Shown here piece after piece: positions 1 through 64,000 of a DNA stretch of 64,000 nucleotides. Position numbers and translations under genes: made by a program. The number at the start of each line of letters is the position of its first letter. Position 1 is the first letter of the stretch. The notes under the pieces are model-generated. The model worked only from the letters and a program-made list of their open reading frames with translations, ran no database searches and had not been told where the DNA came from. This DNA is from Antedon mediterranea (taxonomy: Eukaryota; Animalia; Echinodermata), in NCBI RefSeq assembly GCF_964355755.1, contig NC_092679.1:22055432-22119431 (forward strand). The letters run 5' to 3'.

Positions 1-1850
1 TACGTAATTTAACTTTCTATAAACCAGAGATTCTAAAATAAAAGATTTTTGTGTAATATATTACAGTATAATGTTATTATCTTCTATTCTGAGACAGCCT
101 TGATGTCCTAGCAACAAGAAACAGAAAGCCAAAACCATGAACTTCAACTCCCAGGCCATTAAAGCCCATTGACAAGAACAATCAACTAGTTGAACTACGG
201 TATTGTGGTTAGGTGCTTACCCTTTAATCTTAATGCTTTGGTTCATATCATTTTATTGTCTGAAATACTTGTTCTAAAAACTAATATTGTTTGATTATTC
301 TGATTAAACTACAAGAAACTAATTTCTAAATTTTATTTATTCTAAAGTTCATTTATTTTATTTTAAAATTAACTCTACAGATGTTTTAGAAAAATATCAA
401 AGACTTTTTCTAATTAAAATAAAAAGAAATTTAATGACAAATTTTGAAAGAACAACATTTTTTCTTTCCTTTAGAAATCAGTCCTTTAAAAATCCTATAA
501 GAATCAATTTTATGTTAATTGGTATGATGATATAATCCATGGTTTATTGGAACGCGGCCTTTGATTAAACAAATTACAACAACTGGTTTAAGTTTTAAAT
601 TATGATATTTAACGAAAGTTAACAATGCATGAAATAATACTATAATAAGTTTTCCACCAAAAAGAGTGGGATTAACCTTTGTACATTCATTATGTATTTA
701 TTATTAGATGGCTTGACAGTATTTTTTCTTCTTCAAGTGTTAACCTCTAACTGTCAAAGACGACGAAGGTCAGCTAATAATCCTACAGCCTTGTATATAT
801 TATTATTAATAAAGTAGATTATGCAATGAATTACAAAATAATAAAAAAATGAGGGTATCTTGCAATATGTTTTAAGGCTTTAATCTCTGTTTGTGTACCA
901 ACATGAAATTTTGATTGACCAAATGAATAATAATTTAACATTAATTTGGTGGGTGAACAACCTAAATTGGGAATAACACAAGCAATAAATGTATGGCAGG
1001 CTGAGGTTGCTAAAATATTATAAAGCAAGTTTTTTTGCTTAAATTAAAAGGCACAGACTTTGGTTTGTATGCAGCTATTTTGGTTTTGTAAATTTGGTCT
1101 AGGCCTGGTCTAGAGCATACTGGACTCACGGCTTTAAGGGTACAATTTCCTTAACAATGTGGGGGAATAACCTGTGTCTTGCAGAATACAACAATTTTGT
1201 GTCGAGTGCTGCCACCAAACGGCGCTCATTAGTCTGCCCACAACAGCAGAAGCTGAATAGACCAGTACACCAGAGTACACTCCCTATGCAGGGGATTTGT
1301 TGGATTCTGAAGGTGTCCAATTACAGGGGTTGCGATATCAAATCAAGGCAAACAAAGCCAGAACGATTATATTCAAATATGGAGCGTCGATAATATTCCG
1401 GGTTGATAAAGAGTTTATAAGTCACGTTTTTTTTTTTGCTCTATTATTGCTATAAGAACCAAGATTTTAAACTTTGTATGCCTCATTCAAAATCACAACC
1501 GCAGCAACAATAGCTCTTGTTTACAAGCTTGGTGATTTCTGAGTGAATGGTGACACACAATGGGTGTAATTTAAGGGTTGCCTCCCCACTCTATTCTAGT
1601 GACCTTGATTCTCGAGTGCAATTTTCGGTTTCAATATCTTACAATGAAAGCTTTTTCCAGTTTAAAATATTTATTTTTTTAATGATTGTAACTATGCTGG
1701 CCTAATTATTGTAACCTGGTGAATTCAGAAGATCTTTAGAATTAAAATAAAAATTAAATAAGACTCACTCACTCCCTAGATGTACATGTAATGTGTTATT
1801 TTATGCCATGGCGCAATGGTTATAGTGGAGTTGTTTCCGTCATGTCAGGA

Positions 1851-2072
1851 AACTGGGACCAGTAGCTAAGCTTAGGTGCATAGGATAGTCGCAAACTATA
1901 CCATTTATGGAGAGGGAGAAACCTATACTGGGACAGTAGCTAAACTTGCGTAGTCGCAGACTATACCATTTATGGATAGGGGTTATTATGAAGGAAAAAC
2001 CATTACTGAAACTAGTTAGCTAAACTTATAGAGCATGCATAGTCACAGACTATAGTCCATTTACGGATAGTT
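1851..2072. repeat. Short degenerate direct repeats next to the PAS-A exon donor
   Basis: TAGTCGCA.ACTATACCATTTATGGA in three copies, ACTGGGAC.AGTAGCTAA in two. Confidence 0.65.
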
Positions 2073-2088
2073 AGAAAGCTATACTTAC

Positions 2089-2257
2089 CATCCTCATCTA
2101 CCAGGTTGACACTCATTGAGGTCGGAGCATCATCATCAACTAACCCATAACCTTTGAATGTTTGTCGGCCGGGTATTTTAACTTGGAACTGTTTCTTAAG
2201 TTGATTGTGGTCGTCCTTATGAATGTAATCAATAATACTATTTCCAATCATATCATG
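2089..2257 (-). CDS. bHLH-PAS exon, second part of PAS-A (HDMIGNSIIDYIHKDDHNQLKKQF...)
   Basis: Acceptor ttttTAG at 2260-2258, donor GTAAGT at 2088-2083; 169 nt, phase 0 to 1. Matches the PAS-A motif seen in SIM/HIF-type proteins (G.S.fD..H..D). Confidence 0.88.
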
Positions 2258-5200
2258 CTAAAAGGAAATTGAGGAGAAAAAAAATAATTTAAATTCTGTT
2301 TTTTTTTGTTAAGCTCTGTCTACACTATCAAAAAAAGTTTGATGTGCCAAAATATGGTAATGATATGCTGAAATATGTTAGCGATATGACATCATTATGT
2401 CCAAATATGGACACATCACATTTTATTGTCACATCAAGTTTGATAGTGTACAGAGCTATAGTAAACAGGTACAATACTATCAACTCTGATGAAATCACAA
2501 TTTTTATAATATACATAAGTAGTAGAAGTATGAGTGGAGTTGTGGCTTGGTGGTTATGATGCTTGGCTACCACTCCAATGGTCCTGGGTTCAAGTCCCGT
2601 CACATGTCAGGATCTTTTCTAAGGACCAAATTACTCTACTCCCAAAGACTTGTAATAAGACTTTGTTTATGTAGAGCATCTTGTGTATATGTTTGGCTTG
2701 TGAACCTCTGAGGGTCCCTAATGATCAGCAATAAAAAAAAAGAACCTATATTAAGGGGACACCTTCGGGATGCAACAAAGTGTTCCCTTAATAGGGGACA
2801 AAGTGTCCCCTTAATAGGGGTTGGTACAGTATATATACCCCCATTGTTTATTTTATGTGTAAAGCCTGTTTCCCACTAGAGACGCAACACAACGGGCGTA
2901 GAAGGAACAGAAGCAAGTTGACCAATGGCAACTGATAGTTTTAATAACATGAATTGCGCTTACGTCCTTGTGTTACGTCCAAGCATTAAGCATCTCCTTA
3001 ATAGTGATGTCCCTTTAATAGGCGCGTGTCCCTGAATAGGTATCATAAAGGAGGGGTTCTACTACTATAATTAGATTAAACGGGAAGGCGCCAATTAAAG
3101 AGATATAGTACAAGAAAACAGAATATCTTATGTAAAAGGAAAACATTTGCTACAAATATATTCAAAATCTCCAACAAGGGACAACATAGCATTTTTAATG
3201 ATGCAAGTTTACAAAGGCAGTTAATAACTAGTTTTGAAGATGTTATTTTCCAGTCTATTTCACATGCATATTTTTGTTACGTTACGACCTACTTTACTAG
3301 CAATTAACCTATTTCTGTCAATGATTATGTTTTGTTAAATGGTGGTATGTAAAAAAAGGGGATTTAACACTAATCACACTTACAGTGTTTAATATACCAT
3401 GTTTATAAAAAAAAGAAACCCCCAAACAAAACAAAATACATAAATACATTATATTATCATCCATTTCAAATTAAAAATGTTTACATATTTTTTTGTCTGT
3501 TCTTTGATGCAAAGTTTTGCGTTTTGTTTAATTCGATATTTTTGATGGATACGATATATTTTCATTAAGTATAATAATACAAGTTTTGTATAAGTCAACT
3601 AATTGTAAAGTTGCAATAAAAGTATTTTATTATCAAAGACACTAATAAAACTTTAAGTGGCCAAGCTAAAACAAACAAAATGTCTTCTCCAGATTTCCTT
3701 ATATTAAAATAAGAGTATTTAACCTGTGAACGACTAAGGTTTAAAATGACAACCTTTACAATTCATTTATTTTGCAGAAGACATCTATAATACAATCACA
3801 AATACAAACACTGACACCAGTCTTGCGGATTGTTGAAAATTCTATTTTATATTTTTAATCTTCTATAAAACCTAATTCTAAATAGCTAACTGCATTAGTC
3901 ATATTTAAAAATGTCTTTAAGAGGATAATTCTTTGATCTGCGTCATTATGTAATAATCATTTAAGTGTCATTATCGCATTGAAAAGAAATCAATTTTTTT
4001 TTTTTACAGTTCAACTGTACACAGTAGAACCACTCCTTTTGGACACTGGTAGGGGCAACTCAACGAACAAGGGGCAACTCGACGAACAAGGGGCAACTCG
4101 ACGAACAAGGGGCAACTCGACAAACAAGGGGCAACTCGACAAACAAGGGGCAACTCGACGAACAAGGGGAAACTCGACGAACAAGGGGCAACTCGACGAA
4201 CAAGGGGCAACTCGACGAACAAGGGGCAACTCGACGAACAAGGGGCAACTCGACGAACAAGGGGCAACTCGACGAACAAGGGGAAACTCGACGAACAAGG
4301 GGAAACTCGACGAACAAGGGGCAACTCGACGAACAAGGGGCAACTCGACGAACAAGGGGCAACTCGACGAACAAGGGGCAACTCGACGAACAAGGGGCAA
4401 CTCGACGAACAAGGGGCAACTCGACGAACAAGGGGGAACTCGACGAACAAGGGGGAACTCGACGAACAAGGGGGAACTCGACGAACAAGGGGCAACTCGA
4501 CGAACAAGGGGCAACTCGACGAACAAGGGGCAACTCGACGAACAAGGGGCAACTCGACGAACAAGGGGCAACATGTGTTTTACAATAATTTATTCTTGTT
4601 GTTAAAGTTGTTGATATAAATAACTTCTTATACCTTCTTATCTTTTTTAAAGGGTCTCTTGAGTTCCCGTTTCCATACCTTCTTGATTTTTTATGGAATA
4701 AATTGATTTTAATTGATTGTTTTGACATTGCCACTAATAATAACACCCATTCAAGGGATACTCCAATTAAAGGGACACTTTTTGGGTTCTGATGATAATA
4801 CAGCAATAATGGCTGTGTGAAACATTGCTGCTTATTTATTTCACAATATTCATTAATCTTTAAACAATTTGAACATAAATGTAATTACGTAAATAGTTCC
4901 TTCACTGTTAAATTAATATTTTATGTTCCTAAAGATTTAATGAATATTGTATTTAATAATTTACGAAAATTAATAAATAAAAATTAAAAAATTGGATTTA
5001 AGTAAAATGGAAACGAAAAATATATCAAAAACAATAAATTTGACATTTTTCTGAAGGATGAAATTATAGAAATTATAATATGATTTATTGAAACATTTTT
5101 GCAATAATTTGTCAAGTGTACTATAAAGTTTATGATTAATTAAAGGACGTTTGCTTCCTAAAAGCCTACAGCAGTTAAAGTCTACGTTCTTAAAATTGAA

Positions 5201-8200
5201 ACGCAGATAAGTACTTTAAAAACGGACAATATTTTATAGATTTCTTAGTCACGTTTAGATTTCGAAAACGTTTGCTTCAAAACTGAAGTTGGAGTCGGAG
5301 GAACTATGTGTCGTCAAAAACTTGTCAAATAAGGATAAAATACATTCTGAAGCATGAAATATGATCAGAATGTGTTTAAGAAATGTACAAAATGTTAAAC
5401 GAGACGCTTGTACGACGTCGAACTCTTGACCTTTCGGTCACAGATAAGGCGTAACAAAATGTAATATGTAGTCTAGTTTTTTTTCGGTTATCGGCTTGGT
5501 TGGAGTTGTCATTTTCAATTTGTGTCATTTTTATTCCTTTAGTAAGTTTTGCACTATGATCAATTGTGTGACTAAATTTAATTCAATCAATTATGTGCTC
5601 ATTGGAAATGTGATTCATGTGATTTTTTAATTTAAATTTTCTTTATACTAAAAAATAAAGATAATTAATGTAATCAGGCTATCAAGATTAAAAAACAAAA
5701 AGAAAATTAAAAGCCACACAATTTATGAGTTTGTAAGCAGAACTCAAAAATACTTCTTGCGTACAAATGGGTTAGTAATTACTTTTAAATATTTTTATTA
5801 GTCCAAATATTGTTACTGGCCCAACGGATGTACCATAATGATATCACGAAAAAATTACTGTAGACTTCATACTGATTAATTTCAGTAATTCAGATTTTTA
5901 CTACAGTCGTCTACCGGACACAGATAGAGGTTGGCCGGCCCGGCATAGCAACTGAAAACCAGGGTAGTAGTACAGTACAAAAAAAGTAATGAAAATCTCA
6001 TTTTAATTTTAATATTTGAAAGCTATAAATATGGATGTTTTATTACTAATTTTCCATATGCTGTACTTTCAATTTATTTATGAATAATTAATACAAACCA
6101 AACTAGTATGACTTTCACATTTACAGTACATGTATGACGGAACAGCTGCAGATTTTTCAGTGCCTTTAATTATTTCTACTGCTAACAATATGTATCCTAA
6201 CTTGTTTTAAAATATTGATAAATGTGCTATGCAAATAATGTTTGGGTAATTTTATATTGAAAAATATTACTAAGTAGTGTAGTGCAATGAAGGAATGAAA
6301 TAAGCATATAAGCAATGTGACTGTCCCTTTAATTTGTAGTTTAACAGTCCTGTTAATGTATGCTGAATGCGACTCTTCTACAGTACAATATTTACAATAA
6401 ATGTACGCTATGCTAATAATGTCGCCTGTAGCTTGTAACTGTCCCTTTAATTTATGCTAATGCAGCTCTCATATAATACACTATTTACAATAAATATACA
6501 CGTATGTTAATAATGTCTCCTGTAGCTTGTTTTACCATTACAACTACAGTAGGTAGTAAAATGAAGAAAAGTGAAAATATGACTGTCCCTTTAAATCTTA
6601 GTTTAACTGTCCCTTTAATTTATGCTAATGCCGCTCTCCTACACTTGGCATGTGTACAATCATACTGCATGATGGATGTTTTGCATCTTATTTGCCTGAT
6701 AGGTAATGTTGAACAGATAGCAAGACTAATTGGAATGCGACATTCATGTTGTATTATGTTGTGATGTCTGTCTGAACATGAGAGTCACATGAAATATCAT
6801 GAAACCCATGGATGCCTGCCATATATCATTTTGAATTGATATCCTAATGGGTTTTAACAGGCCTTTCTGCTTCACTTGAGCTCAAATCTGCTTTTGACGG
6901 AGAATGTTAAATTATAAAAAATTGGATATAGATTGTAGATTAAGGAATTGCAAAAATATAGCAATTAATTCTGATAAACCAAAAGAATGGTTGTTTCGGA
7001 ATCAAATGGGGTTATTTGAAAAAAAAAATGTTTTTAAAAATCAGATCTTCTTTGTTTTTATTTATGACATTTCTAACGGTAAGAAAATACTATTCTTGAA
7101 AAAAAAAATTGAAAAAAAAAAATGTTTTCCTCACGATAAAAACAGACACTATCAACTACTGTACACATGCCACAGTTAGAAATGTGTAAGATTATTCTCC
7201 AACAAGAAACCAGTCCTCAAATACTCGGCATGAATGACTTTACTCATTATCTATTTACATAATAACAAAATAATCCAATAAAAAACTCAATATAATAGCA
7301 TTAATTGGAAATTTTAAAATCATGTGATTAATATAAAATAAAATGTGGTATAAATAAAAAGATGCAAATTGCCATTATTAGCAGCACAGTTATATTCTTA
7401 GATACTATCAACCAATTAGATTTGAAGGCCATTAGGATGTTGTAATGACGTTTATAAGGCATGGCAAAGTCTTGTTTGTCAACACGTACACCCACCCACA
7501 CACCCCATTGGACTTTATCTTGGCACACGCTCAGGCTACTTAATTATACAGTGATGTTTAATAGTGAATTACACATGCTCATTTCCTTGTGGGTTGCATG
7601 TGTTCCGCACTAAACCTCCCCTTCCCTCCTTTAACCCCTCTTCCCCTCCCCCCACTCCCATCTGAATAAATTAACACAAATTAACTGTTTAAAAGACAGA
7701 CTATTGAATAACAGACCCTCTTCCGATCCTCACCACGATCAATTTCAATAAATGAACCCTGATTTCTTGGCTTCAGAAAAATTTTTACAGTTTGTAACCG
7801 GTCAAATGGCAGACTAAGAATAACATCCAATCGATTCGGTGTTGGAATACTATTTAACTGTTACTACTGTCCAACTTAGCTTCAACGGAAAATAACGGTT
7901 ATTTGATTGACAGCCGCTAACCTTGAGTCAACTACACTGCAGTAAAATTTGAATTGACCGTCATAACCAATTGCATTTTGGGTAATGCTAACAGTTTCCG
8001 TCGATGACCACCCTCTGATTTAAACATTTATTTAGGGGCACATTTTTAGCACAAACGCAGTGGATATAAAAATGAGAGAACAACCTATGCATATTCATTA
8101 ATAGCCATTATGACACCTATTTACTAGAGTATAGTGTATCTGGATATAGGCATATCTATTGAATTTAAAATCTCTTCACCTTTTGTTCATTGGCTACAAT

Positions 8201-11200
8201 AGTATTGTTCAATAAATGTATTGGTAACCAAATAGTCTTGAGATTTATATAAAAATGATATTTTTAATCTATTATTATTATTATTAGTATTAATAAACGG
8301 TTTATTCAGGCCGCTATGCAGCAGAAACACACCCATAAGCATAAACAAACCTACAGCCAGTAAATCATATTTTTCTTGCTACTACAGACAGAGTGTATGG
8401 TTGTATGGTTTTCTTTATGCTAGGCTACTACATGGATTTAAATGACCTCACCTCCTATGCCATCCCCACTGCTGTCTCCCACATCCTTTAACTATTAGGC
8501 CTAAACCTCCAGGGAACATGACAAAGCCAATTCGAGGAACTAAACTCAGCCAATTCTATCATGGCTTGAGTTAGAAAATTATATATACTTTTTTTAAACC
8601 ACAACATCTATTGTTACTACTAGCTTGTTTTAACATGTTATGGTTGAACAATATCATTTTTATTTTTTTGCTAAATCTTCGCTGCTGGTAACTGTACTTT
8701 CAAATTTACAATAAAGTAAAGTACATGAATGAAAAAATAGCCACAATTTTTTTTAACTTCTTATTGAGTTTTTAAATAAAAACCATCTTATTTTTCTCAG
8801 TTATTGAAGTTAAACCCGTTAAAATAGTGGTGCATTCAATAAAAACGTAGTCCATATTTTTTTTTGACACATGCTGGTCTGTTCTTGTTAAGAAGCGCTG
8901 TGTTTTCCGCCAAACACTTGCTGATCAATGATAAACCCAAGGATCAGTGAGATAAGGCCAGGTATAATACATGTTTAAACTGGACATAATATTTTCCTTG
9001 ACCAACATTTTTTTTCTAAATGAACAAAGTTTGAAGCTTTTTAACAAAATTGTGGTTTCTGGAAGTCTTACAGTATATTGAAAAGAAATTATGTGTTATT
9101 ATAATTTAGTTAGTTAGTTTAGTTTCTTTAAATTACGAAAATAAATGTTCTTTTTATTATGTTCTATTGTACTGGTACCAACATATTGTTCGCCTAACCA
9201 CAGTATAAAAATAAAATGTTGCAAAATACTATTCAACAGGGGAGACTTTAAAAGAGTGTGGTAAAGAGGGCATAGCAAGTTCAGTTGACTTGAGGCAATG
9301 CTTGAGGTCACACCAAAGTCAAACGAGGACATTCCAGAGATGATAAAATTATCATTATGCTCACAGCATCCTACTAAAAGAAATCACAATTGGATGATAG
9401 GCATTATATAGAATAAAAATTACTTTAAAGGGCAAATATAAAGAAGTTGTTTTCATCAAAATTTGGAGTAACATAACTGTTTTTTAGTCAAAGAATAACT
9501 TAATTTTCTTTTTAATACTAACAAGATTGTGTTGAGCATTAGGAGGAAAATGGACTATCAAATGATCTTTCTCATGTTGATACATCATACAGTAGATAGA
9601 TATTAAATAGTAAACTCTTAAAATTTAAATCTCAAACTTGAAACTAAACATTTTTTACCTTTTTATTTTATCTTAGAATATAAAATACAAGCCCTATAGG
9701 GACAGCTTCAGGATCGAATATTCCCTTTAATAGAGGTGTCCGCTGAATAGAGATAGTGTTCAACAACAATGTTTCCACATGTTCGTTAAAATGGGAAAGT
9801 GTCCCTTAAATAGAGGTGATCACAAAGAAGAGGGTCTAACTGTACATTTTAAGAAATATAAAATATATAATACTCTACAGAGGGCTGCTAAATCTTGAAT
9901 AGAATATTGATAATAAAAAGAAAATTTACTTAATTCAAAATTATTCAGCAAATGCCATTTTATGATCAGACAGAAATAAATCTTTATGCTGTCTCATTAC
10001 AAATTATGGAAGTTGGCTTTAAATCATATTCCTATTAAAATAAATATAAACAAATTTCATGAAAACAATTTTTTTCATTGTAGTTCATTCCTCTGAGAGA
10101 AATACAGTATGTTGGTTTATCAAAGTAAAGCGGCAGATAGAAAAATATTTTTAATGTGTAAAAAAAAAAAATGAATATTATAAAGGAATAAAAGCTTTGG
10201 AATGAATCATATTTCTATGAACAAATTATTGCGATATTTAAAAGTAAAGCATTAAAAATAAATCATAATAAAATTAATATAATATTTCTAAGCGACATAT
10301 TACAGTCATTAATTAATAATATTAAATCATTTATTCAATATCTAAGCAAATGCTCTACAGATCTATCTCTATTTCACTTTAAAATGTATTAATCAAATAT
10401 CTGGGTCATATAGTTGAATTCTCATTACATGGACACACAATATTTTACTATTTGTCGTAAATACAAAGTTAAATTTTGTAATAAATGATGCCAACTGCAG
10501 TACAACCTGATTAAATTTGAAAATGGAATTTCGATAAAAAGCGGTATAAACTAAATATTTCTTTGGTTTATAGCAATCTCAAGATGTTGATAATAAATAA
10601 ATATAGATCAATTAATTAATCAATCAATCAACAATATTTATTTAGAAATAAGTGTTTTAGATATTTCATTTAACAAATACAAAATCTACAATGTGTGTGA
10701 AACAGTATAGTATCTATTATATGTCTTGCATAAGAGACACCATCCATACCAATTCAAGTGTGAAAGCTAGCTTAAGAACAAACTCATAAATAGTATTGTG
10801 TGCTCTCAAGATGTTAAATTGATTTTGACGTCGCGTCCTACATATGAACAATCGTTTGTTCCACATGATGATGTAAATATGATAATTTGGTAGAATGGTA
10901 TTGAATGACAACGTTGGCTAAAAATAACATTACAATACTTTAACGATAGAACCGCGAGCAATGTAGAAAAAACCTACGTAATCTATTATTAAATGATATG
11001 CCCTTTGTTCTGTTGTATTTTGTAATTTCATTTTGATAAAATAAATGTTAAATAAATTGATAGATCTAGTAATTGCTACAGTACAGATAAAAACTACTGC
11101 AACATTTGCCACGCGTAGGTAACGTAGTCTACGCGTGGCGGGTGCGTGGCGGTTGCGTGGCGTAGCATTCGTAGTGCGTAGGCTACGCGTAGCATTCGTA

Positions 11201-14200
11201 GCCTACGTTGTGATCAACTGTGTGTGGGAATTCCCCAAACTCAACTGTGTACAAGTACAGTACATCGTCGACGGCTAAGCAGGCTACGAAAAGTTCGAAT
11301 AAATAGAAATCATACGATTGTTTCGCCAATACAATAATATCATCATCATTATTAAACATACTTGAAATTCAAATTTTTCTAAAGAAAATAGCAATTAAAA
11401 TTGCTCAAAGCCTAGGCCAGACGCGAAAAGTCAAATTAACTAGGCCTACTGCTGACTGCTGTACATTCACCATCGCCGGCCAGCCAGGCAGTAGTGTACA
11501 AAATTAATTGATGACGGGCCGTTATTATGACTACCTTCCATAGTAATAGTATTAGTAGTAGGCCTAAAATTACAAGTAAATTTTTTATAAGTAATTAATA
11601 CAGTTACGTACTCGGTATGTTTCATTTAAACAAAAAAAAAATATACAGGCTTGAAACTGTCGTAACTGTACATCAAACTCCATTATTAGCTATTGTAACA
11701 ACAACCTGCAGCAGAGTGGTGCTGGAGGGTCAAGTTACAGGTCGTTTAAAACATCGTCATCAACAGAGAGGAGGATCGGAGGACGCATATAACATGTGCT
11801 TGCCTGATCTTGTTTTGGTTTTTTTTAGTCATGCGCGATAATAAATTAGATAGTATTTAAATAAATGTTATTTTAGTTATAAATAAAAATAAATTATAAT
11901 TAACATTTTAGGGCTAGGAAATATGCAAGACTTTATTTAATAAAAGTTGAACTTCACTAAATTGAAGGTTAAACAAAACATAAAAGTACAGTTCAGAAAG
12001 AGTATCCATCCGCGGATCATAAACACGTGGATATAAACACACTGGGCGAATGAATTACGAATGGAGTGATCCGTCTCGATTTCCGTTGGAACAAAAATAA
12101 TATCGTATTTGTATTCTATTATTTTGACATTTACAGTATTTAAACAATCCATCCATCCCATAGTACTAAATAAGCGTAACATTTCATTTAAACGCAATTT
12201 TAAAACGAAACATGATCGTTCATTATATAGCCTAGTAAACAAACATAGTTCAAACAGTAGATTAGTACTGCGCGATACACACACGTGGGTAAACGGCAGC
12301 TTCACGACGGCGAAAACTGTCGTATCGAGGAAATATCCTTCTGTCACCTAGGCTATATACCACATTATTTCACATTTTCACGCCATGTACATCGTATTTA
12401 ACGCTTGTACACAGTATGGATTATCATACAGTACTACTAAGTAGGCCTATATCTATAGGCGTACCACATATTTTAAAATTAAACTGTCGGTAGGTACGCC
12501 GGTAACCTTACCTTTTTAGCTAGCTAGCTAGGCCTAGTCGGAGGCCATTTCACACAAACAGACGACGACCGCCGTCCGATCGGTGATAGATGTACACTTG
12601 TTCTTCTTTCATAACAATAAATGTCCCATTTTAACACAACACACAGTAATTAATACTAATATTAATACATTTATTATTACTTCACAGTAATTAACTCGCA
12701 TTTTAAATTTGATGAAAACTAGTATTCAAATTAACTAATTCCGTGTGTGGTGCATGCAGCACAGTACACAATAATCTGAACATTGGGATTTCCCATCCTA
12801 GCTCTCGCTTCGTAGGCTACGCGTAGACTACGCGTAGCATGTTAGCTTGCGTAGATTACGCCACGCGAAACCTACGAAGTTGCCACGCGTACGAAACGTA
12901 GTCTACGCGTCCAAATGTTGCAGTATTTATTATCTGTACTGTACTACTACTACTACTAGATCAATAAAAAAATGTGAAAAATTATTTTGTTTAAATTGTT
13001 AATTTATTGATGTACAGACAAGCTCAGTCCTTTATCATCATTGTATCTTATTTTATTTTTATGAAATAAATTTTATTATTGATCATAACAAATTATGAAA
13101 GACATTAAAATGCCAACATTTATAATGACATTGTATGACATGGACAAAGTTCAAATACAGTCAACTCTTCCAAAATCAAACACTCAAAAATTAACTCAAA
13201 AATTTAATTTATTAATGGTTCAACTGTCATGCCAAAAATCCGGACTTGCTTAAAGACCCCTTCCCTGCAATTTTAGACGTTTTTTGGAAAATAATACATA
13301 TACAGTATATCACTTTAAAAACATTAAACCATGTCATTCCTTGTCTTAAATGTACGTTTTATGGTAAATTATGATAAAAAGTGAGAAACAATGCACTACC
13401 TACAGTAAGTAGCTCGCGGCGATCGACCTCTCGTGGACGGTCTTAGGCCTAGCCTAGCTAGGCTTAGTTTTGTAGGCCTACAGTACAGATAATAAATACT
13501 GCAACATTTGGACGCGTAGACTACGTTTCGTACGCGTGGCAACTTCGTAGGTTTCGCGTGGCGTAATCTACGCAAGCTAACATCCTACGCGTAGTCTACG
13601 CGTAGCCTACGAAGCGAGAGCTAGGAGGGGAAATCCCAATGTTCAGATTATTGTGTACTGTGCTGCATGCACCACACACGGAATTAGTTAATTAATTTGA
13701 ATACTAGTTTTCATCAAATTTAAAATGCGAGTTAATTACTGTGAAGTAATAATAAATGTACTAATATTAGTATTAATTACTGTGTGTTGTGTTAAAATGG
13801 GACATTTATTTTTATGAAAGAAGAACAAGTGTACATCTATCACCGATCGGACGGCGGTCGTCGTCTGTTTGTGTGAAATGGCCTCCGACTAGGCCTAGCT
13901 AGCTAGCTAAAAAGGTAGGGTTACCGGCGTACCTACCGACAGTTTAATTTTAAAATATGTGGTACGCCTATAGATATAGGCCTACTTAGTAGTAGTACTG
14001 TATGATAATCCATACTGTGTACAAGCGTTAAATACGATGTACATGGCGTGAAAATGTGAAATAATGTGGTATAGCCTAGCTAGGTGACAGAAGGATATTT
14101 CCTCGATACGACAGTTTTCGCCGTCGTGAAGCTGCTGTTTACCCACGTGTGTGTATCGCGCAGTACTAATCTACTGTTTGAACTATGTTTGTTTACTAGG

Positions 14201-17200
14201 CTATATAATGAACGATGTTTCGTTTTAAAATTGCGTTTAAATGAAATGTTACGCTTATTTAGTACTATGGGATAATATGGATTGTTTAAATACTGTAAAT
14301 GTCAAAATAATAGAATACAAATACGATATTATTTTTGTTCCAACGGAAATCGAGACGGATCACTCCATTCGTAATTCATTCGCCCAGTGTGTTTATATCC
14401 ACGTGTTTATGATCCGCGGATGGATACTCTCTCTGAACTGTACTTTTATGTTTTGTTTAACCTTCAATTTAGTGAAGTTCAACTTTTATTAAATAAAGTC
14501 TTGCATATTTCCTAACACTAAAATGTTAATTATAATTTATTTTTATTTATAACTAAAATAACATTTATTTAAATACTATCTAATTTATTATCGCGCATGA
14601 CTAAAAAAAAAAAAAACAAGATCAGGCAAGCACATGTTATGCGTCCTCCGATCCTCCTCTCTGTTGATGACGATGTTTTAAACGACCTGAACTTGACCCT
14701 CCACCGATCCTCTGCTGCAGGTTGTTGTTACAATAGCTAATAATGGAGTTTGATGTACAGTTACGACAGTTCCAAGCCTGGATATTTTTTGTTTAAATGA
14801 AACATACTGAGTACTGTATTAATTACTTATAAAAAATTAACTTGTAATTTTAGGCCTACTACTAATACTATTACTATGGAAGGTAGTCATAATAACGGCC
14901 CGTCATCAATTAATTTTGTACACTACTGCCTGGCCGGCGATGGTGAATGTACAGCAGTCAGCAGTAGGCCTAGTTAATTTGACTTTTCGCGTCTGGCCTA
15001 GGCTTTGAGCAATTTTAATTGCTATTTTCTTTAGAAAAATTTGAATTTCAAGTATGTTTAATAATGATGATGATATTATTGTATTGGCGAAACAATCGTA
15101 TGATTTCTATTTATTCGAACTTTTCGTAGCCTGCTAGCCGTCGACGATGTACTTGTACACAGTTGAGTTTGGGAAATTCCCACACACAGTTGATCACAAC
15201 GTAGGCTACGAATGCTACGCGTAGCCTATGCACTACGAATGCTACGCCACGCAACCGCCACGCACCCGCCACGCGTAGACTACGTTACCTACGCGTGGCA
15301 AATGTTGCAGTAGTTTTTATCTGTACTGTAGCTGGTAAACATCGGTAACGTACGAACATCGTACGCGAGCTATATACCTAGCCTGACGTTGTATAGTTGC
15401 TGCATTAATTGTCTTTCTATTTTTGCCAGACTCCGTTGATACAAATTGGGGAAAACCCGGTATTTTCGCTGAAAAGTTAGGAGTCTTCCATTTGTTTTGG
15501 CCTCACGATCGATCGAAAAGTGGGCGAATTACAGGTGAAAAACAAAAATATCAATCCGCGCGCAATGCATTTTGGGATTTATAGCGGGCCGCTATAATTA
15601 TTAGAATCGACTTATTTTTCACATTTTTAACCGTTTAAAGACGAAAAAAGTTATCGCAATAGGACCATATAGTATTATTTTTACATTAAATATAGTTTGT
15701 GATCTTAAATTAGATCTAAAAAACGTAGGGAATGGGGCTTTAAAGTCTAAAGACATTTAACAGGGCTTGAAAAATAGTGTTTTACTTATAGTACTCAGAG
15801 TATACTGTACCTAAAGGTCATCTAACTAGATAGGCCTAAAGGTCAAATTTGCATTTTTATTTAAATGTTTGTTACCTTTTCTATTTAATATAGCAGTAAA
15901 CATGCTATTTTGGTCTTGTTGACAAGGTGAAAATTGTCAAAATAATCCATAGTGTATTTTAAAAAAAATATCTACCCTACTGCAGCTTTTACCGGTAGCA
16001 AAATGGAGATAGACAAGAGAGACTAAACTAAAGCTCTGTCTACACTATCAAATTAGTTTGCAAAAAAAAGTGTGATGTTCCCAAAATATGGTGGTGATAT
16101 GACATCAATATGTCCATATATTGGCATAAAGTTTGATAGTGTAGACAGAGCTTAAGTATGGGAATATGAATTGTATAAATAAAGACTGAATTGAAAATGA
16201 AAACACTAAAGGATGCACTATTTACACTGAAGACCGAGACAGCAGATAGTTTTCGCAAAAAGCTAAAAATATTGCAATACAAATTTGCTATTCAATTCAA
16301 TCCAGTTCACATTGAGGTTTGGAAACAAGTATTATCATTATTTAAATTTTTTTGTAAGGTGGGAGGTAGCGGCTGGTGAAATTAATAATAGAGTAAAGGA
16401 TGATTCTAAGCCAACAATCTGTCGCAAAAAAAGAGTCCCATACATCGGTATACATTTAAATTTTATTTTATGTCTTTTACACACATGTGGCTAACTATTA
16501 CTGGTGGTAACAGGGGCTATTTTGTGGACCAGTTCACCGGGGTAACCCCCTATTTGTCTTGAATGATGTACTGTACTAGGTTCTTTAAAGTGCACATATG
16601 TTAAACTGTATACACTGGACCTACAGTTTATAGTCCTTATCCGAGAAGACTCAGAATTGTTTTACATTGGGCATGTTTCATTTAATATCTTTAATTTTTT
16701 TTTGTTAGGCAGATATCATTAAATCCCCCTGTCTCCAGTTCCTGTGCCTATAACATGACAAATTAGGCAGCAAAGCATAGCATACATGTACCAAGTTACC
16801 AAAGTTATTAAAGATGTCAATAGGACAATGAACTCCGACATTTCTTAATTTGCTAGCAAGATGTTCTGAAAATGATACTAGCCCTGGAGCGTCTTCATAT
16901 CTTATTTCTACGTAATCATTGTCTAACTTACCTGGTTGATGCCGAGATGTTTGGCAACGCTTTCAGACACGAAAAGGATGCGACCTTTCCGAGAAATAAA
17001 GATGACAAAACCGTTAAGCGCCTAAATAGTTTGAAAGAAAGAAAAATTTATTTTTAATATCTCAAAGAAGTTCATCAAATTACTTAAGGAACCATGACAA
17101 AATTATTCTACTGCAGTTACTGCAGTAACTACATTTTGTTTACTGTTTAACATGTTTATACAATTAATTAGAAATTATTATACACACTGTTAGTGTTAAT

Positions 17201-20200
17201 TGTTAATTGCCTTAAATTCATATTTACTGCAGTAACAAATATAGCTATTGGATGGAGTAGAATAATTTTGACATCATTGCTAAAGATATTTGCATAAATA
17301 AAATATGTATGTTACAACATCAATAATTAAAACATAGTGTTAAACAATGAAACTAAAATCAGAACAAAGGTGATTATATAAAGTTATTTTATTTTTATAT
17401 GACATTAAAAACAAATACTTTGTGTGTACAGTATCAGAGATGTACAGTAGAATGGCTAGTCTAACGATTGCACAATTTAAAGTGGAGTGAGAGAAATTAA
17501 AATGGCACTTTAGGTAGTTTTTGCAGTTTTTTTTTGGACGGGTGTTGTAATTGGATTGGGTGAGCACCTTAGAGTAAGCTTAAAATTGGGTAATTAAAAT
17601 GGATATTAATATTTAGGGATTCCCATTAAAGTGTTTTACTTAAGAAAATTTTTCAATTTTCTCTTAGGATAATTTTTTAATTTTCTCTTTGCCTAAAGAG
17701 TGAATTTTGAACAGCCACACGACTTAATTGAAAACGTGGCAAAAAATAAAAAAAATAAATTATAGTAATTCTTGGTTGAAAATAACCGAGTATAATAGAA
17801 ACTCTCTAGGTGCTGAATACCTTTGTTGTTTGCTAAAAATAGAATTATTTGAAATGTACAGTACTTTATACAATTGTTAACACAATGCCTTTCAAACGAA
17901 ACCAATGAAATTTCACAATCATTTCATCCAGGTATCACAAAAATCTGACCCATTTCAAAGTAATACTTTTTATTTTATTTCTTAAACAAATCTGATAAGA
18001 GATTTTGATTGTAAAGAATATTTTTAAAGCTGAATTATGCAAATTACGTTGTTTTGTAATGAACAAACTCGAGTGCCATTTTAAGATCATCAAGTTAAAA
18101 ATAAAATCTGTTGCGCGAGGCTAACTGGAAGAGTGGATTATTGCGTGCTATTTTAGAATATTAAAAGAGACATTTTGTAAAACAACATCATAATAGAGAA
18201 AACTAGGAAAACAATGCCATGAACGTTTAATTTGTTTTATATTCTAAAGATATAAACTTCTATTACTTTAAACAATACGTATTATTTTAATTACAAAATT
18301 AACAATATTAACATATTTTGCTTGGAGCATTTTTGAAAAAAAAAAATCATTTTGCACCATAAGGTTGGTTTCACATTTTTTTTCATTTGTGATCAGTTTT
18401 ATACATTTTGTGTGTGAATGGGATGTTTGCCAAGTTAATCCAAAGTTAGTAATCATTTCAGAATTGTGGATTAGGGGTAATAATAATATGGGATTAGGGA
18501 TAATTTATATAAAGGTTAATCTGTGCCTGTGTATAAAGACAAATAACACTGTTTCATTCTAAAACTTGTTGACACTTTATTTAGCTTCAGTCACCAAGAG
18601 GGTTAAGGGAGGAGCGCCATTTAGTACCAGCAGTACAACATGAATACTGTTGTACTGTATGTATCGTCCATACACATTTTTAACATTACCTCAAGCATAA
18701 GGGCGCCCCCTTCTTCATTTCCCGATAGACTCTTCAAAAGTCTTTCGCTATCATTATCCTCTCCCTGGGCAGTGATAGCCCTTGTTTCTGATTTCGTTTT
18801 CAGTTCATCTAGAAGTGCATTTCCTTCTAAAAATTAAAACAATATTAGACAAATTAATTTATAAAACAGAAATGACAAAGAAATTATTTAAAAAGTCAAA
18901 ATAATGTTTAAACTTATGTCTACACTATTAAATGACAAAAAAGTGTGATGTGCCAATATGGACACGATGATGTCATATTATCAGTACCCTATTTTAACAT
19001 CACTATCATATTTGGGCACATCACACTTTTTTTTGTCAAACTAGTTATATAGTGTAGACAGAGCTTATATGTGTTTTTTTTTGTGTTAAAGTACCTTACA
19101 AAAGTTTAAAAACCAGAAATGGTTAAATTATTTATAAGACGTGAAATAAAAAAACAGCCATTTAATAATAGTGAGAGCAACTGCTGGTTAGAGGTCACTG
19201 ACCCGTATCCCTTATCAGGGTAAGTACAACCGCACAATGTGTACCAGACCTTGTGTATACAGCGCATTACCTTTGGGCGTGCAAACAACACACAGCATAG
19301 CTGATATTTAAAGCACAAAAGGAGAGAAATTCTACCCCTGTTTCATGGAAGGAATGTGATGACAGATGATACTGCAGATGGGGGTTTTTTTTTTTACGAT
19401 TCTATGTACTGTATTTAGATAAGTATTATTGTAAGAGAGAAATTGGCCAAGCCCATTTTGTTGTAATACTGGAGTAGAGAGAGGTTATTGAAACAAGTAC
19501 AAATGGTTCATTATATAATATTGAAATACAGGTACAAATTTGTTAATCTAAATAATGAAAAATGGTTTCACACAAAACACAGTAGAACCAGACACCATTA
19601 TTCAGGGGACACCTCTATTAAGGGGACACTTTCCCATGAAAATAATAAGAGGTAACAAGGCCAACTCCTATTCAGAAGACATAGAAATGAGATAAAGTGG
19701 ACCCTTTGTTTGGTCCCAGAGGGGTCCCCCTTTAATGTATTTGAGATCAAAGCTATTAAAAATAGCCATTAGTTTTTTCCCTTCACAATCTTTTATAACC
19801 TAATAATTAATGTTAAAGTCAATGTATAGTAAATAACTATTATTATGTGGTGGGGTGGGGAGGAGTAAGAAAAGGGAAAGCCTTAAAGGCCAGGGTGCGG
19901 GCAAAAAATTTCTATTGATCATACATTCCAATAATTATCGATCTATAATTTCCCCTATGTTTCATAATTTTTGGAATTTTATTTGTGTTGCAGGAGCTTT
20001 TTGAAAATTAGCACTTTCAAATCAGTGGGGGGATAGTTCAAATTACACAGTAAAATCTCTATTCTTTTGTACACAAATTTTGAAAATAGAGAGGCATTTT
20101 AAAAAGCTATGAAAAATAAACGGTGTGGTAAAAAATGTTATCAGATGACTAAATATAGGTAATATAACTTGAATTTTACATTTCTGTTATTTTTATTCAA

Positions 20201-23200
20201 CTTCAGAATTTTATTTACATGCTATAGCAAAAATTATCCACCGTATATCCACCATCTTTTTTCACCTTCTAGGGAGTCACCAGACATGTTATTACATTAT
20301 GTTAACTACCTAACTACTGAAAAAAAGTCTTCCTGGTTTTTTTGGCAGAATTTTGCCAAATTTTGTATTTGACCATATTAGGGAAAATTCATGGTTTTTC
20401 ATCTTGATTTCTGTTACAAATATTTTATTTATGTACAATTACCCAGATATTATATTTAAAATTCATGCCTGTACCTGAGCTTTAAAACATTGATGAACTT
20501 TGGTGGGAAGGGCTACAGTGTCAAAGCAATGATTCAAGATTTAAAGTGGAGCTACTGTACACTCAGACTTTCTCAGCTTATATTATGTTTAAGTATGTTT
20601 AATTGAAAGTGATTACATAAAAAAAACAGGGAAAATACGGAAATATTTCCCAAAAACTCATTTCTAAAAAATCGGTCAGAAAATAGTGTTTTTTAATACA
20701 TTACACTTTTTCAGTAACTTAGGCGTTATTAGTTTACAATACGTCGCGAAACGCGTTACACTTAGCAACTGACGCGATTTAGTCGCCGGTGAACGCATGG
20801 GTGGAATGTCTCCCCTTTGGTAAATTATGTGTCGAAAAATGGGGAATACATTTTATACGATTTGTTTAGGCCTAAGTAATATTTCCGATAAAAATGTCAG
20901 TATAATCAGGGAGCAACTCCCTGGTATAATTTACATGTATTGTAACCTCATGATTTGCACTGTACAACAACAGCATAATAATCTTATCAGATTGTTTATT
21001 AACTTTAAGCTAGGCCTAGCTAAGCCGTCTGCTCAGCCTAGCTAGCCTTTAATTTTTTGTCTAGGCCTAGGCTATATGCATTCATGGGTTTGAAAATTCT
21101 TGGTCGTTTCGCCCCATTTATCATTCCTGGGTTTTCTCGCACGTTAGAATTGTGAAACACAAAATCCTATACAGAACAAGAGTAGTAAAGCGATGTGGAA
21201 GCTTAGGCCTGACTAAAAAGCAACTATTCAGGCACCCTATCATGGCCCATATGGGTAGGCTGAGGTTGGGTGACAGCAGAACAAACTTCACTGCTGAGTA
21301 TCAGCCTAGCAGCTGGAGCCCAAGCAGCATCGGTACATACCTACACTCTAGTAGGCCTAGGCCTAGCTTTTTTGAATATATAGCCACATCTTTCTCAAAT
21401 CTCGTTAGATTTGACATTTTAGTAATAAGTCTCATAATCACATTATTACACTGTGAAACATGATAGGGTCACATTCAGAATGTTTTAATATACTTTTTGC
21501 CCGTCAAAAATAACATCGCGACAAAATAACAGATCGCCAGCTGCAGTAGTGTGATTGTGAAAAATGTCACGTGATCATACTCCCTAGCAAAATAAAAAAC
21601 CCAATTGGACCCGAACGGGGTAAAGTGTCTATTTACGCAAAATTGCGCAATGTATACGCGATAACTATACCAGAAATAGAAAGATCTGGAAAAATTACAT
21701 AAAACTACATTAAAAATTTTTTTTTTAGTGAAGAAATTAATTTTTTAGGATTATTCAAATATACCCCCCTTTTGCATGTAAAAGAATAGGAAATTACAAG
21801 GTATCCCCCCAAAACGCAAAAAGGCATGATTTTCAAGAAACTCGTACTCATTGAAAAAAAATTCAAAAAAATATGAAGTATGGGGGATGATATTTTTAAA
21901 TAATAGTTGAAATGTATGAAAAATAGTAATTTTCTGGGTGGAGCTCCACTTTAAATTGTTTTGTCTTGAAACTGTTTAAATATACTGTTTAATACTATTA
22001 TGATTAAATTTTGTATAAGTTTCAATTTACAGTACATTGTGTTTTGTTCTTTTAAAGTATGCCATGGCTAGTATAATATTGTATGATATCATTTTACTTT
22101 GATTATCTGCATTCCAATGAACAATATCATAATGTAAACAATGACACATTTTCAGAATAAACAACAGCTCATGCAAGGTAAACAAAAACAAAATTCAGGT
22201 AAACAATATAAGAGGAATTGTTAAACCATAATTGATAATCAGTCCTTGGTGCATAAACTTTCTTGTAGGAATGACCCACTTTTAAGTTTTAAATTATGCC
22301 ATAATTAAGCCAGTGGTGTTAGTAGTCTGTGAGTGCTATGTACTTACAGGGATAAACCCGACAATAGCCTATAATCCCCAAGGGACAAGTACAATACAAA
22401 ATAAAGGAATCAAATATATGCAAATTTTGATTTGATTTTCTTTTTAAAAGATCAACAAATTATTTAACACTCATCATCTATTTAATAATAGACTAATCGG
22501 GAAACCCTATCCTACCAATACATTTCATTGATTTTGATTATTTTTTTAAAAGATGACATTCGATAATGAACTAATCCGTAAACCACACCGCCCTACCACC
22601 AATACCAAAAAAAAAGTTGATAAAATCAAGGCAATCAAACAACAGGACACTGAGCTCGCCTTGCCAAGATACTGTAGGAACTCGTAACAGTCCTTTGATC
22701 TTATGTATGGCTGTGAAAAATACCAACAGTACTGTACTATGTACATATTCTCAGTGGCACGGTGTCTGTTAAGGGGCTTGGAACTGATCGTGTTGCAGCC
22801 ACAGATAAACCCTTTGATCTCAGGAGCTCAGCATCCTGTTGTTAAATTGCTTTGATAATATAAACATCACATACCTTTTTGTGAAAACTTTTTAATTCGG
22901 AGGTAACTCGTAGCAAGACGAATTATGGAACCTTTGTCCAACTTTGAAGTGATTTCCTCCGGAAACGGAAGGAGTTTGGAGAGAGCAGCAATCTCCACTC
23001 CTTCTTTATCGCGTCGCATTTTAGCGGCATAGCGAGATTTCTCTGCCCTGAAATGAAAGAAAAAAACAGCAATGACAATTTGTTCTAGGTTGACAGCCAT
23101 TATATTAATGTATAATATCTTAACTATTCTAAAGCTCTGTCTACACTAGATTGACAAAAAAGAGTGCCCAAATATGGTCATTGTGTCCATATATGGGCAC

Positions 23201-26200
23201 ATTATATTTTTGTTGTCGCATAAGTTTTATAGTGACTGTAACTGACACTCAAACAATTTAAAAAATCAAAATTGTTTTATGATTATAAATAAGTTCATCT
23301 AAGATGTTGCTGTGTCAAACAATTTTTGGAGTGGATTTTTGTATGACATGCAGCAACCCAATGGAAATAAAACAACACAGCATAGTGATGTGTAAACTCA
23401 TTCCATGCTTTCTCTCTTCTTAAGCCATTGTCTCCATCATTAGGTTATATGCATGATATGCATATAACCTCTTGATTCTGTCAGAATCTTGATTTATTTC
23501 TTTATTTATTCTTTCCTTAGCACTATTTTGTCCGTGAATTATCTTGATATCAGTTTCATCTATCTAAGTCAATTTTTCAGAGTATATTCCTTATGGCCAG
23601 GAATCGATGTGGTTATGTTTTCAGGGTGCGCAATCAAACATTACGCGGTCTACGCGCGATTTAACGAAATCACGTTTGTAATCATATCTTCACAAGCATG
23701 AATCACTTTTAAACAAAATTTGGTACTCATAAATTTCAGGTCATATTTCATCATATGGCAATACAATTACGTGCGTAGCGCATATAACGCATGCGTACGC
23801 GCGCTTAGAATGTTGAAAATTGTCAGAATTTATTTTCGATGAAATTAGAATACGTTTCAGGCAATTTTAAGCGTTTAAAAAATTGCCATGAGTGCGCAGA
23901 TTTTTGCACGTGCACTGCGCGTCAAACGTTAATGCGCACTGTTTTTGTCCGATTAATGTTGTATAACCTTTCTTTAATAATATCATCATATTTTATTCAC
24001 TTTTCAATGCGAAACAGCGTTATACGAGCACGTCAAAAGTGACAGGCTACGCACGTGTAAGTTAACAAAATGGTGAAAATATGCTAAATTTTAAAATTAA
24101 TATATATCGTTAGAATGCTCGGGAACACCTATTTTTTATTTAATTTTCTTGAAGTGTATGTATCATATGTATGATTTATTATGAAATTAGAAGAACAAAA
24201 GTTGATTAAGTCATCATTAATGGCATATTAAATTTAACAAAATTAATTTCGACAATCAAACAAATTATAACATTTTCTTAGGCCAAAATAACAAACTTAA
24301 CATTAACTTTCTTCCTTAAGAAGTTCATATATTAAAGTTAAAAGTATATAGTTTGACAGTGCATCATTTTTTTCAATTTTTAAAGATGTCATCATAGTAA
24401 AACATTATAATCCATTGCGGTATGTAATAATCTATCTGCACCAAAGTGGTTACTGCATAGTAAATACACGGAGGAATTTTTCTCCAACTTTTAGTCAGTT
24501 GTGTATGGCTCGATGGGCTGTGCTCGTGTCTATGCCATTCAAGGTACCGAGTTCGAGTCTCACCTTGGGAAACGAAATAAGATTTTTTTTTTATTATCCG
24601 TATTGTTTGTTCAAATTTATTTCTTAGTGTATAGATTATACACATGATTTATAATGAAATCTAGATAAAAAGTTACTTTATGTCTTTATTATTATGTAAC
24701 AACAAATGCGGTTTATGACATTATACGCAGAGGGATCTTTGATCGGATTGTGATACCGGCTATGGTGTTCGCGTTAGCAAGGTCCTATCATTTATTATAA
24801 ATAATTAAAGATTCTGAGAAAATCAATCAATCAATATATCTTTTAAAAATCAATTATCTTTATTTAAATCAATGCATATAACCTATAATTCGTCATAGTG
24901 ACGAATTAAATCTAGTTCTCATCTTAGTGTGCTATTATTATTAATACTACTGTATTTAAGGATAACAATTTACTATTTGATGACCTTCAAATAATTCTAA
25001 ACAAAAGGATAATCATTTTAAATTTCTCTTTAACGATCGGCGAACAAAAATAGAACATACGCATCAATAAATAATGAATTCTAAAAAATAACATTTTTTC
25101 ATGTGAATATATTTCTATATTATCATTCTTTTCCAATAAAACTTTGCCCACTCTTATTGAATTTAATTGCCAAAACACACAATAAAAAATATACTAAAAT
25201 TCAATACTTCAATAGACTTTTGCCCCTAGCTAGATTCTTATAGTATTTTTAATCAGTATCAGATTAATGTAATTAATCTTCTAAAATGTACATCATATAT
25301 TTAAATGCAACGTTACGAAAGATGATTTAATAATAAAAACAGCAAAACAAAATGAGTTTTCTTATATTTTACAAAATGAGTCCTGATTTTATAATATTTA
25401 TGATTTCCATTTGAATATCATATGAGAGAATTATTACATTAAATAAAGAGTACAGAAATGTAAAAAACATGACAATAAAAAACCATAAACTAAATCTATT
25501 TTTATACAAAATTCTAGGCTGCACATGAACGAGGTGACTTTACGTGTGTTCCTACGGGAATACTATAAAGGTTTCACAACAAAGAATATTACTAAATCCA
25601 ATCTCATTTAATTTCCATCTCCTCACAATCAAGACAAAAAATTATGAAATTGCATGGGATGTAAATTAGCACTTGAGTTGAATACACTTTAAAAGCGCAG
25701 ATATAATTGTTTGTGAATAACATATTTTTATAGCATGATATAACTTTGTGTGCTATTTCAATATAAACCAGTTTATTCTCCTACACTCAAATGTTTTTTT
25801 TGTGCCCCGATTTCAATATTTTCAGTTTTTAATTCTTTTCATTGTTATTTTTTTTTTTTTAAATCAATTTTTTTTTTGTCGGATTTTAATTTAATTTTTT
25901 TAGCAAATTTGGTCATTTATTATTTTACTATCTGTATATAATGTAATGCGTAGAAAATAAGTAGAGTAATTGAAGGCATCAATGAGCAATCCTAAAGTCA
26001 GACACTGTGGATGATACCACTATCTTGGAGGGGAGTTTAAAGATTGAAATAAGTTTCAAGTTATTTTCTTCTGTAAAAGAAAGAAGGGCCAATGTCGGTT
26101 TATCCATGCAAGTTAGGAACAAAACACAAAACTAGAAATCTTCATTTACACAGATTTTTACAGCTTTTTATTAAATTGAATCCAAACATCTAGGATTACC

Positions 26201-29200
26201 CAACGGTACTGTAGGTTGTTCACTTTTCAGATATTACCGTACATCTTTAAACCCATGAATTAATTAATCATTTTTGTTTTAGTAAATTATCTTTTTTTTT
26301 TACATACAGTTATCCAATTAATTAAATAAATATTAAATACAATATTTTTACAATAGTTTAGTATTTTACCTTTCTAACCAGTACATCAATTGTTCGCCCA
26401 CAATTAGCTTTTAGCATTAAACTACCAAACCCTACTCACTGTGATTCAGCACTATGCTATGCTGTTTATTAATGATTGTATACTAAAACAAGGTGCCAGT
26501 ATAAGTTGTAACTTCATTACCGTATACAGTACATTATAAATATTAAATTATATAAAACAAAATGTGTTGTGTATCCTAATTATTCACACATATGCTATAC
26601 TATCATCAAAGCATTTTTTCAGCACAAAGAAGTAGACTTAAGCTGTGTCTACATTATCAAACTAGTTTGACAAAAAAAGTGTGATATGCCGAAATATGGT
26701 AGTGATATGCCGAAACATGGTAGTGATAGACACTATCATGTCCATATATTCAGGGGACATCCCTATTTCATTGGACACCCTTATCAAATAAACTGTTTAT
26801 TGGGTACTGCAGTAAAAGGTGTGTCCTGTATCATTACCAGGTTTTTTTAAAATCATTTCTAAGAATAAGACCGTTTATTTTTGTAATTTGTTGTGAGGAC
26901 CCATTTATGAAAAAGAAAGTTTTAAATACAAATCCACTTATTACTTCATAAACAATACTTATTCTACCTATTGTAGTATTGTTGTATTCCATTATCTTCT
27001 GATAGACTTTAAAATTAGACAAAGTGCTTTTTAAGAGGGATTTCAATGGTTATTGCAGGGAACATTTTCGCCAGTGTAGCATAGCAAAAAGCTATACAAA
27101 ACAGTTTGTAGCAAAATTGCTAAACAAAATTTTTTAATGAAATTTTTCCCTTTATTGTGCTGCCCTAATTCAGCACAATACTGCAGTCGAAGTACTATTG
27201 ATATTGTATGGGTTTTTTTCCAAAGTTTATGAGGTTAATTGTATTGACTATTATATTAAATTCTGAAGCCACCACTAAAATCTAAAACTGGACTTATGAT
27301 GCGCTGTATATTGAAGGCGATCAAGCGACCTGGGCACTCTTGCAATTAAAAACATTTGCCCTGTGTGCTACAAAATGAAATGATTTATGGTTTATTTTTA
27401 AAAAAATATTTTTAACTTGATTTGAAATCATTGTACTTTTCTATTTTCATAATCCGTTTTTTCACTGCACAAGAAGAAACCAGTAGGTGCTTTTGTGGTG
27501 TTGGTAGTTGGTAGTGGTCGTGAGGTGGTTTCCCGAATGATCGTAAAATCAAAACGGTACTGGGTATGACCAACTAGCGTTATTGTCACCGGCTAGTCAT
27601 CCATTCATAGAAGTACTAATGTAGTAGCCTACCTGTACGGTGACCATAGAATGTGACCCGAGGCATGACTAACTACGACTTTTAGATGATAGAAAGTTGA
27701 GAAAAAATGTTACGAGTAGTTGTACGACATGAAGATGTTTATGAAATTATGTCAATAATGTTTACACACTAGGCATACAAATAGTAATGTTTGTTAGTAA
27801 AAATAATTTTGAGTTAATAAGAATAAGATATAAGGAAGAAAAGCAAAGAGACTATGGAGCAGCTATTCCTGAATATACAATACTAAGTATCGTAGATTTA
27901 AATTATAAATTTTCAGCGATCTTGTCAAAGGTCAAGCGCCATATAGCCTGCCACGTTTCGATATTCAATATTGAACTTGACCTTATCTGGATAACCAACA
28001 ATTTAGCCCTATCGCTCCAAAGAGAGGATACAAATAAAAACTAATTCAGTTGAGCATCCCTATTAAGAAATGGTATTTCCCACAAACTGTGCCCTCAATA
28101 GGGAGCCATTCATTTATTTTCGTAACACAGTCACAAAATAGACTGTAAAAAGTATTTTTAAACAAGAAAAAGATTTTAAAAATTAAAGGTACAACAAGAA
28201 GCTCAACAAAGGAAATTTTCTAAATTCAATTTTGTTATGAATAAAACGGCAACTTTCTGATAAACTACACAAAATTCAAATACACATTCTACATGCACTC
28301 TAATTTAAATACTTCAGATAAAGAATAAAATCGAAATAACAATAGTTTTTCGATCAATTAAAAGACTGTTTGATAAAGTGATTTGACTTCAGTGTTGAGA
28401 TGAAACAACTGCAGTAACAACAGAGACTTATATTTCCTTGAGCCTACTGGACAATATCCCGAGGCTTCTCAGCCAAGCTGTAAAAACAGCCAGGCTCCTT
28501 CACAAACAATTCTCTTAAACATGATTTTATTTCAACTTACTAAAAGCATTTTTATGTCAAGGTGAAGTCTAGAGCTTTAACCTAATTTTGTATTTAAAGT
28601 GTTTTGCATTGTCCACAGTGTTGTGCTCCGGTAGAATTTTTAAATGTTGAGTCATGTATTGTAAGAGGTATACAGTTACAACTACAGTTTACAATGCATT
28701 CTAGTAGGTATCCCAATGTAAAAATTCAAATTAATGATGGTACTTTTTCTTTCAGTTAATCAGAAGGAACTTACTGAACATAAACTTTTGCAATTTAAAT
28801 GATTAAAATCGGATTATCCATTCAAAAGTTATGGTCCGTTAAAGTGCCCAAAAAACAGTGATTTTTGCTTGAAAAATGGCACTTTTTCTAATTATATTTG
28901 AACCCATTTTTGAAGGGTTATAACTTTTATACTAATAATTTTAAAGTTCTTATTTTTTCCAAACCCATAGATACAACAGAGTTGTACAAGAATATTTTTT
29001 TTTTGGGTGTCCTCTACATTTTTTTTTTTAGATATCGCCCTCCAAAATTCGTCAGAGGGCTTTTTACGCGTGATTTTCCCAATGTCTCAAAAATGCCCAA
29101 AAAGTTCCTGTCTTTAAATGATTCATAACTTTTGAACCAATGTGTGAATTAACTTCTTTTTTTTTGCATTGCATAAAATGTAATATGTATTTTAGTAAGG

Positions 29201-32200
29201 TTATTTATATTGACAGGTAGGTAATTCTGAAATACAACAAAATATTGTTAAAAAATGTTAAAATGTGAAAAAAAAAAATATTGCGTTAAAAAACTGTGTG
29301 GGTATTGTTTCTTTTCATTAAATATTATTTTTCATAAGTATACATTTTTTTAATAATTCTAGTATTTAAAGTTATATTTATAATCATATATTATTTTAAT
29401 TGATTTTCGAACCGCCAAAAATAAGAATTAAGCCCGTGCTTATTATGTGTTCGATTCCATTTGGAGCGCCGGGCCGAACGTAGACTCGGCCGCGCCTACT
29501 ACAAGTTAAGTTATATAGGCCCCTAGCTAAGGTCTAAATAAAAGCCTGACGAAAATTCTGCCTAAGAAATATCGGGAAGAAATTTTTTATTTAACAAAGT
29601 AATTACCTCAATGGTATAATTGTAACATGTTTAATTTTATTTCCCTTTCAATAATTCTAACCGAAAGTTGCACTTTGAATTGAAATATACGGAATAAAAT
29701 TTAGGCCTAGAAACAGCGTAGACATACAACGGCAACACAGGCCAAAGCGCGTTTCGGCCGCCTACATAGAATGGCTTACGGCCGCTGCATAGCAAAATCA
29801 AAGCTTCTTAAATTTCTTCGGTACATTTCTTCCTAACGTACTTGCTTTATATAGTAGATTTATAAATATTCCACTTATTAAATAATTTAATAAATCGGTA
29901 AAATTGACGTTTCGAAGCAAATATTCCATGAGAGGCGACATTTTTCGACATGCCTCGTGTGCGGCGAAGACTAGTTCAGAAAATGGAACAGTCCACTGCA
30001 GGGGTTATCCAATCATTAATTAACGCGCTAATACATGCATACCATGCACATTGTCTGGGCGACGGTAATTTAGTAATAAGCGGAGAACTGAATCCCCCCC
30101 GTAAGGAAAATGGTAAACACTGATATTTATGGTAGGGATTATTTTTCTCAGTGGTTGGTCTTGTTGGCCTCTTCGCACGAGGTCCACGCAAAGTCAAATA
30201 AAACGATGTGGTTTATCAAACAGAAATATAAATTAGCTTCAATTCAATACTAAATTAGCCAGATTTTGATAATGAGAAAGACTAAAAAATTCAATTTTTA
30301 TCGTTAAAATTGACATTTGAGGCGGATGTACATAATAATAATAACCGATTTACATATCAAAATAAAGAGTATTTAAAGCCTGATAACATGCAACAAAAAT
30401 TACTCCACCACCTATTATGGACCTCGTGCGATCGTGTTTTGAAAATGGGTAGGTGTTTTCCAAAGTTATTTTTAGCGCGCGGATTTCGGCTCGCCGGCTT
30501 TTGTACCTCATTTTTAACTCGCGTTTTCTATTAAAATATTTAATAAACATAGATTAAAAATATATGAAAATAATCCCTTAAACAAGATCTTTCCAGACAT
30601 ATAATTTTTATTCACATGTGTATATAAGAAATAGTATATTTTTAACTTCAAAGACACGTCACTTTTTGAAATTTCACGAACGTGTTAAAATCGCGGTAAC
30701 GAAAATCCGCTTCATTGGGATACCTAATTCTAGTAGTAGTTTTACTGTAGTACCGTACCTGTATTTAAATTTTGTAAGTTAAATTTAGATGATGTAGAAC
30801 GATAATATAATCCTTTCAAATTTGACAAAAAGTGTGATGTGTGCCAAAATATGGTAGTGATATTGTCAAATATGGTACAGTAGTGATATTGTCAAATATG
30901 GTAGTGATATTGTCAAATATGGTAGTGATATGACATTATATTAAAGCCCCATTCCCTACGTTTTTTAGATCTAATTTAAGATCACAAACTATATTTAATG
31001 TAAAAATAATACTATATGGTCCTATTGCGATAACTTTTTTCGTCTTTAAACGGTTAAAAATGTGAAAAATAAGCCGATTCTAATAATTATAGCGGCCCGC
31101 TATAAATCCCAAAATGCATTGCGCGCGGATTGATATTTTTGTTTTTCACCTGTAATTCGCCCACTTTTCGATCGATCGTGAGGCCAAAACAAATGGAAGA
31201 CTCCTAATTTTTCAGCGAAAATACCGGGTTTTCCCCAATTTGTATCAACGGAGTCTGGCAAAAATAGAAAGACAATTAATGCAGCAACTATACAACGTCA
31301 GGCTAGGTATATAGCTCGCGTACGATGTTCGTACGTTACCGATGTTTACCAGCTAGGCCTACAAAACTAAGCCTAGCTAGGCTAGGCCTAAGACCGTCCA
31401 CGAGAGGTCGATCGCCGCGAGCTACTTAGGTAGTGCATTGTTTCTCACTTTTTATCATAATTTACCATAAAACGTACATTTAAGACAAGGAATGACATGG
31501 TTTAATGTTTTTAAAGTGATATATATGTATTATTTTCCAAAAAACGTCCAAAATTGCAGGGAAGGGGTCTTTAATATTTATTATAATTTTATAATACTGT
31601 AATAATAAACCAAATTTAATATTTAATACTAATAATCTTTATTGGAAAAAGACACCTTTATATTTCGGCGGCACATGTGTCAATACTGATTTTGATATTG
31701 TATTTTGCAGAAAAAAATTCAAATAAAAAGAAACCAAAGGAAAATCAAAATTGTTGTAATGACAAAAAAAGTGAAGTATTACCTGTATAATTATTATTCT
31801 TTATTATTATTATTTTTTATTAAAAACAAACCAATTGGCAGCAAATCTGCTGAATTGCATGGTAAGGGACAATATACATTCAAAAGACAATTAATAATGT
31901 ACAGTAATTCAAAATATACCTTAATTTATGTTGAATAATCTTACAGAATCAATAATTATTAATAATAATCTCATTAATACACCATGCTCACACACAAAAA
32001 TGATTTTTAAATTAAATTACAACATATATTAATGAGGATATTATACACATTATACATAGATTTAAGAAATTATATTTGACCATGACAAAGTTGACATTGA
32101 TGAATGTTTTTTTTTGAAAGTTAAAGGTTAAAAATATGTTACTGTAATCCAACCTCTAACCTTTGGGACTAAAGTAATAATAAAGTACTAGGGCAAGTCC

Positions 32201-35200
32201 AAAGTAAGTCTGTTTTGGGAGAGTTTACTTTATACAAAAATTGTACTATAGCAATGTGTTGTCTTTTCTTTTCTAAGTTCTATTGTAAATTCTCATTTCA
32301 TAAACAATAGGTCAAAGGTCAATCTATAGAATTAAAAAAACTTTGTTTTGAACTTCTATAATAAACCACTAGAAAGTTCTATTGATTGTGAAATCAAACA
32401 ATAGTAAGGAATATACACAACTTGTACTACGAATATGCCTACATTGTCTTACTGCATGCAATGAAACTGTTACATGGTTCAATTATAAGACAACAAAGTT
32501 ATGAATGTTGTGTGTGAAAAAACAACTTGAATACAGTATCCTAAGTTGTTTTATGGTTTGATAAGTTGTCTAGACATTTTGTAACTTGTTTAAGATCAGT
32601 TAAAAGGTGGCTTTTTTACGGGATGTAGTGGAAAAGCTAGGGCAGTATTCTTTTCACAGAAACTTTGAATTAAATAACATGAATGTTGCAGAGTGACATT
32701 GTTTTGATTCCCATGTTGTATAAATCTTTTTGCACCTCTCATATTATGATGAGGATACGTCAGTGTTAAACTTGCATCCGTCTAACTTGACATACAGTAC
32801 AGTACACTCCCATTAACAAATTAGGACATAATTAAAATCAATCAAAGTGGAATTGTTTTTATTACTTTGGCTAGAACTAGGTCATTTGATGGTTGGCGAC
32901 ACAGTATATCATTTACTGGTACTGTGGGTACAGTATATATAAAAACAAAACATATAAATGCATTGTTTATTATTATTAACATGTTAATTATAAATTTATT
33001 TGTAATACTAAAAGATTGCCGACACAATTTATAAATTATTTATACTATAATTTAGTATTTCGTGTATCACTATCACGCAAACAATTATCAAACAACAAAT
33101 TAGTTAAATGAATTCAGACAATTTTAATGGTAGGATTTGAACACCAACAACTCAATTATATCTGTAAGTCTGTAGCTATTATATCATACAGTGCATTTAG
33201 CCCACATAACAGCAGTGATGTCATAATTTTAGATAGACCTCCAATCATAAAATAAGCTTCCTCTATTATACTAATATATTTGCTGAGAAATCTAATTTAA
33301 CCCATTTTAATTAGGGCATTTTGAACAGGGAAAAGAAATGACAGTGTTGTACAGTTTGTCAATGAGCCTAAATATATTTCATCCTTGGACAAGTTGGATT
33401 TTAAGGCCCGTCTTCTCTACCATAACCTAGATATACAAAAACCCAGCTGCACAGCAATTAATGTTTGTGGATATGATGTTGTGTTGCCTCTGCTCTGTTT
33501 AGCAATTTGGACTCATTACCATTACGAAAGAGGATTCTTATCAATTATATTTAATTGCCTATAATTATTACTGATAACATTAAAGTTGATGTGCGTAATA
33601 ATGCCTATTGTGTTCGCTACTACACCAGGTGTAAATCTAACTTTCATAGTTCAACCATTTAGCAATATAACGGAAGGAAACAGGAAGAGTGTATGGAAAG
33701 ACAAGTTTGCTATCTGTGTTGATGAATGAGCGTAGGGAGAGGTTAAAAAAGTACAAGTTACTGGTACCACCAAATGTATTGCAATCCAAGACCTAATGGT
33801 ATATAGTCCAGTCAAAAATCACCCTCACCATGGTATAAGAACGTACCCTAATAAAATTTCATCCGTAGGTTCTACGTATATAGGTAATAACATTTCTTGA
33901 TGTTGCGTCTTGCAAAACTTGGGATTTTACGAGAAAATTAGACTTTTATACCCAATTTATAACCGCCTCATGTCGTATTATTGTGTACAGCGAATGCGAC
34001 GAAGCGTGACTGAAATTACGAGACGCCGTTAGCGCCCATTGAAAAATGCATTAACAAAGCTGTGTTATTCTTTTACGTTTAATTAACTAATCTTCATCTT
34101 CACTTTTTGGGACAATAGCCTACATCTTTTAAGTTTAAAACGTCATTTATAAGCAATTGAATAAGCCAACAAATTAAACTACAGTGTTCTTCGAAGCTTT
34201 ATAAATATTATTCAAATTCATTAAAATGCGTCGGACTCGGCGGAAAACAATATTTGAAATAAATGCATATAAAAAGTTTTTTGTAGACTTTACTTTCTCG
34301 TCCCAAGTTAGAACTTTCAGGTCAGGCCGTGGAGGTGAACCAATCGTTTATGACATGCTTTTGTGTATAAAATGTCCAATAATAATTATCATTGTAGGAC
34401 TACTCTCCACCAAAAAAACTTTATATTAGAATGTATTTATTACGTCACGTCTTAAAAAAAGGAGAATTGGGTAATACAGTATGTTGTCGTTTCTCGCGAA
34501 TCTTACATCACACTCCCACATCTCACTCTCTTTTATTTAGTGAAATGTGAATGGTGGAAAAACGGGAAAATACGTTAACTTTAGAATACTTAAAGAATCG
34601 TCATGAATGACGTTTATTGGCTCAAACTTCACACATCGGTACGATGTGGAGGCCAGACGGATTCAGAGAGGATCAAACCGGCAACTCCTCCTCATTGGTA
34701 GTGGGGGAAGTGGTTGGTGGCGGCGGGTGAAAAGGGAAAATGAAAAATGTTGATTTAGACGAATCCCGACCAGCCCCTTTGATACGCTCTAAATAATTGT
34801 AAGAAAGTGAAAGGCCTACTTGAGGTAGTATCTTTCGTATAGGCCTACGCGTAATTGATTATCCTTAAATGATTGGTTCTTACTCTAATTAAGATTATAA
34901 TCGCGAATGGCAGTTCAAAATATGCAATGCATTGTGATATCCACGCAAGGAATGCTGTGGAAACAAAAATGTCCAAAATAAAACCAGCAGAACTAGTAAA
35001 TCATTACGCTCCAGCAGATATACAAATATACACTTTATCCATCATGATGGTATACTGGAGGTTGTAATGTGTTTAAATATATACAATCCTTTTTTCCATG
35101 ATAAAAAATATAAATAAATTTGTGAAAATAAAATATTCTGCCTCTTGCGTAAAAAAAAGGCAATAACTAATAAACCGCATCGGGTTTCGTACATTTATGC

Positions 35201-38200
35201 CTTGTATAACCATTCATATACAAGTCCGATAAAAGTATGACTCGTGAGGGCGCACTTTATTTTATGGAAGGCCATTTTGATTTGTACATTTTTAAACACA
35301 TATCTGTAAATATTTTAGTTTATATTTGAGTTTTCTCTATATGTTATGTATTTTATTATACAATTTATTGTAAACTATATTTAAATCATTGTATAAGCTA
35401 TTAGTTTTGTAGGTTTTTAGCTTTGTTAATACATTTTTCAACGGGCGCTAACGGCGTCTCGTAATTTAAGTCACGCTTCGTCGCATTCGCTGTACACAAT
35501 AATACGGCATGAGGTGGTTATAAATTAGGTATAAAAGTCTAATTTTCTCGTAAAATCCCAAGTTTTGCAAGACGCAACATCAAGAAATGTTATTACCTAT
35601 ATACATAGAACCTACGGGTGAAATTTTATTAGGGTACGTTCTTATACCATGGTGAGGGTGATTTTTGACTGGACTAATACCTTTTAAGTGATACATCCAT
35701 TGTAAAGGCAAGTGGTGCAGTGTGTTAGACATTCGGTCTACTGATCGTGAGATCCTGGGTTTGAATCCAACGCTCGTCGCATTGCTTGTATCCTTGGGTA
35801 AAATACTTTACATTTGCCTCTCTCTCTCTACACCCAGGTGTACAAATGAGCACAAGGCCAAGACACAACTTTGTTGATTATTAGCTGCATTATGGGAATA
35901 CGATTCCATACATTTTTGATAAAATTGACCAGGGTAATAATATGTACACGCTTTGAGGTTACATAACACTAGGCTCTTTACAAATCAAGAATTATTAATT
36001 ATAAGATTACACAAACATTCAATGATTATTTGTGTCCCTGTTTTAACCTTTATAAAATGACTTTTCAAAGTTTATTTTACTTTTGGGGACAATCAATCAA
36101 TCAACTCTAAAGTATATCAATTACAAAAATGTAAATTATTAATAACAAAATTATTAATTATGCTTATTCGCACGCGATCCTGTGCCATCTGATCCATCAA
36201 TAAATTCCCACCAACATCAATGGGAACACAGACTTAGCCGAGTCCAACGTTCAAAGTCATTGTTGTCAATATTCACGCGTATTAAACAAAGTCGTTCCAA
36301 CCCTTTTACACCTCAAAACAAAAAAGGTACATGTTTGTCTCTGCCCGATATTGACCGACCGAGGACTGATAAACAGGGCTGGACAGGAATAACATCACTG
36401 ATCCACACTGTGAAATTTCATACTGTAGATGGGCCATTGAATTTAACAATTATTATCTAGGTAATTTAATAGAATGATTAATGATGAAAAGTCTTTCACC
36501 CGATAGGGCACACTAAACCATTCAATTTGTACGGGACGGCTGCCTCGATGGGCCTGTAAAATTTGCCAGTAAATAACTAGCCCATTTTGGCCAGTGAAGC
36601 TTTATTTACAATTTCGTATGTTAAAACTTTTGTTAATGGCCAGTAAAAAAGGAATTCGTGTCATTAACAAAACTGGTTTATACTTGCCCGGTGGGCCAGT
36701 TAAATTAAACTTAATTATTAAAGATTACTTTTATTTTCATATTTTATATTTAACTATTAAGTATAATGCTATTTGTTTGTAACTAATAATAAAATCTTGT
36801 TGATGTTTATTTTGATTAAATTACAGTAACTATCCATCCATATAAAACAATGGTAGTACTGTATGACAAAGGAACAATCCTACAAAGATATTTCAGATTT
36901 AGATAATTTCCATAAAATAGGCTCTACAAATGACTAGCTAGAATAAATATTGTTGTTAATGACACAACAACCAAAACAACAAAACAGTGGGCTTAAAGGT
37001 ACTAGTCACCTACGAAATAAGACACACTCAAATTACAACAAAAGGGGTTGAAAAAGAATTTAGTCAACTACTGGTTGTTTTCATTCACTGACCCTTTTAA
37101 TAATCGTTAGTCATCATCTTTCAATATCAGTACCTGTTTAGTTCAGGTAAAGAGGAAAACCTACTGTATACCTGTTTAAGATTTAGGGATCACCTTAAAT
37201 CTGAATTTCTCCATTTTACAAAATATACGTAATAATACAGTCGACTCTCCGAATACCGGACACCTTTGCGCTGGAAAAAATGTGGTATTAGGAATATGTT
37301 TTTAATGTAAAAAATTAATTTAGGACTGTTTGAACTTCAGAAAAGTGATGAGAGTTTCTGGTTTTTGAGAGTCTGGTATTGGGAGATTTGACAGTACAGG
37401 ATTATATTATAACTTTATGTACTAACAATGCCTTCAGTACCTGTTTAGTTCAGGTAAACAGGAAAACCTACAGTATACCTGTTTAAGAATTAGGGATCAC
37501 CTTAAATTTCTCCATTTTACAATTATGTAATACATGATTACAATATAACTAAGGGTGTGTATCTTACAATTATTACTCATCCACTCACTGATTTTATTAT
37601 AATTGTTTGTAAACAAAGAATCTCAATCAAACAAGTTTACAAGAATTAGTAATTTTAGAAAAAAGAATTTTTAGTCCATAACTAAATTTATTGGTTCACA
37701 AACTTGTTATTTCAAGGTCAACAGGTCATGCTGTAAGTATGTGAGAACCAAGCTAGTCCTAGACTCTGTTATGGACAGACTGATATGAAAATCATGTTTA
37801 AGAGAATGAAAATATCTTTTTAAATCAACAAAACAGATTTTAAAAACTGCACTATTTTAGACCTCAGATACAAAAAGATCAAGTATAAATAGTATTGAAG
37901 TGTTCTTACCTTGAATTAGAAGGGCTCGTTAAGACATCACTGCTGCCCGAGATGTTTCTTTGTCTGTAAAATAACAACATTTCAAGTTACCGTACACGGT
38001 ATACGTGACCAGGATTTCAGGATACATTACAGTAGAACCTTCATTTTACCGAAAGGCGTACGTAAAACAAGGGATTCATAAAATCAAGGTTGACCTTAAA
38101 TTGACCCCAAATACGTAGAGATCGTAGCTAGCCGTTTTTGCCTACTTCTGTACAGTATGCAGGTGGTCACTAGCTAGGCCTAGGCCTTGCCTAGACTATT

Positions 38201-41200
38201 CAGGCCAGGCTAGCAAGATGTGAGGCCTAACTAGAAAAGTACAATACAGGCTGTGCGATGTTTAAATAAAGTGTAAAATATAATTGTTTTCTATCAATAA
38301 AAACAGTCGCTGCTTTAGGGGGAATGCACGTGCGTAGCTTGTCCCACACACAGCAGAATTCCTCACACAGCCGGCCATGATTGTGGCTTTGTGTGTGCTT
38401 TGTTGTTGTTAAATTGCGCCCTCAATGTAAGAAAATGATGACGTCATCGGTTATTTTAAGCGTACGTAAAATCGAGGGAACGTAAAATCAGGGTACGTAA
38501 AACACAGGTTCTACTGTATTTGTACGCTAAATTTGCGCATCATTTAGATGTCGACATTTAGGACTTTTTGACTGAAGAGTCTTTCATATCTCCAATCTAC
38601 ACAGCTACAGTACAGTAGGCATCAATTTTTTTATTTTGTGCTGTATGCGTGTATCCGCATCAAGAAAAACGAAGTGTGTGCAAGTGTGAAAGACTCTACT
38701 GTATTACATCCCGATCACATGCCTTGCATAGACTTGTAACCTAATGTCATAGGTGCGCCTACTGTACATGTCGTGCGCGTACATGTAGTGCGCCTACTGT
38801 ATTATGTCGTGCGCCTACTGTACATGTCGTGCGCCTACTGTACATGTCGTGCGCCTACTGTACATGATGTGCGTCTACTGTACATGATGTGCGTCTACTG
38901 TATATTGTGCGCCTACTGTACATGTTGTGCGCCTACTCTACATGTCATGCGCTTACTGTACATGTCGTGCGCCTACTGTACATGTCATGCGCCTACTGTA
39001 CATGTCGTGCGCCTACTGTACTTGTCGTGCGCCTACTGTACATGTCGTGCGCCTACTGTACATGTCATGCGCCTACTGTACATGTCATGCGCCTACTGTA
39101 CATGTCGTGCGCCTACTGTACTTGTCGTGCGCCTACTGTACATGTCGTGCGCCTACTGTACATGTCATGCGCCTACTGTACATGTCGTGCGCCTACTCTA
39201 CATGTCGTGCGCCTACTCTACATGTCGTGCGCCTACTGTACATGTTGTGCGACTACTGTGCATGTTGTGCGCCTACTGTACATGTCATGTGCCTACTGTA
39301 CTGCACATGTCGTGAAATTCATGCCATTGGCCAGTAAACGATTTTAAACTGCTGCAACATCAACTGACCTATGAATAAATTAGCATAAATTTGGATGACT
39401 TATAACGTTTGATGGCAAGGTATGCACAGCAATTGTGCTATTATTGATTAGTTTATAACATACAATTATGGATTGGCATCTGGAAATTAATCATGTTGAG
39501 AATGTTATCATCAGAATGTGCATACTGTACAGCTCTAAAATTCCTTCAATCTGAATCACCAGTGGTCTAAAGCCTTGTTCACACTGGACTTTAACTATGA
39601 TAACTTTACCCAATGATCAGAAAATGTGACTTTATGCAGTTAGTTTTACCATGCCATGGCGTTAACAAAATTTAATAGTGATTTTAAAAACTATGATGAT
39701 TGACTTGCATGGTGAAGTTCATGTGTTTAAATCTGAGTTGCACATTCAGATTGGACTTTTTAGCCAACGTGGTTAGCTTTACTGTGACTATTATATGGTA
39801 CTGTATGTGGAGCAATTTTTAATTAAATGCACTATGCAATCTCAGTTTAAATTTGACCTAACCTCAAAAGTTCATATGGAACAACTGCAAAATGTTGGCT
39901 ACTTTCTTCTGTGAAAAACGACAATAATGTTTATCGGTTTATCAGTTAGCAACAATTAGGCTTCAACAGCGATTTCAATGTTTATTTAAACAAACTACCA
40001 AACGAAACACTGATCATTTTCTTGTTTCATAGAGTTCAAATTCAATAACCTTAAGATGATAGAGTTCACAAAGAATCTTAGAATCTACAAATCGGTTTTA
40101 ACCACTTCCTGAAGAAGAGCGTCAACAAGCGGAATTCACAATGAACACCTTGCGGTTCACTGCCTCCCCTCTTATAAGGATGATTTTAATTTATAAATCA
40201 TATGGACAGAAATTACGATAAAAACAAGGTACTTTGTACATTTACAAAAACTATAGACCTCATGCAGTAAGGTAATTGCACTGCTTAATGAGTGTCATAC
40301 AGTACTTTTATCAGTAACGGTATAATTACTGTGCCAGTGTATATAACATAACTATTTCCACTACAGTAAGTGCTTAACCCAAGGCATTGCGTAGGTTCAT
40401 TCAGATTTTACCATGTCACCTCTTGCTTGCCTGATGATGCTGCTGGTGGGAAGAGGTCCGAGTTCAAGGAATTTACTATTTTACAGTACAGTACTGTAGT
40501 ATTAATTCTGTATTATATTGTATGCAGAGGAAACTAAAAAATTGCCACATCCCTTTAAACTCCACAATAATCCTAGTACTGGTAATGTTGAGGTATATAC
40601 AGTTCCAGGTCCTGCAGTAGTTTGCATTAACACTTTCAAGTACAACAGTCCTACCACTGTACCATTTTAGTTCACACACACTGCTCCACATTCCAGATAT
40701 GTATCGTTTAATGTTGTATAATTTAGTCACATATTGGCACGCATTTGAATAATTTTGTTTGTTTGTTAGTTTATTTTTTTAATTTTATTTTTTTATACTG
40801 GGTGACCTCATCAGTCAAAGACTGGTCTCCCAGAGGGCCCAGTTGGTGATCAGTGACTGTGATGTACTAATACACCGGGGTAACCCCCTACTCGTCTCGA
40901 AAGATGTACTAGGTTCTTTAAAGTGCACACGAGCCAGATGTACACTGGACCTACGGTTTATAGTCCTTATCCGAGAAGACTTGTTCTACCACCAGAATCA
41001 TGGAGTGAGTGAGCCTCGAACCCCTGCCGATGTTATGGCTACGTAATTACGGTTCCACTGTCTTAACCGCTCGGCCACTTACTATTTATGTACAGTACTG
41101 TACACCAAGAATTAACTGTACTGTACATGAACAGTAGGGTGTCACTGTTTATACTGCATGCTATAGTCTGTTACTGTACACAATAAAAATACAATACAAT

Positions 41201-44200
41201 GTAGTTTGACATAATGTTAATTTACCTATGGAAAGTACTACTGTATGAAAATATTTGTCCTTTGTATACAGAACCTACAGTACTGTATCTCAGCATACAG
41301 CAACATCTTTCTCGTATAGTAGTACTAAACATCTCTTTCAACTATAATGTGTACAGAATATTGATTATTGTACAATTACTCCATAAAACATTTATCGTCG
41401 TCAGTAAACTTTGATTGGTTATTTTTAGACTATTTGCCATGGCGGTTACCCCTTCCCACTCAATGAATAGACTGTAGTAAGGTTGTGGTAAGAGCTACTG
41501 AATGAAACTTTTTAAATTTCCTAAAAGAAATATTTTTTTTCCATTTGTCTTTTAAAGAGCATTGGCCACAGTAGGAAGTTAAGTATATAATTATTAAACT
41601 ATTTATTACAAAGGTTATAAATACCAATTATTGTTGTGACCTAGAAAATTAACCTCCTTTGATGCTAGTCAATTGATAATGTAAACAAAAGAAAATTGCT
41701 GGTTATCTATTGTAAAGATTGAGGTAAAAATTACTTTTATTATACTGTACATGTATATTTCAAAAGGGTGACCCGGTTTATAGCGTGAAAAAACTTATTT
41801 TATGGGTCCCTCAACAAGACAGGACAAAACAAAGAATTAATAATATAATCTCTAATAATAACTAAAGTATACTGTAGCCTGCACTGTACGGTAGTAGAGT
41901 ATTTTAACGTTATCGGCAAACGATCTATGGGCCTGTTTCTATAGAGCAGAGAATACGGTTTTGAATACCGTTCTTTTCAAGAACCGTTTTTTCTTGCCAG
42001 CAGAAATGGGTCCCCACAAAAAACCACAAAAAAGAACCGATCTTAAAAACGGTTTCAAAAACCCCAATTGATTGCGGTCTCGATCGCAAAGAACCGTTCT
42101 GAAACCGGTTTCCGCGGAGCAATTTTTAGCTGCAACACAATCGCGGTCTCAATTTGACCCCAAAAACTGAACTCTGCAGTCTGCTGCACTGGGATGATTG
42201 CGGTCAACTCGCAGTCAAACTCGCGCGATAGGACCTAGGCCTAAGTCATTTTTATTTCTCTAGATAGTGAGTATTTTATTTAACTAAAAAATGTTGACCG
42301 ATGCTATTACGAGGTTCGTAAAAAATATGTGAAGGAAAGAAGATGAGGGGACTTGTCGGGAGTCGGAAGAAAGACTCGCGTATAATAGGCCTACATTTTT
42401 TTAAGAATATTGTAAAGCGTGTGAAAAATAGACGAGTTCAACTTGACAATATCAGAGGGTGCGACGTACCTATACTTTAACCAAGGACCACAATAATGTT
42501 TCAGGTAATAATTCCCCCTTCTATGATGAAATGGATGCTATTTCTTGGGGATCGCGCTATGCGAAAAAAAGTAAACATGACCTCGATCAAATCGCGCTTC
42601 CGCCTAACGAACTGCATTGTGGTGTATATAATGACGTCATTCATAACGAACGCACATGGACGGAACCGGTTTTATTGGAGTAAAAATTGAGCTGCAACGC
42701 GATCTTTATTTATAAACAACAGCCGAAACCGGTTTCCAAAAAACCGTTCTTTTTTTATTTTTCAATAGAAACAGGCCCTATGATGTACCTAGCAGATCTG
42801 TTTTTGTTTAAAAAATGTATTGATATTTCTGATTCTCAATGATTACAAAATACACATTAATGTTCATAATAACACTATACAGTATAATAAGGAAAATTAT
42901 TTAATGTTTATACATTACATATTTTAGTAATAAACTATACTGTATTGCTCACAACAACATTGGTCAGCAGTATACAATACAATGGAAAATACATAGTACA
43001 TTAAATACCACAGCACAAATCTTATTTGTTGTTTAATATGTTAAACAGTAATGTTGATACTATTATATCTCATTAATAGTAGTAGATTGACCATATGGAA
43101 GCAGCCCAATGGTCTTGGGTTGTGTCACAATATGGACAAAACGCCAGTTGTTTATTTACCACTTTCCTAAAATTATCTAACAAAGAAATTATCTTCAGTG
43201 TTGTACTCTCATTATATAAATTGAACAGAGTGCGGAATATAATTCAGTAATTAGAATCTGCTCATAGTGAATACTGTACTACATTTTATTGAAAGCGTGA
43301 CCTATATCTACAAAGTAGGTCACAACAACTCTTATATTTAGTACTGTACCATTGATGTAAAAAAAAAATATGGCTTCGTTTGTACGCCTGCCTGCGTAGG
43401 TAGATCATAGGGCATTGTTTTGCATGTACTGTAGCCTACAATAGTTTTGTAGCCTACATTAATAATTAAAATACAACAGTACTGTAATTATCTACTAAAC
43501 TGTATGTGTCACTGTCAATTGTAGGGTGGATCATAGGGTTAATAAACACCATTGTCACCACCTACAAAATTATAATAAAGAAAATGAATGAATTGTAAAA
43601 TATTAGATTTAATATTTATTTGAGGCAGGACTCTTGAAAACATTATTGTGTTTTGAACTATCACTACTGTAGTACTACTGTACTGCAGCGGCGTAACGCA
43701 AAGGCCTGAGGTCCCTGGTTTAGGAAACCTAAGTGGCCCTCCAAGTTTCAATGTTTTTTCGGCATATTTTAATGCCTGTTTTTTCCTCTGGACATTACTT
43801 ATGGGCCCCGATAAGCGCCGGGGCCCCTGGGTTTAGCTGTTCTGTATTTCAGTAGTTCAATAATACAGTAGAAAGTACTGTAAACACACAAAATGTTTTT
43901 AATTTTTCACCTGTCTCCTTTTATACTCATTAGTTCTGATCTAATCAATATTAATTGGTTTAAAGGAGGTTTGCGCAGTTTAGCAATACCCCTACACACC
44001 AGATTCCAATACTGACAATTGACTGTAAATACCAAAAGATATCAAATTTACAAATTTATCTAAAGATACTATATTTGTATAGAGTACTGTACATTTAGAA
44101 TAATCATATCTTTTCCTTGTTCAATGCACCTGTTCCTAATGAAGAAATGTTCAGTAATTTTTTCCCTTGATGATATGCAAGATGATCTTTCCCTTAGATC

Positions 44201-47200
44201 TTTCATTTTATTCAGATTGTACAGTTGACAATAAATTAGTTCATGATGTTCTGTTACCTCAGCTACCATCCCATGGGCTTACAAACTAACTACCAAACCT
44301 TCATGATCTTCTATAGGTCAAAGCTCATATGTTTTGTGTAGAATTCTTCTTGTAAAATCATGACTTTTCATTTTTGGAATAAAAAATAAAGGGAGACTAG
44401 TGTAAAATAAGATTTTAATGTACAATCCTATCTACTCTACCAGTTTTCTGCAATTATACAGTTTAGTCTCTGTGGAAATCAATACTGTAAATTAATAATA
44501 TTAAAGATTGATCCTACAATAAATTAGTACAAAAAGTCAAATATTACTGTATACAGATATTGACTGCTTAGAGGTTAAATATAAGATTTGACATCCCCGA
44601 GGGAATGATATTATGTTCGAGGGAATATATAATTCCCAAGAGCTTAATATCATTCCCGAGGGGATGTCTAATCTTATATTTTACCAATATAAAAGGCGAT
44701 ATCTGTTATATCACATAGCCAACAACAAGTAGAATATCTGCTGGGTCAGGTAGCTAGTAGTATGTATGTAGTATGTAAACAAGATGCCCAGACACCTTAC
44801 CTTTCGAAGAATAATATACAGATAATTACTACGGTAATTAATGATCCCTTGGCAATGAAATATTCACTAGCCTAGGTCGTTTAAATAATAACAGAAGAGT
44901 TTCCATCAATAAGCCTACATTAATAATAATATTATCAGGTAGGCCTAGGCCTAGGCCAGGCCTAGGCCGAATAAATAATAATTCGTCTTCATACTTCAAG
45001 CCGAATCACCGGATGTTCAGTGCGTCGCGCGCGTACCAGTTACTACTGTGAGTATTAACCAATCACAAACGGTGTTTCATCACATCTAGGGAGGACTAAA
45101 AATAAATGAGGGCGCTATGTATGCATAGTTTAAATAGTTAAGATGATTAATTTCTTCAAGCAAGTTCCGTGGCGCAGCGCATGAAGCGTTGTCTTGTGAT
45201 GGAGTGACAATTTCATCGCGAGTTCAAGACCCAGTAGATGACTTTTGTTTACTTATCGGCAAACGCGAGTGTTGCCACACGAAATTTACACAGTCAATAT
45301 CATCGTACTCGAGAATTTATATGATTAATGACAGAGGACACGATAATTACGCGAAAAATACTCAGTCAATACCATCGTTCTCGAGGATATATACAATTTA
45401 CGATCCTCGCAGCGGTAGTCATGTGATGCAGTTTCAACCAATCACGTTCGTGTATTTACATAGGCTATGTAATATACAGTATTATTGTATTGTACAGTTA
45501 GTTATTTCATTCATTCTCAATATAAAATATAGCTTACTGTTTTAAATGCTTATTAAGGCTTAAAGCCTACAAACAATACCACATTACAAAGTGTTATATT
45601 TTCTTTTCCGATTAGGAGCAAATTAGCAATTTTTTTTTCTTCTGGTAAAACACTGATACACATCCCAAAATATTTAAATAAAGTACAAAATTGTGAAAGC
45701 TCTCCCATTGTTTCACATTGACTTTTGTTGATCAGTAAGAAGTTTGGAGATATGACTTTGATTGTTTGGGGCACCACTGTACATGATTCAATCACTCTTT
45801 TTTATGTTGTTTCAATGGGGTTTGCTATGTTTTTGGAGGTTTGCAGGGTTTAGCAATACCGGATTGTGTGAACTGAAACTACAGGTTCAAAAAATATTTT
45901 TGTCAAGTTTATCTATACAGCTAATTTTCACCTGAGCATTCATCCATTGTATACTTACTATACAGTATAACAACTTAAATTAAATATCAAATTACTTGAA
46001 GTTCTTAAATCTGTATTTTGATCTGGAGAAAATTGAAAGTCTATAAACTTTGTTTGTGTTCTTGAATTACAATAAGGAATGTAAAAAGCATAGATCAGTA
46101 CACAAAGGATTAGGATTCAGTTACAGTTTGCTTACTAATCACAGACACAGACTAAAGACTTTTCAGACAGAATTTGTGACAACATTTCAGTAAAACTAGC
46201 CAACGTTCTTGTCGGTCTATACCAGTAGCCTTTTCCACTAAACTTCTCAATTGACACTGTCCATGATTTCTGATTTTGTTAAACAAAATTATGCATGGAA
46301 CCAATGTTCTATGTGTATGGGGTCATTGTCATCTCTCTAATTATCCAGTTTAAAATATCAACTCGGAGAAAAAAAACTGAACTTGTAGGCCATCTACATT
46401 TACACTATGTGAAGAAACTGTGTGATGAAATCGTGGGGGTAAACCCTCATGTTTGTACTGTACACTGTACCTCCAAATCAAATTATTTAAAGTTTACATT
46501 ATCATTTTCCTCGACCAAGTTGACTAAATTTTGAAGGATTGGGCAAAAATAGTTCAGTTTCAAATCCGGCTCGGTCGTCTACTCGCAAATGTACATCTTC
46601 TGTAAAATCATTACTGTAGGCCTTGAGGTCAACTGTTTCGCCAATCCAAATTGACAATCATGGACATGTATAAATAATAGAAAACATCTGACCAATTCAT
46701 TTAGCTACTGAACAAAAATCTAGTTTAATAAATATGCTTCACAATCACATAATAATATTAATTAACTCTTTGTTGTTGTAGCCTACACTTTAGTAGTACA
46801 AAACAAATTTTTGACAAGATAATTGTGTAGGAAAATGTTTTATCAACTTTTTTTCACTTTAAATATACCACAGACAGTAAAAAAGCACCATCATCATTGA
46901 AAACCATAACCACTTCTTTTTAATATCCTCATTCATTTTAATTTTTAAAACGGATCGACAACAGTACGAAATGTGGTTACGATTATGTTATAGTAAAACT
47001 GAGACAGACCTATTACGTAAACTTCCTACTAGCCTAGTCAGAGATTAACAGTTTGGCCAGTAAAGGCCTTCATTCGGGTCAGCCACACTGCCCATCTGGG
47101 CTAGACCGACCGTGTGCACTGTTGTTGATAAGCCCGAGACACCACCCGACGACTGCTCACAAACACAAACGAAAACAACTCACCGTTTCTTTTCTAAGGG

Positions 47201-47203
47201 CAT
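2089..47203 (-). CDS. Class I bHLH-PAS transcription factor (SIM/NPAS1-3/trachealess/HIF-alpha-like), 5' portion; gene continues beyond the left edge
   Basis: Six phase-compatible GT-AG exons on minus: 47203-47184 (MPLEKKR), 37963-37910 (QRNISGSSDVLTSPSNSR), 23047-22875 (bHLH), 18826-18690 (linker), 17021-16932 and 2257-2089 (PAS-A). Splicing gives one open frame. Exact orthology cannot be assigned by eye. Confidence 0.88.
2532..2742 (+). mobile_element. tRNA-derived SINE
   Basis: TGGCTTGGTGG A box, GGGTTCAAGTCCC B box, ends in AATAAAAAAAAA. Confidence 0.6.
4052..4572. repeat. Minisatellite, 19 bp unit GGGGCAACTCGACGAACAA, about 27 copies
   Basis: Direct reading; explains the four overlapping repetitive ORFs at 3979-4806. 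Confidence 0.97.
6316..6640. repeat. Degenerate tandem repeat
   Basis: Recurrent ACTGTCCCTTTAATTT, ATGCTAATGC and AATAATGTC.CCTGTAGCTTGT blocks. Confidence 0.65.
11079..12941. mobile_element. Non-autonomous Tc1/mariner-type DNA transposon, copy 1 (1863 bp)
   Basis: TIRs CAGTACAGATAA..AAA.TACTGCAACATTTG, TA on both flanks, subterminal CTACGCGTAG palindromes; near-identical inverted copy at 13481-15328. Confidence 0.9.
13254..15739. mobile_element. Kolobok-like non-autonomous element (626 bp host) interrupted by the 1848 bp element
   Basis: TTAA flanks, imperfect TIRs AGACCCCTTCCCT/AGCCCCATTCCCT with purine-purine termini. Length check: 2486-1848-2-5-5 = 626, equal to the intact copy. Confidence 0.82.
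13481..15328. mobile_element. Same element, copy 2 (1848 bp), opposite orientation, inserted into a TTAA element
   Basis: The empty site is visible in the intact host copy (30945-31570) as tgtaggccTAgctggt, versus tgtaggccTA[element]TAgctggt here. This demonstrates a TA duplication. Confidence 0.92.
16032..16152. mobile_element. Tourist/PIF-like short MITE family, representative copy
   Basis: TIR AGCTCTGTCTACACTATCAAA / TTTGATAGTGTAGACAGAGCT with TAA TSD. Other full or partial copies at about 2312-2457, 18912-19065, 23133-23235, 26641-26748, 30820-30938, 60782-60862, 61556-61675, 62533-62689 and 63972-64000. Confidence 0.85.
16932..17021 (-). CDS. bHLH-PAS exon, start of PAS-A (ALNGFVIFISRKGRILFVSESVAKHLGINQ)
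   Basis: TAG acceptor, GTAAGT donor, 90 nt, phase 0-0. Canonical ALDGF...G.ilyvSE.V...LG..Q motif. Absent from the ORF track. Confidence 0.93.
18690..18826 (-). CDS. bHLH-PAS linker exon (EGNALLDELKTKSETRAITAQGEDNDSERLLKSLSGNEEGGALMLE)
   Basis: TAG acceptor, GTAATG donor; 137 nt, phase 1 to 0, open frame that joins the bHLH exon to the ALNGF exon. Confidence 0.85.
20545..21950. mobile_element. Kolobok-like non-autonomous element, about 1.4 kb
   Basis: TTAA-AGTGGAGCT ... AGCTCCACT-TTAA; CpG-rich interior; no coding capacity. Confidence 0.75.
22875..23047 (-). CDS. bHLH domain exon ([58 protein letters not shown])
   Basis: Polypyrimidine tract plus CAG acceptor, GTATGT donor. EKSR..A..RR.KE and LLP....ITS.LDK.SIIRL..SYL are class I bHLH-PAS hallmarks. 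Confidence 0.95.
23439..24916 (+). mobile_element. Helentron/DINE-1-like non-autonomous rolling-circle element
   Basis: 5' subTIR AGGTTATATGCAT followed by its own inverted copy; 3' subTIR ATGCATATAACCT followed by hairpin AATTCGTCA-TAG-TGACGAATT and CTAGTT; no TSD. Confidence 0.75.
28705..30726. mobile_element. Non-autonomous DNA transposon, about 2.0 kb, superfamily uncertain
   Basis: TIR TAGGTATCCCAATG/CATTGGGATACCTA; direct repeat ATTCTAG (7 bp) at 28698-28704 and 30727-30733. Confidence 0.75.
30945..31570. mobile_element. Intact 626 bp Kolobok-like element, inverted relative to the copy at 13254
   Basis: TTAA on both sides; reverse complement matches 13254-13480 plus 15331-15739. Confidence 0.88.
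33804..35676. mobile_element. Academ-like non-autonomous element with long TIRs
   Basis: About 258 bp TIRs (33804-34061 and 35419-35676) starting TAGTCCAGTC; ATA 3-bp TSD. TAG termini with a 3-4 bp TSD are typical of Academ. Confidence 0.8.
35706..36000 (+). mobile_element. tRNA-derived SINE (CORE/V-like body)
   Basis: TGGTGCAGTG A box, GGTTTGAATCC B box, then GTATCCTTGGGTAAAATACTT...CACCCAGGTGTACAAATG. Confidence 0.6.
37127..37530. repeat. About 100 bp direct repeat pair flanking a MITE
   Basis: TCAGTACCTGTTTAGTTCAGGTAAA.AGGAAAACCTAC.GTATACCTGTTTAAGA.TTAGGGATCACCTTAAAT at about 37127 and 37434. Confidence 0.85.
37238..37394. mobile_element. Degraded pogo/Tigger-like MITE
   Basis: TA-CAGTCGACTCTCCGAATACCGGAC ... 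GTCTGGTATTGGGAGATTTGACAG-TA, imperfect TIRs. Confidence 0.6.
37910..37963 (-). CDS. 54-nt symmetric (phase 2-2) N-terminal exon of the bHLH-PAS gene
   Basis: ttattttaCAG acceptor, AAG|GTAAGA donor, open in the required frame. Confidence 0.65.
38030..38516. mobile_element. pogo/Tigger-like MITE (487 bp)
   Basis: TA-CAGTAGAACCT ... AGGTTCTACTG-TA, subterminal CGTAAAA repeats. Confidence 0.78.
38753..39313. repeat. Minisatellite, 20 bp unit GCCTACTGTACATGTCGTGC, about 27 copies
   Basis: Direct reading; explains the ORFs at 38773-39347. Confidence 0.97.
40790..41079 (-). mobile_element. tRNA-derived SINE with a Nin/Deu-like central domain
   Basis: Minus strand A box TGGCCGAGCGG, B box GGTTCGAGGC, core GGATAAGGACTATAAACCGTAGGTCC...TAAAGAACC, A-rich tail; partial copy at about 16497-16655. 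Confidence 0.75.
41929..42778 (+). mobile_element. PIF/Harbinger-like deletion derivative with a Myb/SANT (trihelix) remnant
   Basis: TIR GGGCCTGTTTCTAT/ATAGAAACAGGCCC, TAT 3-bp TSD. Peptide YTLTKDHNNVSGNNSPFYDEMDAI (about 42470-42545) resembles Harbinger Myb-like protein ends. Confidence 0.78.
44563..45476. mobile_element. Unclassified repeat with an internal palindrome
   Basis: Palindrome AATATAAGATTTGACATCCCC...GGGGATGTCTAATCTTATATT (about 44578-44680); inverted pair ATATCACATAGCC (about 44708) and GGCTATGTAATAT (about 45463); CpG-rich. Boundaries approximate. Confidence 0.5.
47184..47203 (-). CDS. Probable first coding exon of the bHLH-PAS gene (MPLEKKR)
   Basis: ATG CCC TTA GAA AAG AAA CG|GTGAGT; phase 2 matches the downstream exons; CpG-containing promoter-like sequence lies just upstream. 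Confidence 0.7.
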
Positions 47204-47640
47204 GATTATATTATAAAATCCAAAAGATATAGACACCAGTAATCAATCAACGTATATTTAATGCAACATTTCAATCCAATTATGTCCATATTACTTAAAA
47301 CTAGGACATAAAACTAAATAAAGTTCTTCCTAAAACACTGTTTTTCACCCACCGCGTCGGCCATTTTCGTCAGATTATTTTATGCAAATATGGGTCAAAA
47401 GTATGAAGCGTGATGACCTCAGTGCCCGATTTACCTACGACGATCTCACTTTTCATGTGGCGTGTGATGACGACATCACCACCCAGTTAGCTCATCAAAT
47501 AAATGACATAACATTTTTCTCCTTTATTTTTCTCTATCAAAAAATCAAGATGAACAGTTACCATGGAGTTACATAGAGAGGTCAAAGTCGGTCATATCCT
47601 GTTACGTACGTTGGTATAACAGCGACCTTAATCCGACTTT
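47204..47640 (-). promoter_or_regulatory. Putative 5' UTR/promoter of the bHLH-PAS gene
   Basis: Local CpG enrichment, CGGCCATTTT (YY1-like), octamer ATGCAAAT at 47382, TGATGAC motifs, AGGTCA half-site. Confidence 0.4.
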
Positions 47641-48779
47641 AGAAACTATTTAGATTGGGATCAAAAAGCAATAACTTTATTAAGTTATTATTTCAATGAT
47701 TGTTAAAAACAATTAAAAAGTAATTAAACGCTTATAACATTTTTAAAATACACTTAAAAACTGGTTGCCTTAGTCTATACGTTTAATGTCTTTTTTGGAC
47801 AACTAAATTATTGTCAAACTTAAAAACTTATTGTATTGAAATGAATATTACATTTTGTAATAAAGGCACTTATGGAATTAGAATTTTAGAAATAGTGATA
47901 TATGTAACAAGAACTGAATTATTTTAGAAATACTTAATAATAGGAGTAACATACAACAATCTGAAAACTTAATCATCATCATCTACCGGTATTGTTTTGA
48001 TTATTATGTCATAATCACCGCGATCAATTATGACATCATTTAATTGATTACTTTTTCAAATACTAATGATGTATTTCAAATTTAGATGATATCTGTTAGC
48101 AATGTAATGATAAAACAATAATAACTTATACATTATTATATAAAAATCTTATAGAAATATTTAATAATAGGCCAATTTTGTAATAATATAACTGACGTAT
48201 TCACTGTACTGTACAAGAAAATTTACGTCAATTATAGAGGGCGATCTTTCTCTAATTGATTTGATGTCTTCTATCTGCTGTAACGCACATTTTAAAGTAA
48301 TCAAATAATTTATATTATTATCAATTATGGTATGATTAACTATTTAAAAAATAGCAATTAACGTATACAATGTTACCTATACTATATATACTTACGCTTG
48401 GTACATTTCTATCTAACGCTGCCGACAATCATTTTGTTTATAATTCAATTAATGATATGTTGTCTCTTTAAACAATTTTTTTTTTCAAATTTGTTGTTGC
48501 CATTTTAATTTCATGTAATAGTTATTCAATATCATAATTTTGACCAAAAACTGGATAAAAAAAAAATGATTTACCTGAAATAATGTAATTGAAAGCAAAA
48601 TATACTTAAATTTAAATTTCAGACAATAGTTTTTGGTTAAAATTAAGCGTTTCGTTTGTCTTGTTATAAGTGAAATATTTTTTTTGTTACAGAAGTGACT
48701 GCAAAATGGCCTATTCAAAGTCTGATTTTATTTTAATTTTTCATGTTTTTGGAGGACAATACATCTTTAATGTATTTAA

Positions 48780-49048
48780 TTTAGCTGATATATCTCATAT
48801 TCTCAACAATAAGTTAGTAGTTACCAGATCTGGAAGATTAACAACAATTCCAGTTAAAAGAAATAGACATAAATTTTCATTCTTACCTAGCGCTATTAGA
48901 CTACACAACAATGTTGTTGTTAGTTTCCAAGTTGATCATGAATGTAAATATTATGTATGTATTGCTTTGTTTGTGTTTTTCTGCCAGGAAAACAATTATC
49001 ATTATACTATGTATGAAATGACTTAATAAATCGAATCTGAATCTGAAT
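48780..49048 (+). mobile_element. 5'-truncated LINE 3' end (Rex1/Babar or L2-like)
   Basis: Peptide TRSGRLTTIPVKRNRHKFSFLPSAIRLHN resembles LINE ORF2 C-termini; followed by AATAAA and a (GAATCT)n tail. Confidence 0.6.
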
Positions 49049-49689
49049 AGCAAGTTTGTAAATTCTTTTTAGAATCACTGGTTACGACGCTTTTGTTTTG
49101 ATGATTCATTTGTATATTGCATGTAAATCAATTAACCAAATTTTATTTGTACCTTGTTAAAATGACAATACATAATATTCTATCTAATATTGACCCTCTT
49201 CAACGGGATAACAACAAATATATGATTTTACACATTATACTGTATCATTATTAAGCTTAAACAATAAATACGATACATTTGGTACGGTCCGTTCACTTTT
49301 ATTTGACTTTTGCATACAAAACAAGGATGACTCACTGTAACCACCTTTTACAAATACCCCGTCTTATTTAAACATATCCACGTGGAAAATATGCAAATTA
49401 AGTCACTGTGCGTCACATAAAAGTCCGCAAGACACAGAAATATGTATGGTTTTACCTTTTATATAAGCATGGAGGTATACATTTATAACTCCATGATTTA
49501 AGTTACATTTGCAAGTTCATTCAAAACTAATATACCTGAGAATATACTATTTTATAATCCTAAGAGGAAAATGAAAATACTGTACCTACTGTAGTTAATT
49601 TTGTTTTGTTTCAGAAAACGTTTATCTCATTAAAATACTGTATTAAGTTTATCCAAGTATTAGGTATATGGAAATAAGATAATAAATAT

Positions 49690-50107
49690 AGCTGTCTATT
49701 ACCCCCGTAGGCGGGTATTTCTGCCAAACCCATCATCCGAGGGCAACTTTTTCCTTTCCAAACATATTTATTTTTCTTACAAAAGGCGCCCTCAATGTTT
49801 AAAGAATCTTCGCGGATTTTGACCAAGTTCGTGGAGAGAAAAGAGCGAAAGGCATTTTTTTTAATTCGGTTCTTAATTTGGTAGATTTTCAAGTACTTTA
49901 ACATTTTTTTTGGTACTTCTAAACTCTTTCTACATTAGCTTTAAATGTCATCGTTTAAATATTTGGCTTGAAGTTATTGATTTTAGTGTCTGCGAGGAAT
50001 TTTCGGTGTAAAACAGCTAGGCCCTACCGTCATTCCCTTCAACCCCCGACTTGTGCAATTTCTTTCAGCTTCCCTGGTGGATATAGTCCCGTAGTGGTGT
50101 TATCAAG
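49690..50107 (+). promoter_or_regulatory. Putative BRF1 promoter and non-coding first exon
   Basis: CpG-containing stretch ending in donor-like CAAG|GTACGC at 50108; acceptor tttttATAG at 50281 upstream of the ATG. Confidence 0.4.
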
Positions 50108-50350
50108 GTACGCCTATTGCTGCTCAAGCAAGGCTTAGCCAAAGATAGGCAATTTAAATACCAAAATCGGCTACACTTTAGCATTACAATAGATTATACA
50201 AATAGTACTTTAGATTGTTTCAACTCTGACCTGTCTGGTTCCATAAAATAAATAAAAAATAATGAATTTCCTTTTTTATAGTGCCAATGACATGTAGTTG
50301 TAGCATTGTTTGTAGTAGGCTAATTGTTTGACAAAAACAATCTTCAAACT

Positions 50351-53300
50351 ATGTCCTCAAAGACGGTTGTTTGCCCACATTGTGGAGGAACCGATGTAGA
50401 TTTTGATCAAGCTCGGGGTAATGCAGTCTGTGAATCATGCGGCTCGGTCTTGGAGGACAATATTATTGTGTCGGAAGTTAATTTTGCTGAAAATAGTCTC
50501 GGGGGCACATCTGTTATTGGGCAGTTTGTGTCATCAGAAGGTAAAACATTCAAATGAAAATTTGAAATGAAAAAATTAAATATATAAGTCTATTTCGTGC
50601 CTAGCTTACCTGGATAAACTGACATTGGCCTATTCTCTCCAAGAAGAGAGCTACAACTCGAATATATTCCATGAATTTGAAAATTTAATGATATATTATT
50701 TTCTTTGTCTTGTAGGTGGGAAATCACACACTCTTGGTGGAAGTTTCCATCATGGATTTGGTAAAGAGTCTAGAGCAATCACCTTGCAAAATGGTACTAG
50801 CGATTTTTCAATTCGATAGTGCCATGGGGTAGGGGGTTTCGAACAAACCCACCTTTTCATTTAAGGTGCCCTGCCCAGACTTCCAGTGGTTCAATACAAG
50901 CTACAGTACTACTGTAGCTTGTTCATGACAATTTTTTGGCCAACAATACTACATACGGTACTACTGACAGTAGGCCAATGGAAACTAATGAGGGTGGAGG
51001 TACCCACTCCATAGAATAGTTCTTTTTAATACTCTCACTTTTTCCACTTTTAGGGAAAAAGAACCCCTCTAACAATCATGTAATACTGTAGAAAAGACTG
51101 CAGGATAAATCCAAAATATACATAAATTTCATGGAATAAAATCTTTTTTCTTTTTAGGCAAAAGAACAATACAAGGGCTCGGAGGTCAGCTGAAATTGAA
51201 TTCACATTGTATTGACACAGCCTACAACTTCTTCAAAATGGCCGTCTCTAAAAAGCTAACAAGAGGGCGCAAGACAACGCATATTGTTGCTGCTTGTCTC
51301 TACCTTGTTTGTCGTACCGAGGGAACACCTCGTATCCTATGAGAGATGTTAAGGGGTATATGTGAGAGGGCGGGGGAAGGGAGTAAGGCAAGGAAAGGGA
51401 GAGAGGCAAAGAAAAGGGAGGGAGGCAAAGAAAAGGGAGGGAGGGAAAGGAAGGGAGAGGGTGTAGGGAAGGGAAAGATGTGCAAGCTTCTCAGCTGGGC
51501 ACAATTAAGAAAATTGGTTATGTTAACTACAGCAGTAGAATAGAAAGAGGGGATACAACATGTCCCCTTAATACAGGTGTCAGCCCCATGAAAGGGGGTT
51601 TGCTGTAGTGTTAAAACATATATTGAAGGTGGGGAAGGGAGGTGGGTTAAGGGAGGTAGTAATTCGGGAAATCTTTTGAGCTGGGCACAATTCAGAGAAT
51701 TGTAGATATATGTTAACTACAGTAGAATGCAACAGAATAGGAGTTTGCTGTATTTCAAAGTAAAGTGTCCACTTATATAATAGTTAACTTAATAAGAAGC
51801 CAAATAATCTTTGGTACAATTTCAGCACCACTTGTTAATTTGAAAAAATTTCATTTCTTAATTTTCTCAGACATGCTACTTGACTTTAGCGATTTATTAC
51901 AGGTAGGTATTAAAAGCAGCAAGCTTGTCAAATAATTGAAAAAGTTTAATTTGTTTTAAACATTTAAAAACCAATGCATGAACATAGTACATTAATAAGG
52001 TTTATCGCAAATAGCTTCTACAATGCATGATGGGAAGGGTTTGGGAGCAAACGTCACGACGAGTACGTACAAACAACAAATCACGTACGTACGCGTTGTG
52101 ACGTTTGCTCCCAAACCCTTCCCATCATGCATTGTAGAAGCTATTTGCGATAAACCTTATGTACGCTAATAAACTGGGAGATACACTAGGAAAATTGCAG
52201 GGGTTGACAGTGGGTGTGCATTTGGCCCAGATTGAAGATAACGTTACTCAAAATTTAAATAAGTTGACATCACCAATATATCGATTATCCTGAAAATCAA
52301 TAAGGCATGGTAGAAAAATAATAATCAGGGCCTGCTGTATCGAACAAGGAAAAAAAAAATATATATATATATACCGTACTGTAAAAGAAACATACAAAGT
52401 AATAACAGTACCCTGCAAAATAAAAATAATATTGAATATTGAGCTAACTACAGTAGTTGTCAATTTCACGAATGTAAGAGCCAAATATAAGATTACTATT
52501 AGGTTTCTTATGTTGTTCTGTGGCTCAGTTGTAAAGTAACTGGCCTGTGGTTAGTGGATCATGGGTTCAAGTCTTGGCTGGTCATGTTTTATGTAACATA
52601 TACCACAGTAAAATATTCATCAATTTTAAGAATTTTAGCAGCCAAATATAAGATCACTACTGTAATTCCCTATATTGCATTGTGGCTCAGTTTGTAAGCA
52701 ACTGGCCTACGGTTAGTAGATCATGGGTTCAAGTCTTGGTTGGTCATATTTTTTTTTTTTTAATATACCACAGTAAAACATTTAAGAATTTAACAGCCAA
52801 ATAGTTTTAATAATGTTTTTTTTTTGTTTACATTTTTCGCAGGTAAATGTGTACACCCTAGGTAAAGTCTACTTAAAGTTGTCGCAAGAACTTCACATCA
52901 ACGTAGCGGCTATCGGTGAGTACAACCAAATATCCTATTAAGGTAGAAAATAAAAAGTAAAAATCAGGTGTTGTTTTTAGAACCTCTATTAAGGGGACAC
53001 ATTCCAGACCCAACATTATGCTTGGTTCCCACTGGAAATGCAACACAAGGACCAATCACAAATGATTGAATATTTAAAATGTCACTTGTCATTGGTCAAC
53101 TGGCTTGCATTGTTTCTATGTTTTTAGCAAGTTGAATTTGAATGTAGTTTTTATAATTATTTTGTAAGACACTGAAAAAATCATGATGAAATTGAGTCTA
53201 AGTTCTTTTTGTTGCATCTCTAATGAGAACCAAACTTAGGTTTCCCATATGGTCAATGGGGATGCCATATGGTCAATGGGGATGCCGCAAAAGGGCGTTT

Positions 53301-56300
53301 CTACTGTACATAATCATGCAAAATAAAACACAGCACATTTTTTAAATTTTGAAATAAAATTCTCACTCGGTGTAATCTATTCAGTTCGCATTTTATGAAA
53401 TAACTACAGTACATACAAATTACAACCTATTACATTTACTTCTTTTCTTAATATTTTATTTTTACATTTATCTTGCTTGCAGTGATATTAAAAATTAAAT
53501 AATTTATAAAAAATAGAAAAAAAATTAACTTTTACAATCCTAGGTTATTTTTTTAATGCAGCAGAACTCCTGTTTTAAGGGTACACCTTAGTATCCCCTA
53601 CTTTCCCCTTGTTTGTTTCATGGTAAGGAGATGTTCTACTGTAAAATATTCACTAAAAAAATGTTACAAATTTACAGTTAAAAATAATTAATTTAAAAGC
53701 ATCAACTTTTTATTTGTTGACAGGCAAGATATTGACTTGCAATAAAATTAATTTGCAATATTTATAAAAATTTACATTTTAGCAAACTAAAAGTGCATTC
53801 TACCTCAAATATTCCTGATTATAGTTAGAAATAAGAACAAAATTATAAGCATCCTAATTTTTAATAACAAATTACACACATTTCTATTAAATGAGTTATG
53901 ATAGTAATTAACAATATAAGAAATCGGTCAGATGTTTGTTTTTGCCTCACTCTGATGTAATTTGTACTTTATACATTGAGAATACTTGTGAAAAAAAGGG
54001 ATTCAAACCCACGACATCCAGATCACTAGCCTGGCGCTCATACCTCTAGACCACCGACCAATTACTTAATACAATGACTCAAAGCTACGCCACAGTAGTT
54101 ACAAAACAATTAAAATATAAAAAATGACACAATCAGTGACCTCCGACCTCATATGGAATATGAAGAGCTGCATATGAATCCAAGTTAATTTATAACCTTG
54201 ATTCCCATGCATCAGTTTATTAAAATGAAATTGCTACTAAGTATTAACTCTCTTAAAACAATAGCACCATACTTTACATGCATAAGTCAAATAAAAATAA
54301 TATGTAGTCAATTTATTTAACTAAATTTGCGTTGGTGCATAGGAATTTCAAATTGATTTAAAATAATTCACATTGTATAAAAATTAATAATTTTGTAAAC
54401 AATTATTTGATGATTGGTATTGCTGGCAAGAGGTGCATCAAATCAGTATAAGGAAGATAATGATTTTGGGGTAACTTAACTTTATTAGTTATTTATAAAA
54501 TAAATACAACCCTACTGGGAATAAATAAGAGCTATTTGCTTTACTACCCAAGTTAAAATCAAATACTAATAACTAATTAATATTATCTATCAATAAAATT
54601 TGGCTTGAGAGCCAAAATACCTTTTACTACAATGTACAAAGACTCCTTCCGACACAAATCCTTTTTTTTTTGTGAAATCACACCCAGTTTTACATTTGTG
54701 TCAACATGCAGTTTATAGCCTGAGGTAAAATAAGTACAGTACAAATCTACTGGGGTTGCTACTTGATTTTAAATAAAATTTAAATACTCTACAATAAAAT
54801 TTGGCTTGATAGCCATTTTTCTACATACTCCATTACACGGTACACTCATATCAGCACCCACCCCACTCCGTGATCACTATACCAGACAGATACTACTGCA
54901 GGTATAAACTAAAAAAATAACCAATCTGTCAATTATTGGTTTTCAGCCACATGTTACTAAACACTTTTTTCAACTACTTTAGCAATTTTTTTATAAATAA
55001 GTTATTATTTATATTGCGGCAGTCACAGTCACACATTGGTATATTAGCTGAATTTTTACTGTTTTTACTAAATATTATCACACGAATACAATACTGTACG
55101 TTTTTATATTTACACTGTATTATGTTTAAGAACTCACAGTTCTTTTTTTCTATCTAGTCCACAAAAAGATTACCACACAATTTGGAACTGCTTACACATC
55201 GATTTAAAATCATAAAATATCTTGTAAATAAAATTTTGATCATGCGTAGAAAATGATTTGCGGAAGCTGGCCTCCTTGTACGCCAGTCCCGTTTGTGCTT
55301 TCAGATGAACACTGGAAAGTAAATGTCGCACACCCACAGGTCACCTCGGTAAGGCCTTCCTGGCCAAAATAGCTAAGTTCACTACCGTCGAGTATTGCGT
55401 TAGCGGTGTACGTTATACGTGGTTCAACCTGAACCGGGTGTTCAAACATAATCGGAAACGTTTTACTTAAACCGTTTGACGTAAATCTAGTGTCCATTGA
55501 ACTTAGTGTTTTCTTGTTACGTTTTAGTTCAATGCGTACGGAGTACGTAGCTCCATTAGTACTAGAACCGTAAAGACCGAACCCTGCAATGAATATCCGT
55601 CTGTCAACCGAAAACTGTATACTGTCGCATCTACCACGATAGCGCCATTGATTACTGCGATAGGCAGAAGACTGGAATCTATGAACCGAGCACGTTCTTA
55701 ACCCTTTGCGTGCCGTCACCGGAAATTCTAAATTCGGTTTCTTGTCCGCAGTAAAATATAGAAACACATCATTCGTTTCTTTCAATGTTAAAATCTGAAG
55801 ATTCGCAATTTCGTTGGCAAACGCTTTTACCACCATTGTTGGAATTCGTATTAAATAAAGTGCTTTACCGAGAACCTTACGCAGGTTTGGTGGCGTGGTT
55901 ATCATTTCTTGACGTTTACACTCTGCTTTCGCCCAACGAACTGCTGCATGGAAAAGCGCAACTTCGTTTACGTTGAGCGTTTCGCGAGATAAGATGCTTT
56001 GAAGTGTTTTAAAATCTATGTCAACGAAACTGTCGGCTCGGAGGGCGACCTCTGTTTGTGCATCAATGACTTCCCAGCATTGTTGCATCAGCTGGTGTTC
56101 ATCGAATAGGTGGCTCTGGCTCAGAAGAAAACATGCATTGCGCGCAGTAAGGTTCATCTCGAGGAAATTCACGCACTCCGTCGCTAAATGAGGTAGGAAG
56201 TATTTTTTTGCTGCATACAAAGTTGATAACACATTGTCTGCATTTACATCCACGTCATCACAGTACATATATCTGTTAAAAAAAAGTTATTTATTTTTAA

Positions 56301-59300
56301 CTAAAAGGTACTGTACTACTATTACATGATATTAGGATTATTAACAATAACAATGATTTTAAAATATAATGCATATTTTCAGATTTCCACATTTTTTTCC
56401 ATTTAAAAAAATGTATTAATTTCTAAATATCACTGGGCAGTATAGAGTTTCTCTATGCCATTGTTTAATTTTGTTAGTTTAGATGATTTAAAACAGTGGG
56501 TGTTATAAACCAAATAATATTTGGCATTTTCAGGAGTTAAAAAGCCTATTAACTTGGCTCTACATCATTAAATACTATAAGGTAGACGGTAGTATAAGTC
56601 GATCCTCAAACTCATGAAAATTTTCTTCTATCCATTAAACATTATTTGTATATATCATACGGTACCTAAGCATAGCATAAAATGCTATTGGCTCCACGTC
56701 TGGAATAACGATCTCCGACGTATTCTCCGTCAGCTCGCCATAGAACATGGCGTAGAATACAGAACTGGACGTACACAGCACATACTTATGTGCGGGAATT
56801 CTATAAGCCTGGTTCTTTGGCCCGACCAAAAATGTAACGTCGCTCATCAGTTCGTTGTCGAACATCAAGGAATTCCGACTGCGGACGCTGCTAGTGCTAG
56901 CCTGCCAATTCACCCCGGCGACAACTTTGATAGGTGGGGGGAGTTTGTTTGGCGGTTTAGTCTTCGAAGTTTCCTTTTGTTGTGTAGGTTCCGAGACATC
57001 CTCTAGCGGTTCTTGGATGACGTGCTGTTGGAATTCCTGCACGTACACAACTGGTGAATTATCTGCTGCCCCTCCCGCGATGGGTACTTGCTCCATTTTT
57101 ATCATTTGGTTGCCTGGTTTCTATGAATCTAAATGAAATATAATATTGAATACAATATGTTAACAATTATTTCTTAATCTACTACAGGAACAGAAACCAA
57201 TTTCAAATGACTATTCATATTTTATGTACAGTAAATTGAAATTAAAAATAAAGATTAAATTCAAAATATTACCAAGATTGCTTTGTAGTAGTTTTTGTAA
57301 ATGACTATTCTCACTGCTGATCGGACATGTTAAAGCACATACAGTACTACTATTACTAGTATAACTATGCCTAGGCTATTGTAATTATACAGACAAAAGG
57401 TTTATCGAAACCAGTAAAGGAAGGAAAAAGGATGTTTGGTATTCCCTATTGTCCGTTTCGAGTGGTTTCTCTTTTAATCTGACTAAGTCTAATATTAATA
57501 AGCCTATAAAGCATACGTGACAGAATTGAGAACATAAAAAGTCAAAATTTATAGATTATTGAAGCCAGAATATTTTTTAGCCTTACTGTACATCCCCAAA
57601 ATAGGCCTATTATAGTAACTAGGCCTACTGTAGCTAGAGAACCCTGTCCTATTTACTACTACTAGCCTAAGCCTGTAGGTAGCCTAGTTTAGTAAGATGG
57701 AGAAGCCTATCTATATACAACTAAACTTGACTTGCTTACATTTTTTAGGGCCTAGCCTAGCCTAGTTTTTAATAAATTAAGGGTGTTGACTATTATCTAG
57801 AAAATTATTAAACTTCAATTTGTAGGCTAGACTAAAAAAATTGTTTTCTTGTGTTTATTAATTACAAATTCGAAAGTCACAAGAATATCGCAAAAAAGTC
57901 CTACGCCGACTAACAATTCCTAGTCCTGCACAAACCAACGCTGGCCCAGCGCCACATAATTTCGTTGGCCTCGGCCCATCATGACACAGTCTTACAGCTG
58001 TGTAACATTATGTCATTATGGTCTCATCCTTGGAGCGTTGGCTTGGAAATAAACCCATAAATGTATTGTTTTGACTAACCTTCTTTTGTATAAAAGCAGA
58101 AAGAACAAAGCCTAACCGACCCGTAACAATTAGCGTTATTAGTTTTATGATATTTGTTGAAGGAAGTTTAAAAAAATGTGATTTATTTAGCATAACAATC
58201 GACCGCCGACAAAAGAAGCCATGTTTATTTATTTCCGATCACTTCCGGTTTTCTCGCGAATTAATTAATGTTGATGATGTCATCGTCGTCGCGCGATCTA
58301 ATTTGGTTCCCGGCGCGCGAAGCATTGACTGTGACTGTGTTTATGTAACTGTATATTGGTCAGTTTGTCTGTCAGACCAAAATAAATAATATAAACAAAA
58401 ATATAATTACTTTTGTTGGTACATGATGGCGTTGAAAATGTATTATCGCTGTTACATTTATAATTTTAGATGCGATTATTTTTTTAAACCAAGCTTATAT
58501 TCTTTTAGACCCGTGCCTCTATATAGCAAGATTTGCGCACAAGTTGGAATTTGGCGATAAAACCCATGATGTTTCAATGACTGCATTGCGACTTGTATCA
58601 AGGATGAAAAGGGACTGGATGCATACCGGAAGAAGGCCCTCTGGGCTTTGTGGTGCAGGTATGTAGTTATTTGAATACAAATCAACATCTCTAAAACCAT
58701 GTGTCGTTTGTTTAAGACGTCCAATCAATTTTTTTATTTCCTTCCTCAGCACTCCTCGTTTCTGCACGGCTTCATGACTTCAACAGGACGCAAAAGGAGA
58801 TTATAAAAGTGGTGAAAGTCTGTGACGCCACCCTTCGTAAAAGGTAAACCCTCCTTTGAGACACCACTATTAAAGAGACACCCCTATGAAAGGGACACCC
58901 GCCTATTAAAGGGACACTCCTATATTAAAGGGACACTCCTATATTAAAGGGACACCCCTATATTAAAGAAACACTCCTATTAAAGGGACACTCCTATATT
59001 AAAGAAACACTCCTATTAAAGGGACACCCCTATATTAAAGGGACACTCCTATTAAGCGACACCCCTATATTAAAGGGACACTCCTATTAAGTGACACTCC
59101 TATTAAAGGGACACCCCTATATTAAAGAAACACTCCTATTAAAGGGACACTCCTATTAAAGGGACACTTTTGTTAAAGGGACAATTCTATTAAAGGGACA
59201 CCCCTATATTAAAGGGATACTCCTATTAAAGGGACACTTTTGTTAAAGGGACACCTCTATTAAAGGGACACATTTCTGTGAAACAAACTAGAAGTAGTAT

Positions 59301-62300
59301 AGTATAGATAGGTTCCCTTAATATAGGCTCTACTGTAATAACCAAAATATGATTTATTTTCAGGTTAACAGAGTTTGAAGAGACGCCCTCAGGTAAATTG
59401 ACAATTGAAGAATTTAATCGCATTGATCTAGAAGAAGAACAAGACCCACCGTCATTTAGGCAGGCAAGACGAAAAGCCAAATTACACCAGGTACTACGCA
59501 AACAATATAATACTCATAATGCTCTACTTTTAGCTTGGGATACTAAAAACAAATGTATGCAGTAGTTCCAGGAATAAACATACATTTTCTGTTATACAAA
59601 AAAATATAATAATTAGAAATATAATAATAGTAAGAGAACATTTAAATAAAAGTTTTTTTTATTTCAGCTGCAAAAAGAACAAATGAAATTGCAGGATTTT
59701 GCAGGAGAAATTACATCAGTACAAGAAGAGATAGAAAAGGCATTACTAAGAAAGAAAAGAGGAGAGGATGATGATGGTTAGTGTCTTCCATGGATAATCA
59801 GAGGAGGGGCATCTCTTTATGTTTCTCATTTAGCCTCATATTTATTTTTTAAATATTCTTATGAAAAAATACAGAGGAGCAGAATAAAGACAATAAGAAC
59901 GAATATTCTGCAAATACAACTTTTAAAGAAATAAATATTTTTAATATGCAAACCAAGTACATTAGAAACCATATTATGGGGACACCTTAAGGACTCAACA
60001 ATGTGTCCTGAAAAAAGGTGTCCTTGAATAGTTGTGTCCTAAAAGAGAGGTTCTAACATGTATTGTTGGTGTTTGATTTTTAGATGCTGCAAGTATGATA
60101 TCAGACCTTTCAGAAAGTTTTGTATTAGAGGAAAGTACACCATTTCGTGGTATTGATGAAGCGAATGTCAGCAAATTAGATGCTACACCAGACCAGCAGA
60201 CACTGGAACAGGCGGCACACACATCAGCAGCTCCTTCACAAGTAGAGACCCCATCAACTTCTAGGGAAATAACAGATCAATTAACAGATGACAGTGCCGC
60301 AGAAGACATACTGGAGAGCCTGTTACCAACTGATATAAGTGGTGATATGTTACCTAAGAAAGGCCTAGGACCGAGTGCTATGTCATTAGGCTTGTCCAGT
60401 ACAATAGAAGAATGCATGCAGATCTCAACTGCAAAAGGTGAATAATATATGGTCTTCATTTTAAGTAAAAACGGTAATTCAGTTCTTATCATATCATAAT
60501 CAACACACACAAAGAATGAATTCCTTAATCTTTTACAATACTTTACAAGACTCCCTAATGCAATTCCATACACTAACTTCTAATAAAAAAATATAATGTG
60601 GCGTTAAAGTTCTTAATAAATTTAAGCATCAAGCTAAGAAACACGCATGTTTTTATAACCAATAACTGAAAATCAAATAGCTTTTAAATTTTCTTGTTCG
60701 TAGAAGTGGCCGAAGATGACCCAGAGCTAGATCTTACTGGTATTGATGATGGTGAGATAGACGCGGTAAGACTATAGCCTAGTCTACAAATATGGTATTG
60801 ATATGACATCATTGTGTCCATATATGGGCACATAACAATTTATAAAGTTTGTTAGTGTAGATGGAACTGAAACACATGCCTCTCCAATGCTAGTCTGACA
60901 TCTCTTATAAATAATACGCCACATGCCTCGCCAATGCTAGTCTGACATCCCTTATAACTAATACGCCACATGCATCGCCAATGCTAGTCCGACATCTCTT
61001 ATAACTAATACGCCACATGCCTCTCCAATGCTAGTCTGACATCCCTTATAACTAATACGCCACATGGCTCTCACATTTAGAAGGTTGGCAGAAAGGAATT
61101 GTACATTTTTTCTAATCATCTTATTTGTCTATTTTATTCAACTGTTTTTTAGTTTATATTAAGTGACGGTGAAGTAGCTATAAAAACAGAAATTTGGATG
61201 AAAGAAAACCATGAATACCTCCAGCAACAAAAAGGTAACACAAACCAAACAGCTTACTTGAAGAAAAACATAGCAAGAATATTGAACTATTTGAAGAAAA
61301 AAATAGCAAGAATTATTTGTTACAATTTTTATTTCATAGAAAAGGAAGAACGTGAAGCGAAAGACCGGGAAATGGGGATAATTAAACCTGACCAAGCAAA
61401 AAAGGTATGACAATTTCTAGACTGGTTTGGTGGTTGACAAGACCTAGAGTCCTTGGTTTATATTCTGAAACCCAATACAGTGTCTCAAATGGAAAAAACA
61501 TGGGTTTGCCATCCTTTAATTGGCGAGCCATGTATTTGATGTTTTTCTCATTTAAAGCTCTGTCTACAATGTCAAAAAAAAAAGTGTGATGACCAAATAT
61601 GGTAGTAATATGACATCATGTCCATATATGGGCGCATCACATTTTTTTGTCACAGTTTGATAGTGTAGACAGACAGAACTTTACCTGGAAACAATATCTT
61701 CCAGAAACGAAAGTCACAAAAAAGAACTCCTATCCAAGCCAACACTGCTGGAGAAGCGATAGAGAAACTTCTTGTGGAGAAAAAAATATCTTGCAAAATT
61801 AACTATGACGTTCTCAGGGATTTGAACAAGAGCAAAGATGAACCTGTTACCCCGCAGAGGGTACCGACGGAAGTTGTCGAAGAATCTGGCCCGATTCGAC
61901 CCATCACAGCAAAACGCAGTCGACCATTTTTGGGTAGCAGTAAAAGAGATAGTTATGGATTGGTTAGTAAAAAGAAAAATTGAAGAGATTTAAACTTTAA
62001 TTTGTGTATATGATTTTAAGATAAATTATAGCCAATTGTAGTGACAGTTTTTACCTTTTTTATTAATATTACCATCAATACTACAGTGTTTTACTCTTTT
62101 TCTTTGGAAATTTTGGCATACATGGCGTGTCATAATTATATTTTAGGGGGGATCTAGGTGCTTGTGGTGGTTCATAAAAGTAACTAGGGGCAAGGCTACT
62201 CATTTTACTAAACATAGATGTTGATATTAAAAAATAAATAAGGTAAACAAAGAATTATTTATTTTTTAAAGAACAAACCAAAACATGTGAAAATTGAAGA

Positions 62301-63132
62301 GCAACCGATACTGAAAAAAGAGCCAAAGGTAGAAGTGAAAGCCATCGTGGAGTCGGGACCGGTACAGTATGACCATCATGGAATGGAGGACGAACAAGGA
62401 GATGTAGAAGAGGACTATGTTGTGGAGGACACGGAAGAACCACTGCAGAGTGCAGCTCAGTTGATGGGACATACGGGTAAGAAGGATTTGTTATATACAT
62501 GTGGTGAGATTCAGTGTTTGCCCGAAATCTTAAGCTCTACACTATCAAACTTTATGTGACAAAAAAGTGTGATGTGCCTAAGTATGGTATTGATATGCCC
62601 AAATATGGTAGTGATATGACCTCATCATGTCCATATATGGGCACATCACATTTTGTTTACACATAAAGTTTGATAATGTAGACAGAGCCTTAGGATGGCT
62701 TTCAAAGAGTTTAAACATCATACGGTACATGAAAAAATAGTATTACAGTAGTAGGTAGTACAATTTTCTAAATGAAGCTTTTAGTGTGGTTGGCAAGACC
62801 TGAAAACAATACTGGTCTAGAGTAGCCTGTTTGAGTAATAATAATAATAACAACTTTATTTAAAAACGAATGCAACTCTTGGATCACCAGATTGGTGTTT
62901 TTCCCAAGGCCGTTACTTACTACAAAACTATTTACACAAGATGGCAAGAAGAAGGTTGATGAATGATGGATGGAGTTGGATGGCAGACTATGTGGAACTT
63001 TGAAGAAAGTTCAAATGTTTAACCATTTCTTTGCTACTAAACCAAGTCAATACAAGAGTTAATTGAAATGGAACTTGTATTTTTGTTTTAGGAATTGATG
63101 ATTATAATGATTATGATGATGATATGGATTAA
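50351..63132 (+). CDS. BRF1: Transcription factor IIIB 90 kDa subunit (TFIIB-related factor 1)
   Basis: 16 coding exons: 50351-50540, 50716-50793, 51158-51331, 51871-51902, 52843-52915, 58509-58658, 58750-58843, 59364-59490, 59668-59776, 60084-60437, 60704-60765, 61153-61234, 61340-61404, 61705-61962, 62272-62476, 63092-63132. Total 2094 nt, 697 aa. Zn ribbon CPHCGG...CESCGSVLE; cyclin repeats ([61 protein letters not shown]); C-terminal blocks [12 protein letters not shown] and [24 protein letters not shown]. Confidence 0.97.
51332..51870 (+). other. Probable U12-type (minor spliceosome) GT-AG intron in BRF1
   Basis: 5' site C|GTATCCTAT (U12 consensus GTATCCTT); branch-like TTTCTTAAT at 51854-51862, about 10 nt before the CAG; no long polypyrimidine tract. 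Confidence 0.8.
51995..52160. mobile_element. Foldback MITE, near-perfect 166 bp palindrome in BRF1 intron 4
   Basis: Arms of about 76 bp, ATAAGGTTTATCGCAAATAGCTTCTAC... and ...GTAGAAGCTATTTGCGATAAACCTTAT, with few mismatches. Confidence 0.85.
52488..52805 (+). repeat. Tandem duplication (about 162 bp unit) of a tRNA-like SINE head
   Basis: Two copies of AGCCAAATATAAGAT...TGTGGCTCAGTT...GATCATGGGTTCAAGTCTTGG...ATACCACAGTAAAA. Confidence 0.7.
55240..57105 (-). CDS. BTBD6: BTB/POZ-BACK-PHR protein of the BTBD3/BTBD6 (lute) family, nested antisense in BRF1 intron 5
   Basis: Two coding exons, 57105-56666 (AG|gtaccg) and 56272-55240 (CAG acceptor), 490 aa. BTB ([21 protein letters not shown]), BACK, and PHR ([30 protein letters not shown]...[18 protein letters not shown]). 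The BTBD3 versus BTBD6 split is probably vertebrate-specific, so the symbol is nominal. Confidence 0.93.
58080..58325 (-). promoter_or_regulatory. Putative promoter and non-coding first exon of BTBD3/6
   Basis: CpG-rich patch with CCGGAAGTG (ETS/GABP-type, 58240-58248 minus) and TCTCGCGAA (58252-58260); donor AAG|GTTAGT at 58079; acceptor TAG at 57131-57129 upstream of the ATG. Confidence 0.55.
58858..59272. repeat. Minisatellite, 17/19 bp unit CCTAT(AT)TAAAGGGACACT, in BRF1 intron 7
   Basis: The unit is the subterminal GGGACAC motif of a dispersed MITE family (also at about 2745-3065, 9697-9843, 19580-19735, 52979, 53561-53643, 59970-60057). The array is followed by AGGCTCTACTGTA. Confidence 0.92.
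60873..61066. repeat. Tandem repeat, 47 bp unit, 4 copies
   Basis: CACATGCCTCTCCAATGCTAGTCTGACATCTCTTATAACTAATACGC starting at 60873, 60920, 60967 and 61014. Confidence 0.95.
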
Positions 63133-63221
63133 GTAGTGAAGTGGACTGGAATACTACTACTAACCAGGACACATAAATTCCAATGACAACTAAAGCCAGA
63201 ACAACTGAAATAGCATACTAC

Positions 63222-63227
63222 AATAAA
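63222..63227 (+). terminator. Candidate BRF1 polyadenylation signal AATAAA
   Basis: 90 nt after the stop codon; further AATAAA copies lie at about 63778-63843. Confidence 0.35.
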
Positions 63228-64000
63228 ACGTTGAACAAAATGAACAACCACCTTTTGAAAGTTCTCCTCTAAAAGTGGTGCTTTAATTAGGCCAATCTAC
63301 ACAGACTAACAATAAAGGTAAGCGAAAAACCGTGTACTTGTCCCTCATAGAATCCGTATCTATCCTGAACGGGTTTCCGCTTAACCGCCCGTCTACTATG
63401 CATTTTGTGTAAATGGTCATCAGAAATAACATGGATACTTGTTTTTATCGTCTGTGTAAATTGGCCTTTAAATTGGATATAATGATACAACACTGCCATG
63501 CACTAATAGTTTTATACATGAATTTTCTACTACCATTGCCAATTTCAACTTTAATATTAGTACATTAGGCATACCGAAAATTGTAATGTTTCTAACCGAA
63601 AAAGTTCATGAAATAAGTTTTTCATTATAGAAGTACTTTCAGTCGGTGGGCAACATAACAATTTTTAGTCCTAATTATCACAATTAAATAATAGTTAATC
63701 AAAGAAACTAGGAAATGAATTGGTTGCATTAAAACAAAATTATGATTCAGCAAAAACAAAAATCAATTTAAAAGTTCAATAAAATCAAGAAATAAATTCA
63801 ATTCTTTTGAGAAGTAAAAAACTTATTTATCATTGTAAATAAAATATTTCTGTAGTATACAAAATGTATACAACTTGTAATTTATTTCTGTTAACTTATC
63901 TGCAAGGGTTTTTAAAAAATAAAATGACAAAAACCTAATAATTGTGCGTGATTTATTTAAAGAGTATTTTAAGCTCTGTCTACACTATCCAAAAAATGTG

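What the first reader, a model, noticed from the sequence alone, without database searches (positions are those of the whole stretch)
11256..30882. Pervasive TA-CAG-TA / TA-CTG-TA insertion scars, demonstrated by internal repeat comparisons
Seen directly: in several places where two copies of a repeat can be aligned within the window, one copy has TA and the other has TACAGTA or TACTGTA. Cases: 11256-11262 vs 15150 (1.85 kb element); 13301-13307 vs about 31523 and 13401-13407 vs 31427 (626 bp element); 16569-16575 vs 40907 (SINE); 30876-30882 vs neighbouring tandem units; 20553-20559 inside one TIR compared with the other. The heptamer also recurs throughout the introns, sometimes stacked (40482-40498, 41091-41125, 50902-50916). 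Established: TA+CAG/CTG+TA is the canonical excision footprint of Tc1/mariner elements with CAG termini (e.g. Sleeping Beauty), and CAG-ended, TA-flanked elements are present here. Inference: insert-and-excise cycles are so frequent in this lineage that footprints act as a major micro-indel mutational process, even inside young repeat copies. An alternative is a repair pathway that makes the same templated insertion.
Basis: partly seen in the sequence, partly recalled or inferred. Interest (0 to 1): 0.85.

Follow-up and report, generated by a model that had tools for sequence, protein, structure and literature searches.

The report
Transposon exit scars pepper feather-star DNA
The seven-letter word TACAGTA/TACTGTA is about six times commoner than chance in this stretch of feather-star DNA and is a five-letter addition at a TA where repeat copies can be compared, most likely the scar left when cut-and-paste jumping genes land and leave again, but it makes up only a minority of small insertions and deletions.

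Summary
TACAGTA/TACTGTA occurs 108 times in 59 kb after masking arrays and duplicates, against about 19 expected, and is the most over-represented 7-mer. Of the six cited cases three are clean, two also read as 5-bp tandem duplications, and one lacks TA in its partner. One case is polarised as an insertion. Flanks are symmetric and favour G-TA-C (p about 1e-19), like the pogo element Passer rather than Sleeping Beauty; slippage fails its test. TA-flanked, CAGT-ended non-coding elements are present; no transposase is. Best reading: canonical end-joining footprints of pogo-like elements, accumulated over a long time in a crinoid (BTBD gene identical to Antedon mediterranea). 'Major indel process' is overstated: 4 of 38 indels between repeat copies and 0 of 12 shown (of 25) between haplotypes are footprints; a steady-state estimate is about 1 per 100 substitutions. 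No genome was available for a genome-wide count. The scan has reported such scars before in other genomes (placozoan; TAGGCCTA in other animals).

The parts
13301..13307 (.). clean scar TA>TACAGTA inside the TTAA-flanked 626-bp element
13401..13407 (.). clean scar TA>TACAGTA, same element copy
30876..30882 (.). clean scar in 1 of 4 tandem 21-bp units; polarised as insertion by 3 neighbouring and 5 distant empty units
11256..11262 (.). scar-like 5-bp indel in the 1.85-kb element; also a tandem duplication of 5 bases
20553..20559 (.). probable scar in one arm of an inverted repeat; partner has TC instead of TA (weak case)
11079..12941 (+). 1,863-bp non-coding element, TA on both sides, ends CAGTACAGAT..ATCTGTACTG; candidate scar donor
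   Evidence: no Pfam hit in its ORFs
13481..15328 (-). second copy (1,848 bp, 24 substitutions) inserted at a TA of the 626-bp element with TA duplicated; empty site seen in the sister copy
13254..15739 (+). TTAA-flanked element with AG..CT ends (Kolobok-like, label recalled), 626 bp + two scars + the 1.85-kb insert
30945..31570 (-). uninterrupted 626-bp sister copy, 3 substitutions from the other
38030..38516 (+). 487-bp MITE, TA-flanked, ends CAGTAGAACC; candidate scar donor
37238..38701 (+). probable older TA-flanked CAGT-ended element (ends match 9 of 12) that contains the 487-bp MITE
40482..40498 (.). three stacked heptamers
41091..41125 (.). two stacked heptamers plus a third 17 bp on
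50902..50916 (.). two heptamers 8 bp apart
36001..44000 (.). densest zone: 36 of the 108 heptamers in 8 kb, between the bHLH gene and the BRF1 start

Best explanation
TA sites in this window have gained five letters to become TACAGTA or TACTGTA, most likely as the repair scar left when CAG-ended, probably pogo-type cut-and-paste elements inserted and later excised. Shown: the 5-bp difference between copies, insertion polarity at one site, the enrichment, the symmetric G-TA-C flank bias, and TA-flanked CAGT-ended elements in the same DNA. Established for Sleeping Beauty-type elements: insertion duplicates TA, staggered cuts leave three terminal bases on each donor end, and end-joining of the mismatched overhangs gives either middle letter. 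Inferred: that the donors are the non-autonomous CAGT-ended families seen here, moved in trans by a pogo-like transposase encoded elsewhere; that the process has run for a long time at roughly one scar per hundred substitutions; that small scars persist while their donors move on, so scars outnumber occupied sites about ten to one; and that clusters such as 13301/13401/13481 reflect local hopping or a favoured target.
For: 108 vs about 19 expected, top 7-mer. Both middle letters are common (47 A, 61 T after masking), as the heteroduplex model requires. 4 of 5 five-base indels between repeat copies fit, against 1.8% for random tandem duplications, 0.13% for random insertions, 0.75% for random deletions; P(4 or more of 5) at most 5e-7. 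Flank half-sites A58 C48 G81 T29 vs 70/33/37/76 expected, symmetric about the scar (p 0.79 for asymmetry), and still so in the 79 free sites (G 57 vs 27). Passer (pogo) targets TA in the centre of AAGTACTT (PMC9976928 passage); ZB and SB prefer ATATATAT (PMC7913693 passage). Canonical footprint word: bioRxiv 10.1101/659086 and PMC6943129 passages. One CAG-ended element sits in a TA whose empty state is visible in the sister copy. One-mismatch neighbours are in excess by about as much as the perfect word (331 vs 241-251), as a long-running process predicts.
Against: No transposase in 228 ORFs of 55 aa or more scanned and no genome to search. No site was seen both occupied and scarred. 0 of 12 haplotype indel rows shown (25 in all) are footprints. 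Only one site is polarised. Two cited cases are equally tandem duplications. Pogo assignment rests on end sequence and flank bias, not on a protein; Passer's own footprints range from 0 to 4 bp. The neighbour excess may include other elements' ends and scars. In rice, perfect excisions are rare (8 of 94; PMC4423477 passages), so so many clean scars need a more uniform repair here.
Confidence: 0.8

Rival explanations
1. Hit-and-run: the scars are written by the same enzymes but mostly without a heritable occupied stage (insertion reversed at once, or an excision-only or domesticated transposase removing new insertions).
For: About 90 excess scars against 4 whole and a few partial CAG-ended elements; two scars in a copy only 3 substitutions from its sister, P about 5e-4 at the window-average rate, post hoc; in rice insertions outnumber excisions; excision-only SB mutants exist (PMC6943129).
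Against: Ordinary long-term accumulation also gives many scars per surviving element; the estimated rate is modest; whole elements do become established here.
Confidence: 0.1
2. Replication slippage or tandem duplication in GTAC-rich sequence makes the word.
For: 11256 and 16569 are exact 5-bp tandem duplications; 18 of 108 heptamers are compatible; most small indels between copies are tandem duplications; one satellite amplifies the word.
Against: 90 of 108 are not compatible; slippage-type flanks are no commoner than control flanks (33 vs 36, p 0.81); three clean cases have no local template.
Confidence: 0.04
3. The excess is mostly remnants of element ends (TA plus CAGTA..) rather than excision scars.
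For: 11 of 108 continue into TIR-like sequence; convergent stacks TACAGTACTGTA occur 3 times and divergent ones 0 times, which could be two fused ends.
Against: TACAGTC/G/T are 8/15/24 against 108; flank bias is symmetric, which end remnants would not give; copy comparisons show exactly 5 extra bases.
Confidence: 0.03
4. A transposon-independent repair pathway, or selection for a protein-binding motif, produces or keeps the word.
For: Density peaks upstream of BRF1 (dispersion p 4e-7); in Trichoplax the related ACAGT repeat lies near genes and was proposed as a binding site (PMC2871265 passages).
Against: Templated repair copies nearby sequence and would not give a fixed CAG/CTG with no template nearby; the word appears inside young non-coding mobile elements; clustering is not significant once stacked and terminal sites are removed (p 0.14).
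Confidence: 0.03

Closest known systems
Canonical excision footprint of Sleeping Beauty and Frog Prince (Tc1/mariner): bioRxiv 10.1101/659086, PMC6943129, PMC3878927 (passages)
   Same: Identical seven letters, both middle letters, TA at both ends; shorter forms named for SB (TACTA/TAGTA, TATA) also fit two other indels in the 1.85-kb pair, though these are equally slippage.
   Different: Described from engineered excision; here natural and accumulated at about 1.5 excess per kb. Flanks are G-TA-C, not ATATATAT.
Passer, pogo superfamily (PMC9976928, passages)
   Same: TA target in the centre of a GTAC palindrome; short TIRs; present in invertebrates.
   Different: No transposase seen here; Passer's end sequence was not visible in the passages; its footprints are reported as 0-4 bp; outer positions of AAGTACTT are not enriched here.
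Natural excision footprints between Asian and African rice (PMC4423477, passages)
   Same: Excision as a natural source of small polymorphisms, read from paired loci.
   Different: There 8 of 94 excisions were perfect and most were messy; here one fixed word dominates.
(ACAGT)n microsatellite of Trichoplax (PMC2871265, passages)
   Same: Same five-base unit, unexpectedly abundant, near genes.
   Different: Tandem arrays, interpreted as possible binding sites, with no mention of footprints (0 hits for the word); here mostly single dispersed units with donors in view.

Membership tests
Canonical Tc1/mariner-pogo (ITm) excision footprint | TA + three terminal bases of either end + TA, replacing one TA | tested here: met
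   5 aligned cases, 3 of them not explicable by slippage
Canonical Tc1/mariner-pogo (ITm) excision footprint | Long allele is derived (insertion) | tested here: inconclusive
   met at 30876; other sites have only two copies; in the 20-bp array the long form is the majority; no outgroup
Canonical Tc1/mariner-pogo (ITm) excision footprint | Elements with matching CAG..CTG ends and TA duplication in the genome | tested here: met
   11079-12941, 13481-15328 (empty site visible), 38030-38516, probably 37238-38701
Canonical Tc1/mariner-pogo (ITm) excision footprint | Same site seen occupied, scarred and empty | tested here: inconclusive
   not seen in one diploid sample over 19.4 kb, tables truncated
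Canonical Tc1/mariner-pogo (ITm) excision footprint | Palindromic target preference around TA | tested here: met
   symmetric G-TA-C bias
pogo superfamily (donor elements) | DDE_1-type transposase that groups with pogo families | not testable with these tools
   none in the window; no genome; TIR searches gave no donor with a transposase
pogo superfamily (donor elements) | TA target within a GTAC palindrome, as for Passer | tested here: met
   for positions -1/+1 only
Sleeping Beauty-like Tc1 (donor elements) | ATATATAT target preference | tested here: not met
   A at -1 / T at +1 not enriched (58 vs 70 half-sites), G/C 2.2-fold
ITm footprint formation | Transposase excision plus end-joining yields the word | not testable with these tools
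   needs an excision assay

The most novel reading that the evidence does not exclude
The genome carries a dated, countable ledger of past jumps in which scars outnumber surviving elements by an order of magnitude because most insertions are excised almost at once (hit-and-run, or policing by an excision-only pogo protein); trails such as 13301 > 13401 > 13481 record successive hops of one element over about 100 bp, and at least two scar codes (CAG/CTG and GG..CC) run side by side.
Probability: 0.12. Interest if true: 0.8.

Novelty: new member of a known kind. Interest (0 to 1): 0.48.

Why it matters
Excision is the half of the DNA-transposon life cycle that genomes are thought to record poorly. 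A fixed, alignable scar at about 1.5 per kb would let one count past jumps, read the natural target preference of the enzyme from scars alone, and measure how much small-indel variation excision contributes. It also warns that a top-ranked 'motif' in such genomes can be a mutational by-product, not a binding site. The mechanism itself is textbook; what my ten literature searches did not return is a description of its natural accumulation at this scale in an animal (library limited to open-access text).

Tried and rejected
No whole genome held, so no genome-wide count or transposase search. Pfam on 228 of 232 ORFs of 55 aa or more (the other four were among those scanned): only host genes (bHLH, BRF1/TFIIB, BTB-BACK-PHR), no transposase. 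TIR of the 1.85-kb element in metagenome contigs: 0 matches. A MITE-end pattern gave 2 viral and 8 metagenome loci; none held a TIR-bounded transposase by inspection of long ORFs (not Pfam-scanned); one 131-bp CAGT-ended MITE in L010; the phage matches look like chance. First read-laying (39400-58800): 12 of 121 indel rows shown, all in high-copy repeats, none 5 bp; the lack of a 5-bp row near 40907 only hints that the repeat's usual state is empty, and I do not count it. Rejected: slippage as main source; element ends as main source; local templating. Orientation of adjacent stacks (3 same-direction, 3 convergent, 0 divergent) is too few to test. No heptamer in the two BTB exons against 2.7 expected (p 0.07): not significant. 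Literature: 10 searches found only engineered footprints, rice excisions and crinoid genome papers (listings only); no supplements were read, and Passer's TIR and footprint figures lie in figures or supplements I did not see.
Full report
Setting. The window is 33% G+C animal DNA. It holds a bHLH exon of the HIF/NPAS type, BRF1 exons and a BTB-BACK-PHR gene on the opposite strand inside a BRF1 intron. That protein is 100% identical to a record named for Antedon mediterranea and 92% to Anneissia japonica, so this is a feather star. No whole genome was held; all counts are for 64 kb.

Is the word enriched? TACAGTA occurs 53 times and TACTGTA 86 times. A 20-bp satellite at 38753-39301 supplies about two dozen. 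After masking four arrays and the second copy of six duplicated stretches, 108 remain in 59,056 bases against 18.8 from an order-2 model; it ranks first of all 7-mers and first of all TA-NNN-TA words. Shuffles in 2-kb blocks (60 per order) never exceeded 20, 33 and 45 for orders 1, 2 and 3. Eleven sites run on into TIR-like sequence, 19 lie within 12 bp of another, and 79 are free.

Are the cited cases right? All coordinates hold. 13301, 13401 and 30876 are clean: exactly five extra letters, no adjacent copy, no CAG/CTG template within 37-40 bp. 11256 and 16569 are true 5-bp indels but are also perfect tandem duplications, so they do not discriminate. 20553 needs a substitution, since the partner arm has TC. 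Only 30876 is polarised: three neighbouring units and five related units elsewhere are empty. To avoid picking cases I listed every indel with clean flanks in 93 self-alignments, large arrays left out: 38 rows, some being one event seen from several family members; 5 are 5 bp long and 4 of these are TA>TACWGTA. Random tandem duplications, random insertions and random deletions give that pattern in 1.8%, 0.13% and 0.75% of cases.

What makes it? The word is the canonical footprint of Sleeping Beauty and Frog Prince: three terminal bases between two TAs, from end-joining of 3-base overhangs (bioRxiv 10.1101/659086, PMC6943129, PMC3878927; passages). Three tests favour this over rivals. First, donors are in view: two copies of a 1.85-kb non-coding element with CAGTAC ends and TA on both sides, one inserted in a TA whose empty state is seen in a sister repeat; a 487-bp MITE with CAGTAGAACC ends; and a probable older 1,464-bp element around it. 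Second, with the scars turned to one strand, the flanks are symmetric and biased: half-site counts A58, C48, G81, T29 against 70, 33, 37, 76 for other TAs (p about 1e-19; symmetry p 0.79), also among the 79 free sites. A dimeric transposase gives such symmetry; leftover ends would not. G-TA-C matches the centre of the Passer (pogo) consensus AAGTACTT (PMC9976928 passage) and not the ATATATAT of ZB and SB (PMC7913693 passage); the outer positions show no clear bias. Third, slippage predicts that the second flanking base copies the middle base; it does not (33 vs 36, p 0.81), and 90 of 108 sites cannot be tandem duplications. Against: no transposase in 228 ORFs scanned, no donor with a transposase in TIR searches, and no site seen both occupied and scarred. 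That CAGT ends are typical of pogo/Tigger, and that TTAA with AG..CT ends marks Kolobok, is recalled, not from a call.

How important is it? Four runs of one sample hold this DNA; they may be the sample behind the assembly, so they show the second haplotype only. Over 49030-58800 they give 60 substitution rows and 25 indel rows; 12 indel rows were shown (about 10-11 events) and none is a footprint; the one 5-bp event is a tandem duplication at 57724. The 95% upper bound from 0 of 12 is 22%. Sixteen of the 21 heptamers in that stretch lie on contigs that carry alternative alleles and whose gap letters leave no room for a 5-bp loss (my reading of table 8; contigs are mosaics, and 6, 7, 9, 17 and 23 gap letters in other contigs are unexplained). 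So most scars are shared by both haplotypes. One-mismatch neighbours number 331 against 241-251 expected, an excess similar to that of the perfect word, which suits a long-running process more than one burst, though other ends and scars may contribute. If gain balances decay, 1.5 excess words per kb times 7 mutable sites gives about one scar per 95 substitutions, or 0.6 expected in the stretch tested (a model, not a measurement). That is a few per cent of indels between haplotypes and about a tenth between repeat copies: the commonest single inserted word, not the main source of indels.

A local oddity. The two 626-bp elements differ by 3 substitutions, yet one carries two scars and a whole CAG-ended element within 180 bp, some 310 bp from another copy of that element. 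At the average rate two scars per 3 substitutions has P about 5e-4 (post hoc). Local hopping is known for SB and Tc1 on scales of hundreds of kb (PMC3878927 passage); a trail of 100-bp hops or a favoured target are both possible and untested. Density is also uneven, 36 of 108 in 36-44 kb (p 4e-7), but not significantly so for free sites (p 0.14).

Comparison and novelty. It works like, and by the tested features is, a canonical ITm excision footprint; the donor family cannot be filed without a transposase. Natural excision polymorphisms are known from rice, where only 8 of 94 were perfect (PMC4423477 passages). The Trichoplax ACAGT repeat has the same unit but was read as a possible binding site (PMC2871265 passages; paper found through an earlier finding). 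Ten searches of the open-access library returned no account of this accumulation in an animal genome. Earlier notes of this scan describe the same scar in a placozoan and a TAGGCCTA scar in other animals; these are unchecked AI notes and no support, but they show the finding is not new to the scan. The second word is here too: TAGGCCTA at 21 unmasked sites against about 1 expected, TAGCCTA/TAGGCTA 25 against 6.6, with two TA-flanked GG..CC-ended elements.

Verdict. Observation confirmed; footprint origin likely (0.8, or 0.9 with the hit-and-run variant); scale as a mutational force overstated; new member of a known kind; interest 0.48.

Noticed in passing
window-wide, e.g. 21352-21365, 44940-44953, 57602-57627: Second scar-like class: TAGGCCTA at 21 unmasked sites vs about 1 expected; TAGCCTA/TAGGCTA 25 vs 6.6. 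No empty/filled pair was demonstrated.
   Followed up: partly
28707-30724 and 23443-24883: Two TA-flanked elements with GG..CC ends (GGTATCC.., GGTTATA..), candidate donors of the TAGGCCTA class.
   Followed up: partly
51995-52158: 164-bp hairpin MITE absent from contigs in all four runs, i.e. present on one haplotype only; precise empty site with an AT duplication; ISL2EU-like by recall.
   Followed up: partly
38753-39301: 20-bp satellite inside the 5' region whose unit contains TACTGTA; the second unit is 15 bp and lacks those five letters: a scar amplified by the array, or one deletion.
   Followed up: partly
37127-37221 and 37434-37522: Duplicated 90-bp stretch in which one copy has TACTGTA and the other TACAGTA at the same site.
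   Followed up: no
55240-57120 (- strand): BTBD3/6-like gene nested antisense in an intron of BRF1.
   Followed up: no
11605-11609: The fifth 5-bp indel between repeat copies (TTACG-type) lies inside a heptamer of the 1.85-kb element and is neither footprint nor tandem duplication.
   Followed up: no
17118, 17225, 26805: TACTGCAGTA three times; ACTGCAG 26 vs 4.2 expected: perhaps a further scar form.
   Followed up: no
2310, 16031, 18917, 23130, 26637, 30820, 60787, 61553, 62529: Hairpin-like repeat family with a 21-bp internal unit, at least nine copies.
   Followed up: no
33795-35684: 1.9-kb non-coding element with 267-bp inverted repeats, 96% alike.
   Followed up: no
58860-59335, 2751-2825, 19579-19650, 52975-53643: Decayed copies of a MITE family with a 17-bp GACACC..TATTAAAGG unit and CAGTAGA-type ends; one expanded to a 23-unit array in a BRF1 intron.
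   Followed up: no
L010:688-818: 131-bp CAGT-ended, TA-flanked MITE with the same end motif in a metagenome contig that has 7 heptamers in 3.8 kb.
   Followed up: no
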